In this document: positions 1-64,000 of the stretch, piece by piece
Layout: every line of letters starts with the position of its first letter
Position numbering within the stretch: the first letter of the stretch is position 1
Source of the DNA: Haplodiscus bocki
Taxonomy: Eukaryota
Assembly: GCA_965655095.1 (NCBI GenBank)
Contig: OZ296653.1
Span: forward strand, 19,902,001 to 19,966,000
Length of the DNA: 64,000 nt
Reading direction: 5' to 3'
Made by a program: the position numbers and the translations under genes
Notes under the pieces: model-generated
Told to the model about the DNA's origin: nothing
What the model saw: the letters and a program-made list of their open reading frames with translations, nothing else
Databases searched by the model: none

Positions 1-620
1 TTAAGAGCCGTCAATTGTGAGATGGCTGTGGAGGCGTTGCTTTAATCCAATAAAACCACTTTCTGTAAATAACAAAAGCCAACGTAAGTCATATATGTCC
101 GAAGTCGAGAAATGTTGAGAGTGAAATCAAAAAGACCGCAGGCTCAACTTGCACACAGCTATATGACACTTATGCCGCCATGTATTCCAATACTCAATCT
201 TTTGTGAATTTAAAATGGGCAATGATTAAATCCAGTAAAAAGAGAGCTAACCACCCATACCCACAAATTTTCAAGGATGCTGTGAAACAGCTGGAACAAT
301 TGCCGAGAAACAGCTGGATGTTTTTGCGAAATGGCGAAAGTCGCTGATAATTTTTTTTCTGTTTCGATATTGCGACCTGCCAACAGTTGATGAAAGTGTC
401 AGTTACTCAGACACGGATAGTACATTCAAAATTGTGCCAAAAAGTTTTGCCAGATGTTATTCATACATCTATTTCCTCATCACATCCAAGTAGCACCTAC
501 TGTATGAATATTCAATTCGTAATAACAACAATTGGTTTTGACGATTTCGAATAGGACTTTTCATTATTTTTCTCCGCATATGTAACATGCAAGAAAAATT
601 ATCCATTCACTAGGGTCGTT
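1..620 (+). mobile_element. Degenerate Mutator/MULE transposase remnant
   Basis: Around 416-470 reads DSTFKIVPK.F then, after a frameshift, CQMLFIH, resembling the MULE motif DGTFKxxPxxFxQLxxIH. DFE follows near 543. Many stops. Confidence 0.45.
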
Positions 621-660
621 TTTCTTTTTTTTTCAGTCCAAAATTGCCAACTCTTTTTAT

Positions 661-2270
661 TCAAAAATAAATGACAGCAGTGGGGTTAGGACAACATGGT
701 TCTGAAGCGGTAGGTCCCGGGTTCGAGTCGCTATCGTGCCAAATATTTTTACGATTTCGAATCGTGGCACTCTCTCCCTCCACCCCTCCTATCCATAGAT
801 CTTTTCGATACCAGGAATTTCCCGAAACACAGAAGGGTTCCCCTACGAAATTTTTCGGTACTGTGAGACAACAAATTTTCGATGGAAAACTGTGACACTC
901 CCTCCCTCCCTCCATTCTTATCCATAAAATTTTTCGATACCAGAAATTTTCTGAAACAAAGAAATGTTCCCCCACGAAGTTTTTCGGCACTGTGAGACAA
1001 AAAATTTCCGATGGAAAAACGTGATACCCCCCACCTCTCATCCATAGTTTTTTCCGTACCAGAAACTTTCTGAACACAAAAGGGTTCCTTCACGAAGTAT
1101 TTCGGCACTGTGAGACTAAAAATTTTCGACGGAAATTGGTGATACCGCCCTTTCATGCATAAAATTTTTCGATACCCCAAATTTTCTGAAACATTGAAGG
1201 GTTCCCGATAAAATTTTTTGGCAGTGTGAGACGAAAAATTTACGACGGAAAAACGTGATATAACCCTCTTGTGCATAAAATTTTTCGATACCCGAAATTA
1301 GTGAAACACTAAAGGGTTCCCCTACGAAAGTTTCGGTGCTGTGAGACATAAAATAGTCTACAGAAAATCGTGCTACCCCCACCCCTGACTGAAAATCGTG
1401 ATATCCCCCTCATGCAAAAAATTTTTCGATACCCGAAATTTTGTCAAACAGAAGGGTGCCCTACGAAGTTTTTCGGTAAAGTGAGACAAAATATTTTCCG
1501 ACGGGGAATCGTAATACCCCCCCCCCCCTCTCCATCTTATGCATGAAATTTTTCGATACCCGAGATTCTCTGAAACAGTGAAGAGTTCCCCCACGAATCT
1601 TTTCGGCACTGTGAGACAAAAAATTTCCGACGGAAGAACGTGATACCCCCACCTCTCATCCATAATTTTTTCAATACCAGAAATTTTCTGAAACACAAAA
1701 GGGTTCCCCACAAAACTTTTTGGCACTGTGAGACGAAAAATTTCAGACGGAAAAACGTGATACTCCCCCCCCTTCTTATCCATAATTTTTTTTCATATCA
1801 GAAATTTTCTGAAAGACAAAAGAGTTCCCCCACGAAGTTTTTCGGCACTGTGAAACAAAAAATTTTCGACGGAAGAACGTGATACCCCCCACCTCTCATC
1901 CATAATTTTTTTCAATACCAGAAATTTTCTGAAACACAAAAGGGTTCCCCACGAAATTTTTTGGCACTGTGAGACTAAAACTTTTCGACGGAAAATCGCG
2001 ATACCCCCTTATTATGCACAAAGTTTTTCGATACCCCAAATTTTCTGAAACACCGAAGGGTTGCCCACGAAATTTTTCGGTAATGTGAGACAAAAAAATG
2101 GGAACGAAGTCTTTTGCATATAAGAGAGAAATCAGTGGTGGAATTGATGTTTGTAGAAAACCTTCGAAAACTAGATTTTAAACTGTGGTCTCGTTTTTAA
2201 CTGTTTGCATATGTTGATCAAAATTTTTGTATTCGGGCGAAAAATATGCCGGTGCTAGCCGGCCGTCTTG
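661..2270 (+). mobile_element. Non-autonomous Helitron-like element with tRNA-like head and internal satellite
   Basis: Starts with TC at 661. The 3' end has the hairpin GCCGGtgctagCCGGC followed by CTTG|T at 2267-2271; the same terminus occurs at 14402 and 42238. tRNA-like A/B-box segment at ~676-740 (GGTTCGAGTC). Confidence 0.55.
790..2095. repeat. Tandem satellite, ~120-bp unit, ~11 diverged copies
   Basis: Recurring unit cataaaatttttcgatacc-gaaattttctgaaacac-aagggttcccc-acgaa-ttttcggcactgtgagac-aaaattttcgacgga-cgtgataccccc. The ORFs called here are repeat translations. Confidence 0.92.
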
Positions 2271-4310
2271 TATTTGTTTCATTTAGATAGTTTTTGTATT
2301 ATCCTTACATTATTGTGTTCAACTCTTTGAAGTGAATTCATTGCCCGTGTAAAATTTTGTCTTGCAGTTGATTTTGGCTGGTAATATTGACATTTGAGAG
2401 GTGCGAGGTCTCAGTTTTTAGAATCCAATGCATTAGATCTTGTTTTCTTAGATCTTCTTTCATTATATTTTATTCCACTTTGCCGATTAGATCTTATGAC
2501 ATCAGATTTTATTCCTGCTTCTCATTTGAGCAATAGCCGCTCACTGGTACTTTTGTTTTCAAAATTTAGATGTAATTCAAATGTATGATTTAGATCTTAT
2601 TCAAGTCGTAAGTACAAATCGTTAGCAGATTGTACAAAATGTTGCGCGTGTAACCTGGAACTTATTATTTGAGCGGAATTTTTTCGGTGTTTGATATGCA
2701 CATTCTGCATCGAAAAAGACGATAGCCTGAAATGCGGCGAAAGAATTGACTCACAATTTGCTAGATGATCTCAATATGTTCTCTTTGTGATCTGTTATAT
2801 TCTTGGTAATCAATTGATTTTTCCGTTATCTTCTATTTCAATTGAGATTTTAGATCTTATTCTTGTTTTTAGATACTATTCCCATTTTCTTAGAAACCAT
2901 TCCCGAGTTCGACACTTTAGATGTCATTTGCGATCAAGTTTTACATTTTTTTAGACATTGTTCCTTACATACTGCTCCTGTTCCCCGAAAAAGGTGACCT
3001 GAAGGAGCGACAGAACAAGAATGGAAGACAACCTCCATACAACCTTTTTAAAAAATTGACACGAAGCAGTTGGTCTCAAAGGCATTGCCTATCGAACAGA
3101 AATTATCTGAATTGACCTTAATAAAACCTGACAAATGAGTCCTAAAGTGAAAAAAATGAAAACGCGAATAAGACTAAAAACAAATTAATTTTTCTGGAAA
3201 AAGATCTGTTAGAATCCTGCATTTTCAGGTACTATTCCAGTTTATAAAAAACATTTTTGTAATACTTTTTCAAGTTTTTTGTTTCGAACGTAGTATGAAA
3301 TCCTGCGAGCGAAGTGCAAGAGGTCTAAAGAGTTTTGCTCCAGTGACTATATATACATTAAAAAGTAATGTGTACAACGGGTAAGTTAATCTGCCATGTC
3401 AGTTATACAAAAAAACTTCAAAACTTTGAGGACAGCCATCGTCGAAAATTATAGAATTTTTGAAAAGAAGCCCCAGTCGCACCCAGAAAACCCCGCCTCC
3501 AAACAAATTTAATATTGATCTAAAATGAAGGAGGCTTCTGAAAATACTCCACTCGCCCCACGCGACATTTACTATAAGAACGTAAATGCAAGTAACATTG
3601 AAGGTACCCCGTTTCTCAAAATTGCATCGGCGGTGCGAAAAAGACGTGCCAGACCTTCCCAGCTGTTCCCAAGACGCTGCCAGAATTTGACCAAATTTTG
3701 AGAGAAAACGACGATCTGGGAAAAATCGCGGGAAAAAATTGCCGGACTTTCGCTGCAACTCTTTATGAGTATGCTTTAATATTCTTCCCAAATATCTCTC
3801 CTAATAACTTTATTGAATTGTTTAATTTTGTTGTTAACTATGACGAAACTGACGTCAATGATTTTATATTATGTAGTACTTGTGACCGGAAAGAAGTTAA
3901 TTCTGTGCAATCCCATGTGAGCATATGTTATGCACATTTTCCGCAAAATACCTGAATTGGACTAGATGTCATGAGGAAATTGCCTCAAATTTTTCGATTT
4001 TCTTCGACAATTAATTTTCTTTTGCTATCATCACTGAAGAGCCTCGCTATTTTAATTATTTCGGGGCTTTTCTATTTTTCGTATGATTTTCAGGTTTTTT
4101 ACGCTTCTTAGGTCTTTTTTTTCGTTTTATTAGGTCTCCTCCCCTATTTTGAGAATTTAGATCTTATTCCTTTTAAATTTTAAAGTCTTATTCACAGTTC
4201 AGGGAGAACGGAGTAGTATCTAAAGTAAAAGTGTTTAGAGGAAATTTGGGAATAATATCTAAATCTGACATGGCTGAAATCATTCTTGGCGAATAGTATG
4301 TATATTTTAG

Positions 4311-4415
4311 CGCATGGCTACCGTTTGCCCTTGTGAGTTTTTGACCTGAAACGAGGACACTAAGTGTCAGAGGTCAGGCAAAAACGCCCGCGAGCAAACG
4401 GTAGCCATCCATGCG
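4311..4415. repeat. ~105-bp imperfect palindrome/hairpin upstream of CFAP221
   Basis: Arm atggctaccgtttgc pairs with gcaaacggtagccat; inner gacac/gtgtc around a taa loop. Confidence 0.75.
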
Positions 4416-4833
4416 TTGACAGATTTTTCCCGCACCTTAATATTTCTAATGAACTTATAGTTTGTCCCATGAATTCTCCCTTTGTTCTTGTCGCGATTAG
4501 ACCTTTCTCTATTTCTTTCACTTTCTGGAACTTGTTTTTTGATCAAATGAAAACCTTTCAAAAATTCTTCCGCACAATTGTGAAGTAAGTTTTCCTTCCT
4601 TCGCATAGCGACCTTGCTTAACGCCCTTGATGCCTATGATTCAATAACACGGTTGCTCGTCTGTCTCTTCTTGACGGTGGCGTATCGTAATCTACATGGA
4701 ATTAATGTGCACAATCTTTTTGACTACAGTACGACATTCGACGCAGTCAAAATGAATGAGAAGCACTCATTCTAAAATAAGAAATGGATTTTTAAAAGTT
4801 TTTCAGAGAGTGAATGTGAGTTGTGCTTGCGGC

Positions 4834-4945
4834 ATGGCATCAGTTGAGGCCAGAGTAACAGAGGGCTTTGCCAACATTACTGTTCCCGACCAACTGGTGG
4901 CTCCAGTTCCCTCCGGTGCACCTCCTAATGCTCTCACTGAAAGAA
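4834..4945 (+). CDS. CFAP221: CFAP221 coding exon 1
   Basis: MASVEARV...APPNALTER; acceptor tttcag at 4801-4806 upstream (5' UTR intron likely); donor gtaact. Confidence 0.75.
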
Positions 4946-7900
4946 GTAACTAGATTTTTTTTTCACTTTCAAAGTCGCCATCCAGAAACCTGATACTTTC
5001 AGTTATATTGACAGTTGATAATGTCTTGAAAATAGATTTGACGTGAAAGGGTGTCCTCCTGTAGTCAGCCCTAGTGGGCAATAATATTTTTTTCTGTAAT
5101 TTTGTGAACTATATTGAGTACAGCTTGTTTCGAATGCTATACATTTATAATTAGGCTAGAAACATTCATTTAAAAAAGCAACCAGGTTATATCAAATAGA
5201 CATCAGTTCAAAATAGACCATAAAACATGCTAAAAGCGTAACGACAAGTGTCGTTGGCTAAATTCGTCCCGGTTGTTTAACGAAACGTTTAGCTGAACAT
5301 AGTCTCACCTCTGCTCCTGTTCCTTCTACACATGTGTCACAGACCCAAATTTAAAGACATCCAATGTCCAATTATTCGATGCTGCTAACAATCTATTTTT
5401 GCATTGTATTCAGTAATCTAAATGAGTAATTGACTTTTCTTTCAGAATTCTTCACCAAACTCGGACAGAGTAAAATTGTGAAAGCGGAGCCGAAATCCAT
5501 TCATTTTGCTGGTTTTATTGTTGGGCATCCTGTCGTCAAAGTTTTGGTAAGTTTAGTTTGCATTACCTGGTACTGAATTGGACAAGTTATTCCAGTTTTT
5601 TTTCCACTGATTTGAAATCGTTGCAGAGACAAAACGAATTAGTTTTTTGAGTTAGGTTTTCAAATGCATAATTTACTAATTTTATTTTGATCACGGTCCT
5701 GACGTTGCTTATTTTAGCCAAGTATCGCTAAATCTGTGTTTTTGAGAAGTGATGTTTGGAAGAATCAAAAACCTTTAAAGCTAGATTTTTCTGAAATTTC
5801 TCGTATCATGGCATGTTCTACTTTTCAAAAAACTCATTTTCACATTTCTGATGTTTGTTAAAGCCGATAAGTTTTGTAAAAGATGCCTTAAATGGGTTCT
5901 CAGGTTAAAAGTCAAGACTTTGACAAATTTGGTGGCTTCAGTCCTCATAACTGTCTTGGAAACAAAATATACCCTCCGAAAAACCGCTAATGAAATGATT
6001 CCACTAATTTAAAGCGCTAATAAAACGCTTTTGCTTCGCTTCGCTACATTGGCGGTTTCAGAACACTGATCAATTTTTCAGACACTCAAATTCGAAGGAT
6101 TAATGAGAGATATGACTGATTTTTTTATAGAAACTGACTAATGCATCCTCGGAAGTGCAGAGATGGCACATAATACCGCCAGCGACGCCTTACTTCAAGG
6201 TCACATTCCAGAAACCAGAGAGATGTGTGCCCGGCATGTTCATGGAGATGAAAGTCATCTTTTCTCCCGACGAGTGGCGCTACTATCACGACACAATCCG
6301 CATTCATTGTCGGGTAAATACGTCATTGTTATATTTCTCTCTCTCTCTCGCTCTCTCTCTCTCTCTCCTCTCTATTGGGATATCAAAAGTTAAAGACTAG
6401 TCAAGTCAAGTGTGGTTAAAAAAATTCCTGGCTAAAACAATTTACACCATAGTATCAACTTCAGGATCAATTTTACAGACAAGTAACGCGAAAATGTGTA
6501 TTACCTCCTATTTAGTTATCCGAAAAATTTTCGAAAAGCAAAATGCAATAATATTCATGATACTCCCTTTAGTTATGCCGGGGAAATCTGCGAACTAATG
6601 AGTTTCCCAGTCAGTTCAAAACGTACTCTCACCCCTCCTCATTTTTTTAAAAAATAGGTCTTCGGTTGGTCCAGAATTACTCCATGATACTCCACTTCTA
6701 CACCAATCGAAAACGTTTTTAAAGGAATATATCGAAAATGCTCAAATAAACTAGGTTCTCATGTCAAAGCAGGTATTTTAATGTCAAATATATACCAAAA
6801 GGGAACGAACCCACATCTTTCATACTTTCAAGCAGACTTGCTGCCATTACATGAAGAGGCCTGATATCATGAGTTATTACTCATTTTCATATGCCAACTG
6901 GGTACAAGTTACAACTTTTTCCTTTCGCAACACACAACCCAAATTCCAAACGTAAAACCAAACAAGCCGGTAACGGCTAAAATCGGCGCCGCCTGTATAG
7001 CTCAAAACAATCATAGGACGAAGTTAGTTTTGATGTTTAAAAAAATGTACTCTGATATAATTTTTGGTATAAAATCTAAGAAAAAGTAGCCCTTGGCGGG
7101 ATTCGAGCCCGTTATCTGTCGATTTGTCTCATTTTTGAAAGGGGTTTATCACAAAAAAAATTGGAAGTTCCAATTTTTTTTCGAATATAGGAAGACTTTT
7201 GGTCTAGTTTCCAGTGTAAAATGTATTTGAAAATGTAGCTTATATAGTTCAAACTCGCAACCTGTAGTTTCGGAACCCTTTTGTTTTACCTACCATACCA
7301 TATAAAATGTATTAATTTCCAGTATATGCAAGGGGGGAGTATCACGCAGTGTATTTAGATATTTTGGAAGCTATGGTGCAATTCGTATCGTCGAGACTGT
7401 CATTTGACCAACTATGTTTAAGTTGAATCAGTCTGGTGTGAGTTCTGTCATCGTACGAAAAAAAGTGATGTCAGTACAATAGTCGGCCTCTTTACTGAAG
7501 TAAAGTGCCGACTTAAATTAGTCTATCGTACCGAAGGGCCCCATGCAAAATGTTGGTCACTCTGAGACTTTTTGAGACTTTTTTCCACAGTATAGGTGAA
7601 TATCCGTCCTCTGCTGTACCTTTTTTTTGCAGAAATTCCAATTTTTTTATAGGCGGCGGGTGCCCTGTGCATATTTTTGCCGTACGAGCTGCACCGACTT
7701 GGGCCTTTCCGACATGTTATTTTTTCAGTGAATAGAATGAAATCCATAAAATTTGTGCATTTTTAGGAATTTGAATTCGCAACATTTTCGATTTTACCAT
7801 TTCGGATTATTTATTTTCCACTTATTTTTGTCATATGAAAGATGATGATTCATTCAGGTTTCATGAAATTTTCCAATTGCCCGATTGAATTTACGTGCAC

Positions 7901-10900
7901 CTTGATTGTGACTGGGCGAGACAAAAGCGCGAGAATTTTTCAGTCACTAAGATTCGACCATACCAATCTTTCATATCGACGCTCGACGAAGTCTAGATGG
8001 CTTATCTCAATGCTGTAGTGTTCTTAAAGCCGGACAAGTGGAAGTACAAAAGTTGCGAGCTCTAATCTCGGAAGGAACTAAAATTTTCGTTAATTTTGCA
8101 AAGGGCGGAAAATATAGTTTGCTAGCTGTCGTGCTTCCTATTCTTTTTGTGAAAGTGTTTTTCGGACAGGATGAGGAAAACATCATAGTGCCCATCCACG
8201 CCTATCCAGTGATGAGTGGAGCAGATGAGTTACCAGAATCAGTGACCTTGCCCATCACCCCTCTGGGAGAGACATCCAACTACAAGATCCCCCTCACCTG
8301 TACTGCCCCCATAGACTTCCAGTTCCAGATTAGAACTCCCACTCCGCACATCGCATTCACTGTAGTACCTATGGAAGGTTTGTTGAATGTTACGCTTGAA
8401 TTATATTTACAACCAGCGAGCGGATTTTAGCTCTAGCGCTAGAAACTCCTAATAAATGCTTTTTTCACAATTTCAAACATGAAACAGCAATTTCCGGGAA
8501 ATTCCTTTTTCGGAACCTAAAAGGACCAAAACTTTTGTCTTAAACTTCTTCGATTCATAATGCAAGTTGAATGGCAAAAACTTATCTGCACAATTCGCGA
8601 GAAAAATCTGTCTATTAACTGCCGCTGAATGTCTCGTGGCAGAGTTCTTGAAGTCTAAAAGTCGTGAAACCTGCTTCAACAATTTACTGGGGCTCGGCGG
8701 TTTGAATTTTTTAAGCCCCGTTTGGTTAAGTTCACCGTCGAAAAACCGATTATCAACTTCGAAAGGGTTCATTTAAAAGAAACAGCGGAAAGGATCTGTG
8801 AAGTTATCATTTTTGAACAGTTGATACATCTTAATTCAAAAATAACTGTAGCAAACATTCTAGAATCGTAAAATTGGTCCTATTATGCCAAACTGAAAAA
8901 ATATATATATTGAAGATACGTGCCAGAAATGTAGGAGTTAGCAGTGGAAAAGTAATACGGAACGTGGTAAACCCACATAGTTTATGTGTTTCCCTATAGA
9001 TTGTTTATGCATCGATTGTTTCATTGATAATAAATCGGTTCATGGGTTGGTATTCGTTTCGGTTGGGTTCAGCGCCAACTTTTACAATCTGACGTGGGTA
9101 TGACGCATCAATTTTATTAGCGAAATTTCCTTTTTTTCGATAGCCTATTTTGCCTACGAGGAAACTATTTCATTTATGATTGTTGCCCGCTTACGCTATA
9201 AGAGGTCAATCTGACTGCCGTTATACCGCTTTGAGTGAAAAAAGCTTTCATTCCGACCTGTTCAATTTTTCAAAAAGAATGTCTTTTCAGTTTCAGAATA
9301 TTATCTTCGTTGTTTTTCAAGCAGGTTCTCATTTTAACTGAGTTGCTTCTGCATTGCAAAGCATGCGTTTCATTCTAGGACTGGTACCAGCAAACGGAAG
9401 CACAGAAATTACAGTTAGTTTCACACCGAAGGAGTTCAACACAGCAGTGATGAAATTGGAACTTCTTGTCTCTCAGTTTGCCACCAAACCTCTCAGCTGT
9501 ATCTTTGTCGGTCACTCCCTCCCAGGGCATCACAAGTTCATGATGGAAAAGAAACACAAACCAGTGAAAGAAGAGAAACATTTTTTAGAGTCAGAAGAGA
9601 TAAGAGCCATTGATAAAGTGACGAAGAAGACAGATAGGGCCAAAGATAGTGGCGACCTTCACTTACTTACAAAATCTCTGGTAAGATCGGTCATGTACTT
9701 CGGAACGATCAGTAATAGTTACTATATTGTTTGTTCATGAACGAGGAAATTCTGGCACGCTTCGAGCGGCGTAGCCGCGAGAAGCGTGAACAGAATTTCC
9801 GCGTTCATGAACAAACAATATAGTAACTGTTTTTAGTCAACGTGAAATCATTCTTGCCGATCACTTTTACACGTTGCTCCAGCTATTCAGTTCTTGCAAA
9901 ACATCTTGTTTTTTCTCTTCTCCATTCCGGCACGCTATTAAGGTGCAAGTGTGCCGGAATAGCGCGTGAACAAATTTTTGCCTTCATGAGTTAAGGTGAT
10001 TCATTTCTTGTATAGCTCGTTCAGGCATACCAGTTGACTAATTTAAATTATGGGCACGATGTAATTCGAGAAAAGAAACATCTTGAAACGTTAATACTAC
10101 GAAACGCACATAGAAGCACAAGCTATCTATTGCAAAAAAAATCATTTTTTAAAAACGAAAATCGATAGAAACGTCAAGTTATTGTGTCTCTCAATTTTCA
10201 CTGACTTTTCGATGATCTAATCAGTACAGCATTTTTTGCGGGATTTCAAACCCAAATTAAGTTAATGGCGCTCATTATGTATCAGAAGTGGTTTCTGTTG
10301 ATGTCTTCATGGCAATATACTTTTAGGAAATGGAATACAATGGACACAGGTTCCCACTTAACCTAAACAATGTGCATGCTGTGAACTACGTGCTCACTCA
10401 GCAGAAAGGAAAACTGAAGATAAAGGATTTGAAGCATGGTTAGAGTAAAACTTCTAACGCCACGTTCAGATAGACATCAGTTAGCGCTATTAATCTTTCC
10501 CATGGTATAAGAGATTATTTCGAAAAGTTGGGTGCTTGACATGGTATAATGATTAGCAGCCTGCTGTATGGTTTTTAACGAGTTGTATGTATTCGGTTTA
10601 AGTATGAAATTTAATGATGCTTGTGTTCTACAGTGAGACAGCATGATTATGAGAAATTTAAACGAGGTTTGTTTTCTCTCCTTTTTTATTCATTTTTCCT
10701 TGTCATTTCCCATCATGACGAGAAACATTTTCCGTTTAAAGTAATTCTCAATCCTGTTAATTTCAAACTCATACATCCTGAAGACACCTTGGGTCTTTTC
10801 TGTTAACTCTCCCTTCCCGAGTGCTTTAACCCCCCCCCCCCCCTCCTGTCCTCCATGCAATTATGAAACGGAATGATAACGAGCATAATAGCTCAATCGA

Positions 10901-13900
10901 ACTGTTCTCTGGAAATTAAAAGTTTACTCGGAGGGGGTGTTTAGTAAAAAGATCCTTTCGGTTAACTAGACATTATTATTCTACGGTTCATTTACGGCGT
11001 TAATACTTTGAACCACAAATACCAAAAGCTCAGTGCTCTATTATAATATTAGTAACTTTTTCAACGTTTAATCGGTTTTGTTGCAAAACGTAATTAGAAA
11101 TCGTCCTTAACCTTCGTTTGTCCTACGTGATTTTGCTTCTGGAAAAAACTTGAGATTGCTCGGAAAGTTGGAGTTTTTCACCGTGAGGTCAATCGAGTTC
11201 ATCGAATGCCGGTACCTTTTCCAGTGAAGTCATTTGCCTATTTGAAAAGAGCGTTATGAAGACAATGAATTTTCAAGATTTGCTTTGAAAATTGAATGAA
11301 AAGGGACTTGCAATTATGTCGCTTGCTTGCAATTTCCAAACAAAATGATCTTCGAAAAGGGAAGTTCAAGAAACTCACTGAGCGAAGATCATCTTTGCGA
11401 TAGCGTGAACGCGGTCAGGTAGATTGAGGACTTAATCTATCAATTGATTCAGTTTGATTTGGCTTCTGATATTCACTATAGTTACTTGTATTTGAGTTCA
11501 TTTGTACCCTACTTGAGGGCATGGCAACAAAATGATAAAGTAATTTAATTCAGTAACTTATTATTTGAGGTCATTAACCCACAGTTCGACATTAATTGAT
11601 TGAGAACTTTCAGAAGTACCAATTTATTTTCGGGTAAACTTTGTCAGTCTTCGTTCCTTTTGATAAGTTAGTGAACGCACGAGTAAGTTTGGGCAAATAC
11701 GACGTATTGGAGATTACTTTTGACAATTACCTGTGAATACATCAATATTTTGGTTATATGTGGATATACTGCGTTTCATTTCATTGGTTTTGCCAGCTCT
11801 GGAGAAGATGCGCAAGCGAGGAGGAGGCACGAAACAGATGAAAGAGGCCGTTTTTGAGACTGCAGTTCGCCAAGTTGTTTTGGAGGAACGGGCCAATAAC
11901 CTCAGATGGTTAGTTCGTCATTATCATAAACCTCAAACTAATTTGCCAAAAAAAATTGTCATCCTACGACGTTCAAAATAGCTGATCTTTGTAAACAAAC
12001 TTTCAGAGCGGTTTCAGAAACTTTTGGTCAATCTCGTTTGTCAATCATGACAAGTCGTGAAAGCTGAGTCGGTGCGCTCGCTCGTCTCAAATGCCCATAT
12101 TGGGAAATTGTTGATTTCTGGGGTGTCTTATGTTGGGTATCACACAATTGCCGGATTTGGTGTTTTAAACATTTTTGTTTATGCACTTGAGCATGGAACG
12201 GGGATTATCTTGAAAAAATAATTGCAAATTGGACCGGTGGGTCCAATTTTTTTAATACAACCAGATCGTTTGTATGTATGTTCCACTGAAGTTTGCGAAA
12301 AGAAACATTACTTATGGCGAGTTCTAGCCAGCCACCTATGGATGCGGAACCCTTTGTCCTACCGTCTAGGACACCGGGACAGTATATAGACAAGAACCAT
12401 GTTTGCTAAGCCTGGTCTTTCGGTGAGACTGTAGAAAAAGCAATTGTAATAGTCAGGTATTATATTCTATCAAACGCCGACCAAAAATGATGAAGCGCGC
12501 ACTTCAAAAATGAAGGTAAAATCTTGGTTCATGATTCTGGTCAAATTAGTCTGGCCGCCTTTCATAACTGAGCCTAAAAATTCTCATTTTCCCACTTTTG
12601 ATTGCTAAAGACGAGTCATCTGACAAAATAGGTCTACTTGAAAGCAAGTTCGACGCCTGGTTGACCAATATCATTTTTTTGTTAAAAATTAGCAGTGCTG
12701 TTTTGGGTCCAGTTTCATCAAATTTCAAATCTTTTTATTGAGAACTACGGCTTCGTAAAGAGTCGCTCGAAAAACATTTTTCTTTGCTGAGACGTGCTGA
12801 AGCTGTGCATTTACTTTTTCTCGAAACGTTAGAGAGTGATAACTTCTTGGGGCTCGATTGGTGAAATTAAATAAAGTTGGACTAAAGTTTTTCAAATCAA
12901 AATTTTGCTCGGTAAATATGCATTTTGGATTTTTCACACGCGTTAAGTTAAAAAATAACTGTCTTTCAGCTCTTGTATTTTACGCTTATAGAAAATATTT
13001 ATACTGATTGGATCCGTATGCCGTCGAGAGTAAATTTCATTGAGTAAATCACATTTCTGAATTGGCGAGCCTTGACAAGCGTCACTATGTGACTTTTTCT
13101 TTTTTATGCGTTGTGAACTGTCGGATTTGATCGGTTTTCAATCGTTCACGTTCAGACCTAAAGTGATTGCTCATGACTCTTTGTAAAGGCCGTGTTGCGT
13201 ACTGACTATACTTAAACGCAGTGACGGGTACTGAATGGTGACATAAGGAAGGGTAATGCCTAAAATTTCTTCGGCTTTAAAAGACGAAAATTTTTTCGGC
13301 GAAAACATTTGTTTTGACGGCACTTGCAACGATTCCCAAGTTACATGTGTTGAAGTGATAGTCCTTTCCCATCAGAATGATTGCCCATGTTCAGCGTTTA
13401 GTTTTACCACAGGCTCGAATTGTCTGTTAAAGAATTTGATGGCAACTCGGGGCTCTAAATGTCGCTAGCCGACGGCTAACAATTGTGACAATCAAGGAAC
13501 AATGTAATGGCCAAGGCTCGGAATCGAAGCTGTAACCTTTTGGTCCTCATGCTGAGGCCTAACCACTGGCCCACTTCACATCGCAAAAAGCCGTGATGCC
13601 CTATCCGCTCAGTCTACCAAACTTTTTGAAAATCTGAAAATTTTGAAACAGTGAAGGCTTTTCCGCATGTAAAAGGAAAAAAATTCGGCAAAAAAAATTC
13701 GAGACCTGAGAGTCACGCCGACTTGGGTCGTTCCCGGTCGTTATTTCTGGAAACTTCATTATCAATTCATTGTTGACTTTCGTTATCTCTATTTTTAATT
13801 TGCAGGCAGAACCATTTGGGTGCGCAGCCCATGTCTCAGAAAGCGAGAGAAGTTGTTTTAGAAGACAGAAATCAAGCTCACATCATATACAAGGTCAGAT

Positions 13901-16900
13901 TTATGTTATTATTTTCCGCACATAATAATATCACAGAAGGAAACGCATCCAATCAAAGCGAAGTTTTTACAACGTTTACTTGCCCATTGAAAATGTCCGA
14001 ATGTTGAAACAATTCTGAATTTGAAAATTGAAAATTTTTCATCACCAAATTGTAGCAAATTTGCCGTAGAATGCGACTGAAATAGTAAGATTTCTCAAAT
14101 ACGTACGAAATTTGGGTTTTCTCTGAAGAGACGGGGTTTTTGAAAAAAAACTTGAATTTTTTCAGATTCGGTAAAAGTGGAAAATTTGCTGTAGAATGCG
14201 TATCAAATGACATTATTTCTTAAAAGTGTCTTTTCCACCTTAATTGTGTAGCTTTTAGCAAAAAAATGAAAAAAAATCAAATTTGGAAAATTGTGAAAGT
14301 AGTTGAAGAGTATTTTGAAAAAAAAATGTTTTCATCCTTTTAAAGGGCATCTTCAACAAAATTGTAGGGCGGAAAATTTGCCGGTGGTAGCCGGCCCTCT
14401 TGTTTCTAATTTCATCTCCGCATATAAATCATTTAAGTACGCAAAGAATCTATCCTCGTGTTAAATCTATTTTCTCAAATGGAGCCATTTCCGCTATGCT
14501 AGATGTACGTTACTTGTGGTGTCTGTCTTGCCAAAATTCTTCTATACTAAGCAAGATACTTGAAAATTCATGTTTATTTCAGAACGAGACGAGATTGGAG
14601 CCGATAGCAGAGGAAGAATATGAGCGTGAGAAGACGAAACTTTTATCTCGTAGAACATACCGAAGAGCCGATGACGTAATGAATCATTTTATTCGTATTC
14701 TGGGTCAGGAAATTATCAGTTGTTCGAATGTTTGTGTCGTTTTTAGATTCCTCCGCAGCAAGCTCTGTTCGATCATTACAAGACAAACTTATTTGCCAAG
14801 AGGCATTTTGCGAAAGAACGTTTCAAGTTGGCTGTCCGCAAGGTTTGTTGTCTACATTTGGTTGCATCTCCATATTCAAACTAATCATTCATTCATTAGC
14901 TAGATCGCAGTCAGCTCCGGGATAGTTTTCGCTCTTAAAATGATTTGCGAAAAAAGTGCAGAGTTTGTGTTTCGAACCCATACCTAGCGCGTCAAAAGTT
15001 TTTGTCTTTTGCACTACGCCACTACCCGTCAACGTTCGTCGAATTCCAAAATTATGAATGAACGAAATCTGTTTGAACAAAAACTTGAAATATCCCAACG
15101 ATGGCGGCGTAAGATAAATGCAGATTTTTTTATGAAACGCCGTATAGCAGCGATGGAGAAAAATTTTTAGCGAAAATTGCATAACAATTGAAAAAAAATA
15201 GTGCTGGACATAAATTGAAATATAAATATGCAGTAAAAACTATTTATAATTATAAGCTATAACTAGTTTAAAGATCGACAACACTGTACAGTATGATATT
15301 ATTCCTGAAAACAGATTAGCACAAGTTATTCGGCAGGAATATTGAACATAGATCTGATTTCTCGGGTAGATTTTCCCTTCATCATCTGAGCTACATACTT
15401 GGACCCCGATTTCAAAAGGCTTTCTATCCCCAAAAAATCAGCAGCTATGAGTAGTCTACCTAACATAGAGACGTTGTGTTGAAAAAACTTTTCCTCCGCC
15501 TCAGGCAACGTGCAGTCTTTGTTGCGACTAGAATACCCCGAAAAGGGTCCGTAATGGATCTCGTATTGGCCTTCGAGTGGTTTCGCCGGCTCTGATTCCT
15601 GCTGTTTGTCATGTTTTTGGAGCCACTGTAAAACCAGTTGAAAGGTGGCACCATTTATGTGATCCAGATCTATAATTTCAACCCTGTTCTCATTCACTGA
15701 GTTCCTCCAGAATTTAGTCTGGAACCAGGTCTGGCTAGTTTTTGGCTTTTCCGAGGAAGAGGAAGGGGAGGTGGAAGCACCGACGGAAGAAGTTGATACT
15801 TCTGACGACTCATGTTCTGGGATGTCGGTCGGAATAGAGGGAATGTCGTCACACATTCTTTTAATCGTTCTACATCTCATCATTTCCCTTTCTTTCACAC
15901 TGAACACCTGAAGTTAAAAACAGATGAATAGACCGTTCGTCAACAGTTTTTTACGAACTTTGAAATCATTGTGTTATAACGAAATCGTGTTGTTCAAACA
16001 TTAACAGTATGGCGAAGATGTGGGCTAAGAGAGATTGTTGAAACCGAGTCGTGCAACTAATTGATTTTGTTTTAACCAGCGAAAAAATTCTGGAAGAATG
16101 CATTAAAAAGTAGAGCCTTCAGCGCTTGAAAAGTTAACCAATCGGTTAGTTGGCCAAAAATTTCTAACCTGTTATTAAACTTGTTACCGGTGAAATGAAG
16201 CATGCTATTCTGCTATGATGTTTTTTTAATTAGCTGTTTTTGAGGTTTGCGTGGCAATACTTGCAGACTTCAGCAAATTCGGAAAGCGTGATCAGATGTT
16301 TTCAGAAATGTATATTCGGCCATAAAGAATGTCTCTATCTAATATGTAATATTTGCAAATTAATTACATTTTTGGGACTGAATGTTTTTGAGACATCCTT
16401 ATCTCATTTTGCTTCGTTCAGATAATTAAGATATCTACTGCACAATTGTTGTAACGAGGACTATGACTTGGCTCATTCAAATCACTACTTGCCATCCCGT
16501 AACTTAGCTGTCACGAAAACGTTTTCTGCAAAAGTTTCGGAAAAGTTATCCGGATTGTCCATCCCAGAGATTTGCAGTGGTCCATCTCTGGACTTAACCG
16601 AGATTTAGATCGGCTCACAGAAGTGATGCACTATACTGAGAGTCAAAAGTAAGCGCAAGCGGATTCCGAAAAACAAACAATCATTCCGTATATTCAAACC
16701 CCTTCCAAAACATGAACGCTTTTTCCAGGTATCAGAAATCTCAGAAAACAAGAACAAAAAATTATAACTTTAAATTTTGAAATTAAATTCTAATTGTCTG
16801 GAAGGTGATGCGACAATTGGGACCAAATACCAAATTCGGACCAGTGACAGATTCGGACCGAAGACAAATTCGGCCCAAAATTTTAATTACCTTCAATTAG

Positions 16901-19900
16901 TGGTAATTAGCAGCGTTTATAAAATCTATGAAAATTGCAGCTCATCCTAGTAATTATCGCCAATTAGAAGTGTGAATGACTACGAACAAAAATACTAGAC
17001 AGGCGCATTGATCTTGTAAGTTTCAAAACTTTAGCATTTTGCAATGCCCTGAAATCTACCAAAAATTTCCGTTTTCCATTTTTGTCAAAATGCGTTAGAG
17101 ACAAATTAAAACAAGATGCCTGTTACCGCTACCACACGTATCTTTTTTCTTCTAACTTTGTTAAAAGTGCGTTTTAGAGCAAAAATGCATTCTATTTTTT
17201 TTATCCCAATTGGAAAAATTTTAGAAAAAGCAAAATTGAGTCTATAAAAGTGGTTCGAAGCAAATGCGCTATAATTTTTCAAAGTTAAAATTGCACGAAT
17301 TTGCCCTGAAAAGACCCTAATATCTAACTTTTTCCAATTTTGTGAAAATGCATTAAAGACAAAAATTTCGTTAGAAGTGAATTTAGAAGGGAAAATGGAT
17401 TCCGCAGACTTTTTGTTACTTCTTCCCATATAGAAAAAAAACTTTCCAGAATCGTGCAGTTGATAAGTTTACGTAAAAGAACGCAAGTGGCGAGTGAATT
17501 ATTCTTCTTCAATGTTGAACTATGGGTGGAAAATACTAATCCTCAACATCGTCGTACCCTCTTTGCAATTTCAAAAATAAATTTCTCAGAGAAACTTTAT
17601 ATAAGACAAAAAATCCTCCACGAATCTTTTGAGATTTACAGGCAAGACCGAATTTGGCCGTTCTCAGTTTGTTGTTTCAGAAGTTATTCTGGAGTGCTAG
17701 CTGTTGGGATATTTACTGCGATATCTATCGCCTCTAAAGAAAAAAGTAATGGCGTCCGGTTAATTTATATCGGAACTGTTTGCAAAATGGGTATACTTTC
17801 AGAAAATAAATTGAGTTAAGCTTATGTACTAATCAAGTAATTAAGTTAATTAGCGAAATAATTTGGGCCGAATTTCAAAATTTGGGTCCGAATTTGTCTT
17901 TGGTCCGAATCTGGTTTTTGGTCCGAATTTGTCTTTGGTCCGAATTGTCGTAGAGCCGTCTGGGAAGCGTCATTCTGGGAATTTTTGTAGGTTGTGGTAT
18001 AGAACTTGTTATAGTTAGCTCCTGAATGAGAGACGAGCCGAGCATTTTTTCCTTACATATCACCGATTTTGCGAAAAATTCAACAGATATTTGTTAACGA
18101 TGCTGTTAAAGTCAAAACAACGTGCAGTAACACTACACTATTCCAAGGCAATAACTGCTTGACAGATGTGAAAAATTGGAAAGACTCAGAGACGCAATTT
18201 TCCGAAAGTTTGACATCGCTCTAATGGATAAGAATTTTTGAAGGAGCCAAGTTTCCGAGGGATTCTTTGGAGTACCCCGTATGAAAACTAGTTCGATGCT
18301 TTAAAAACATGTCTTGACGTTCAGGTGATCATCAGGTGAACTGAATGCACTGATGTTGAAATACTTTTTTCTGACACTCACGAAAGTGAGGTGAAATCGA
18401 TACGTTTTTTGAAGTAGGTAGGTAGAGCGTTTGGTATGTATTTACATACTAATTTAATTGAACAGATTCTGACACGGGCCGCCCAGTAGGATCCTTTACA
18501 TGACCTTTATTGAAGTAAGAAACAATAATATACTGAAATCATCAGCTCGTCTTCCACATCTAATGATCGATCAAGTTTTTATTGTTCAGGTGATAATTTG
18601 ATAGATTGATCGCCGAGGTGTTGAGATATAAGTTTGGAACTATCAAGACTGAAGTAGAAATCGAGATTTTTCAAGTTGTTCCGAAAAGAAAACAAGCCAA
18701 CTGCTCATTCAACTTCATGTTTCTTAGAATCGCGCTTTTGTATTGCAGTTGTCAGAACGAGTGAAGTTTAGATCCCGGTGAATAATAAAATGTTTTGAAA
18801 ACCATACTGATTTGAAAATTGTAATTTCTTCCACCAAAAAGCCTGACAAAAGCTCTGCCAATGAAACCTGATGTGGGTCACAAACAAAATTTTACTCCTT
18901 TTCAGGCAATAATAAGGTCAGCTGTTGGCTGTGAAATCCGGAAATAGCATTTTCGAATGCAGCTAGACTGAAAAAGGGCGATGTTTTGTCAGTTATTGGG
19001 GCAAAAAAGTAATTTAAAAAAATATGAAACTTCTCTTCAATTCTAATTTGTGTTTTTTTTGTATTTCTGTGGCAAAAATCAAGTCCATTCAGGGCCCAGT
19101 GATTTCATATACAGTTCTCGAAAGAGCAAAATTCATTCAAAAGTCTGTAAGCTCTTGTTTTCCCAAGTCTTTTCAGAACATCATTTTCCAAAAGACTGTC
19201 CAAAGCAACTGTAGAAGCCTTGAAACGTTCAAAAGTCAATTCAACATTCAGCATGTCTTGAAGAACGTTTTAAAGTGTTTTTTTTGCAGAAAATTTCCAT
19301 AACTTAGAAATTTCTCGGGCATGGCGACAATTTTGCGGACCTTGAAGATAAAGTAGATTTTGCTCCATATCACACATTTGCATTGATTAGTTGAAAATAT
19401 AGGGATTTATAAAGGAATGTGGGGACAAGCAGACACCCCGAAATTCTGCTGCTGCAAAAAGAAAATTCTGCTACCGTTTGCAACTAAATATGGGGACATA
19501 CTCTCCAAGAATTGAATGCAGTTGAAGACGGACGAAAATCATGCTTCCAAAAATTCTCTATTAAAACATCAAAACAGCATTCAGTTTTCATTGTAATTTG
19601 CTTTCTAGCGAATTTCTCAAGTAAATTCAATTTTTGCAGAATCTGTCTACATATTTGGTTTAAGTTAAAAGCAGAAAATGGCATAACCTTTTGACAACGG
19701 CACTTGAAATTTTTTTGAGGTAGAATTTTGCGGTGCTTGGTAGAGAATAAAACAGCGTAGTGGGTGTGAACGCGTTCGTTTTTTGCATGTGCATCTAGAA
19801 CAAAAGGCGCAGCAGCCCTGAAATATTTTCTGTCAATGATGGGCTAGAAATAGCTCAAAAATGAAACTGCTGATAATTTCAGGAACCGTAGGGTACGAGG

Positions 19901-22900
19901 AGGCTCCCTCTCAGCTCAGTAAGTGCAATTTTAGGCAAAAACGTTTTCTCAAAACTAATTAAGTGTCCAGAGAAACATTTTGAGATTTTTTTGAAAAAAA
20001 AAATCTAAAAAAATGAATTTTTTTGGACTTAGCAAAAAATATTCGACTGGTGGTGTCAAAACTATATTCTACGTATCCAGTGCAAAATTTAAAAGGGTAT
20101 TACGATTTTTTACCGATTGAAATTGCTACCGGTGAAATGGAGCATGCTATTCTGCTACTATGATGTTATTTAATTAGCTGTTTTTGAGGTTTGCGTGGCA
20201 ATACTTGCAGACTTCAGCAAAATCGGAAAGCGTGATCAGATGTTTTCAGAAATGTATGTTCGGCAATAAAGAATGTCTCTATCTAAATTGTAATAAATTG
20301 AGGTATCTGCTTTTACCAGAAATTGAAATATATAGGTTAAAATTTGGCGTTTTCTTTTTTCTAACTGAACAGTTCCGGCCAACCGATTACCTTTAATTTC
20401 AATTTTTTAAGAGTTAACCGTTTGACAAAAAATTGACTGTTGACGGTGCTACTAAAAAGTGAAATCGGCCTCAGATAATTTCGCTATTGACGCTGCCAGA
20501 ATTGGCAAATTGCCGGAGAAGAAAGTCTACACACTGAGATGAAATATATTACGACAGAAAATAATAAGGGAATGAAGAATCAACAGGACAAAAAAATTTA
20601 TTTGAAGATTTTGCTCTATGCTATATTTAGTTTTAACAAGCCGAGAACGTCCGAGTCAGCGCCGTCCATAAAACTCAAATACTCTTGGGGGAACTTTTGA
20701 TGTTCAGCAAGCTTTTGGTTTTTTGGAAAGTTCTATACTTAATCGTAATTTCGTCATGAAACTTTTTCTCGGAGTGCGGAAAAGTTTCTCAAGAGTACAC
20801 TTAGTAATGTCATTAAGTCCGTGGAAATCTTAGTCGCAAAAAATGGGGTGAACAAAACAGTGCGTTTGTGTGGAGGGTATCACGAAAAAGTGGAGGGTAT
20901 CACGAAAAAATTGAAAAACCTCTCGGTGGTGGAAAGTATAGAGAATAAGGGAAAAAATTTGGACCCAAGGTCCAATTTTTTTTTCAAAAAAAAACGTAGG
21001 GGATATCAGAGAAGTTTTTTTTGGTATTTGCCTGTTCGATTTCTTTTGTATTTAAAAGTGGTATTACGATTTTTTTCGTTTTTTGCTGATTGGGAAGAAA
21101 ATGAATAGTTCAAACGTTCACTTTGGTGTCAACTATAAGTTGAAAATTTTTTAGACCTGATTTTCGAAGTTTTCCGGCTCTCTGGTCCTTTGTTAGGTTT
21201 GGGAAAGTCTTTGCTACGTTCTAGGTATGTATATTATTTATAATGAGTTGGTTAATAAAAATCTTGGGTAAGTACAAATTTCGATTACATAGTGAGCGGT
21301 CAAAAAACTATATTACTATAGTCCGGCTTTTAGTAAATTAAAGCCCTGAATAAAAAGCCCTGAAAAAAAGCCCTGGTTGCACCCGGGTCGAACTCAAAAT
21401 TTCCGGTTCCTGGCTAATCTGTTAATGACGCAGTGGTGCCGTCCTAATGTCAAAACTCTTCTTTCAATCTTGTTTTCAATGATCGAACATCTTTTCATGG
21501 CATCTAATATTTTCTCAAAAAAATAGGAGTGAATCCAATCAAACATCTCCTACCTTGTTGTCGCTACATTTGAAGGTAAGAGTAGGCTCGGCTACACTTT
21601 GCTTTTTCTGTTGCTGTTGCTGACTCATGATTAATTCCAACTAAATGACTACTAAATAATAAACCTGAATTTGATGAGGTTTAGTGAAATTTTAAGTTAT
21701 TGCAATCTGTTTAGTAACTCTGAGTAATAATTGTTATTTGGACTGAATAGTTTGACCATAAGGCGACTGATTTCAATTCGATGTTGACCACTGATGATTT
21801 TTGTTTTCCGAACGGAATGAAATATATTGATTATGCGAGAGAAATTGAAACATACTAAATAAACCGGTGGTTCGAACGTGCTTCCAAAAGACTATACTCT
21901 TCGCATGTCTGTAATGTCAAATAAAGTTACTATTCGTGAAGTTATTTATATTGAGAATAACTATTAAATTAGCAAGTGATGCCTATTTTTAGACATTTGC
22001 GCACCGCGGTTTTGTGTTGAGCAAGATTTCAAATACTGTAAAATTATTTGAGAGCCGAACATTGAGAGACTTCGGTTACATAATTACTAGCTAAGCAGGA
22101 CCGTTGTCGTTGATTGGTTAAACGAAAATGACGCAAAAGGAATCGGTTCCGTGTACCATGGTGTCATAACTCCGATAATACGTCCACTATGTTTCGCTCT
22201 GCCATGACAAAGAAGAAATAATTTGATACGACTCTGCGTAAATGCAATGGATTTCTTGTTCTTTGTAAAGGAAGCAATTTCTTGTACTGATAAATGGAGT
22301 GGGAAAAAATTGGCTACAAATGGGAATGACTATGGCATCATCTATTTATTGGTTTACGTCAAATTGCCTCTTAAGGCTAATACAGTACCTAAAACGGCCA
22401 TTAATGAATTGAAATTGGGCTACGTTTTCTGACTGTTCCTTAAAAAATCCTCGTTTTTCTTTCAAACCCGTATTTGAAACTGATTTCTTGTGGTAAATTT
22501 TAAACAATTAAGAGAAATAATTGAACATTACTGATGGCAAGTGACGAAGTCTACACAGTGGTTACACCCTTGAATTAACCAAACCAAAAAAATGGTCTGG
22601 TACTTTGTCCTGCCACCGGTCCGGCATAGCAGCAAACTTAGCAGTTTCTATAGGGAGAAATCTACTTGTACATAAGAATGATACCATTTCAAGCTACGTT
22701 TTCACCAAAAGTGTGTTCAATTTCAGTTTCTTTCATTCAATTTCAACCCAAGTGCACTTTCTTCGTTAAATTTTAATTGGTGATTTTTAATTTCAACATT
22801 GAAAGTTCAGTTTCAACAGTGACAGAATTTTGCAACAGCTCAAAAAATCACATGAAACAAGCATTCAACATACCAACTCAACCGTCAATGTTGTCTTTTG

Positions 22901-25900
22901 CCAAGCATGAGAGATTAAACCAAGAGCGACACTTGTCAGCCGGCACGACATCTTTGGTTCTGCGAGCGATTTCCTTGAACTTTTCTTTTCGGTGCTGTGT
23001 TACGTCTCTGCCTCTGCGAACCTATTCCGGTGTTCAAATGAAAGTCTTATGCTGGACAGACTTCGCTCTTCATTTTTGTCTTTCATGCGGAAATGGCGTT
23101 CTCTGCCATATTGAGAAATGGACGGTTTTTATGCAAACGTTTTATCTCTAGAGAACCTAAAACGCCCCCATTATCCGCTGACATATGAAGCCTTACGTTG
23201 TCGAAAATGCAATAGGCCAGGATATCTCCAAATTCCAGCAAGAAATTTTTGCTCAGCACTTGACAACAGTTTTGGAATTTGTCACTATTCATACTCTTTA
23301 CAAAAATTTTGTAGTACGAAGGGTGGGACTGACTGAATATTCTTATCTTTGCACACTTCTGTCCGCTCCCTCTGCTATACGCTTTTTTTGGTTTTTTGAG
23401 CGTTTTTGTTGCCGTCGAGTGAAGATTTAGTCAAATTCATCAACATAATGTTGTTTTTCTCGAGAACAACATTGCTCATCCTCTGTGGAGCGTAATCATG
23501 TCTCACAATTATTACTTTTTCCGAGTGTCGTTCCCCTGAAACACCTCTCATCAATGAACGTCAAAAGTTGTCTTGACTTTTTCAAGAGTTCTTGTTCCGA
23601 AAATTAACTGACCTGGACAACCTTGTAAGTGACTCGGAGAAAATTGTTAACTTTTTGAACTACTGATTTTGGAAAGTTGGTGATTACTTCAGCATTGTGA
23701 CAGAGTACGTAACTACGGGTCTGGAGGAAATTACTACGGTACCCTTAAATATCAACGGATAACAATCTAAAAGCTCTAAATGTCAAGAACTCTGCGCGCC
23801 AAACAAGCCGTGGCTCTTGAAAGATTGCATGAACGTGTTAGCTGAACCTTCATGCTTCTTCATCGAAGAAGGAAAATTTTCCAAACCTTGAAACAAACTT
23901 GCGTCCTTCCTATAATCAAAAAAGACAAAGAAGACCCTTGCAGCTCTCGTCGTATATTAATTACACCTGCTCTTTCTAAGCTTTATGAAGAAAGTTCTAG
24001 ACGATTTTACATGACAAAACTTAGCGGTAAGCAATCTACATAATACTCTACAATTTGGTTTCTGCAGTGAAGAATACTATACCATGAATGCTTTGCTGTT
24101 TGCCAGTAATAACATCAAGAGAAAATGGATGAAGGAAAAAGATGTGACTGCTGCTTTCCTTGGTTTATAGAAAGCTTTTTCTTCATTATCACATGATATT
24201 TCCCCTCTCAAACTAGCTGAATTGAATTTTGATGAACAAGCGATTTTGATTACTATAAATATCTATAAGGAAAGAAATCAAAAAGTGCTTCCGCATTGCA
24301 GTTCTGACTAGGCTCAAATGTAATTAAAGCTTTCCACAAGGGACTGATCTGGGTCCACTTCTTTTCAAAGTTTTTGTTAACAAGTTGAAGAGTTTCATGA
24401 GCGATTAACAATTTCTTTTACTATGCTAACGATACTAAGATATTCATTTCCGTCAAAAATGTTGATTCTGCTCAGATTAAAATAGAACACAATGTGAAGC
24501 ATTTGATAGCTTACTTCGAGAATCATGGGAACCATCAATCGGGATAAAACTGAATTCATCATTTCTTGCAAACTATCTCTAAACAGCAAGATGACGCACT
24601 AAAAACTACATACAAAAGATTAAATCAGTGAAACTCTGACAAATGCAAAATGTTTCGGCTTGCACTTGGATCAAAATGTACCATTTCAAACTGAAACTCA
24701 ACATCATCTACGAAAAGGGGCTTGTGGAATTAGAGCAGTATGTAAAATTGGAAGTGTCTGCGGTGAATATTGACTATTGCTCCTAAACGCACTAGTTCTC
24801 AGTCATCTACATTACCCAGCAATCATTATAACGGGAATGTTGATGAATCTTTTGTGGGTTCTCGGAAAGCAGAAACCGGGCAGTAAGAGCATCTATCAAT
24901 GGAACGAATTTCGATCATACCTCGGATTTAAAATTCAGGTACGCTATTTTGACTGTGTGATTTTCTTTAAGGGTGAAACTTACTTATTAGTTTGGATGCA
25001 GAAAAAAATCTTCTTTCATCATTTTTGAGAGGTTCTCCAACCAACAGAGCTGCCAACAGCCAGGTTTGCGAAACACAACAGAACGAATTAGCTAATTTTT
25101 CAACGGTTTGCAACACGACATTTCGCTGAAACTGTTGTTTAAAAAAACAATTCCTGTGGCGAACTCCCTACCGGAGAATATTAGGAACAAAAAGTATGCC
25201 CCTGAAACAGTCATACCAAATAGTAATGGTTTTTAGCTTGATAAAATGAAAAGCGAGGTTAAAAACAACTAATATTGGAAAAGCTGTAGTTATCGTTTCA
25301 GATAAACCTTTTCATTTTTTTCCTATAAAGTTATAAGTCTCCTTTAGTTGTTAGTATCATCGTGTTATGGTATCATAATGTACACTGCCTGTCATTAATC
25401 GTCTTCTCTTCATTGAGAAATAACATTTAAGGGGAATTCATTTTTTATTCTAAGCTTTTGTGGAAGCTCCGTGCCAATATTGGCATTTAACTCCTTGAAA
25501 GTCAAATGGTGATTTTCCTGCAGCAACTTCATGGCAAGTTCGATAATTTCGTTATCCAGATTTGATGACCTTTCCCACCCTTTGGAGGAGATTCAGTGCG
25601 TCCCGATCGATTGGCTCCGAGAAAATTGGCAAGTGCTATGAAATTTTTATGTGGATCATTATGTCTATTGATAAATTGTTTCCGGTCTTCATTAGATACT
25701 CGAGAGTATTTTACTAGTGGCCAGTCGCATCAGTTGGAGTAGAAATTTTTTTAGTTGAAATAGAAAGCCTTGATATGGAACTGGAGTTACTTCGCGATTG
25801 CGTAGTTTCTGAGAATATCGCATGTATCTTTTGCTTCAGGCCATGATCCAGTACAGGTGTGAGAAGCGGGTTGTGAAGACAAGACAGCTCATTTCTGACT

Positions 25901-28900
25901 TCAAATCCGGTCTTGTAGGAAAACCCAAAGAGGGTTAGATACAATTTACCATATATGGTTATCGTTCTTCTCAATCAGATTTTCAATTGAACAACTTGGC
26001 TCCTGAGGAACTTCCTCCAAAAGCTGTCAGATGGCTCTAAGAGACTCATACCGCCATTGTTCGAAAATCCCTAGTTGAGCAAAAATATCTGTAGCACTTC
26101 TTGGAAGATTTTCCCTGGGAAATCATTTCTTAGAAGGGTTTATCAAAATTTTGCAATTATAATATATCATATTGCAATACTTATCACGAATTTTGTATGA
26201 TTTTGATATAAACGTATTTTCCCTGCTGCGGATATTATGCTGAGACGTTCGTCGAAGTTGACACTTGTCGTTACAGTGACGTACTTTGATGAGGTCTTAA
26301 AAGAAGGAGTAGACGGAGAGGGATGTGCCCTGAAGATGGATGCCAGAAGAGTGGAAAAGGTCCAATTTCCAGTGTATGAGAAACCTGGACACAAAGATGA
26401 CATGGTTAGATTGTACTGAATTTTTTTTCGCCTCATTTTATAAACATGAAAGAAAAATCAACCAAAGAGTGGGGTCGTTTTCCTATTTGTTCCATCAACT
26501 TTGCCAATTTATATATATGATGAGTCTCGGCAGTGGGGTTAGGACAAAGATCTCTCAGGCTCTAGGTCCGCGTTCGAACCTTTAATTTGCCATTTACTTT
26601 AATGTTTTTAGTGCAATTCGTCAAAAATTTCCACAGCAAAGTGGGTAGGACTTCGGGGCTCTCAAGCAGTAGGTACGGGTTCTAATCCCAATCTTTACCC
26701 GAAAATTTTTAATTTATTATTATGATTTTGAAAATCGTCTTCGTTTGTACTCCAATCAAAATTATTTACCGTGGAAAAAACTTCTCGAAACGAAAATATG
26801 CAATTCAGTGGTAGAGTTATTTTTTTCCAGAATTTGTCAATCTCACAAATTTCGTATTGCGGACTTGTTAGCATCTTATATAAAACATATATGCAGTGTC
26901 ACTGCGGTCAGGAAGCCCCCAGGTAGTGGGTTCTAATCCTTTTAGAAGCCGATTTTACGTTATCAGATAATTTCATACATTTTTAGATACCTTTTGTTAC
27001 AAAATTGTTTTTTTTTTTTCAATATCATCTAGTTTTTTTTCAAATAATTAATTTCTGTTTTCTCAAAATTCTCTCTTTTCCTACCAAAACAACTCAACAC
27101 TTTTGAAAAAATTTGGAAAAGTTTGACGGCCCGTTAATATCCAAATTTTTGGAAATTATATCTTCATTTTAAAAAAAAATAATTTCAATTTAAAAGTTTT
27201 CGATTGTTTTTTCCTGAAAAACTCCTTCGATTATGTCTATACTGATAATCTTTCTGGGCCTCAAACACCCAAAGAAGCAAATTTGCCCGAATAAGCAAAT
27301 CAAAATAATTTGCCTGGGATACCTCGTTGTTTAATCCTTATAGTCCCAAAGGGCCAAATAAGATGTGGTATTTAGTATTATTGACCTTCCAAGATGTAAT
27401 CCTCCAAAAACACCGGCTTCATTTAGTCCATTAAAGTTTGTCGAAAAATTTAATCGTCTAGAAGGTCAATCTTTTTTAAAATTTAAGGTTCCGTATGCCC
27501 CACCGGAAAATTAGACCGAATTCGTCAAAAAAACTAACATATGCGAATATTTTTTCAAAAATCATACTCACTTTCTTGCCGAAACTACCGGCTGAATTTT
27601 TCACATCAATGTCTCAGTCGATAGTTCTGTTTTTTAAAAGGCCCTCCAATAATTACACTTGGGTTCAGTACCTTGCATTACTTTATAACCGAATACAGCC
27701 AGAAAGTGCAAACAATCTGTTTTTCCCGGAACTCAAGCATCTTTCTCGAAAACCACTGGCTCCATCTCTTCTATCGAGGTGCCAATCGACACTTTTCTAC
27801 TTTTAAACATAAGTCAAGCATTGCGTTTTGTTACTTGCAACTGATACCTCTAAAATGGCCGAGAGTTGCATAATTCTTTGACCCGGCTTGTTATTCAAAA
27901 CTCTGTTTTCTTCGAAACTACCGGCTGGAATTCTTTTATCTTGGTCTCAACTGAAAGTTTTGTACATGTAGAAGATCTTCGGTTAAGTTGATTATGATAA
28001 TGTTATCTTCGAGTAAGTACGCTGCATCAGAAACTTTTTGGACCGAATTGCTAAAAATTGAATTAAAATTGATTGTTCCCGAAATCCAGGCCTCTCTTAT
28101 TCCAAATGTACCTACTGAACTGCTTCCTTCAACATATAAATAAACACTTTTTTTTTACTTCTAACATAATTTTTTGTTTTGAGATCATATATATTGTTCC
28201 CTACAACAGCTAACTTGCCAAATTTTTCATAAACGTTTCATTCTTCTTTTTATCAAGACTCTTCTGCCCAAATTTCCCGCCGGTATTTTTTCCTTTTTGT
28301 GGAAATTACTGTCGAAATTACTTTGAGTTTGGTTTGGTTCCTTGCATTGGCAGACTGATGGAACAAAACTTCCAATAAACCCAAGTAGGATGGATATTTT
28401 TCGAGATCCAACCTTACATTTCGCCAAACTTACTGTATTTTGCTCATCCATCAGGTGTCTATCGAAAATGTTTTATTCTCAATCACTTTTCCAATTGTCA
28501 AATTTTGTGTTCCATTCCTTGCAAACGACACTCCAGTAGCTGAATAGCCCAAAAATTGCATTTTGCTATGTTTTCATTTTCTTATTTCCTGAAAACTTGC
28601 AGCTGGATTTCCTGACTCCATGTCTCAATCAACGCTTTTCTATTTGCACAAAAGTTTTCATTTGCGGCTCTCAAGTTTTTTTTCATTTGAAGCATGACAG
28701 TGCCGCAATTGCCAAAATTTTCATAAAATTTTCAGTTTTCTTCGTAAAAAAACTCATTGCCAAAGATATCAGCTAGATATCTTTTATCAAGGACTCAATC
28801 GACAGTTTTCTACCTTCAGAAGGTTGAATTGGAAATTTGATAAACCGATATTACGAAACTGCGAAAAGTTTTGATGCTTCTCGATTTTCAAACTCACCTT

Positions 28901-31900
28901 TCTCCGAAATTACTCGTTGAATTTTTTTCCGTCAAGGTCTCGATCCACAGCCTTCTACCTCTGAAACATCATTCAATATTATTATTTTGGGTTAGTTTCC
29001 TTCCATCGGGAACCTGAAGTTCTCAGCCTGTTAAAAAGTGGACGTACGTATGATTCTTGAAGCCAACTTATTATGGTCAACCAAGTTTTTTGTCGTTTCG
29101 TTCACAATTGGCAGATGATCGGATGAATTTAGTCAAAGTCAGGGATCATTTCGGCTGGTTGCTGATGACGACAGGCATATGCGCTTGGGTGCTACGACCT
29201 TGCGGTCTCGAATCCCATCTTAGCCAAAGTTTTTGCTTGATTTTTCTGGTTTTTCTCTTGAGATATATTTTTTTCGGGAGAACGATCTCTTCTAATCAGG
29301 ATATACTTTCTGTGTTGTCGATTTTTTTCCAGCTCACTCTTTTCTAAAAACCTTCAAGTTTATCGACTGTTTGGGCGAAATTCCGAATTGGTACGGAAAA
29401 TTTATGTTTCGTATAATTTTCGAAAAATAGCTGTTTTTTCGACTGCTACAAAAATTGCTACGTTCGCCCATTCTTTAAATTACTTCCCTACGACGTTAAG
29501 TTTGTATGGCGGCAGTGACAATGCTAAAGTGACCGAGTTGTTTTGAAGCTTTTCGCGGTTTTTCTGGAAAATTTACAGAAAAATTATTTTTTTATTGTAC
29601 AAGAACTGATTATTTTTGCAAATTTCGTTGTTTTGGCTTATGAATAATTGACTCAAGTACGCACACATTTCAAGCAGTACGAAGCGTTTGGCTTCGGGGA
29701 TTTGATCCAATCTGTCAGAAAGTGGTTTTTTTAAAGTAGGCCTAACTTTAGCTAGTTTCTTTACTTCGTCAGGTTTTTCGCGTCTCTAATTTCAACGTAT
29801 TTTAGCAGTGTGCCCCAACTAATATAAAAAATAAAACAGAAAACACAATTATAGTTCTCAACAGTTGATCTTCTGAGTTTTTGCGGCGTTTGGTTTGGCC
29901 TACAGAGCACTTTTGATGCTATAAATTTGGCCAGAATAGCTTGTTTTGCGTTTTCCCAGAAATTTTCGCTCTTGCTTTCCTTTCGAACTCTCCTCTCATT
30001 AAGCTACACCAGGATGATGCAGAAGCACGAATATGTCTTTTGACGGAAAAATTTCGAAGTTGTTCTGCAGTTAATTTTTGGTTGTTTTGAAATAAACAAG
30101 AATTATCTCATTTTTAAATTTTTGAGTACCTTACGCTCACTTGCCTTCTGATATTGCTTTTCAGCTAAAAGTCTATGTGAACCGGATACGAGAGTACATA
30201 ACCTTCCTTGCTTCATTACATATTAAAAATTTGATAAAAAATGGTCCTTTTTGGCATTTTATCTTCAAACTTAGCGAATTTTGCAACTTTCGCATATCTT
30301 TGCTCGTTCGACTTCCAAACCTTCTTTGTAACTTTGAACCCGGCTAAAGCTAAAAATGCTGACTCATGAGATTTCATTTGTTTTTACAAAAAATTCCTGC
30401 GGAAATTTTTTTAAGCTCCAGTCTCAGCCTGATTCTGGGACGGTTTGCCACTTTCCATACAGTTTTCGTTCTTTTGCTCTCCAAATTAGCCTTTTGGCTG
30501 CAATGGCATCAAATAGGGTTCCAACGCAAGTGGTAATATTACAAGGTCTCCAAGCCTCATTTCTGTATGATAATCTACTCTCCGCGCAATGAGATAACTT
30601 TCTTGTGCTCAGGGGCACTCATGTCTGGCGGTATGGTAATGGAACAGAAAACCTCAACAAATTTTTCGTTGTTATGGAGGTCAATGCCTTTTCGGAGCTT
30701 TTTGCACTCTTTGCAAAACTCCGGGATATGGTTTTTTACACACTTTGGCATTTTTCAGTTTTTTTCTGCCTTTTAATTTCATTTCGACAACCCGGAAGTT
30801 TTCGAATTGTTTTCGACAGCTTCTCCCCTGTATTTATGGTTAGTGCTCGTTCAAATTTTCCAAACACTGGCGGAGTTTTTTTTTGCCAATTTTGCCGAGC
30901 TCTGCTTCGCCTCTGTCCTAGACTTGCGAGTTGAGCGAAGCAAGTGTATGACGGCCGACATGTTCCTTTTTGCCGCTCGGCAATACTCTTTTTTTGAGAT
31001 TGGGAAAAAGTTCAAGATTTGGAATTTTTTTGATTTGAGCTGGATTTGAACCCGCATTCTGTGAATCCGGAACTTCTTGGCCCACCGATTGCACCATGTT
31101 CTCCAGAAACGTTACCGACGATATTCATGAAAAAATGTTACAGCTGCGTTTCTTGCGTTAATTTTTCTTTGTTTTCATTTTAAACGTGCTTCACGTAGCA
31201 TCGACCGAAGTTTGAGCGTTTTATGAATTTGTGAAAACACGACTCGAAAAATTTTCGAGTCAGAAGAACTGCATCTTTCCTGATATTTCAGCGAAAAGTT
31301 TTTGGTTGCGATTGGAAAGTAAGTAATGTTTTTACTTGCGTGGATCATTAAAACCGTTTTTCTCAAGGAGAATTGGTCACATGAGGTCATCCTGACTCTT
31401 TTTCATCTACACATGGCCTTAGTGCTCTGTGATGTAGCTTGGATATTCTGCTTTCCTTGCCAAAATTCATGACTTGAAATTACCAAATGGGAAACGCTTT
31501 TGCTTTCGCTCCTCGTTAAAATGTTTTTTTTCTATTGACTATGGATTGCGTTGGCTTCATCAAGCGGTGATCTAATTACTTGCTCCGATGAGTATGATGC
31601 GAGCAGCCTGGAAAGTTTATTTTGTAATTTTTTTGCAAAAAAAAATCTTGACCTGTACTTTAAGCGTTCTTCTCAATGACTATGTGTTGGATGGTGTCCA
31701 TTCGCCGGTGATTTTAATCGGAGTCTACTGATTTTTTGAACGAGGTTGAAAAGTCTGCTTTATAGTTTCGTTGGAATGATTTTTGTTCCAGTTTTGAAAA
31801 GTTAATGATATTTCTTCTTTTTTCTGTTCGTTAAAACAACTTTTTCTGTTTAGATTTGGCTCTTATTGGGCTCATATGGCACTGGTTTAACTGTTTGCGG

Positions 31901-34900
31901 TGTTGCTGTGTGAAACAACTTGTGGTCCAGTTTGTGAATGATTGGCAAAAAATGTGACTGTCAAATTGAAGCATCGAACTCCTTTTTACTTGCGTGGTTT
32001 GTGCAAAATTGTTTTGCTCATTGACGAGCGCTTGTGTAGCGTAATTTTCAGTCTCTTTTCAATACTCATCTTGAGGTTCCGCTCATCGCTGAGAAAGGTC
32101 TTCTTGTAGTTTTCATACTAGGAATCGTTGCTTGTGATTGAACCATCGATGGTTTTTTCTCCCTGGTCGATCGTTTAAAGTGGTGTCCTTGGCAACCAGT
32201 TGTTTTGTTGGCCCATTCAGAGTTATTTCCTTCGTTTGGAGGTATCGTCAAATATCAAAAGTTTTTTCTGTGCACCTTCCTAGTCAATGCGCGATTTTTC
32301 AATTGGAGAAGCTGAGTCACTTAATCTTGCGTCTTTAATCGGAAGCATGTTTCTTGGTGACTATTGGTTGGATTGAGGCCATCCATCGCTCAAATGACTA
32401 CGCGCTGCTTCAGAGTTTTTGAGGCAGCGGTCAGAGATTTTTTGTTTTGTACAGTTCTTCGACTGATGAGTTTTTTAATCTTGTTCATAATTGCGCTGTT
32501 CCAACAAGCTTTCGTATTGAAGGGTTACTTCACGTTGTATCAATTTTTGTTCAGTTTACGCCGCTCGCTACTTTCGCGCAGTTTTTGCTTCCCTGGTGTT
32601 CTTTGGGAATGCGGCAACAGCATCATTTCAAGTCATAGAAAATCTGATGTTTTTGTCTGCGGTGGTGTACAAAACATTTGTGCTACGAATGTGGTCAGAT
32701 CAGGTCCGAGTTGGGTTGTTTTTTCGGTATGTTAAAATTACTTTTCTGTTGAAATTAGTTTAGCAGTTGTTTCCGAAGCACTGCTTTGTGCCAGCAAGTG
32801 TTATATCTCAGGTTTCTGGCGATTTATTCCGATCCCTTCTTGACTCGCATTTTTTCTGAGTTCCTGATGTTCGGGGATTCTGTTCATGCAATCTCGCTTT
32901 GTCACAAAAATTTGTTCATGCAGTCTCGCTTGTTGCAGAAAAGTGTTTGTTTTTCAATAGGCGTTCGTGTGCTAATTAAAGCGAATTAATTAACTGCTAT
33001 AGCTGTTCGTGTTTGTATATGTTTAAGAATTAACTGATTTCTGTACACTTGTTTAATCAGTAATTTTCGTAGTACCGTCGCGTTTTCAAAAATCAGGGAT
33101 CCTTGTTCGGTTTGTTCACTACTCCCTTGGCGCAAAAGTGGCAATGCACAGCTTCGCCTCTGTCAAAATCACCTTCCATCCATTTCTTCCATCAATGTGT
33201 CAATCGACAACCTGCTATCGGTTGCAGGTTGTTCGATAAAATAATCTTGTTTCTCTTCGTTTCATCATAATCCTAATACGGCAAAAAAGTTTTAAAGAAG
33301 TAAAGTTAGTTTCTTTAAATTTTCAAACTCACTTTCCTCCAAAAATACCATAATTTCGTTCTGATGAAAGGATAATGTCAAGAAGTACGTAAAGCAGTGG
33401 TAGAAACGCAAAGTTCTCAAGATATAGCAATTCGCAAACGGTCAAATCGGTGTCCTCTTTGAAGCTCAAAATATTCATTTGGGGGACCCTTTGTTGTTAA
33501 AAAAGCTTTCCAACAAATCAGATATAATCGCGGTTTTTCAAAGTGTCGCAGAGTGCCGATAATTTCATAGAGGTACTGTTTGGTACGCAGTACACTTGGT
33601 AAACTCACTAGTTCGAAAATATTAAGCGCTTTTGTCAAAAATTTTGAAATGTAAAAGCTGGAATCACAAAAACTACTGACGTACGCTTTTCGAAATTATT
33701 TTCGAATATTGAAAAGAAGTATCAAGACTTTTATCAGAGAACAAAGAAGAGTTCTCACATCTATACCCAAAAATAAAATAAGAAAACCTCTAGCACCTGT
33801 AAGACTAGAATAAAATTTTAATAGTTTGGGCTGTTCGTCATGCACACGCCCTTTTAAAAAACAACATGAATTGTTATTGACGGTGGTCTCTTTTCTTAAA
33901 GAAACGCCGATTAGAAATAATGAGTTTTTTTTTAAAAAAAAAAAGAATTTTGGACGGCTGCTCAGGTTTTATCGTTTGCAGGCTCCAGATGCAGTCGGAC
34001 GTGTTCCAGTGAAAGCGACACAGGTTGAGTTCAGGAGACAAATTCCCACGTTTGAGTTGTCAGTGGGCAAACAGTATGAACTCTTGGGCTACTCTCAGTA
34101 CAGCATCTACGAGCACAGAAGTGGTTACGTAAGACCTGGGCTGGCTAGACCTCTGCGAACAGATGCACATGTAAGTCTACTCCTAATTGTAAATTAAACT
34201 ACGTTTACAATTAAGTTTTCTGCTGCGAGGTTTTAGCCAGCTGATGGAATGAAGCACACCAGAGAATTTTTTGGTTGAAAGTTGACAACTGAAAGAACTG
34301 ATTTTTTTTTTAAAATCAAATGCATCGCCATTAATTTGAAAAGGGAAACTCCGTAATACTTTCCGGAAGTAATTTAGAGCCTAAAAAGTAATACATCAAA
34401 CGTACTATGATCGTAACTGTTCTTTATATACAAAAAGCCCAAAACCAGCTAGTTCTTTTGTGGAACAGCGTTTTGAGCATCTCCAGTTCAGATCCATTTC
34501 GAAGCAAGACCTTCACCATTAGACATCCTTTTCTCTTACACCTCTGGTTAATTGGATTTTTTCTTGAAATTTCAGGATGAAATAGTGAAAGTGCCCCTGC
34601 CCTTGGCAGTTCTGCAATCTGGGATTGGTGAGAACTTCGAGACCCCTCAGACTAGAGCGGGCATAGGGGGCAACGAATCATTGTTGGGAGGGGAGACTGC
34701 GACCACTACGGCAGGGTTGCAGCGTCAGATTGAGGACATAAAGCCAATGAACACTAGTGTAGTCGAGTCCAGAAGTATCACCACCCTCATACCCCCGCCC
34801 TATTTGACCAGACCTGTGGAGTATCACCCCCTACATATCTTTGTAAGTACAGGTATTTTTTGTATCTTGTAAGTACGTCTTTAGCAGTATATGTGCATGA

Positions 34901-37876
34901 GCTAATTAATTAGATTAAGTTTCGATAAGATTAAAATTTAAAAATCCAAAGATTGCAAAAAATAACTTTTTTTGAAGTGAAATTTTAGTGAGTAACTTCA
35001 AAAATTATTTTTTATGCAAATCAAAACACCTTGTCTGCAAGAATCTCGCAAAAATTATTTTATCTCAAAATTGTCAAGTTCTTTCACTAGAATATTCTAA
35101 GGTATGTATTTTTTCTCGTCTCCGATAAACTTATGATTATTTCCGAAGCATTGGGGTTTTATGAATTAGCTTTACACTCATATCAGTTTGAGTTTTTTAA
35201 TGGCGACTATTAACAATTTATCGTTTTACAATAGTTTTCTGATGCTCTGCTTTTGTTGTAGAATCCCATGCCGGGTTTGTTGACGTTTGAACGACCCATC
35301 GCTTATTCTGAGGTTGATCCCGATTTCCACCTGTGTCCCGTGCCCAGGTACACTCTGCCTTGTTCCAAGGACGGACCTGACTGCACGTCTGTGCATGTGA
35401 TGAACCCCCATATGTCCACCCAGAAGAAGTACGTGGACGAGGAAGACGTCATTCGCGGGGTGATGACGTGGAAGAAGTACCCCTCGCATAGTCTGCTCTC
35501 CCTAGCCAATACTACCACTTTGGCCGGTGTATATGCACCACGACTGTTAGTAAATTCACTTTTATCCAGAAATGCACACATTTTTACAAGAGCTTGCAAG
35601 TGAATTATTTCATGTAAAATTCTTTAATCTTCTAAAAATTCGTTATCTGAATCTATAGAGGTTTTGAATGAAACATGTTACCCGCAGTTCCTTGCGAAAA
35701 AATTCAACGTTAAAGGATTTCTCTAGGAATTCATTCCTAATTTGAGATTTCACATACATTCAGCGTTGAATTGCTCTGGGAATTCAATTCGGGTTTTTAC
35801 GGATAACAGACGTTGCAGGATTCTTGAAAAAAAATACATGAATATTTTTCCCAAAATAGACATGATTATTTTTCCCTAAATAGGGAAACTTTCAAGCCAA
35901 AAATGGAAGTTTTTTCTCACTGTGAGTTATTGCACGGAGATGAAACTATGGAGCAGCTCTTCGAAGAATAGGTTTCTTAATTCAGCCAATCGCAAGAGTG
36001 CGTCATTCTCAAGGCAACAATAGCCAATAATCGATCAGTCCAATTTCTTATACTGATAAGCTAGAATTTACCGTCCAAAATTTTTCATTTTTAATGAAGA
36101 TTTCAGGTAACAAAGATTCAAATTTTCAGAAAGTATTTTCTGCATGCTTTTCTCAATCAGCTTGTGCTGAAATGCTCCGAAAAATTCATTTTTTTGAGCG
36201 TTTGCTGCCTCATAATGTGAGTCGTGCCTTTTCATTAGCCGATGAAAATTTTCAATTTTTTTCAGGACTGACCCGTTCACCTCTGACGTAATTCCCACCG
36301 AAGGACCTCCTCTTCTATCCGGACTACCATACGAGGACTCTCTTCTGGTCTCTGACGTCACGTTAGTCCTCTCCGAATCCCACTCTAAGTTTTAGTTAAA
36401 TTATTCTGATCGCTCAGGTTGACCCTCCATGGCTGTCATGGCAAGGTCTTAGTACGACTTCCATGACATAAAGAATAATCATGACACAAAAGCCATGAAT
36501 GATTGTAGAATACAATATCCTACAAAACTCCAAATAAAAAAAGCATGATATGTCGCAGATTAGATTGCAGAAGTGGAGACAGGAATTTCAGGGGATTCCT
36601 AAAAACCTCAAAAACAAATAATGCCATCTCAAAAACTACAGAAAAAAATTGAAAAAGTTACCTGAGAAGATACCGAATTGGTGAATCTGTTTTAATATAA
36701 TCATCAACGAACCCTGAAAAATGTCTCTTTTTTTCAAGCCTATTTATTATACTGGTTTTCCAAGGTATTTCTATGTTTTTGCTTAGTTTTCCTGGAAATT
36801 AGACGCTTTTCTCAAAAAATTAGGATGTTATTCCTGAAAAACTTTTGAGGCATTGAACCCAAATTAAATCAGAAATACCTGTGGAATCCCGGATGCTTTT
36901 ATGACAATTGTCGAAAAGAAAGCTTTTACTGAGAGAGAAAAGGAAACTAATGGAATTAAAAAGAAACGAACAATGAAAATTCAGACCAGATACAAAATTG
37001 AAAAGAATTTTATGGTTTTCCAAATTTTGGTTCAATCTGAAAATCTTACGAATCAACATAAGGCTTTTGGTAAGAAACATGGCCATCTTAGTAAGGTCAT
37101 GGCACGATTCTTGCCATGACTTCTGTGATTGCAAAGATCTCGGCACGATCTTGCCATGATCTCCAAGATCATTATAAGACGGTCAACTTGGGTGGTGAAA
37201 ATTATTTTCCTAATTTCAAGGTAAGATGACTACCTATTGCATGAAAATCTGGCTAATTTTTGCTTCTACTCTATCATACCGTAATGTAGCCCTAACTTCT
37301 ATCATGTTTTTGGAAAAGGTCATGTTCTGGAAAGTTTTTGATAGTTTTCCCCAAAAAAAGTAGAGAGAGTCTATCTTTTATAGATCTATAAAATGTTATC
37401 ATCAAAGCTTTGACATCAAAGAAGTCGCTGTGATATTACGGTCTTCTGAAGCATTTTTTCTACAGAAATTTTAGTGAATTTCGAAAAATTTTTGGAAATT
37501 AAATTGTTGTGTTTCCAGAGACAGTTCGACTCAAGTCACCCCTGAAACAGTGGCACGCCAGTTCGCCCTCGCCTCCTCTTTCACCGAAAAGTTTGTGAAA
37601 ATATACGCTCTTGTAATTTTACCGAGAACTTCAGTTTTACACTTATAGTCCTCTATATTGTCTTGTAGGGATGGATCAATTTTGTCTGGTTCAAAAATGC
37701 CGTCTACACATCACAATCTGACCTCTAGAGGGCAGCCGTCACGGTTCCTTCGGGAATACGAGCTCGAGAAATTGATGGAGCAAAGTGGGGGTGGGGTGCG
37801 TCTAGGCACGAAAATAGACGAAAAAATGGACAAATACACAACATTATGTTCCAATCATAAATTGATTTTGAAATAA
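4834..37876 (+). CDS. CFAP221: Cilia- and flagella-associated protein 221 (PCDP1), 18 coding exons, 914 aa
   Basis: Exons 4834-4945, 5446-5546, 6131-6313, 8170-8377, 9379-9680, 10327-10438, 11797-11908, 13806-13893, 14583-14675, 14747-14842, 25840-25933, 26277-26404, 33982-34170, 34576-34842, 35262-35545, 36266-36361, 37519-37590, 37669-37876. All GT-AG and phase-consistent, total 2745 nt. Motifs are collinear with vertebrate CFAP221 as I recall it: FSPDEWRYYHDTIRIHC, VPIHAYPVM, GKLKIKDL, TKQMKEAVFE, APDAVGRVP, NPMPGL. Confidence 0.93.
5446..5546 (+). CDS. CFAP221: CFAP221 exon 2
   Basis: FFTKLGQSKIVKAEPKSIHFAGF; ttcag/gtaagt. Confidence 0.9.
6131..6313 (+). CDS. CFAP221: CFAP221 exon 3
   Basis: KLTNASSE...FSPDEWRYYHDTIRIHCR; tatag/gtaaat. 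Confidence 0.93.
6336..6372. repeat. (CT)n microsatellite
   Basis: Imperfect ct run in intron 3. Confidence 0.85.
8170..8377 (+). CDS. CFAP221: CFAP221 exon 4
   Basis: DEENIIVPIHAYPVM...CTAPIDFQF; gacag/gtttgt. Confidence 0.92.
9379..9680 (+). CDS. CFAP221: CFAP221 exon 5
   Basis: LVPANGSTEITVSFTP...SQFATKP; tctag/gtaaga. Confidence 0.92.
9717..9828. repeat. ~112-bp near-perfect palindrome at start of intron 5
   Basis: agttactatattgtttgttcatgaacg pairs with cgttcatgaacaaacaatatagtaact; core gcggc-gta-gccgc. Confidence 0.85.
10327..10438 (+). CDS. CFAP221: CFAP221 exon 6
   Basis: EMEYNGHRFPLNLNNVHAVNYVLTQQKGKLKIKDLKH; tttag/gttaga. Confidence 0.92.
11797..11908 (+). CDS. CFAP221: CFAP221 exon 7
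   Basis: TKQMKEAVFETAVRQVVLEERANNLRW; gccag/gttagt. Confidence 0.92.
13806..13893 (+). CDS. CFAP221: CFAP221 exon 8
   Basis: QNHLGAQPMS...HIIYK; tgcag/gtcaga. Confidence 0.9.
13953..14402 (+). mobile_element. Non-autonomous Helitron-like element (~450 bp)
   Basis: A|TC 5' end; subterminal GCCGG..CCGGC hairpin; CTTG|T 3' end; homologous copy at ~41832-42238. Confidence 0.6.
14583..14675 (+). CDS. CFAP221: CFAP221 exon 9
   Basis: NETRLEPIAEEEYEREKT...RRADD; ttcag/gtaatg. Confidence 0.88.
14747..14842 (+). CDS. CFAP221: CFAP221 exon 10
   Basis: IPPQQALFDHYKTNLFAKRHFAKERFKLAVRK; tttag/gtttgt. Confidence 0.9.
15326..21628 (-). CDS. Divergent SKP1-like protein (218 aa), two exons: 21628-21554 and 15907-15326; nested antisense in CFAP221 intron 10
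   Basis: Exon 1 MSQQQQQKKQSVAEPTLTFKCSDNK|gtagga joins in phase 0 to ttcag|VFSVKERE. SKP1 motifs: INGATFQLVLQW, LLIAADFLGIESLL, VAQMMKGKSTREIRSMFNI. Intact reading frame. Confidence 0.88.
16181..16350 (+). repeat. ~170-bp direct repeat, copy 1 (copy 2 at ~20123-20295)
   Basis: Near-identical sequence accggtgaaatg...gaatgtctctatctaa; duplicated ORF translation MRFAWQYLQTSA. Confidence 0.9.
16803..17958. mobile_element. Non-autonomous foldback/MULE-like DNA transposon with modular TIRs
   Basis: Left end cgacaattgggacc(a..acaaattcggacc)n is inverted relative to right end (ggtccgaatttgtcttt)n-ggtccgaattgtcg. 18-bp subterminal units; flanks tctgga / tctggga. Confidence 0.65.
20123..20295 (+). 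repeat. ~170-bp direct repeat, copy 2
   Basis: Matches 16181-16350. Confidence 0.9.
20637..21482 (-). mobile_element. Putative non-autonomous Helitron-like element
   Basis: On the minus strand: A|TC at 21482, tRNA-like GTTCGACCCGGGTGCAACCA near the 5' end, hairpin plus CTTG|T at 20637. A similar terminus occurs at ~6962. Confidence 0.4.
23750..25300 (+). mobile_element. Degenerate non-LTR retrotransposon (CR1/L2-group-like) RT remnant
   Basis: Collinear decayed motifs LKQTCVLPIIKK..RRILITPALSKLYE, QFGF, FLGL*KAF, PQGTDLGPLLF, YANDT, KTEFI, LLNALVLSHLHY. Confidence 0.8.
25840..25933 (+). CDS. CFAP221: CFAP221 exon 11
   Basis: AMIQYRCEKRVVKTRQLISDFKS (continues RFKLAVRK); ttcag/gttaga; phase 0 to 1 bridges exons 10 and 12. 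Confidence 0.85.
26277..26404 (+). CDS. CFAP221: CFAP221 exon 12
   Basis: TYFDEVLK...VEKVQFPVYEKPGHKDDM; tacag/gttaga. Confidence 0.88.
27400..28980. repeat. Highly degenerate tandem array (~150-170-bp unit)
   Basis: Motif gaaactaccggctg...tctcaatcgacagttttctac recurs at ~27581, 27750, 27915, 28590, 28765 and 28905. Confidence 0.6.
29400..33250 (-). mobile_element. Very decayed LINE remnant (approximate limits)
   Basis: The minus strand at ~30560-30510 reads AWRPCNITTCVGTLFD, resembling NYRPISLTSCxGKLFE. Weak endonuclease-like traces lie upstream. Confidence 0.35.
33982..34170 (+). CDS. CFAP221: CFAP221 exon 13
   Basis: APDAVGRVPVK...LARPLRTDAH; tgcag/gtaagt. Confidence 0.92.
34576..34842 (+). 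CDS. CFAP221: CFAP221 exon 14
   Basis: DEIVKVPLP...EYHPLHIF; ttcag/gtaagt. Confidence 0.9.
35262..35545 (+). CDS. CFAP221: CFAP221 exon 15
   Basis: NPMPGLLTFERPIAYSEVDPDFHLCPVPRY...VIRGVMTWKKY; tgtag/gttagt. Confidence 0.93.
36266..36361 (+). CDS. CFAP221: CFAP221 exon 16
   Basis: TDPFTSDVIPTEGPPLLSGLPYED; ttcag/gttagt. Confidence 0.88.
36413..37192. mobile_element. Non-autonomous TIR DNA transposon (MITE-like)
   Basis: Termini ctcaggttgacc / ggtcaacttggg (10 of 12 inverted match); subterminal catggca-gatctt repeats at both ends. Confidence 0.5.
37519..37590 (+). CDS. CFAP221: CFAP221 exon 17
   Basis: DSSTQVTPETVARQF; tccag/gtttgt. Confidence 0.85.
37669..37876 (+). CDS. CFAP221: CFAP221 exon 18 (terminal)
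   Basis: tgtag acceptor; reads to TAA at 37874-37876; AATAAA at the stop and at ~37932. Confidence 0.85.
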
Positions 37877-38999
37877 AATGTAAAAATTGTTTCAAAACAG
37901 TTTTAGAATACATCTGTTTAATAGATTTGACAATAAATTCAATTTAAGTTCCTTCTCTATTCTCTAGGATAAAGTAAAAAATGAAAATATTCAGTTCTTC
38001 TGTATTTTGGTTTTTAGGCAATTATAAAAAGGCTTTCTAATTTGATAGACCTGTATTAAGTGCTTGAATCAAAAGTCGGCCGCCCGGTAAAGTTCAAAAA
38101 AATCGTGGAAGGACCGATCATTTGGTGTTTAGAATTGATGCAAAGTTCTGGTTTGGTCTAACCACGAAAATATTGTAAGTGAAGAATGTATAGCCAAATG
38201 AGTGGTGTACACAAAGGGGGTATCTTAAAATTCTTAATCGCCAAAACTTTTTGGTTTCAGCAAGGAGCATCAGCAAAATTTTTGGCATTTTCAGTTTCAA
38301 AAACTTAAAGTGTAGACAAAAAGGGATCATGAATGTATTCCAATCTCTGTATTCATCGAACTTGAGTAGTAATTAGTAAAATCTCAGTGCATTAAAAAGC
38401 TGCTTTTCGAAAAAATGGTATTTAAAAAAGATTTGATATTTGTCGAAAAATACTTGCATCACGGTACAGAAAAAATCACAGTGGGGCCCTTTAGTTCCTT
38501 CTACTGTAACTTAAAAGTACGCTCTCTGATATGCGTATGTGTTGACGCAAGCCATCAAGCAAGTGGCACATCAAGGAACTAAGTGTATTTGCTAATCATC
38601 ATATCCGGTAAATAGATTTTTTCGATTCGAAGACAAAAACACAAAGCCTGTAACAGTCTGGCGCTTTCCTGACTATCTTGCTCGTTGTTGGCTACAAAAA
38701 TTATTTGTATTGTACATTCTCATCAGAACAAATGAAGATTGTTTGTAGTAGATCCCTTGCGCGAGTACTAGCTCCAAAAGGTGGGGCAACAGGTTGACCA
38801 GTGCAGGACCGCGGAATATCATCTAAGCCCCTGACATCCTGCAACTTTGGTACCCGTTTCCGTGTTGGAGAGGGGAGATTATTTAGTGGATTGATATTTC
38901 ACAATTCTTAGGCTTAGCATACTAAATGCAACTCAAAACCGCGGTGTAAACCTGGGTTCTCTTATCTTGGTGGTGCTCTGCCTCACTACTCAGTAGCTA

Positions 39000-41600
39000 A
39001 AATATTGGAAACAATATCCAAAGACATTCAATTGATTTGACCTTACTGAAAATAATAATATCCAGGGTTTTTCAGTTTCTGGTATTTTGCTCGTTTTTGT
39101 TATCGGTCCTCTTTTTTCAAAGCAACTTTGGGATATTCGTGGCTTTTGGGATCTCGGGCTTGAGTTTTCCCGACATTATGATTTCGCATTGCTCATTTGA
39201 TACCTTGCATAGTGAAGCAACATCTCAGTTGAAATTTCAAAATCCTCAAAAAAAATTGCGAAAATATTGCGGTTCGAGATCGAAAGTTTCTAATATAGTT
39301 CGGCCAGTTTCGTGCTGTCAAATTTGCTTTTACGAACGAAACATCTAAAAGAATCACACGAGCAGTTGGACTTCGGTGGGCTTTTACTCACTGCCTTTTT
39401 TCACCTTCATCGCATGTGTATGCGTACCAGCTTCGTCTCTGTGTTTATTCATACTTCGCGATTCGTTAAAGCATTAAAAACTGTAGTTTCAGAAAATTGT
39501 TTACACGACCGAGCAATCGAAGCGAGCGCACGGAAGTGTCTTGCGGACGGCTTTTTATCCGTGTCTTCAACTCCTGAAATATACCTTCTCTGGCAAATAT
39601 TGAGTTCCCGCTAGTGTTAAGTTTTAACCACGTTGCTTTATCGCCCGTCAAAAATGGTTTCATGTGGCTAGTATCAAACTTCTTTTGACGTAAACTACAG
39701 TAGTACAATTGAAACTTCTGCAAACTATCTGAAAAATAATTAGAAAGACGGAATTTTTTGATCGTCTTCCCTCAAAAATGATGTTTGCGGACGCCAGTGG
39801 TTAGGTTACGTTTTTCGAATATTTTCGTCTTCCTGTCAGCCAAAAGTCCTGTAGAGTGGCAGGGATTAATGTTTCATACTTTTATGACGAAATTTTCCGA
39901 CTTCAAAATGAAGAATCAGCGATGTCTTCCATAGCGTGTTTTTTTCTGAACATCTACTGGTCTCATTGAATCCACCCAATGCTAACTCAGCTAGTCTTCA
40001 TTTGTAAATTCTGATGAGAAAGCGGTTCTCTCTACTTTGAAGGTCTATTGCAAAATATCGTAACTTGAAATTGAAAACTCGAAGATGTTGATTCGGGTGT
40101 CATTCCTTTAAATAACTTCTATCGATGAGTTACGTTGGGATTGAGTTCATCCAGTGCTGATTCATCTATTCGTTGCCGGCTCGTTTTCAACACTTGATGA
40201 GCCGGCGGCATTGCCTGATTTTAAACTCTTGTTTGGAGAAATCGAATTAATTTTATTGCACCTTCTATGAAAATCCGTTTTTTGATGACTTATATTCGAA
40301 TTTTGTTCACCAAACAATGATTCAATTGCTCATTGCCTATAGTTTTTGAGCTGCTGATGAAATGACAGGATTGTGTATACTCAACTTTTTTTTGCAAAAT
40401 ATCACATTCTATTGCTTTTTTAAAAAATGAATGTTTTTTTTCTTGTTTCGTTTGTTTACGCTGTGCATCTTGATGTCTAATGCTGGGAACTGATCATACA
40501 GTGTTAACTGAAACCAAAGTTGCCTTTCAAAATTGAAGAGAAAATTTTGTCGCAAAATATCCCAGTTTGTGTTGGAAAAATCGAAGATGTTTTTCTGTAA
40601 CATTGGTCAAAAGTGTTTTTCTTGATGAATTGTGTTCGAATTAGTTCCATCACATATTGATTCAACCACTCACTGCTGGTAACTTCGGAGCTTCTGATGA
40701 GATAGGTGGATGGTCGTTTATCATTTTTTTTCGGGAATTATCGTGAATTCAATTTGAAGAAACGAAAAAGCTTTATTCTGTAACGTGCGATAAAACAGTT
40801 TATTTTATTAACTAGAGTTTGAACTGGGGCATCGAGTGCTGAGTCAACTACCTTCAGCCTTCAGCTTCCCATGAGCAGCTACGATTAGCAATTTTCAACT
40901 CTTGTTGCGAAATTGTTGAGGTTTTTTATTTGCGTTGTTCGTCGACGTTGATAGGCTATGAATATATGGCTAACCCAACTAATTTCCACACGGGAGAACC
41001 ATGCAGCAGCAGGGTTGGCCCGATTCCAGCTGTTCGAGCAGAACAATTGGTTTGTAAAAACTAAGTTGAACGAGTTTTTAATATGGTCCTTCATCAGATT
41101 TTTTCCCGAAAACTATACAGATTTTTTATTCATTTAACTTTTGTTCGGTAATTCGGCATCTCGTACCTTGAGGCTATTTAGAGTGCATAATTGGTCTTTT
41201 GATTGTTTCTGCGAACATGTTTTAAGAATGAAGCTCCAAAAATTCGACCAATTTTTTCTCGCGTCTCTCCCTTGAAGCATATTTCTTGGACTTTGCTGCA
41301 TTATTCGTCAAAAGTTTTCTCGGTAACTAAAGGTTGATCATTGGTTATTTGGCGTGATTGAACAAAACAATGCCTGTTATGGTTGCTAAAAGAGTATCTT
41401 TTGTTAATTTATAATCATATAGCTAACTGAATCTCAAAATTTTGCTGCTTTGGTTAGTTTTGTTCTAACCATGAAGTTGATGCCTGTCAGCCGTAAGTCG
41501 GTTTTGTGTCGCGAGTGCTTGCGAGGTACAGCGATGCGTCTGTGTCATTTTGTAGCTGCTTGAATTTTATTCTACGTGCTCATGAAAACAATAAATAACC
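39000..41600 (-). mobile_element. Possible ancient LINE ORF2 remnant (approximate limits)
   Basis: Weak collinear traces on the minus strand: NSFNLVFTN, IIPEKK/DKRPSTY, FKKAIEC. Confidence 0.25.
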
Positions 41601-41831
41601 AGGAATGACCAGAGTTGAAGCAATAGGTAAAGTTCAAAACACATAGGGCAGCCCTTGTTGTTTTGAAAAAGTTTTTTCACAGAAATTTAATAAATTAAAA
41701 AAAATTGGAATGGTACCTCGATTACCGCCAGCTCTCTGGTTGCAGTTTTCGGACAAATAACTGAAGGCCCGGGTTAGATTACATTTTCTGCTCATGTTTA
41801 TATTATGGAAGGAGAATCATTCTCGTAAAAC

Positions 41832-42238
41832 TCCCAAATGTGACGTTCTATTAACGCTTTTATGCCAATTGATAATGTCCTATGAATGTCAGTGTCCAAA
41901 AATGACCTTGAAATTTTTTATCCTTAAGTTATACCAATTTTGCCGTACAACTGAAACTGCGAATGATTTACTATGATTTCTCAAAAGGTACGAGGTTTTG
42001 CGAAGAAAAACTTGGATTTTTTTAAATTGGTAAAGGGTGAAATTATGCTATAGTATGCGTATCAAATGATGTTATTTTTCAAAAAAGTAGTTTCCAGTTT
42101 AAGTGTGAATTTTTTATTCGCAAAAAATCAGAAATTTTTTATGAGTACTTTCTGAAAGAAAAATGTTTTCATTGTTTTAAGAAGCATTTTTCACAAAATT
42201 GAGGGCGGAAAATATGCCGGTGGTAACCGGCCGCCTTG
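41832..42238 (+). mobile_element. Second copy of the ~450-bp Helitron-like element
   Basis: Homologous to 13953-14402; ends gccggtggtaaccggccgccttg|t. Confidence 0.6.
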
Positions 42239-43929
42239 TTTTATTTTCAAATGTGAAGCGCCTAAGTCTCATTGATTTGCCGTGTTTGGCGTATAATAGC
42301 GGTCAGTGATTATTCATTCCAGTTTAAAGAACTGAGAAAAACATACACAAAATTGCCGTAAGGGTCAGTTAGTCGGGTGGCGAATGGTCGGGAGATAAAA
42401 GCGGGACAACGTAAAAGACATTTGTTATCTGTTTTTATGTATATATGAAAACAGAAAATGCGGAGAGCAGCCACCAAGCATTCACAGTAATTTGGCAAAA
42501 GTAGTGGATATCTGAGTGGCAGATTATCAAGGGATAAATGGAGGATATTTCAAAATTTTTTGGTTTAATTTTTCTCAAGAGATTTCCGCTATAAAAAATT
42601 GCTTTTCGATTTTTTTATTTCTAACGAAAGAGGGGTATCACTAAAATTTTCGACGATTTGCTGAAAGAGAAAAAGGGAAAATGCAAAGGGGGCGTCGCGA
42701 AAAATAGTTACGTTCGACACTGTCTTCACAGAAACACTCTCTGGGAGGAACAATGCTGCCAGAAAAATGCAGAGACGAAACTCTCAAGCAAAATTGAGCA
42801 AAATTGTATCGACTCGAATGGAGGTCTATCGTCTCAGTAACTCTAATAGTCGGCATCTTCACTTTTGGAAAAGCACCGACAAAAAAGAACTCAAATATTA
42901 CCGTATAAAACTCTATGATGTGATTAAATCTAGATCATGGAGATCCTGGAGATTTTTCCTGCAAAACGCTTTGGATCCTTCAATTTTATACCTACTAAAT
43001 ATAGAAACTGTTTTTAAACCTGCTTCCCGGCTTCAAATTTTTCCGATAAAATTTCATGCAGAACTAAGATCAAAGGCTTCCAATTGTACAAAAAACGCTG
43101 CTGGTTTGTTTTCATTATCATTCATTTCTTGTCGAATTTTCTCAGTCGCAAAAAAACTAATGCATCTGTAACCTGAAATACTATTCCAATCAAAACGGAA
43201 TTTGTTATTTAACAGTTTTCAAGAAGCTACGTTGTCTCTTCGCTCATCACTTGCTGCAAAACGTCAGAAAAACTTTAATGTGAATTCATCATCTAGAGTT
43301 TTCGGTTACTGATTAGAAGTAACGAAAAAATTTATGTCAGTTTATGTTGAAACTATGGAAGTTCAGTGGATGGAGCTAGAAAAAATTCCACTGCGAAAAA
43401 TCTTTTCGCATTAGCAGTGATTAAAAGTCAAATTATTGCATGCAGAGATAATAAAGCTGTACAGGAGTCCCCCGATACACATCTCAGATTAGTTGCAAGT
43501 TAAAGGGAACAAGATTCTTTCGTCTAAAATAATACAGTATCAAAACTTTTAAAACGGCAGAAATTCGCATGAAGTTTATTGAGCTCGACATTTGGAGAAC
43601 AAACATTGTGGAGGAAATATCGTGAGAAAAAACCTAATATTTCTCAAATTTTTAGCAACAAACTCAAAATTGTAAAATCTACGGAAATCAGAAAAGTTAT
43701 CAAATGTTTTGGTGCTTCGTTTTTTTCTTCAGTTTTTTTTGATTTTTTTTCCAAATTTGTGCTATCAAATTTTGTCACCATTTTGCTATCTGAAAACGGG
43801 GTGTAACGATTTAAAGCTCGTATTCTCCGAAAAACGTTTGGGTTTTCACCTTTCTTTAATATCGGAGCCGGAGATGAGATATTATGAGAACGATGTGTTG
43901 TCGCGTTATAACTAACGCTTAAACAAATG

Positions 43930-45982
43930 TGTTATAATTCTATATTTCCTAAATACGTGCAGTAATCTATTAAACAGGAAATGACTAAGGCTTAACAAGA
44001 GAACTGCGTGTGTTATTGACTAACCTGGGAGCTGAGCTGGTGAAAGGAGGAATAATACGATATAAAAGAGCTGAAGGATTGGAATTGCAAAGGGAAGAAA
44101 AAGGAAAATTTCTAAAAGCGTTGGAATGTGGTTCAACGCGATTGGCTAGTACGGTCACATGACCAGTGACGTACCATAGCTTCATTTTGGAGTTGGTACG
44201 GGAAAGCAGCTCGATCATTACGTACTTACTCGTTTACTGGCCGGCAGCCATACTTCTTTCCCTTTATTTTATTCCCTTTCCTTTTTACCTTGCTTTCTCT
44301 TCCTTCCTGCTTGGTTAAAATTAATCTGAATTCTCTTCCTTCTTTCCTCGGACGAAATCATTCTAAGACAGTTCCAAATTTGTCCTTGCTGCATATTCTG
44401 CTTACAGAACCAACCTATTCGCTCTCGATTTCTCACCAAATGATCCTATTGGCTCTCGCCGAAACTGGAAAAATACGCGGCCATTCGAGTATAAATACCC
44501 AGAGCACAACCATAATATTCATTCGCTTGCTACCACCAACTACCCTACTTCCCCGAGGCGAAACTCTCTTCCACCTCCCTCTCACCAATATTCTGGAAAA
44601 ATTCAAAGAGTTTTCATCAACAACCCGAAAATCTTCAAAGACTTTTTCGCCTGCAAAATTGTCTTTGCCGCAAGCCACCAATAACCCGGAAATATTCAAA
44701 GACTTTCCAACCAGCAAAAGCAACCAGCAGCAGCAACCAGCAGAAGCAACCAGCAGCAGCAACCAGCAGCAGCAGCAATCAGCAGCAGCAATCAACAGCA
44801 GCAACCAACAGCAGCAATCAACAGCAGCAACCAACAGCAGCAATCAGCAGCAGCAATCAACAGCAGCAACCAACAGCAGCAATCAGCATTCGGCCTACCA
44901 GCAGCACCTACACAATCAACGCCGACCTCCGCTAGTTACCATTACGGTTCCTAGTAGAGGATATCCCGCTAGCAGTTGACCTAGGACTAGCTGCCCGGTA
45001 GCAGAATGTAATCACCGCACCGAGGCCCATTTTTGTTACTTTTCCACTTTTCTAAAATTCATTTTTGTGTTTTTTCCCTTTTTTGCTAAGACTTAGTTTT
45101 AAATATTAATTGGTAAAAGTAAAACAAATAAAATTCACGACCAGTTGACAGTCCATATGACTTATGTCCTGGTAGCAGATAAAAAAGAATGAAATTTATT
45201 GCTGGTGTCCCGTGGGTCCGGACTGTTAAACGGCAGGTGGCTAAACACCAGCTTAAGATTACGACCGGACGAGTGGAATATCCATAGGGTGGTCAGTTTT
45301 TATACTAAGAGTAGTGTACAATGCATGTAATTTAAAATGCATGTAAACTGAACTCCCTTTCTCTACAGACTGGCCTATCCAGCTTGAGACTAAAACAGGG
45401 ACTAGTCTTTTTTAACCCGTCAGCCTAGAAACCTAGAGAAAGACGTGGTTTAGCTAAACGTAGAACAAACTATAAAGTGACGGGCTAAAAAACCGACTAT
45501 ATCAGACGGGACTTGTTCGTCAGCCGCACTAGTCAAAAAGTAAAATGCTGTATGTTTACTCTATTTGGTCTATTCACAGATTTCCAGTTTCAACAGCAGC
45601 TATTGTGGGTGTGGATCGGCTTTAATTTTGATGTTTTATAAATTTAATTTATAATTTTAAAATTTATTGGGACTAAATTTGAATAGTCCAAGAGTCTAAT
45701 TGTGATAATTCATTTTATAATGCAATTAGTCTGAATTGAGCGAGTCCACTTTCTATCCATGATTTATAGTTTTTTAATTCAATTCAGTTTAATTATTTCA
45801 ACTTTTATATTTTAATTAATAACTTTAATTCAGACTAAACTAAAGTAGTCTGAATTAGTTGATGCTGGCTACAATTTATAATTTTAATTCCGACTAAAAT
45901 GAAATAGTCTGAATTAGTTGACGTTAATCACAATTTCACTTTCAAAGTGAAATTAACTTGACGTTGATTAATTTTCATAACA
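43930..45982. mobile_element. LTR-like segment (TGTTAT...ATAACA) of uncertain origin
   Basis: 6-bp inverted termini, TATA at 44490, AATAAA at 45127, TGGTAGCAGA (tRNA-iMet PBS-like) at 45170, ~60-bp repeats at ~45650-45960. No matching TSD. Confidence 0.35.
44710..44910 (+). repeat. CAG/CAA-rich compound minisatellite (~39-bp higher-order unit)
   Basis: Repeated cagcagcaaccaacagcagcaatcaa; translates as SSNQQQQSTAATN repeats. Confidence 0.9.
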
Positions 45983-46170
45983 GTTTGTGGCATCCCCTTT
46001 TTAACCCCTCGTTTATTCTTCTGACTTCTTATTGAATAAAATCGGTATCTTCACTAACTTCACGGGTTAAATTTAAAAAGAAGTTGATAAAATTGAAAAG
46101 ATAAATATGTATACAAATTGCTGTGCTAATAATGATTTAAATTAAAGGAGAGAAAGTCGATTATATATAG

Positions 46171-46541
46171 TGTAACTGTATTGCGTAAAATTTAAGACCA
46201 TGTGGCAGTTTTCCCTGTGCTATCCCACGTTTGCAGCCTGCAGTCGGATCTGAATAAATCCCCCTTAAGTACGTGCAGTCATATGTCTTTCCGCAATTCA
46301 ACATATTGGAATACCTTCGCTGACAATTTAACTTTCCTTTGTATTATTCTCCGCTATTGCTTACAAGTCCTTGCTTGAATTCAGGCAATCCCTTTGTTCG
46401 CACGGTTAAGCAAGGCACACTATTGAGACTTATAAAGAATGGCCGTCGCTACAACGCAGCAGTGCTGACTGAGTCAACCGCCAGCACAACTAAGTAAATA
46501 ATAATACATTTGCAATACCTCTACCCCCACAACCTGCGACA
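46171..46541 (+). repeat. Putative 5' LTR (371 bp)
   Basis: TGTAAC...GCGACA, TATA-like tataaag at 46431, followed after 3 nt by a TGG-initiated PBS-like sequence. The left boundary cannot be confirmed without the 3' LTR. Confidence 0.6.
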
Positions 46542-46544
46542 AAC

Positions 46545-46560
46545 TGGTGCGACAGTGAGG
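46545..46560 (+). promoter_or_regulatory. Primer-binding site candidate TGGTGCGACAGTGAGG
   Basis: TGG start 3 nt after the LTR-terminal CA; cognate tRNA not identified. Confidence 0.55.
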
Positions 46561-46567
46561 CGTTTCA

Positions 46568-47048
46568 ATGAGCTATGATTCTGAAGTGTCGCATAATCTT
46601 TTCTCCGCTTTCCCAACCTGGTCAATTTCAGTTTTCAGCCTAATTCTTATATTGGGTGCTTTGATTTCATTCATTACCGGCGCTTCATTTGGTAAAATAG
46701 TTAACTGGGTCTTAGATTTTAACCGGAGCATTTTCAACCCCAACCGACTGAGAATCTATACCCAAGAAGTTTTTCATCGAGTTTAGGTCCTTCAACTGAG
46801 CTCGACGACAGTTTTTGATAAATTTATTCGATTTTTGAGATGAGTCAAGACTTAATAATTTATTTATATGTGCTGCTTTTAATAGTACTGGTGTTATTGC
46901 TAACTCCTCCTCTTTTGGTTGCACTATTCGAGATTGACGACACTCTGAATAACAGAAACTCTGCTGGTCGGAAATGAGAGGAGACCTTGTGCTTTTCCTA
47001 TATCTCCTGCTGATTCTCTTATTATCTCTACTCTTTGGACCCAACTAA
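46568..47048 (+). pseudogene. Three small hydrophobic ORFs (46568-46843 with one internal TAG; 46840-46977; 46974-47048) linked by ATGA overlaps
   Basis: Each has one long hydrophobic stretch; stop/start ATGA at 46840-46843 and 46974-46977. Confidence 0.6.
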
Positions 47049-47119
47049 ATCTTTGCAGTAATTAAACCTGGGCAAAATCTGAACAAGCAAGCTGACTACT
47101 AACTGATCGACGCCTCTGG

Positions 47120-48221
47120 AACTTGGAAAGGATCCTAACCAGCATTGGTATTTCTTTGAATACAACGAATTCAAAACTTATTTTACTATTCTGCCCGTGA
47201 ACGTCAGAAACTCCAACTGAACAATTAAAAGTGATAATTACAAGGATCGATTTCACCGTCAAAAGACAGTTTCGACTCTGATTACAAGTTTATCCTGAAG
47301 GAGAACCCCTATTCAGTAAATTCTCTACATTGAGGATATTCCACGAGCATTTTGACTCAGCAATCGCCGCTATTCAATATTACCACGAGTTTCCAGAGCT
47401 CGAATTTCCTGAATTGGACTTGACAGTTCTCAATTCACTCCTAACTGATCCAGTGGTGAATCACTATACATAGACAACTTCAATCGTTCTTTCATAATAG
47501 GTTCGTGTTAACACCTGATGCCCCAAAAATTTGAAAGTTCGATGACGCATTTGGACGAGCTACCCGAAGAAGCGTGCAAACATACTCCACTAAATTGCAT
47601 CTGGCTTATCACCACCCAAGACACGAGTCCAACGGTAATCATAACCTGTTTAAAATGGACCTTCAATTTGGAATTTTGTGTACGAGTAACAGCCTATCCG
47701 CTGGGAGCACCAAACATTTCTAAACAAATAGATCTAGACAATCATCATACTCTGCTTAAATCCTTAACTGATGCACTCCTTTTATACGACGCTCTCCCCG
47801 AACCTCAATTAAGTTCCCATCAACTTGCACATTTGGAAGAGCTAATGGAATATCTGCATTTCAAATTCTGAAAAATTAAATTCCACAAAAAATTGCGGAC
47901 CTTGCACCAAACTGGGGTGATATCCAAAAAGAATGCCAACATATTCCACGGAATTGTCCGTGGACTATTGCTTGTGAAGACGGAACCCTAACATTCATCA
48001 TTAGGAGTTTAGAATGGACTTTCAACTATGATTTTTGGATAAGAGTGACTGCCCACCCAGAAGAAAACCCAAGTATTTCGAAACAAATAAACATTGATAA
48101 ACAACATCCTTTGCTTGAATCTCTATCATAGGTGCTAAACGATTACATCAGATTTCCCGAACCCCATAAAAATTCCCTCCAACTTCATATTCTTGGAGAA
48201 CTACTAGACATCTTACTTTGA
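47120..48221 (+). pseudogene. Three tandem paralogous ~115-aa accessory ORFs (~47120-47473 broken; 47518-47871 intact; 47880-48221 with ATT start and one stop)
   Basis: Shared core VIITCLKWTFNLEFCVRVTAYPLGAPNISKQI / FIIRSLEWTFNYDFWIRVTAHPEENPSISKQI / VIITRIDFTVKRQFRL*LQVYPEGEP. Confidence 0.75.
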
Positions 48222-48239
48222 GAAGATATAATCTCCAAA

Positions 48240-49662
48240 ATGGCCAATGCTCATCTTGCTCATCCAGACTTGGAACTGGACAAAATTTCTGGCAACGACC
48301 CAGACCAAGATGCAGAAGCGTTCATCCGCTTAATAGAGTGCAAGATTAGTTTTGCTCTCGGAACCGAGCCAGACGAGGCCGACGCAGAACATGTTATCTA
48401 TCTATTCAGAAAGAAGGCTTTATTTTCCTCATTACTAAAAGGACCCGCAGCCGAATGGTATGGCAGCACTATTCAAGACGCGATGACATGGAATGAGGTC
48501 CGAACTCTGTTCTTAACCAGATTTTCAGATTGAAGAAACAAATTTAGACACAGAATGGAAGTTGAACACTGCATACGAGCTGATGGGGAAGATATCCGAA
48601 ACTTACTTCACCGAATAAAGAAGACAGTGGAAAAAGCGCTGGCCTGATGATATGGTTGGAATCGCTCCCGGCGATCAGAATGCTGAGCGCACCGCACAAG
48701 CCCGGCAAAGAAGACAAAGATAAATCGACTACACCCTAAAAGGACTCAGACCTAGATACCTACAACGAAAAGCTCAAGAGTATTTGATGGAACACCCAAA
48801 TGCAACTTGGAATGATTTTTCAACCCACTTAATTAACAGAGATGTATCCTATCAAGTCTCTACTAGCTTCCTGAACGACGAAGAACAGAATAAGGCTCAG
48901 ATGGCCTCCTTGGGACAAGAAATAAAAAACCTACGAGCGGAGCTGAAAGAACACAGAACAAACGCTGTAGAAGGAAACCAGGAGCCTATTGACCCTAACC
49001 AGAAAGGAAGACAGAATGCTACAAGGTTTTGTGGTTATTGTAGAACCAATGGAAACACTTCTAATTATTGCAGAAGGCAGATACGAGATGAAAAAATCAA
49101 GAAGTTGCAGAATGAAGCCACACCTGAGAAAAAAATTACGTTCACCCGAGATTACAACGAAAGACGTAGACCCTCCCACGGATGTGGAAATTGGACTAGA
49201 CGAAACGATGATAATGGGGTTATGATGTCAACCCCTCGACCTTTCGATAGAGGAAAGTTCCAGCCAAACAGTCAGAATTTTAACAACTTCAGACAAAATA
49301 GACCTTTCAAGCGAGGAAACCACACGAATGACAACAGTATTCGGTACAATGAGTACAGAGCAAGATCACCGTACCAGCCAAACCAGGACGAATCTAGAAA
49401 TTGGAGAAATAACAGTGATTCTTCACGATCGCCTTCAACGTCGAGACAAGAATCATCCTTCAGGGATTTTCGCAATCAACCCCGATCAAATTCGCCTCAC
49501 CATTTTGTGTTTAACCGGTTTGGAAATCGAGGCCCGAGCAACAATATGTCCTACGACAAGAAATTCCCAACTTCCAACAACGGTAACCAACCAAACGTAG
49601 TTCGATTCACTACAACAGACGACGAAATCAGTACGTTATCGGGACTGTGCCCTTTAAACTAA
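48240..49662 (+). pseudogene. gag: gag (disrupted)
   Basis: Capsid-like LKGPAAEWY...TWNEVRTLFLTRF; knuckle CGYCRTNGNTSNYC (H replaced by N); N/R/S-rich tail; stops at 48533 and 48723 and a frameshift near 48640. Confidence 0.88.
49653..49659 (+). promoter_or_regulatory. -1 ribosomal frameshift slippery heptamer T TTA AAC at the gag/pol junction
   Basis: In-register X XXY YYZ immediately before the gag TAA; pol is in the -1 frame. Confidence 0.8.
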
Positions 49663-50520
49663 TGAGGTCTCCGAGCTCAGCTACTGACCAGTCCAAGAAT
49701 TCAAGACTCAGCTTCAACTTTTTCTACTTTGCCACCGGAGACACTCAAAAAGATAGTGGCTTAGAAATTGAATTCATGCTAGATACTGGAGCTTCTAGCT
49801 CAATCATAAACTATCGAAACTTTTGGGAAATCTGCCAAACCCAGGACACTATTACGGTGAAAATAAGCACTACACAAACAAAGACTTGTTCTGGCCAAGT
49901 TATGCCTATGATTAGTTTTGCAACATTAACATTCAGTTACGACCCGTATGGACAATTTTCTTTTCCTTCAACCGTCTGAATTACCAAAAAAAGACTCAGA
50001 ACCTTCTCGGCAAGGACTTCTGTCAAAAACAAGTATCTCGCATTCACTTTGATTTATCCGGAATTGAACTTAAAGAGCCACCAAATACTGTTTGTAATGG
50101 AAACCTTCAAAGGAACAAATCGTACCCTTTCATTTCGCAAATACTCACCATTGGAACCCCACATGCAATGCACATTGAAGCCATGAGCGCAAGATGCTGG
50201 AAGTATTCGCCTGAAGATCCTCAGGCTCACTTTCTTCCTGGATCAACTTTTTATCCAAATCGCAATGCTGTCGCTACAGGATTAACTTTTGTCAATTTAT
50301 TATGCACTCGATCAGAATCAAAGCTGCCTATACTCATGGAAAACAAGAGGAACCACCAAATCAGGGCCGAATTGGTTTTTCATCATTAGACGTTTCTGAC
50401 ACTGATAAACCAAAGTACCAAGTACGAGACCCTTACGAGCTGACAAACGCAATTCTCTAGACAAACGAACAGTGCAACGATTGTTTTCTACTACACTCAA
50501 CAATTCCTCCTCAGTCACAC

Positions 50521-50905
50521 GATGATTTCCTGCAAATTGTCTATGGGAATGAAAATTCTGTCCTTGACCAACCCAACTCAATCGGCCATTGCATCTCTGC
50601 AGACGCTCAGATGAGTAAAGTGTTTGCACAATAGACGAGCCAACTTTCTGAAGGACCAAGTATTTCCCGTTTGGGACTCTTCTTCAAGACGATATATCTA
50701 TAATCTGGTAACGAAGGAGAAATATTTAGATAAACCAGATTTGTCAACTTTGGCTACAACATTGCAAAATATGCAAGCCCACGCCACTATGCACGGAGTT
50801 TTAACGATTGCTATACCAAAGATTGGATGTGGTCTTGATCAGATGAACTGGTGAGATGTATTAAATATGTTTGCTTATTCAGATATACAAATTGTGGTCT
50901 ATTCA
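50521..50905 (+). other. TARG1/OARD1-type macrodomain embedded in pol (disrupted)
   Basis: SIGHCISADAQMSK, RYIYNLVTKEK, KP, IAIPKIGCGLDQMNW and DIQIVVY match the TARG1 motifs SLAHCISED..MG, YIYYLITK, SMPRIGCGLDRLQW and IKITVY. Confidence 0.88.
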
Positions 50906-53900
50906 CCGGACGAACACGCAAATCACGCTATGTCCGACGAAGGAGATCCGGAATTCTATGCTGAAGATAAAATAGACCGATATAGCGAAGAATTTTATTT
51001 GAACGAAAGGGAACTGGAAACCGATTTCACCAGTGACGCTCATTCTTGTCAACCAGATTGCGACGAACAATTTCCCATTTTACGCCCGGAAGAACAAAAC
51101 GAAGCTCTTATTGAGCACTATCTTCAGTGTCAGCCTGAAGAACTACCTGATTAGGTTAAACAATTCGATTTTCAGTACTCAGACAAAACAGATAATGAAA
51201 TGACTCTACTCATTGTTATGCTGATCGACTCGAAGGATGTGTACTCCCTCCACAAATTCGATGTTGGGAAGACCCGACAAAAATTTCACGTTACGTTGAA
51301 ACCAAATGTGGAGTTGAAACGTCAACGAGCGAGCAAAGTGCCACCACATCTGAAAGACAAGCTCGAAAAACTACTAACACGCCGATATCATTCGAGAAAT
51401 GGGCAACGATGACGAAATGGGATCTCTCTTTGTTACCCCAATAATCTTGACGCTAACGAACGACTATGTCAAACTAGTGATTGCTGCCCGCTATCTGAAC
51501 TCAGTGACTGACCTCACAAACTACTCCTGGCCGTTGGAACCAATTCAGATGATTATGAGAAGAGTGAACGGAAAATACTTCTCAGTCAGTGAATTGTCCT
51601 GTGCCTTACATCAGGTACCCCTTAGCTTCGAAACACAGAAATTGACAAGTTTCATCATCGGAGGACGACAAAATGTTTTCACCCGAGGATTCTATGGTCT
51701 GTGTGGCCTACCGAATTTCTTTAGTCGTTTGATGACGATTCACTTCGACCCAATGATTGGGAAGAAACAGGCAATTACTAACATTGATGACACTATCATG
51801 CAATCGCAAACCAGAGGCGAGATGTTTACCATCATCAATGAAATTCACATCCTTCTGCGGAAGGCTGGGTTAAAAGCTGCCCCAGACAAAACGTTTTTCT
51901 TTCTGAAGAAAGTGAAGTTCTTGGGACACGTCATCTCACCTGATGGAATTCATTCCATAGCAAAACGCGTAGATGCCTTATTGAACCTCAAGTCACCCCA
52001 GCTCAAGCGGGATTTTATGAAGGTCTTGGGATGTCTTGGTTTCTACAGCTGCTATATTACGAACTTACACGTTGATAATCAGCCCACCTCTGACTTAACT
52101 AAAGATTCTACCCCATTCCTTTGGACTGAGGAACATGAAAAGCTCTTTAACTCCATTAAAGAAAGAATTCAGAAAGATACAGTTCTAGCAGTTCCCTCTA
52201 CTGATTACCCGTTTCATATTCATGTGGACTCCTAAAATGTTGGTACAGGTTGTATTCTTATCCAACATTTCCCCGAGGGAAAGAGAATTATCTTGTTCAA
52301 CTCTCGCCTATTTGACAAAGCAGAGCAAAAAATGTCCAATCTTCACCGAGAACTATGCGGAATCGTATCAGCTGTTCAGACATATGAACACTACATCATT
52401 AGGTCACCATTCTTTTTTTATCTTTATTGTACCCATAAACCAATTCTTTCTTTATGGGGACGCAAACGACAACTATCACATCGTTTTTTCCGATATCATG
52501 TAATCATCACGAAATTCCAGAACTTGAGGATCATTTGGACACCAGGATCGAACTTAGCATTTCCAGATATTCTCAGCCGAAACATCACGATCGAAGAATA
52601 TCATATGCACCAGTTGCAACATAAACGTATTCCGCGTGATATTGAGTTATTGGATGAGAAGGGAACTCCAGTCTCATATCAAATTCAGCATGAGGACAAC
52701 CCTAACAATACTTGCAACGACTTTTACCCAATCAGGTACAAGCGAGGCGACGAAGAAAAAATATAACAATTACAAAATGACGGCGAAGACTTTACAGTCA
52801 GTAGCCTAATTGACAAACTCCCATTTAATTCAATTCAACAAGCTTCTGACTGTTTCCGAATGGGACTGTTTATCAACCAGTTTAGAAGAATGTGTGGACC
52901 AGAGGCTCAATCAAATCTATCCGTTAACACATCTGATACTGACTATAGTTCAATCGACTCCTTTAGTTCGTCTGCAGATGACACAACAGATCCAACCAGT
53001 CACGGCGATGCCTCATGCGACATCAATACGGACTCCGAAGATGACAATATCGTTTGTGATATCAGTATTCAAGCTAATAAACCCCTACTCTGTCAAAGCA
53101 AACAAACTCACGAACTTGTGCTCGAGAAATCCGATGCTTCTCTACCCAAGAAACTCCTAACAATCTCTGACGCTCCTCATCTAGACATCAAAGCCTTGAT
53201 TCGGAAACTTGACGAAGTTGCGAAGACAGTAGATCTCGATGTATCAACCATTCTTGCAGAACAAATGAAGGACCCATGTTCTGGTACTGTACGTTCTTGG
53301 ATTCATGAAAACACTACCCCCGATAAGAAAGTACCAGAAATACAACAATCTAAAGCTCTCCTGCGATATTGCCAAAATTTTGACAGACTTCTTATTGAAG
53401 ACGAAGGACAGCTCCTTTGTTACAATGAGCCATCTGACAAACTAGAAAAAGAAAACTTCTGTATTTGCCTCCCTTTATCTCTATTCTTTGCATGTTTCCG
53501 TTTGGGACACTACAACGAAATGGGTTGACACATGGGAGCAATAAAAACCTATGCCAATGCCAGAAGTTCTTATTACTGTTCCCGAATGTTTGATTGGATA
53601 TGCGCTTTGACAGCCGATTGCCTTACCTGCCAAAACAACAAACCTAAACCGAAGCATCGAAACGAAGTTCCACTCGAAGAATGGCAAAACGAAACAATCT
53701 CCTTCCGCACTCTACACCTTGATCATAAGGGACCTCTTCACCCAACTAGTGCTGGCAACGTACATTGTCTCTTAAGTATTGATGCATTCTCTCGATTTTT
53801 GATGGTCCCTCCAGTACGTAATACTACAGCCCTAGCAAAAATAATAGCCGTTGAAAAGTGGATCCTTCCTTTTGGAATCCCGCAATCGATCATCCATGAC

Positions 53901-55487
53901 CGAGGTACTGCTTTCATCATTACAGAGTTCATCAATTAGACCAAAAAACTTGGAATTACCCTAAGACCTCGTCCAGCTTATTCACCCTGGACAAACGGTA
54001 AAATTGAAACCCAGAACCAATATATTGCTCGAAATTGGAGAAACTTTCTTAATGATGCCGGAAATAACTGGTCCACACTAGCACCGAAGTTTGCTTCGGC
54101 CACAACACGAGTGTCAACTACACGACTGGAAAAACCCATACGAAATTGACATTGGGACTAAACCACAAAATCCTACGTTACTCAAGCTGGGACTTTATTG
54201 GAATAAACACAAACTTTGCTGTTCTAAAATCTGTGAAAACCTCCCTTCTCATTCTCATGGTGAGAACAGCTTGAAGAACGAATTGTTGGACAAGCTACTT
54301 CAACCGCAATTATCACAAGCTATTTTGGAAAGAGAACGAACCTTCAAACGAATCTATTCATCAACCTTTGAACCATGCCGAGAACAGACAGCACAATCAC
54401 ACGCCTATCGCAATCGCTTCAAGTTGGGACACCACCTCGAAGTAGGACAGAAAGTGCTTCACGAAAATCTTAAGCAAGATTCCACACGGAGCCACAAACT
54501 TCAACAGCGAAGACTTGGACCCTTCACCGTTACCAAGCGTATCACGAATACCACCTATCAAATTGAAGATGATAAAGAGCCTACAGTTATCAAAGCTGTT
54601 CAAAGAAACCACCTTGTTGAATACTATCCTAAAGAAGGATTTTTACCCGCAATGATAGAAAAGTATGTACCTTCTGATCACCAGAATGACATTTTCTGCG
54701 AGCGTTTTATGGAACAACGCAACGCACCCGAGATCTGAAAAATCCAAGTACCACAGAAAACTATGATTTTCCCATTCCCGATAGAACCGTTACGATCCAT
54801 TCCGCCCATAGGCCAGCCAAAACGATCCAGTATGCAGAGTAACGATTCTGGAATTACTTCTCCATTTGCTTCTTCTCGCACCCCTGTACTATCATCTGCA
54901 ATTCCCACGGAAACAACAACCCCCCATCCATCCTCTTCTCAGCAAGCAAAACCTGCTCAATTGTCGCACAGGGCACACCTCAGTCCGATTCAAAAAATTA
55001 TTCGTAAAAGTGCCAACCGAATGGCCAAAAATAGCGTTAATTCGCGCCCTAAAGAGCCCAAATATAACCGCTTGCAGCCAAATTACCCGGATTCTCAGTC
55101 AGTTTTGAGGATAATTACTCGACAGAGCTATAAACTTTGATCCCCTTTACACTATTGCCACATTTTTATAACTTTTGTGTTACATCAACCCTTATTTTCT
55201 ACTCGCGAATATTGCCTTCTTCGATTCTCAACTACAATTAACAAGATGGCTATGATCCCTCAGCATCGAACAACTCAACGTTCAGACGCCTCGAAGTTTT
55301 TGCCATCAATTCGTTTTCTTCATATTTTCTACATTCTTTTACAAAAACAATCGAAAAAGCCAAAAAAAACTTTATTTGTTGTGTAAATACAAAGAAGAAA
55401 GCCGCACAGTAAAATAAAGGACGAGACAGATAAAAAACCGCCGAGGGTTAAAAGGCCCCCGACGACCGACAGAGCCGAGCGACTTAC

Positions 55488-55745
55488 TCTTTTTCGAGGA
55501 AGCCGCCCGACTCCGCCAACATCCGCAGGTTTGCTGCTCTTTCAGAGGCCGACCACTCCTCAAAAGAGCGCCTCAACAACTTTTTGTTTATACTCGTCAA
55601 TCGGGCATACCCAACTATATGGGGACTCTGGGGACTCTGGAGATTGCTCCAGATTTACTTCCACATTAAAATGCAGAGGAACCGCCACTTCTTGCTCATC
55701 CTCAGAAGAACTCTCCTCAAAATAAAAATCACTATCGCTCTCCAT
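55488..55745 (-). pseudogene. Antisense acidic ORF/exon inside the element
   Basis: tttttgcag acceptor 1 nt before the ATG. Reads MESDSDFYFEESSSEDEQE..., then after a 1-nt shift EEWSASERAANLRMLAESGGFLEK, then a GTAAGT donor at 55487. Confidence 0.45.
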
Positions 55746-56216
55746 CCTGCAAAAATTTTACATTAATCCTTTGGAAGCTACGACCCCCCTGCTCTAAACG
55801 TGACGCCTCTATCCTTTTCAAAAAAACGCTGCTTTCGCTTGCCGATAGCTCAATGGTAAGAAATCAAAGCGCTCCCGACAAGAGATAGCACTACACTAGT
55901 CCTGAACCAAAAACAGTGCTAAAGGATTTTCCCATGGTTGTTGTTTTGAAATTTGTCTTAATTTTACCAACGCCTATTTTACCCTTCTAAACCACGGAAG
56001 GCCTCAAAGTGACGAGCACAGCAGAACGATGAAAACGGAGAGGATGCCACCAAAACTCTTTTACACAATTTATTCATTTTATTTATTTTTTTTTAATTGA
56101 TCTTACGAAAAACTTAATTCCTTAAATTCCTAAATTAAATAGTACATAGTTACAATAATGAATACATCGTCGCATTGAAATAACTGAATATTACATTCTC
56201 AGATTTGCTATGACCG

Positions 56217-56660
56217 ATGTATGTCAAAATTGACGGAGAATTCAAGTCAATAAAAAGAATCGAGCTGAAATCCGACACAGCAACGATCCTCATTCACACC
56301 ATAGAAGACGAGGGCCGGGAAGAGGAATACATGTGTTTTTCTGACTCCCCTAACTATTACCATATGCGCTGTTTGTTGTCTCCAGACATCTACATAATCA
56401 GTGACAATATTTCTGGCAATAAGGAGCATATTATTTAAACGACACTCTTACTCCTCCGGATTGACAATCAACTGCAGTGTATTGTGGGCTTAACTTTTAT
56501 CACTGGAACAAAAGATTTCATGGTAACAACTCAATTTACTAACAACGACCAGATAACAACCTTCATTTGCTCACCCGAATCAACTCGTTATCCTTTTATT
56601 GAAGCTATACTCATGAACCCTCCCCCGAATCACATTAAAAGTCAGAACGGGAAATTTTAA
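56217..56660 (+). pseudogene. Two in-frame 73-codon modules separated by one TAA, unknown function
   Basis: Acceptor ttctcag at 56202; halves share xxxID....I and xxC...S..Y patterns. Confidence 0.45.
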
Positions 56661-57211
56661 ACGATTGTTCACAACAGACATTTTTATTCCAGATAACCTG
56701 GAGTGTGGAAACTCAGAACCCACAATTTGAATGCATCAATTAGAAATATCAATCTCGCAGTCACACACAAACACACCACTCAACAGAGTTAATCTCAATT
56801 GTAAATGGACTTCATTTGATTTGTGAGAGTGTAAAATCACTAATATTTTCTGGTTACCCAAAGGGAGCCCCTTACAAGCGCGAAAAGACCCGGTTGACAA
56901 TCTACCCACTGTAGTTGTTATCCCAATACCTGCCCGCACAGCAGAATTCGCCAAGCTCTTTGTGACCCTCGGAATTTGGCCACTCCGTCTTTGGACACGA
57001 CGGAAAATCAAAGATTGGTAGATCTCCTCGCGTAAATGAAAGTTAACCTGGAAACCTACACTTGGGTGTCACTGATCAACCTGTTGCACGAAACTTGCTA
57101 TCTTTACGACCTGAACTAAAAAATAGACGAGGAAGGTAGATGAGTTCTTCAAAATCCCTACGAAGTTTTGACAAAGTAACCAATCTGCTTCACCACTAAA
57201 CAAAAGCCCAA

Positions 57212-57345
57212 TAGTTGGACATAAGTGCCAATTGGGAACCACAAATTATCGAAACCCGAATAATTGGACATAAGTGTCAATTGGGAACTACAAATCATCA
57301 AGACTCAGATAGTTGGACGTGCGAGCCAATTGGGAACTACAATCA
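57212..57345. repeat. Three tandem ~48-bp repeats upstream of env
   Basis: ttggacataagtgccaattgggaaccacaaat, three diverged copies. Confidence 0.8.
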
Positions 57346-57591
57346 TCTATTACCTATGGTGGAAGTAAGATAAATTCAATTTTTGGCACCTTTTTGCGAC
57401 ACCGGTTTTACTCCGGCGCATTTTTTGGTGAAGCCGGTTTCAGTCCGGCACCCCTTTATAAAAAAATCTCCGCGTGGTTAAAATAGAGTAGTGTAGCGAC
57501 TACATAAATATAGTGCTACCGCTTCGTGTTCGTGCCTACGAAGTAGCCGGTAAAATATATTGCGGCTGTTCTTTCTCTCTTGGTAGTTGTG

Positions 57592-59792
57592 ATGAAAAAT
57601 TCCACTCTACCCTCCCCATTTGCTAAAACATAGGATGTTATAAACCAGGTCTTCTTTCTAATTATTTTAGCCAGTTTCAGGAATGGCAAGCTTGAAAACG
57701 CAGATTTGCAAAAAGTAGCCTCCCAACTCAAAGTGACACATTACGACGGTGGAGAGATGACAGAGAATAACCTCTACGCCTTAACCCAAGTTTCCAAATG
57801 CAACATTGCTCCTGAAAACCTAGAAGTCAGCAGAGCAAAACTCACAATGTACACAAAACATCTTCGACAAGAAATCAACGCAACATTTTGTAGAGTCAAA
57901 TATCAAAGTGAACAATGGCACTGTGGCTGTGCAGACGATTCAAACTTGGTCGCCCATCAAACAGGAGGAATAACAGTAGATTTAACCGTTACAGCATCTC
58001 AGTGCAGAACGTTAGCAAAAGGTGGTTCGATGACTTTAAAAGATGAGACACTCGAGTTCAAAAAAGGAGTAAAAACAACGGTAGTTAAACACAAGGATTT
58101 TGATGAATATGGAGTGGACCTCAGCGTTAAGTACAAAAATGAAGGCGACTCACATGCATGGGTAAATCGCAAAACATTTGAAGGTCATGTACAAGACGTC
58201 GTGCTTAAAGTACTCACTAAAGATGGCAAAATTATGAGCAAAGACGCACTGCAATTACAAAGACCTTTAGAAGAACTCGAATGTGACACTACTTCATTCG
58301 ACCCTTATGCATACACATGGGACGCCCCTGACAATTGAGTATTAGCTATTCATCGGAAGGAAGACGTTAACATGATCAAACAAGGAAAAACAACTACTAT
58401 ATTGTCGGTGGACGAAACAACACTAATCAGTATCTATTCGAGGTAAAAACGAAACCCGAAGTTTTCTGCAACAAACTAGTGCAAGTATACCCGACCAACT
58501 ATGACTCGTCATTCGTGGTTATCGACTTTGTTGGATTCGATCTAGTTTCTGGGAAAAAGATGGGTTTCTCAGGAGGAACACAACATCTACAATACTACCA
58601 GCCTTCAGTCTCATCTGACGGCAGACTATTCGTACACAAACCTGAGTCCCCCATACAGATAACCCTAACTCAGAAACACCTCACTACCTCAACCTGGATT
58701 GTGAACTCCATCAAGGAACGAAACTGGAATATCTTTTTTTCGAAAGCTCAAAGATGCTTGAAGGCTCCGATATACAACTTCTAAAGAACTTATGCGAACA
58801 AGAAAGAACCCAAATTTTAACTATTTGGATGCTTTTAATGCAGAACCCACGTCTAGCTGGTTATATGTTAACTGTGTTTACTGGGGATTGCTCTATGTTC
58901 CTCAGTACCGATGGAAGCCTCGCTTGGTTTGTATCACTGCCCTTTGATGCGTTCTCCACCACACGTGATGAATCAATGTTATGAGAGAATTCCTATCTTC
59001 TACAAAAGTGCTATCTTTTTTGTCGACCCAATGACCCGACAAACCTGCCCAGATGCCCAGGTTCAAAATTGCTCTGACCGGATTAAGAATCTCTTCCAAA
59101 TTGATATGGAATGTGGTTCACTAATACACCTACTCTAGAGCACAGGAAACGACCAGCAGTATTTACACCAGAAGAAGTAACTCCTGTATCCAGAAGAGCT
59201 TTTGGTGGAGCAGGAGATGCTGGAATTTACACACGAGCACAGCTATCTGAATTTTCGGACAATATCTTTATCAGCGCTGCTTCAAGGAAAGCTTTGCAAA
59301 AATTGTCAACTCATTGTCACCAACACGGCAATTCATGGACCAGAACAATATTCTTATTTTGCTCCACGAACAAACATCTATGTGGACAACATGATTTCCC
59401 CCAGTTACTTCAAAAATCAATTGATGGACACGTTTGGATCAGTTGCCTATGTCTTAGAATTTTGTGCAATATACTTCTTTTGCTTCTTTTTAATCAAGCT
59501 CATCGTTGATCTCGTAGTCATGATTTTACGACACATGGAAATTAACCGTCTCACTGGCGCATCGCTTGGATTTGGAAAGACACTCCTGAGCGCTTCTTAC
59601 ATTTTGTTTTTGACGTCTATTTCAAGGTCAGTATTCAATCCCCAAGCTCCTATTTTGCAGGCATTGGAACCCGAACCAAGGCCCACAAGAGTAGAAGACG
59701 AGAATAGAGATCCAGTAGACGAAAATACGAAAAAGGAGGAGCACCTTCATCCGATGGTTCATTGCTCCACTACGGTTCTTTCGCCTGTTTGA
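57592..59792 (+). pseudogene. env: env-like glycoprotein related to chuvirus (Jingchuvirales)-type G, disrupted
   Basis: Acceptor at 57586; N-terminal hydrophobic stretch. Collinear motifs THYD, FCRVK...WHCG, SQC, LCEQER, YHC, CYERIPI, GIYT, and the C-terminal TM region FFCFFLIKLIVD. Several stops and frameshifts. Confidence 0.78.
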
Positions 59793-59869
59793 TTAGGATA
59801 ATATGAGCGTTATCCTGACAGCCTTTTTATTAATTTATTAATTTCATTTTTTTATAAATTCTTTTTTAG

Positions 59870-60634
59870 AATTCAGACGACCAACTACTTCCTTTGCTGG
59901 AAGACGACGAACTGAACGCGCTGGTCAACGGAATTGACTGGGACCAACCCTTATCTCCACTTGATTTAAAATTGCCAACGGACCCAGATATTATTACCCT
60001 TCTTTCTTCTTCTTCTCCTCTCGCTCCAGTTGGTTTGCCGAATCAGCCAAATAAACCGTTGGTCAACAAATTCCTCCAATCCCTAACAAATACCCCGATC
60101 CACTTTACAGATCACCCTACGACCTCTCACCAAGAGTCTCGAGTCAGTATTCTATTGCCTTCATTGCGTAGTTTCAAAGCCTATTCTAATAAAACCCAAT
60201 CGGAGGAAACACATTCTAATTCCTCTTTGCCAAAACGACTCCGCTCTAATTCAACAGCTCTGGGAACATCGACTCAAGACGCTAGTGCAAATCTTTCACG
60301 ACCGAAACGATTTCACCAATACCAGCAAATTCTCAAACAGAAGCGAACAGAATGTTATTATCGGCAACATAAATCTGTCAGAAGGCCTCGATACAACACC
60401 CGTCTACATTACCAACTAACTAACGCTTTTTCTTCTGGGGAAATCATGTTTTGGGATTGTAAAAGACAGGAATATACCATCCAGGACACTGCTTTATCAC
60501 CACAGAGACTCGTGGTACCCCTGACAACTATCGAAGTACAGCCTGTCGAAAGACACCGAATCCACTCGCACCCATATTCAAGCCAACAAACTGCTCACGA
60601 TTATTCACAATATACCGCCGAGTTGCTGACGTAA
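59870..60634 (+). CDS. ORF-X, S/P/T-rich then basic protein downstream of env (copies at 61113-61700, 62414-62983 and ~63650-end)
   Basis: Open for about 250 codons after a T-rich AG acceptor at 59869; acidic N-terminus and K/R clusters (PKRLR, RPKRF, VRRPR). Confidence 0.5.
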   Translation, partial: NSDDQLLPLLEDDELNALVNGIDWDQPLSPLDLKLPTDPDIITLLSSSSPLAPVGLPNQPNKPLVNKFLQSLTNTPIHFTDHPTTSHQESRVSILLPSLRSFKAYSNKTQSEETHSNSSLPKRLRSNSTALGTSTQDASANLSRPKRFHQYQQILKQKRTECYYRQHKSVRRPRYNTRLHYQLTNAFSSGEIMFWDCKRQEYTIQDTALSPQRLVVPLTTIEVQPVERHRIHSHPYSSQQTAHDYSQYTAELLT

Positions 60635-63070
60635 ATTGATGCATCTACTTCACAAGATATTATCGATCTTACTATTTGGATCAGTTGGACACGTTTGGAT
60701 CAGTTGCCTAGGTCTTAGAATTTTGTGGAATATACTTCTCTTGCTTCTTGTTTATCAAGCTCATCGCTGATCTCGTAGTCATCATTTTACGACACATGGA
60801 AATTAACCGTCTCACTGGCGCATCACTTGGATTTGGAAAGACACTCCTGAGCGCTTCTTACATTTTGTTTTTGACGTCTATTTCAAGGTCAGTATTCAAT
60901 CCCCAAGCTCCTCTTTTGCAGGCATTGGAACCCGAACCAAGGCCCACAAAAGTAGAAGACGAGAATAGAGATCCAGTAGACGAAAAAAAGAAAAAGGAGG
61001 AGCACCTTGATCCGATGGTTCATTGCTCAACTACGGTTCTTTCGCCTGTTTGATTAGGATAATATGAGCGTTATCCTGACAGCCTTTTTATTAATTTTTT
61101 AATTTCATTTTTTTGAAATTCTTTTTTAGAATTCAGACGACCAACTACTTCCTTTGCTGGAAGACGATGAATTCGACGCTGGTCAACGGAATTCACTGGG
61201 ACCAACCCTTATCTCCACTTGATTTAAATTTGCCAACGGACCCAGATATTATTACCCTTCTTTCTTCTTCTTCTCCTCTCGCTCCAGTTGGTTTGCCGAA
61301 TCAGCCAAATAAACCGTTGGTCAACAAATTCCTCCAATCCCTAACAAATACCCCGATCCACTTTACAGATCACCCTACGACCTCTCACCAAGAGTCTCGA
61401 GTCAGTATTCTATTGCCTTCATTGCGTAGTTTCAAAGCCTATTCTAATAAAACCCAATCGGAGGAATCACATTCTAATTCCTCTTTGCCAAAACGACTCC
61501 GCTCTAATTCAACAGCTCTGGGAACATCGACTCAAGACGCTAGGGTAAATCTTTCACGACCAAAACGATTTCAGCGATACCAGCAAATTCTCAAACAGAA
61601 GCGAACAGAAAGTTATTACCGGCAACATAAATCTGTCAGAAGGCCTCGATACAACACCCGTCTACATTACCAACTAACTAACGCTTTTTCTTCTGGGTAA
61701 ATCATGTTTTGGGATTATAAAAGACAGGAATATACCATCCAGGACACTGCTTTATCACCACAGAGACTCGTGGTACCCCTGACAACTATCGAAATACAGC
61801 CTGTCGAAAGACACTGAATCCACACGCACCCATATTCAAGCCAACAAACTGCTCACGATTATTCACAATATAGCGCCGAGTTGCTGACGTAAATTGATGC
61901 ATCTACTTCACAAGATATTATCGATCTTACTATTTGGATCAGTTGGACACGTTTGGATCAGTTGCCTATGTCTTAGAATTTTGTGGAATATACTTCTCTT
62001 GCTTCTTGTTTATCAAGCTCATCGCTGATCTCGTAGTCATCATTTTACGACACATGGAAATTAACCGTCTCACTGGCGCATCACTTGGATTTGGAAAGAC
62101 ACTCGTGAGCGCTTCTTACAATTTGTTTTTGACGTCTTTTTCAAGGTCAGTATTCAATCGCCAAGCTCCTCTTTTGCAGGCATTGTAATCCGAACCAAGG
62201 CCCAGAAGAGTAGAAGACGAGAATAGATATCCAGTAGACGAAAATAAGAAAAAGGAGGAGCACCTTCATCCGATGGTTCATTGCTCCACTACGGTTCCTT
62301 CCCTTGTTTGATTAGGATAATATGAGCGTTATTCTGACAGCCTTTCTATTAGTTTAAATAATTTCATTTTTTTATATATTCTTTTTTAGAATTCAGACGA
62401 CCAGCCACTTCCTTTGCTGGAAGACGACGAACTCGACGCGCTGGTCAACGGAATTGACTGGGACCAACCCTTATCTCCACTTGATTTAAATTTGCCAACG
62501 GACCCAGATATTATTACCCTTCTTTTTTCTTCCTCTCCTATCGCTCCAGTTGGTTTGCCGAATCAGCCACCTAAGCCCTTAGTTAACAAATTCCTCCAAT
62601 CCCTAACGAATACCCCGATCCTTTTTACAGATCAGCCTACGACATCCCGGGAAGAGTCTCGAGTCAATATTCTATTGCCTTCATTGCGTAGTTCCAAAGC
62701 TTATTCTAATAAAACCCAATCGGAGGAATCACAATCTAATTCCTCTTTGCCAAGACGACTCCGCTCTAATTCAACAGCTCTGGGAACATCGACTCAAGAC
62801 GCTAGGGCAAATCTTTCACGACCAAAACGATTTCAGCGAAACCAGCAAATTCTCAAACAGAAGCCAAGAGAAAGTTATTATCGGCAACATAAAGCTGTCA
62901 GAAGGCCTCTATACAACACCCTTTTACTTTACCAACTAACTAACGCTTTTTTCGTCTGGGGAAGTCATGTTTTGGGATTATAAAAGACAGCAATATGCCA
63001 TCCAGAACACTGTTTTATCACCACAGAGACTCGTGGTACCCCTGACAACTATCGAAGTACAGCCTGTCGA

Positions 63071-63370
63071 ATGACACTGAATCCACACGCACCCAGATTC
63101 AACCTGACAAACTGCTCACGATTATTCACAATATACCGCCGAGTTGCTGACATGAATGGATGCATCTACTTCACAAGATATTATCGATCTTACTATTTGG
63201 ATCATTTGGACACGTTTGGATCAGTTACCTATGTCTTAGAATTTTGTGGAATATACTTCTCTTGCTTTTTGTTTATCAAGCTCATCGTTGATCTCGTAGT
63301 CATGATTTTACGACACATGGAAACTAACCGTCTCACTGGCGCATCACTTAGATTTGGGAACACACCCTGA
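63071..63370 (+). CDS. ORF-Y with PAM2-like N-terminus, fused across the repeat junction to the env TM segment
   Basis: MTLNPHAPRFNL (copy 2 reads TLNPHAPIFKP); the ATG overlaps the TGA that closes the ORF-X C-terminal frame (ATGA). Confidence 0.45.
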   Translation: MTLNPHAPRFNLTNCSRLFTIYRRVADMNGCIYFTRYYRSYYLDHLDTFGSVTYVLEFCGIYFSCFLFIKLIVDLVVMILRHMETNRLTGASLRFGNTP

Positions 63371-64000
63371 GCGCTTCTTACAATTTGTTTTCGACGTCTA
63401 TTTCAAGGTCAGTATTCAATCCACAAGCTCCTCTTTTGCAGGTATTGGAACCCGAACCAAGGCCCACAACAGTAGAAGACGAGAATAGAGATCCAGTAGA
63501 CGAAAATACGAAAAAGGAGGAGCACCTTCATCCGATGGTTCATTTCTCCACTACGGTTCTTTCGCCTGTTTGATTAGGATAATATGAGCGTTATCCTGAC
63601 AGCCTTTTTATTAATTTATTAATTTCATTTTTTTATAAATTCTTTTTTAGAATTCAGACGACCAACTACTTCCTTTGCTGGAAGACGACGAACTGAACGC
63701 GCTGGTCAACGGAATTGACTGGGACCAACCCTTATCTCCACTTGATTTAAATTTGCCAACGGACCCAGAAATTATTACCCTTCTTTCTTCTTCTTCTCCT
63801 CTCGCTCCAGTTGGTTTACCGAATCAGCCACCTAAACCGTTGGTCAACAAATTCCTCCAATCCCTAACAAATACCCCGATCCACTTTACAGATCACCCTA
63901 CGACCTCTCACCAAGAGTCTCGAGTCAATATTCTATTGCCTTCATTGCGTAGTTTCAAAGCCTATTCTAATAAAACCCAATCGGATGAATCACATTCTAA

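Follow-up and report, generated by a model that had tools for sequence, protein, structure and literature searches.

Three small ORFs, designated a, b and c, sit in the leader of an env-carrying Ty3/gypsy (Metaviridae) LTR retrotransposon in Haplodiscus bocki. Variants shared among copies of the element show that all three are under purifying selection, and we consider it moderately likely that leaky scanning together with reinitiation translates them from the genomic RNA, along with the ORFs that follow (d, e and f) and gag. The whole stretch of DNA analysed, referred to hereafter as the window, comprises 64,000 nucleotides of contig OZ296653.1.

The host element and the layout of its leader

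The following features were recognized in the window.

43891..46544, + strand: 5' LTR of about 2.65 kb; the 3' LTR lies outside the window at L031:4951-7618
46545..46561, + strand: primer-binding site (PBS), the same in sister families B and D
46568..46786, + strand: ORF-a, 72 aa, one predicted transmembrane (TM) segment, weak start context; present in all three copy types
46787..46839, + strand: a-b spacer, the readthrough extension of the original prediction; usually 56 nt, often open, without coding selection
46840..46977, + strand: ORF-b, 45 aa, with a predicted TM helix, proline kink and amphipathic tail; its stop overlaps the c start (ATGA)
46974..47102, + strand: ORF-c, 42 aa in the family, a paralogue of b; early stop at 47046-48 in the window copy
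47110..47473, + strand: ORF-d, 120 aa in other copies, soluble, a paralogue of e and f; broken in the window copy
47518..47871, + strand: ORF-e, 117 aa; predicted four strands and two helices, pLDDT 80.5
47880..48221, + strand: ORF-f, 113 aa in other copies, a paralogue of e; broken in the window copy
48240..49662, + strand: gag, fragmented in the window copy; the sole start with a purine at -3 and G at +4
49587..55140, + strand: pol (protease, RT, RNase H and integrase in Ty3/gypsy order), fragmented in the window copy
56217..57100 (end approximate), + strand: second cassette, three small ORFs before env, decayed in the window copy
57634..59792, + strand: env, a Monjiviricetes-type fusion glycoprotein (Pfam PF24664), fragmented in the window copy

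Pfam domains follow the order gag, then PR-RT-RH-IN, and the best solved relatives of the RT are Ty3 RT/Gag-Pol; the Ty3/gypsy assignment is based on this domain order and the nearest solved RT and is made at a level above clade. The match to PF24664 had an E-value of 3e-5 for the piece of env in the window and of 5e-32 for another copy. With its LTR-gag-pol-env order and PF24664 fusion glycoprotein, the element resembles the env-carrying metazoan Ty3/gypsy 'errantiviruses' with a class III-type env (PMC13524379); a term search of the main text of that paper returned no mention of accessory or short ORFs upstream of gag. The 2.65-kb LTRs are 92.1% identical to each other, the PBS directly follows the 5' LTR, and the window copy is old, with disruptions in many reading frames. 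Searches with two guessed patterns yielded no priming tRNA, and a search of the supplements of PMC13524379 likewise found none.

Between env and the 3' LTR lies a 436-aa ORF with a TRAF/meprin MATH domain (PF21355, E 5e-19; L031:3586-4905 and L183:7107-8417). It is broken in the window's element, and relatives that are 30-49% identical occur in families B and D. A literature search for gypsy elements with a MATH domain found no report. At window 59425-64000 and on into L031, the 3' end of env and the beginning of the MATH ORF are repeated in tandem within the element, in units of about 1.26 kb. Close behind the element is an inverted second copy of the window's family (L032:674-4609), with an LTR 79% identical and a MATH ORF remnant. 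Within the LTR, a CAG-rich 13-nt tandem repeat (window 44682-44905) varies in length among copies.

The original prediction, a reading of the window's letters and ORFs, described a chain of small TM ORFs right after the PBS, coupled by ATGA stop/start overlaps. Its coordinates (ATG at 46568, TAG at 46784-86, ATGA at 46840-43 and 46974-77), both tetranucleotides, the translations, the PBS just upstream of ORF-a (46545-61) and the 45 aa of ORF-b were all confirmed, and the proposed kinship of b and c was borne out by an alignment z of about 11.5 against shuffles. ORF-c has 24 aa in the window copy, but the family length is 42 aa, as the stop at codon 25 occurs in 1/78 copies, the window's own. 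The leader proved larger than reported: a, b and c are real, and d, e and f continue up to gag at 48240.

The chain itself was not supported by comparison among copies. ORF-a had been read through its TAG, yet the family ORF is 72 aa long and codon 73 is a stop in 67 of the 78 copies that have the region (TGA in 66, TAG only in the window copy). Because ORF-a ends there, the first 'overlap' (46840) requires stop readthrough. The overlap between b and c was kept in 51/63 full-type copies, whereas that between a and b exists only with readthrough. ORF-b begins with ATGA in 54/63 full-type copies, and the 19-codon extension between a and b is in frame and open in 41/63. Across three families, an ATGA overlap is found at 1/17 junctions. 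A 4-codon out-of-frame ORF within b (window 46868-46882) was present in 33/63 type I copies.

Conservation, duplication and loss of the leader ORFs

A search of the element's own genome with the ORF region as query returned 863 candidate loci, 40 of which were scored. The copy survey comprised 108 non-redundant copies from 120 loci, 12 duplicate loci having been removed. Three layouts were seen in the window's family (family A): a-b-c-d-e-f in 63 copies (type I, or full type), deletion of the b start in 15 (type II) and deletion of b and c in 30 (type III), where a lies 27 nt from d. Because copies were chosen for their resemblance to the window DNA, ORF-a or ORF-c, the sample is biased toward intact ORFs, and the type counts do not reflect frequencies in the genome.

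Median terminal branches were 0.072 for type I (30 copies), 0.052 for type II (8) and 0.026 for type III (29) in a midpoint-rooted tree that left out L040 and in which the types were not monophyletic. Thus b and c are missing from younger copies, the youngest group (30/108). From this younger age, a remnant of the c tail and the presence of b/c pairs in families B and D, we infer that b and c were lost in family A rather than gained. In the downstream stretches, env was found for 4/5 type III, 2/2 type II, 3/4 family D and 2/3 family B copies. Since b and c are absent from younger env-carrying copies, the microproteins would be dispensable accessories that coexist with env.

The sister families B and D were found in a profile search with d/e/f (116 proteins). 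They have the same PBS as family A, and the N-termini of gag are 60-77% identical. The leader of family B runs a', b', x, c', e', gag; in family D, five micro-ORFs with predicted TM segments and a single e/f-like ORF precede gag. Each family has its own b/c pair (z 7.8-21 against shuffles). Among the pairs of families A, B and D, pS was 0.67-0.96, so that synonymous sites are saturated, and pN was 0.35-0.51; second codon positions are 68-80% identical between families, and T is enriched at position 2 only. In family B (L124-L142), most leader ORFs and gag share one reading frame with single stops between them; its ORF x encodes 42-44 non-hydrophobic residues and has an AUG in only 11/19 copies. 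In another family (L143-L162), a 133-aa d/e/f-like ORF lies ahead of env, preceded by ORFs of 53 and 78 aa joined by a TGATG overlap.

In the selection test, variants common to at least three copies were used as a proxy for active lineages and compared to singletons, a proxy for post-insertion decay. Shared variants gave an omega of 0.29-0.39 for ORF-a (p<1e-6), 0.44-0.60 for ORF-b (p 0.006-0.05), 0.33-0.47 for ORF-c (p 0.001-0.006) and 0.15-0.24 for ORF-d, p-values that, like those given below for AUG counts, are generous because the copies are related and similarity-picked, whereas singletons gave values of about 1 or higher. A 28-copy test gave 0.15 for e, 0.22-0.29 for f, 0.10-0.17 for gag and 0.45-0.90 for LTR controls; two rearranged loci (L007 and L021) were left out of this test and of the copy trees. 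ORF-c gave about 1 in the 28-copy test, on 10 changes and thus with no power, and reached 0.33-0.47 when older copies were added. The +1 frame of ORF-c also scored (0.38-0.51). A test for hydrophobic-to-hydrophobic substitution in the TM segments was not significant (p 0.05-0.58).

The shared-variant values of 0.3-0.6 for a, b and c point to real genes, as the original prediction supposed. It had also named an outcome that would count against it, namely that the hydrophobicity merely reflects T-rich DNA, and this fails on the codon-position-specific conservation between families. T-rich DNA does not explain b and c because the sister families keep their pairs despite saturated synonymous sites. 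Although b and c are deleted from the youngest group of copies and, at one threshold, selection on b is of borderline significance (p=0.052), it is extremely improbable that the hydrophobic ORFs are untranslated by-products of T-rich leader DNA, given this conservation, the retention of start and stop codons and the paralogy of b and c.

Proposed expression of the leader ORFs

AUGs are scarce between the PBS and gag: 6.6 versus 18.8 expected in family D (17 copies, p=0.002), 11.4 versus 22.7 in type III (25 copies, p=0.005) and 12.0 versus 18.4 in family B (12 copies, p=0.08). Type I copies had 6.6 versus 15.4 expected between the PBS and the end of d and 9.2 versus 14.0 (p=0.11) over e and f, where about eight AUGs are shared among copies, so that in type I gag would lie beyond the reach of leaky scanning alone. 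In family D the six ORF starts are the only shared AUGs before gag. Out-of-frame AUGs were realised at 0.4 of 17.2 chances in the leader compared to 15.5 of 23.1 in gag in family D, at 4.4 of 23.8 compared to 13.2 of 23.8 in type III and at 2.0 of 14.9 compared to 9.2 of 20.0 in family B.

Start contexts were scored by the general Kozak rule, which may not be the host's preference. G at +4 was usual in 0/17 upstream starts and a purine at -3 in 4/17, where the 17 starts represent about seven independent ORF lineages and G at +4 is dictated by the second residue. The gag starts of all three families (3/3) have both. L040 was left out over e, f and gag, here and in the counts of AUG, UGGGA and poly(A) signals.

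In RTBV and badnaviruses, leaky scanning is marked by coding sequence free of AUGs and by weak upstream starts (PMC5902531), and reinitiation by TURBS is reportedly independent of Kozak context (PMC10275272). Leaky scanning with reinitiation is favoured because the leader has the RTBV/badnavirus-like pattern of AUGs and starts, which a Kozak-independent TURBS does not call for. Like these Caulimoviridae, the element has small ORFs before capsid/pol and tight or fused junctions; it differs from them as described in PMC5902531 in being an animal LTR retrotransposon with up to six such ORFs rather than two, with predicted membrane microproteins and with a second, pre-env cassette, and the likeness in mechanism is our reading of sequence. 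The polycistronic expression suggested by the original prediction is, given the avoidance of AUGs and the gradient of start contexts, probably the best account of the leader. Ribosomes would skip the weak upstream start codons on one RNA, which may serve all the leader ORFs, and reinitiation after short ORFs would supplement scanning toward d, e, f and gag.

Two further observations stand against leaky scanning with reinitiation. The first is the spacing of the ORFs, which scanning does not require to be tight. Junction gaps were 56, -4, 7, about 44, 8 and 18 nt in family A, 15, 6, 78, 0 and 9 nt in family B and 12-13, 0, 0, 10, 0 and 6 nt in family D; the 17 gaps thus range from -4 to 78 nt, 14 are within 18 nt and 4 ORF pairs abut directly. 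Tight stop-start spacing may sort ribosomes among the ORFs and keep the leader compact, rather than act by TURBS-style tethering. The second observation concerns a single lineage: in 11/15 type II copies, compared to 0/63 type I copies, a new in-frame AUG, the product of one event, opens a 17-codon ORF that ends exactly at the b/c overlap. Type II copies therefore do not show that coupling is unnecessary.

Both observations would also fit the mechanism put forward in the original prediction, coupled termination-reinitiation at an overlapping or abutting AUG, with or without a TURBS-like tether, and the regained AUG keeps such coupling at b/c a candidate. The stop and start overlap at b/c, as they do or adjoin at TURBS sites, and the ATGA is retained in 65/78 copies (51/63 of the full type and 14/15 without the b start). 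UGGGA, the core of TURBS (PMC3542737), lies 65 nt before the c stop in 56/63 copies and at the matching place in 19/20 family B loci. In these respects the leader recalls the TURBS of caliciviruses and influenza B and the UAAUG of SART1 as described in PMC3542737, PMC5902531 and PMC10275272. It departs from them in that no UGGGA accompanies the AUGA, no hairpin lies downstream and the geometry of the junctions varies among families. The TURBS-like motif sought 40-90 nt upstream of the stop at the b/c overlap was present in 0/63 copies, and UGGGA preceded e in 0/67, f in 1/67 and gag in 3/67; the family D leader has no shared UGGGA. The motif before the c stop falls within Leu-Gly codons, and variation at their third positions is not lower than at many others in c. 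RNA folding next to the overlap gave no stable structure (mean z 0.3-1.0), and a short ORF that overlaps c might just as well carry ribosomes beyond c to d. As coupling alone predicts neither the avoidance of AUGs nor the gradient of start contexts, we regard it as a rather unlikely explanation of the leader.

The second cassette bears on the possibility that the ORFs are expressed from separate mRNAs, arising through cis-splicing, trans-splicing of a spliced leader, early polyadenylation or internal promoters. Found in families A, B and D (L183, L186, L188, L190, L192 and L197), it consists of ORFs of 73, 73-74 and 112-140 aa, the third a distant relative of d/e/f; its stops and starts abut or lie close together, AUGs are fewer than expected, and a purine at -3 occurs only at the start of env. 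This cassette would have to use some subgenomic RNA. MDG1 elements make a short polyadenylated sORF1 transcript (PMC11952523), and AATAAA or ATTAAA was found in the d-e spacer of 19/30 type I copies; the hexamer was found in 0/8 type II and 0/29 type III spacers, however, and is not general. Some starts have a shared YAG within 25 nt (family A c, 53/67; family D z, 17/18, and f, 18/18), but many have none (family A d, 4/67; family B c, 0/18; family D b, 0/17; gag, 1-2 copies). Moreover, abutting stops switch among TAA, TAG and TGA, and monocistronic messages need no AUG-free coding sequence. Separate mRNAs for the leader ORFs therefore appear quite unlikely.

Readthrough, finally, would extend ORF-a to 92 aa ending on the b start, and if other in-frame stops were leaky as well, membrane-anchored fusions would result. 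In-frame a-b spacers are free of stops in 43/51 copies compared to 0.30 for shuffles, a rate that rests on few independent draws because the copies are related. Codon 73, TGA in 66/78 copies, is never TAA, the 27-nt a-d spacer of type III is open in 25/30 copies, and several junctions in families B and D are in frame. Against this, the extension has an omega of about 0.8 (p about 0.6), no third-position excess, no codon pattern and two shared stops; the spacer is 55 nt in seven copies, there is no downstream RNA structure, and equivalent stops change identity freely. Taken together, these data make readthrough very unlikely, and leaky scanning with reinitiation is retained as the preferred account.

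Predicted membrane microproteins and the accessory repertoire

LTR retrotransposons are commonly portrayed as gag-pol(-env), and the MDG1 group, with two leader sORFs, is the studied exception. The Drosophila MDG1-group sORF1/sORF2 resemble the ORFs described here in being small accessory ORFs between LTR and gag, carried there on unspliced genomic RNA, in their low dN/dS and in that one leader protein is a single-pass membrane protein, as is predicted here (PMC11952523). The present leader differs in holding five or six ORFs, with two paralogue families among them, and in the presence of env; MDG1 elements are described as being without env, with sORF2 serving as a FAST-like factor (PMC11952523).

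The b and c proteins are 42-45 aa long. Their hydrophobic segment begins near residue 5, a proline is conserved, and the tail looks amphipathic. ORF-a has one hydrophobic segment and five scattered Lys/Arg. Kyte-Doolittle 19-residue maxima of 2.4-3.0 support a single TM segment. FAST-type proteins have 63-107 aa, an ectodomain of about 30 aa, a juxtamembrane polybasic patch and a Gly-2 myristoylation motif (PMC11952523). Gly-2 was found in 0/12 micro-ORFs examined, and neither an ectodomain of that size nor a polybasic patch was found in b/c, which have 1-3 Lys/Arg after the TM segment. Identity with sORF2/FAST-like fusogens was therefore rejected, the single TM segment notwithstanding, and a-c are not assigned to these proteins.

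The size and hydrophobicity of the micro-ORFs would suit viroporins, and we offer as a guess that a-c have a viroporin-like or membrane-regulating role; a four-copy structure model of ORF-b, with a score of 0.10, speaks neither for nor against this. One may speculate that the single-pass microproteins are dispensable, fast-turnover accessory factors at host membranes, with possible roles in assembly, release or counter-defence, alongside Env and not replacing it. None of 11 small ORFs matched a Pfam family, and the ESM Atlas gave no usable match for e or c. For ORF-e, a fold search gave a best Z of 5.0 (PH domain, rmsd 5.4) and none of at least 8, and BFVD gave no match at E 0.001 or better.

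Parts of this arrangement have precedents: the leader sORFs of MDG1, the scanning polycistrony of Caulimoviridae and the extra ORFs of bdelloid LTR elements (PMC5408684). In a literature search that most subscription papers and Repbase lay outside, no published description was found of an env-carrying animal Ty3/gypsy element with five or six leader ORFs. We give even odds to the full picture, namely that an enveloped animal Ty3/gypsy lineage carries two operon-like cassettes, of up to six ORFs before gag and three before env, and about ten accessory genes. Among these would be a new and duplicating family of membrane microproteins (42-45 aa), a soluble domain that is likewise new and a TRAF/MATH ORF acquired by capture. 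Up to seven proteins would then be made per RNA, with junctions tuned to sort ribosomes, and a repertoire of the grade of complex retroviruses would have evolved independently in Metaviridae.

Natural variants, among them the overlap, the abutting stops and starts, the deletion of b, alone or together with c, and the regained AUG, make the mechanism testable with reporters. The microproteins, as predicted, would be a new set of membrane factors in the conflict between host and transposon. The gain, duplication and loss of leader ORFs among sister families that keep env may provide a natural experiment on the polycistronic limits of animal ribosomes.

Follow-up and report, generated by a model that had tools for sequence, protein, structure and literature searches.

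Chary and Hayashi (eLife 2026, PMC13524379) reported 114 arthropod gypsy elements with an Anakin/Chuviridae-like glycoprotein, found with Anakin baits, as well as gB-type env in cnidarians, ctenophores, tunicates, bryozoans, nematodes, tardigrades and flatworms, and argued that the env-gypsy association is ancient. Their prefilters required small pol-env gaps and set a region limit of 10 kb, extended manually by 3 kb for some phyla, and may overlook elements such as those described here, in which the pol-env gap is 2.4-2.6 kb. The main text of that paper does not mention a macrodomain or TRAF, and its text and supplements contain no xenacoelomorph names. Anakin BEL/Pao elements of mosquitoes were described by Dezordi 2020 (PMC7642597), and PMC10084718 describes gypsy fragments beside such glycoproteins with no clear capture. 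In one species, the planarian gypsy element Burro carries MATH_TRAF_C as a separate accessory ORF (PMC6431247). A partial search of the literature for macrodomains and TRAF in gypsy elements yielded the Burro and fish-ERV precedents only; none of the papers listed dealt with a TARG1-like domain in the Pol of a gypsy element, or with the whole gene combination described below.

The window analyzed here is a stretch of 64,000 nucleotides from Haplodiscus bocki (contig OZ296653.1). An earlier note, made from the letters of the window alone, had presented an env gene in it as a separate association of a chuvirus-type glycoprotein with a gypsy backbone. The association is not new, since gB/Chuviridae-like env on gypsy has already been reported from many phyla (PMC13524379). 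The window env is another member of this published association, within an element family that is itself a new variant.

The Ty3/gypsy backbone and its copies

The element lies on the plus strand and begins with a 5' LTR of about 2.6 kb with TG...CA inverted termini (43899..46541). A PBS-like sequence starting TGG follows 3 nt after the LTR (46545..46560), a spacing found in 10 of 10 copies, and a search with one exact pattern gave no match to a cognate tRNA. The gag gene (48222..49662; Retrotrans_gag, one CCHC-type knuckle) and the pol gene (49635..55140; PR - macrodomain - RT - RNase H - integrase) are both broken. Their overlap holds a TTTAAAC heptamer, likely a -1 frameshift site (49653..49659), which was present in the window, in all 10 family-A copies, in both B copies and in the outside locus L091, and in 0 of 3 D copies. 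The 5' LTR shares 92.2% identity with a 3' LTR located about 3 kb past the window end. Pfam matches in pol were to Asp protease, RVT_1, RT_RNaseH, Integrase_H2C2, rve, Integrase_p58_C and SH3_Tf2-1, with no Pao family among them. The best PDB match of the RT-RH region was the Ty3 RT (E 4e-34), ahead of foamy virus (4e-24) and MLV (1e-13), from few PDB comparators. The Ty3/gypsy (Metaviridae) backbone named in the earlier note was therefore borne out by the PR-RT-RH-IN order with an H2C2 integrase and a gypsy-type C-terminal domain, and by an RT nearer to Ty3 than to retroviruses; LTRs with TG..CA ends, a short TSD and a PBS are also as expected of this group.

A first look at the 1.5-Gb genome gave 4369 candidates for the first env piece. 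The 150 candidates that were scored showed 81-86% identity, apart from the window itself, and many had open frames of about 750 codons. We fetched 24 env-anchored stretches (12 of family A, 6 of B and 6 of D), selected among the env hits for their long open frames, which biases the counts towards intact elements. The expected linkage of env to pol in other copies held, with pol adjoining env in 23 of the 24 stretches and an RT-bearing pol upstream of env in 21. The full gene order was found in 11/12 family-A stretches, in elements of 20.9-22.2 kb with LTRs of 2.7-3.5 kb and TG..CA termini. Gene order, multi-copy spread and integration marks (4-bp TSD, PBS) are direct observations. An exact 4-bp TSD was present in 9 of 10 copies; the window copy has a TSD of its own that does not match. 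LTR pairs were 95-100% identical across copies, and three B copies had LTRs that were 100% identical, indicating recent integration. Gag, pol and env were uninterrupted in other multi-copy elements, whereas those of the window copy are broken. Trees of RT and env, made of unnamed rows only, largely agreed on the family groups, at low support. Between families, the env C-terminus was 67-70% identical and RT-RH 84-94%; the envs of the four families were 53-59% identical to that of family A.

Several further features of the LTRs and copies were observed. Within the 5' LTR, positions 44600-44900 and 45814-45931 contain CAG-rich 13-nt repeats, repeats of about 60 nt and a palindromic 59-nt pair, and LTR length differs among copies with such internal repeats. 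Directly after the window element, about 8-20 kb past the window end, there is a decayed family copy in opposite orientation (L031-L032). Other copies (L051-L052 and L056-L058) have kept env open with most or all of pol deleted, and are likely non-autonomous derivatives. Elsewhere in the window are a divergent SKP1-like ORF with a Skp1 dimerisation domain (E 6.5e-10; 15326-15913, minus strand) and a pair of long ORFs resembling the exons of a host gene (7951-8430 and 9342-9740, plus strand). Overlapping ORFs at 661-1792 (minus strand) are repetitive, with LTVPK-like units that recur, and probably represent a family of tandem repeats. COX1 of the assembly follows the invertebrate mitochondrial code (TGA = Trp, AGR = Ser, ATA = Met, AAA = Lys). 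Provided that the COX1 contig belongs to the host, established code tables exclude cnidarians, sponges, ctenophores, tunicates, vertebrates, echinoderms and rhabditophoran flatworms.

The env protein and its relatives

The window env (57592..59792, plus strand) is a broken homologue of gB/chuvirus-type class III fusogens with a signal-like N-terminus and one C-terminal TM segment. All of the motifs that the earlier note had named were located on the plus strand in three frames: the start at 57592, CEQER at 58793, CYERIPI at 58977, GIYT at 59222 and LIKLIVD at 59490 (originally spelled TM-LIKLIVD). Three of the six env frame pieces matched PF24664 (Monjiviricetes_fusion) collinearly, with E-values of 3e-5, 2e-5 and 5e-3, all three below the curated cut-off. 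Five frame-shifting indels fall at about 58.4-59.3 kb, in addition to at least two in-frame stops, and the window copy is a dead element. The gene has the sense orientation ascribed to it and follows pol at a distance of 2.4 kb; it does not directly adjoin pol, as four accessory ORFs lie in between. Three tandem 49-nt copies at 57191-57337, between the 136-aa ORF and env, are a possible regulatory or splice element. Downstream, the 3' end of env is included in a plus-strand tandem array of five 1.26-kb units (59425..64000, continuing past the window end), each with the env 3' end, a 230-aa ORF and the start of a TRAF gene. The units are 93-97% identical to the first, and the array was present in the window copy only, among the copies seen. 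An assembly artefact is unlikely because the units differ by 3-7%.

The protein was characterized from an unbroken natural copy (L002/P0001; 735 aa, 85.8% nucleotide identity to the window). It scored 114.9 bits against PF24664 (cut-off 27), a family match far beyond chance. The P0001 env begins with a signal-like helix, contains 17 cysteines, five N-glycosylation sequons and a single TM segment, and lacks an R-x-[RK]-R site. A Colicin_V match on the TM segment was below the cut-off and was rejected. The AlphaFold (AF2) monomer, built from a 46-row alignment, had a pLDDT of 73.5 and a pTM of only 0.43. Its best BFVD structural rows were the glycoproteins of Tacheng tick virus 4 and of chu-related, xinmo- and qin-related viruses (E 1.8e-33 to 1e-28, 13-18% identity, TM-scores 0.3-0.46); rhabdo-like glycoproteins, like the xinmo- and qin- ones, scored alongside the chuviral ones. 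All PDB Foldseek rows listed were herpes gB (E 4e-13), and alignment to herpes gB with VIA gave Z 11.8 and an rmsd of 15.5 over 430 aligned residues. Searches of the PDB by sequence, single or profile, gave no match, and homologue searches retrieved no named viral sequence. A search of sequencing runs listed no RNA data set containing the sequence; small shares in coral-labelled runs were not counted as evidence. The structure check proposed for the earlier reading thus returned the expected chuvirus G and herpes gB-like matches, with no baculovirus F or class II protein among the listed structure rows. Together, the Pfam score and these rows argue for homology to the Monjiviricetes fusion proteins (Jingchuvirales/Chuviridae glycoproteins), and the model predicts a gB-like class III ectodomain between the signal peptide and the TM segment (pTM 0.43, monomer).

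The earlier note had also called the association separate and held that it bears on the direction of transfer between viruses and retroelements. A scenario in which a gypsy element of this host lineage recently and separately captured a chuvirus glycoprotein would agree with the chuvirus-like nature of the closest structural neighbours among viral proteins, and with Monjiviricetes fusion as the Pfam family. However, the viral relatives are only 13-18% identical. Env relatives were present at nine outside loci, and in the two longest of these, L091 (38% identity) and L097 (27%), env is likewise preceded by gypsy pol. Env and RT distances also rank alike (env 47/31%, RT 73/45%), the viral_contigs database yielded no env relative, and PMC13524379 records gypsy elements with this type of env from many phyla. 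Such a capture is quite unlikely, and env and pol were likely paired long ago instead of being joined by a fresh capture. The same identities show neither a separate association nor a direction of transfer, and env does not settle the latter; it adds one more host to the published ancient association. The outside-locus ORFs scanned contained no RNA-virus polymerase family. Large ORFs of no known family surround env in L091 (9651-12092) and L097 (6650-9745 and 13413-15263), which suggests that accessory genes are common in the gB-env clade.

Macrodomain, TRAF and small ORFs

The accessory genes, which are the less-known part of the element, had been passed over in the earlier note. A TARG1/OARD1-like macrodomain, broken in the window, lies inside pol between protease and RT (50554..50905, plus strand). 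Macro/A1pp domains have been noted in some other retrotransposons. In an unbroken copy the domain was closest to human TARG1 (E 4e-23); unlike the human protein, it is embedded in Pol. It was found in 21/24 stretches, these being all of the RT-bearing copies, from families A, B, D1 and D2, and a pattern search found both catalytic-site motifs kept in 18 of the 21 pol-bearing copies. The Lys and GCGLD-Asp positions match in an alignment to human TARG1, in which K84 and D125 are the catalytic residues. A second, unrelated gypsy lineage (L114:1349-9835, also L110 and L112), with an RT about 30% identical to that of family A, carries a TARG1-like macrodomain as well, in this case placed between RNase H and integrase. 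Its third ORF of 797 codons gave no PF24664 match and, by eye, is F-type-env-like with an RQRR site followed by a hydrophobic stretch.

The first ~43 codons of a TRAF accessory ORF (60553..60676, plus strand) are repeated in each tandem unit, and the rest of the ORF, with the TRAF-C domain, lies just past the window end. The unbroken ORF encodes 436 aa with the coiled coil and TRAF-C (MATH) domain of a TRAF adaptor (MATH 69 bits; PDB TRAF E 2e-13), and contains none of the RING or zinc fingers of signalling-competent TRAFs. The gene was present in 22 of the 23 stretches that cover its site (families A, B, D1 and D2). One D copy is without TRAF, and neither macro nor TRAF was matched in L091 and L097, so that neither gene is needed throughout the lineage. 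In 11/11 family-A copies, the ORF starts with a motif that we take to be PAM2-like. Compared with the C-terminal domains of human TRAF1/2/3/5, the element TRAF has YPYG, as in the host genes at L100 and L101, in place of the usual YLNG/FLNG; the RING and zinc fingers of human TRAFs are absent and family A adds the PAM2-like N-terminus. The element TRAF aligned with the non-element gene at L100 over 333 aa (29% identity, E 2e-43), including an unusual N-terminal motif. In the TRAF tree, which has four host rows only, a midpoint root and a long-branch warning, the element TRAFs grouped with L100/L101, and two other host TRAF-like ORFs fell outside this group (100/100). Judging from this similarity, the element TRAF was likely taken from a host gene. 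The two YPYG-containing host genes (L100:4496-5689 and L101:4192-5367, both minus strand) are the nearest non-element TRAF relatives among eight TRAF loci inspected, five of them outside element copies; the 10-kb stretches holding them contain no element genes. An upstream zinc-finger-like exon was read by eye at L101, and was not matched by PF02176.

The small ORFs are present in the window as remnants. Upstream of gag, on the plus strand, there are a hydrophobic 72-aa ORF (46568..46783) and three paralogous ORFs of about 115 aa (47113-47470, 47518-47856 and 47880-48218). Between pol and env there are an antisense acidic 183-aa ORF (55487..55754, minus strand), two 73-aa ORFs (56217-56435 and 56442-56657) and a 136-aa ORF (56731-57122), the latter three on the plus strand. 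After env there is the Pro/Ser-rich ORF of ~230 aa with a basic C-terminal part (59837..60550, plus strand). By alignment, the 113-, 117-, 120- and 136-aa ORFs belong to a single family. For the 117-aa ORF, the model had a pLDDT of 82, and the fold search (best VIA Z 4.6, scattered PH-like rows, Foldseek E >= 0.02) gave no assignment. No Pfam family was matched in the small ORFs, and an Atlas search gave no usable match for the antisense and 136-aa ORFs. In a D-family copy (L074-L076), the antisense acidic ORF lies within the LTR and not between pol and env.

Over 54 non-independent pairs, dN/dS was 0.03 for RT, 0.06 for env, 0.07 for gag and for the macrodomain, 0.14-0.15 for TRAF, 0.14 for the antisense ORF (with dS near saturation), 0.28 for the 230-aa ORF and 0.43 for the 136/162-aa ORF. 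When frames were compared, five of seven small ORFs had ratios of 0.12-0.24 in frame versus 0.8-2.3 off-frame. The 72-aa ORF (0.37, borderline) and the 136-aa ORF (0.57) are not clearly under selection, as non-coding controls had best-frame ratios of 0.44-0.70. Env, macrodomain, TRAF and most small ORFs are therefore under purifying selection, which shows use during replication and says nothing of infectivity or immune antagonism.

Proposed role and comparison with known elements

Unbroken copies encode Gag, Pol with a TARG1-like macrodomain, an Env with a predicted class III fold, a RING-less TRAF and about nine further small ORFs. The window env is the broken env of a dead copy of an abundant Ty3/gypsy element of ~21 kb, which likely has a complex retrovirus-like way of life, moving from cell to cell and dampening host defence. 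From what is known of the protein families, Gag-Pol would be made by a -1 frameshift, and an Env trimer on particles would fuse membranes, so that particles could be carried between cells. By the same analogy, a packaged macrodomain may remove ADP-ribose marks laid by host PARPs, and the truncated TRAF (coiled coil and TRAF-C) may interfere with innate-immune or death signalling, either as a decoy or as a dominant-negative adaptor.

The element could instead be a purely intracellular retrotransposon, with Env and the accessory ORFs serving particle trafficking, RNA handling or genome repair; for example, the macrodomain would clear ADP-ribose at integration or repair sites. Infection is not required for a very high copy number, the PAM2-like N-terminus of TRAF in family A suggests a link with poly(A)-binding protein and control of translation, and TARG1 has been linked to DNA-damage sites (PMC4695847). 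However, the low env dN/dS spans the whole ectodomain, and the signal-like and TM segments are kept, which fits what would be a working fusogen. TRAF-C is only 34-52% identical between families and diverges much faster than RT (84-94%), which was counted against an intracellular role because host-facing genes often diverge in this way. We judge such a role to be unlikely, though with some chance of being right. Pick-up of ORFs around env is known in LTR elements (PMC6431247), and together with the weak selection on two small ORFs it could suggest that the element makes no use of the extra ORFs and carries them passively as host sequence that was transduced. Against this, in-frame dN/dS is far below off-frame, the ORFs are retained at fixed positions in four diverged families, and the macrodomain catalytic-site motifs are kept. 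Such passive carriage is hardly credible on these grounds and is already largely refuted for macro and TRAF.

The accessory set matters more than env. Counter-defence genes reveal the host pathways that restrict a parasite. Two unrelated env-gypsy lineages of this genome have kept a macrodomain in Pol, and four families have kept the truncated, likely captured TRAF, making PARP/ADP-ribosylation and TRAF signalling testable as invertebrate anti-retroelement defences. The accessory set also shows complex-retrovirus organisation arising in Ty3/gypsy with a class III fusogen. More tentatively, and with somewhat less than even confidence, the elements may be complex retroviruses of invertebrates that form a clade not described before. 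These would be Ty3/gypsy elements of recent integration that combine a class III fusogen with about ten accessory genes, a load likened to that of lentiviruses, among them a particle-packaged TARG1-type ADP-ribose eraser and a dominant-negative, host-derived TRAF. On that reading, the macrodomain at a different place in Pol of the second, F-type-env gypsy lineage would point to PARP- and TRAF-based retroelement defence in this animal.

Each of the known systems shares part of this organisation. Fish epsilon-like ERVs (PMC4977317 citing Basta 2009) also have a macrodomain on an enveloped retroelement; those elements are Retroviridae, whereas the domain here is TARG1-type, in the Pol of a Ty3/gypsy element with a class III env. 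In Anakin (PMC7642597), a Chuviridae-like glycoprotein likewise lies inside LTR boundaries and was amplified by retrotransposition, but the backbone is BEL/Pao rather than Ty3/gypsy-like, and no close sequence tie between the present env and a named chuvirus was found. Planarian Burro/GYPSM1 (PMC6431247) is also a very large env-bearing gypsy element with MATH_TRAF_C. It differs in having a polyprotein of ~5000 aa with env between gag and pol, instead of separate ORFs with env after pol, and its env is homologous to the gypsy/baculovirus/paramyxovirus type and not to gB. Burro also carries BIR, BCL2, ankyrin and dUTPase, while in the present element TRAF follows env and a macrodomain lies between PR and RT. 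There is also a likeness to the HSV/gB-type 'ancient errantiviruses' (PMC13524379), which share the gag-pol-env order, signal peptide, TM segment, gB-like fold, multi-copy state, LTRs and PBS. Compared with those, the element here is distinguished by its length of about 21 kb, its LTRs of 2.7-3.5 kb and its ~10 accessory ORFs. What is new is the clade as a whole, composed of gB-enveloped gypsy elements that are rich in genes, were active recently and carry signalling domains captured from the host.
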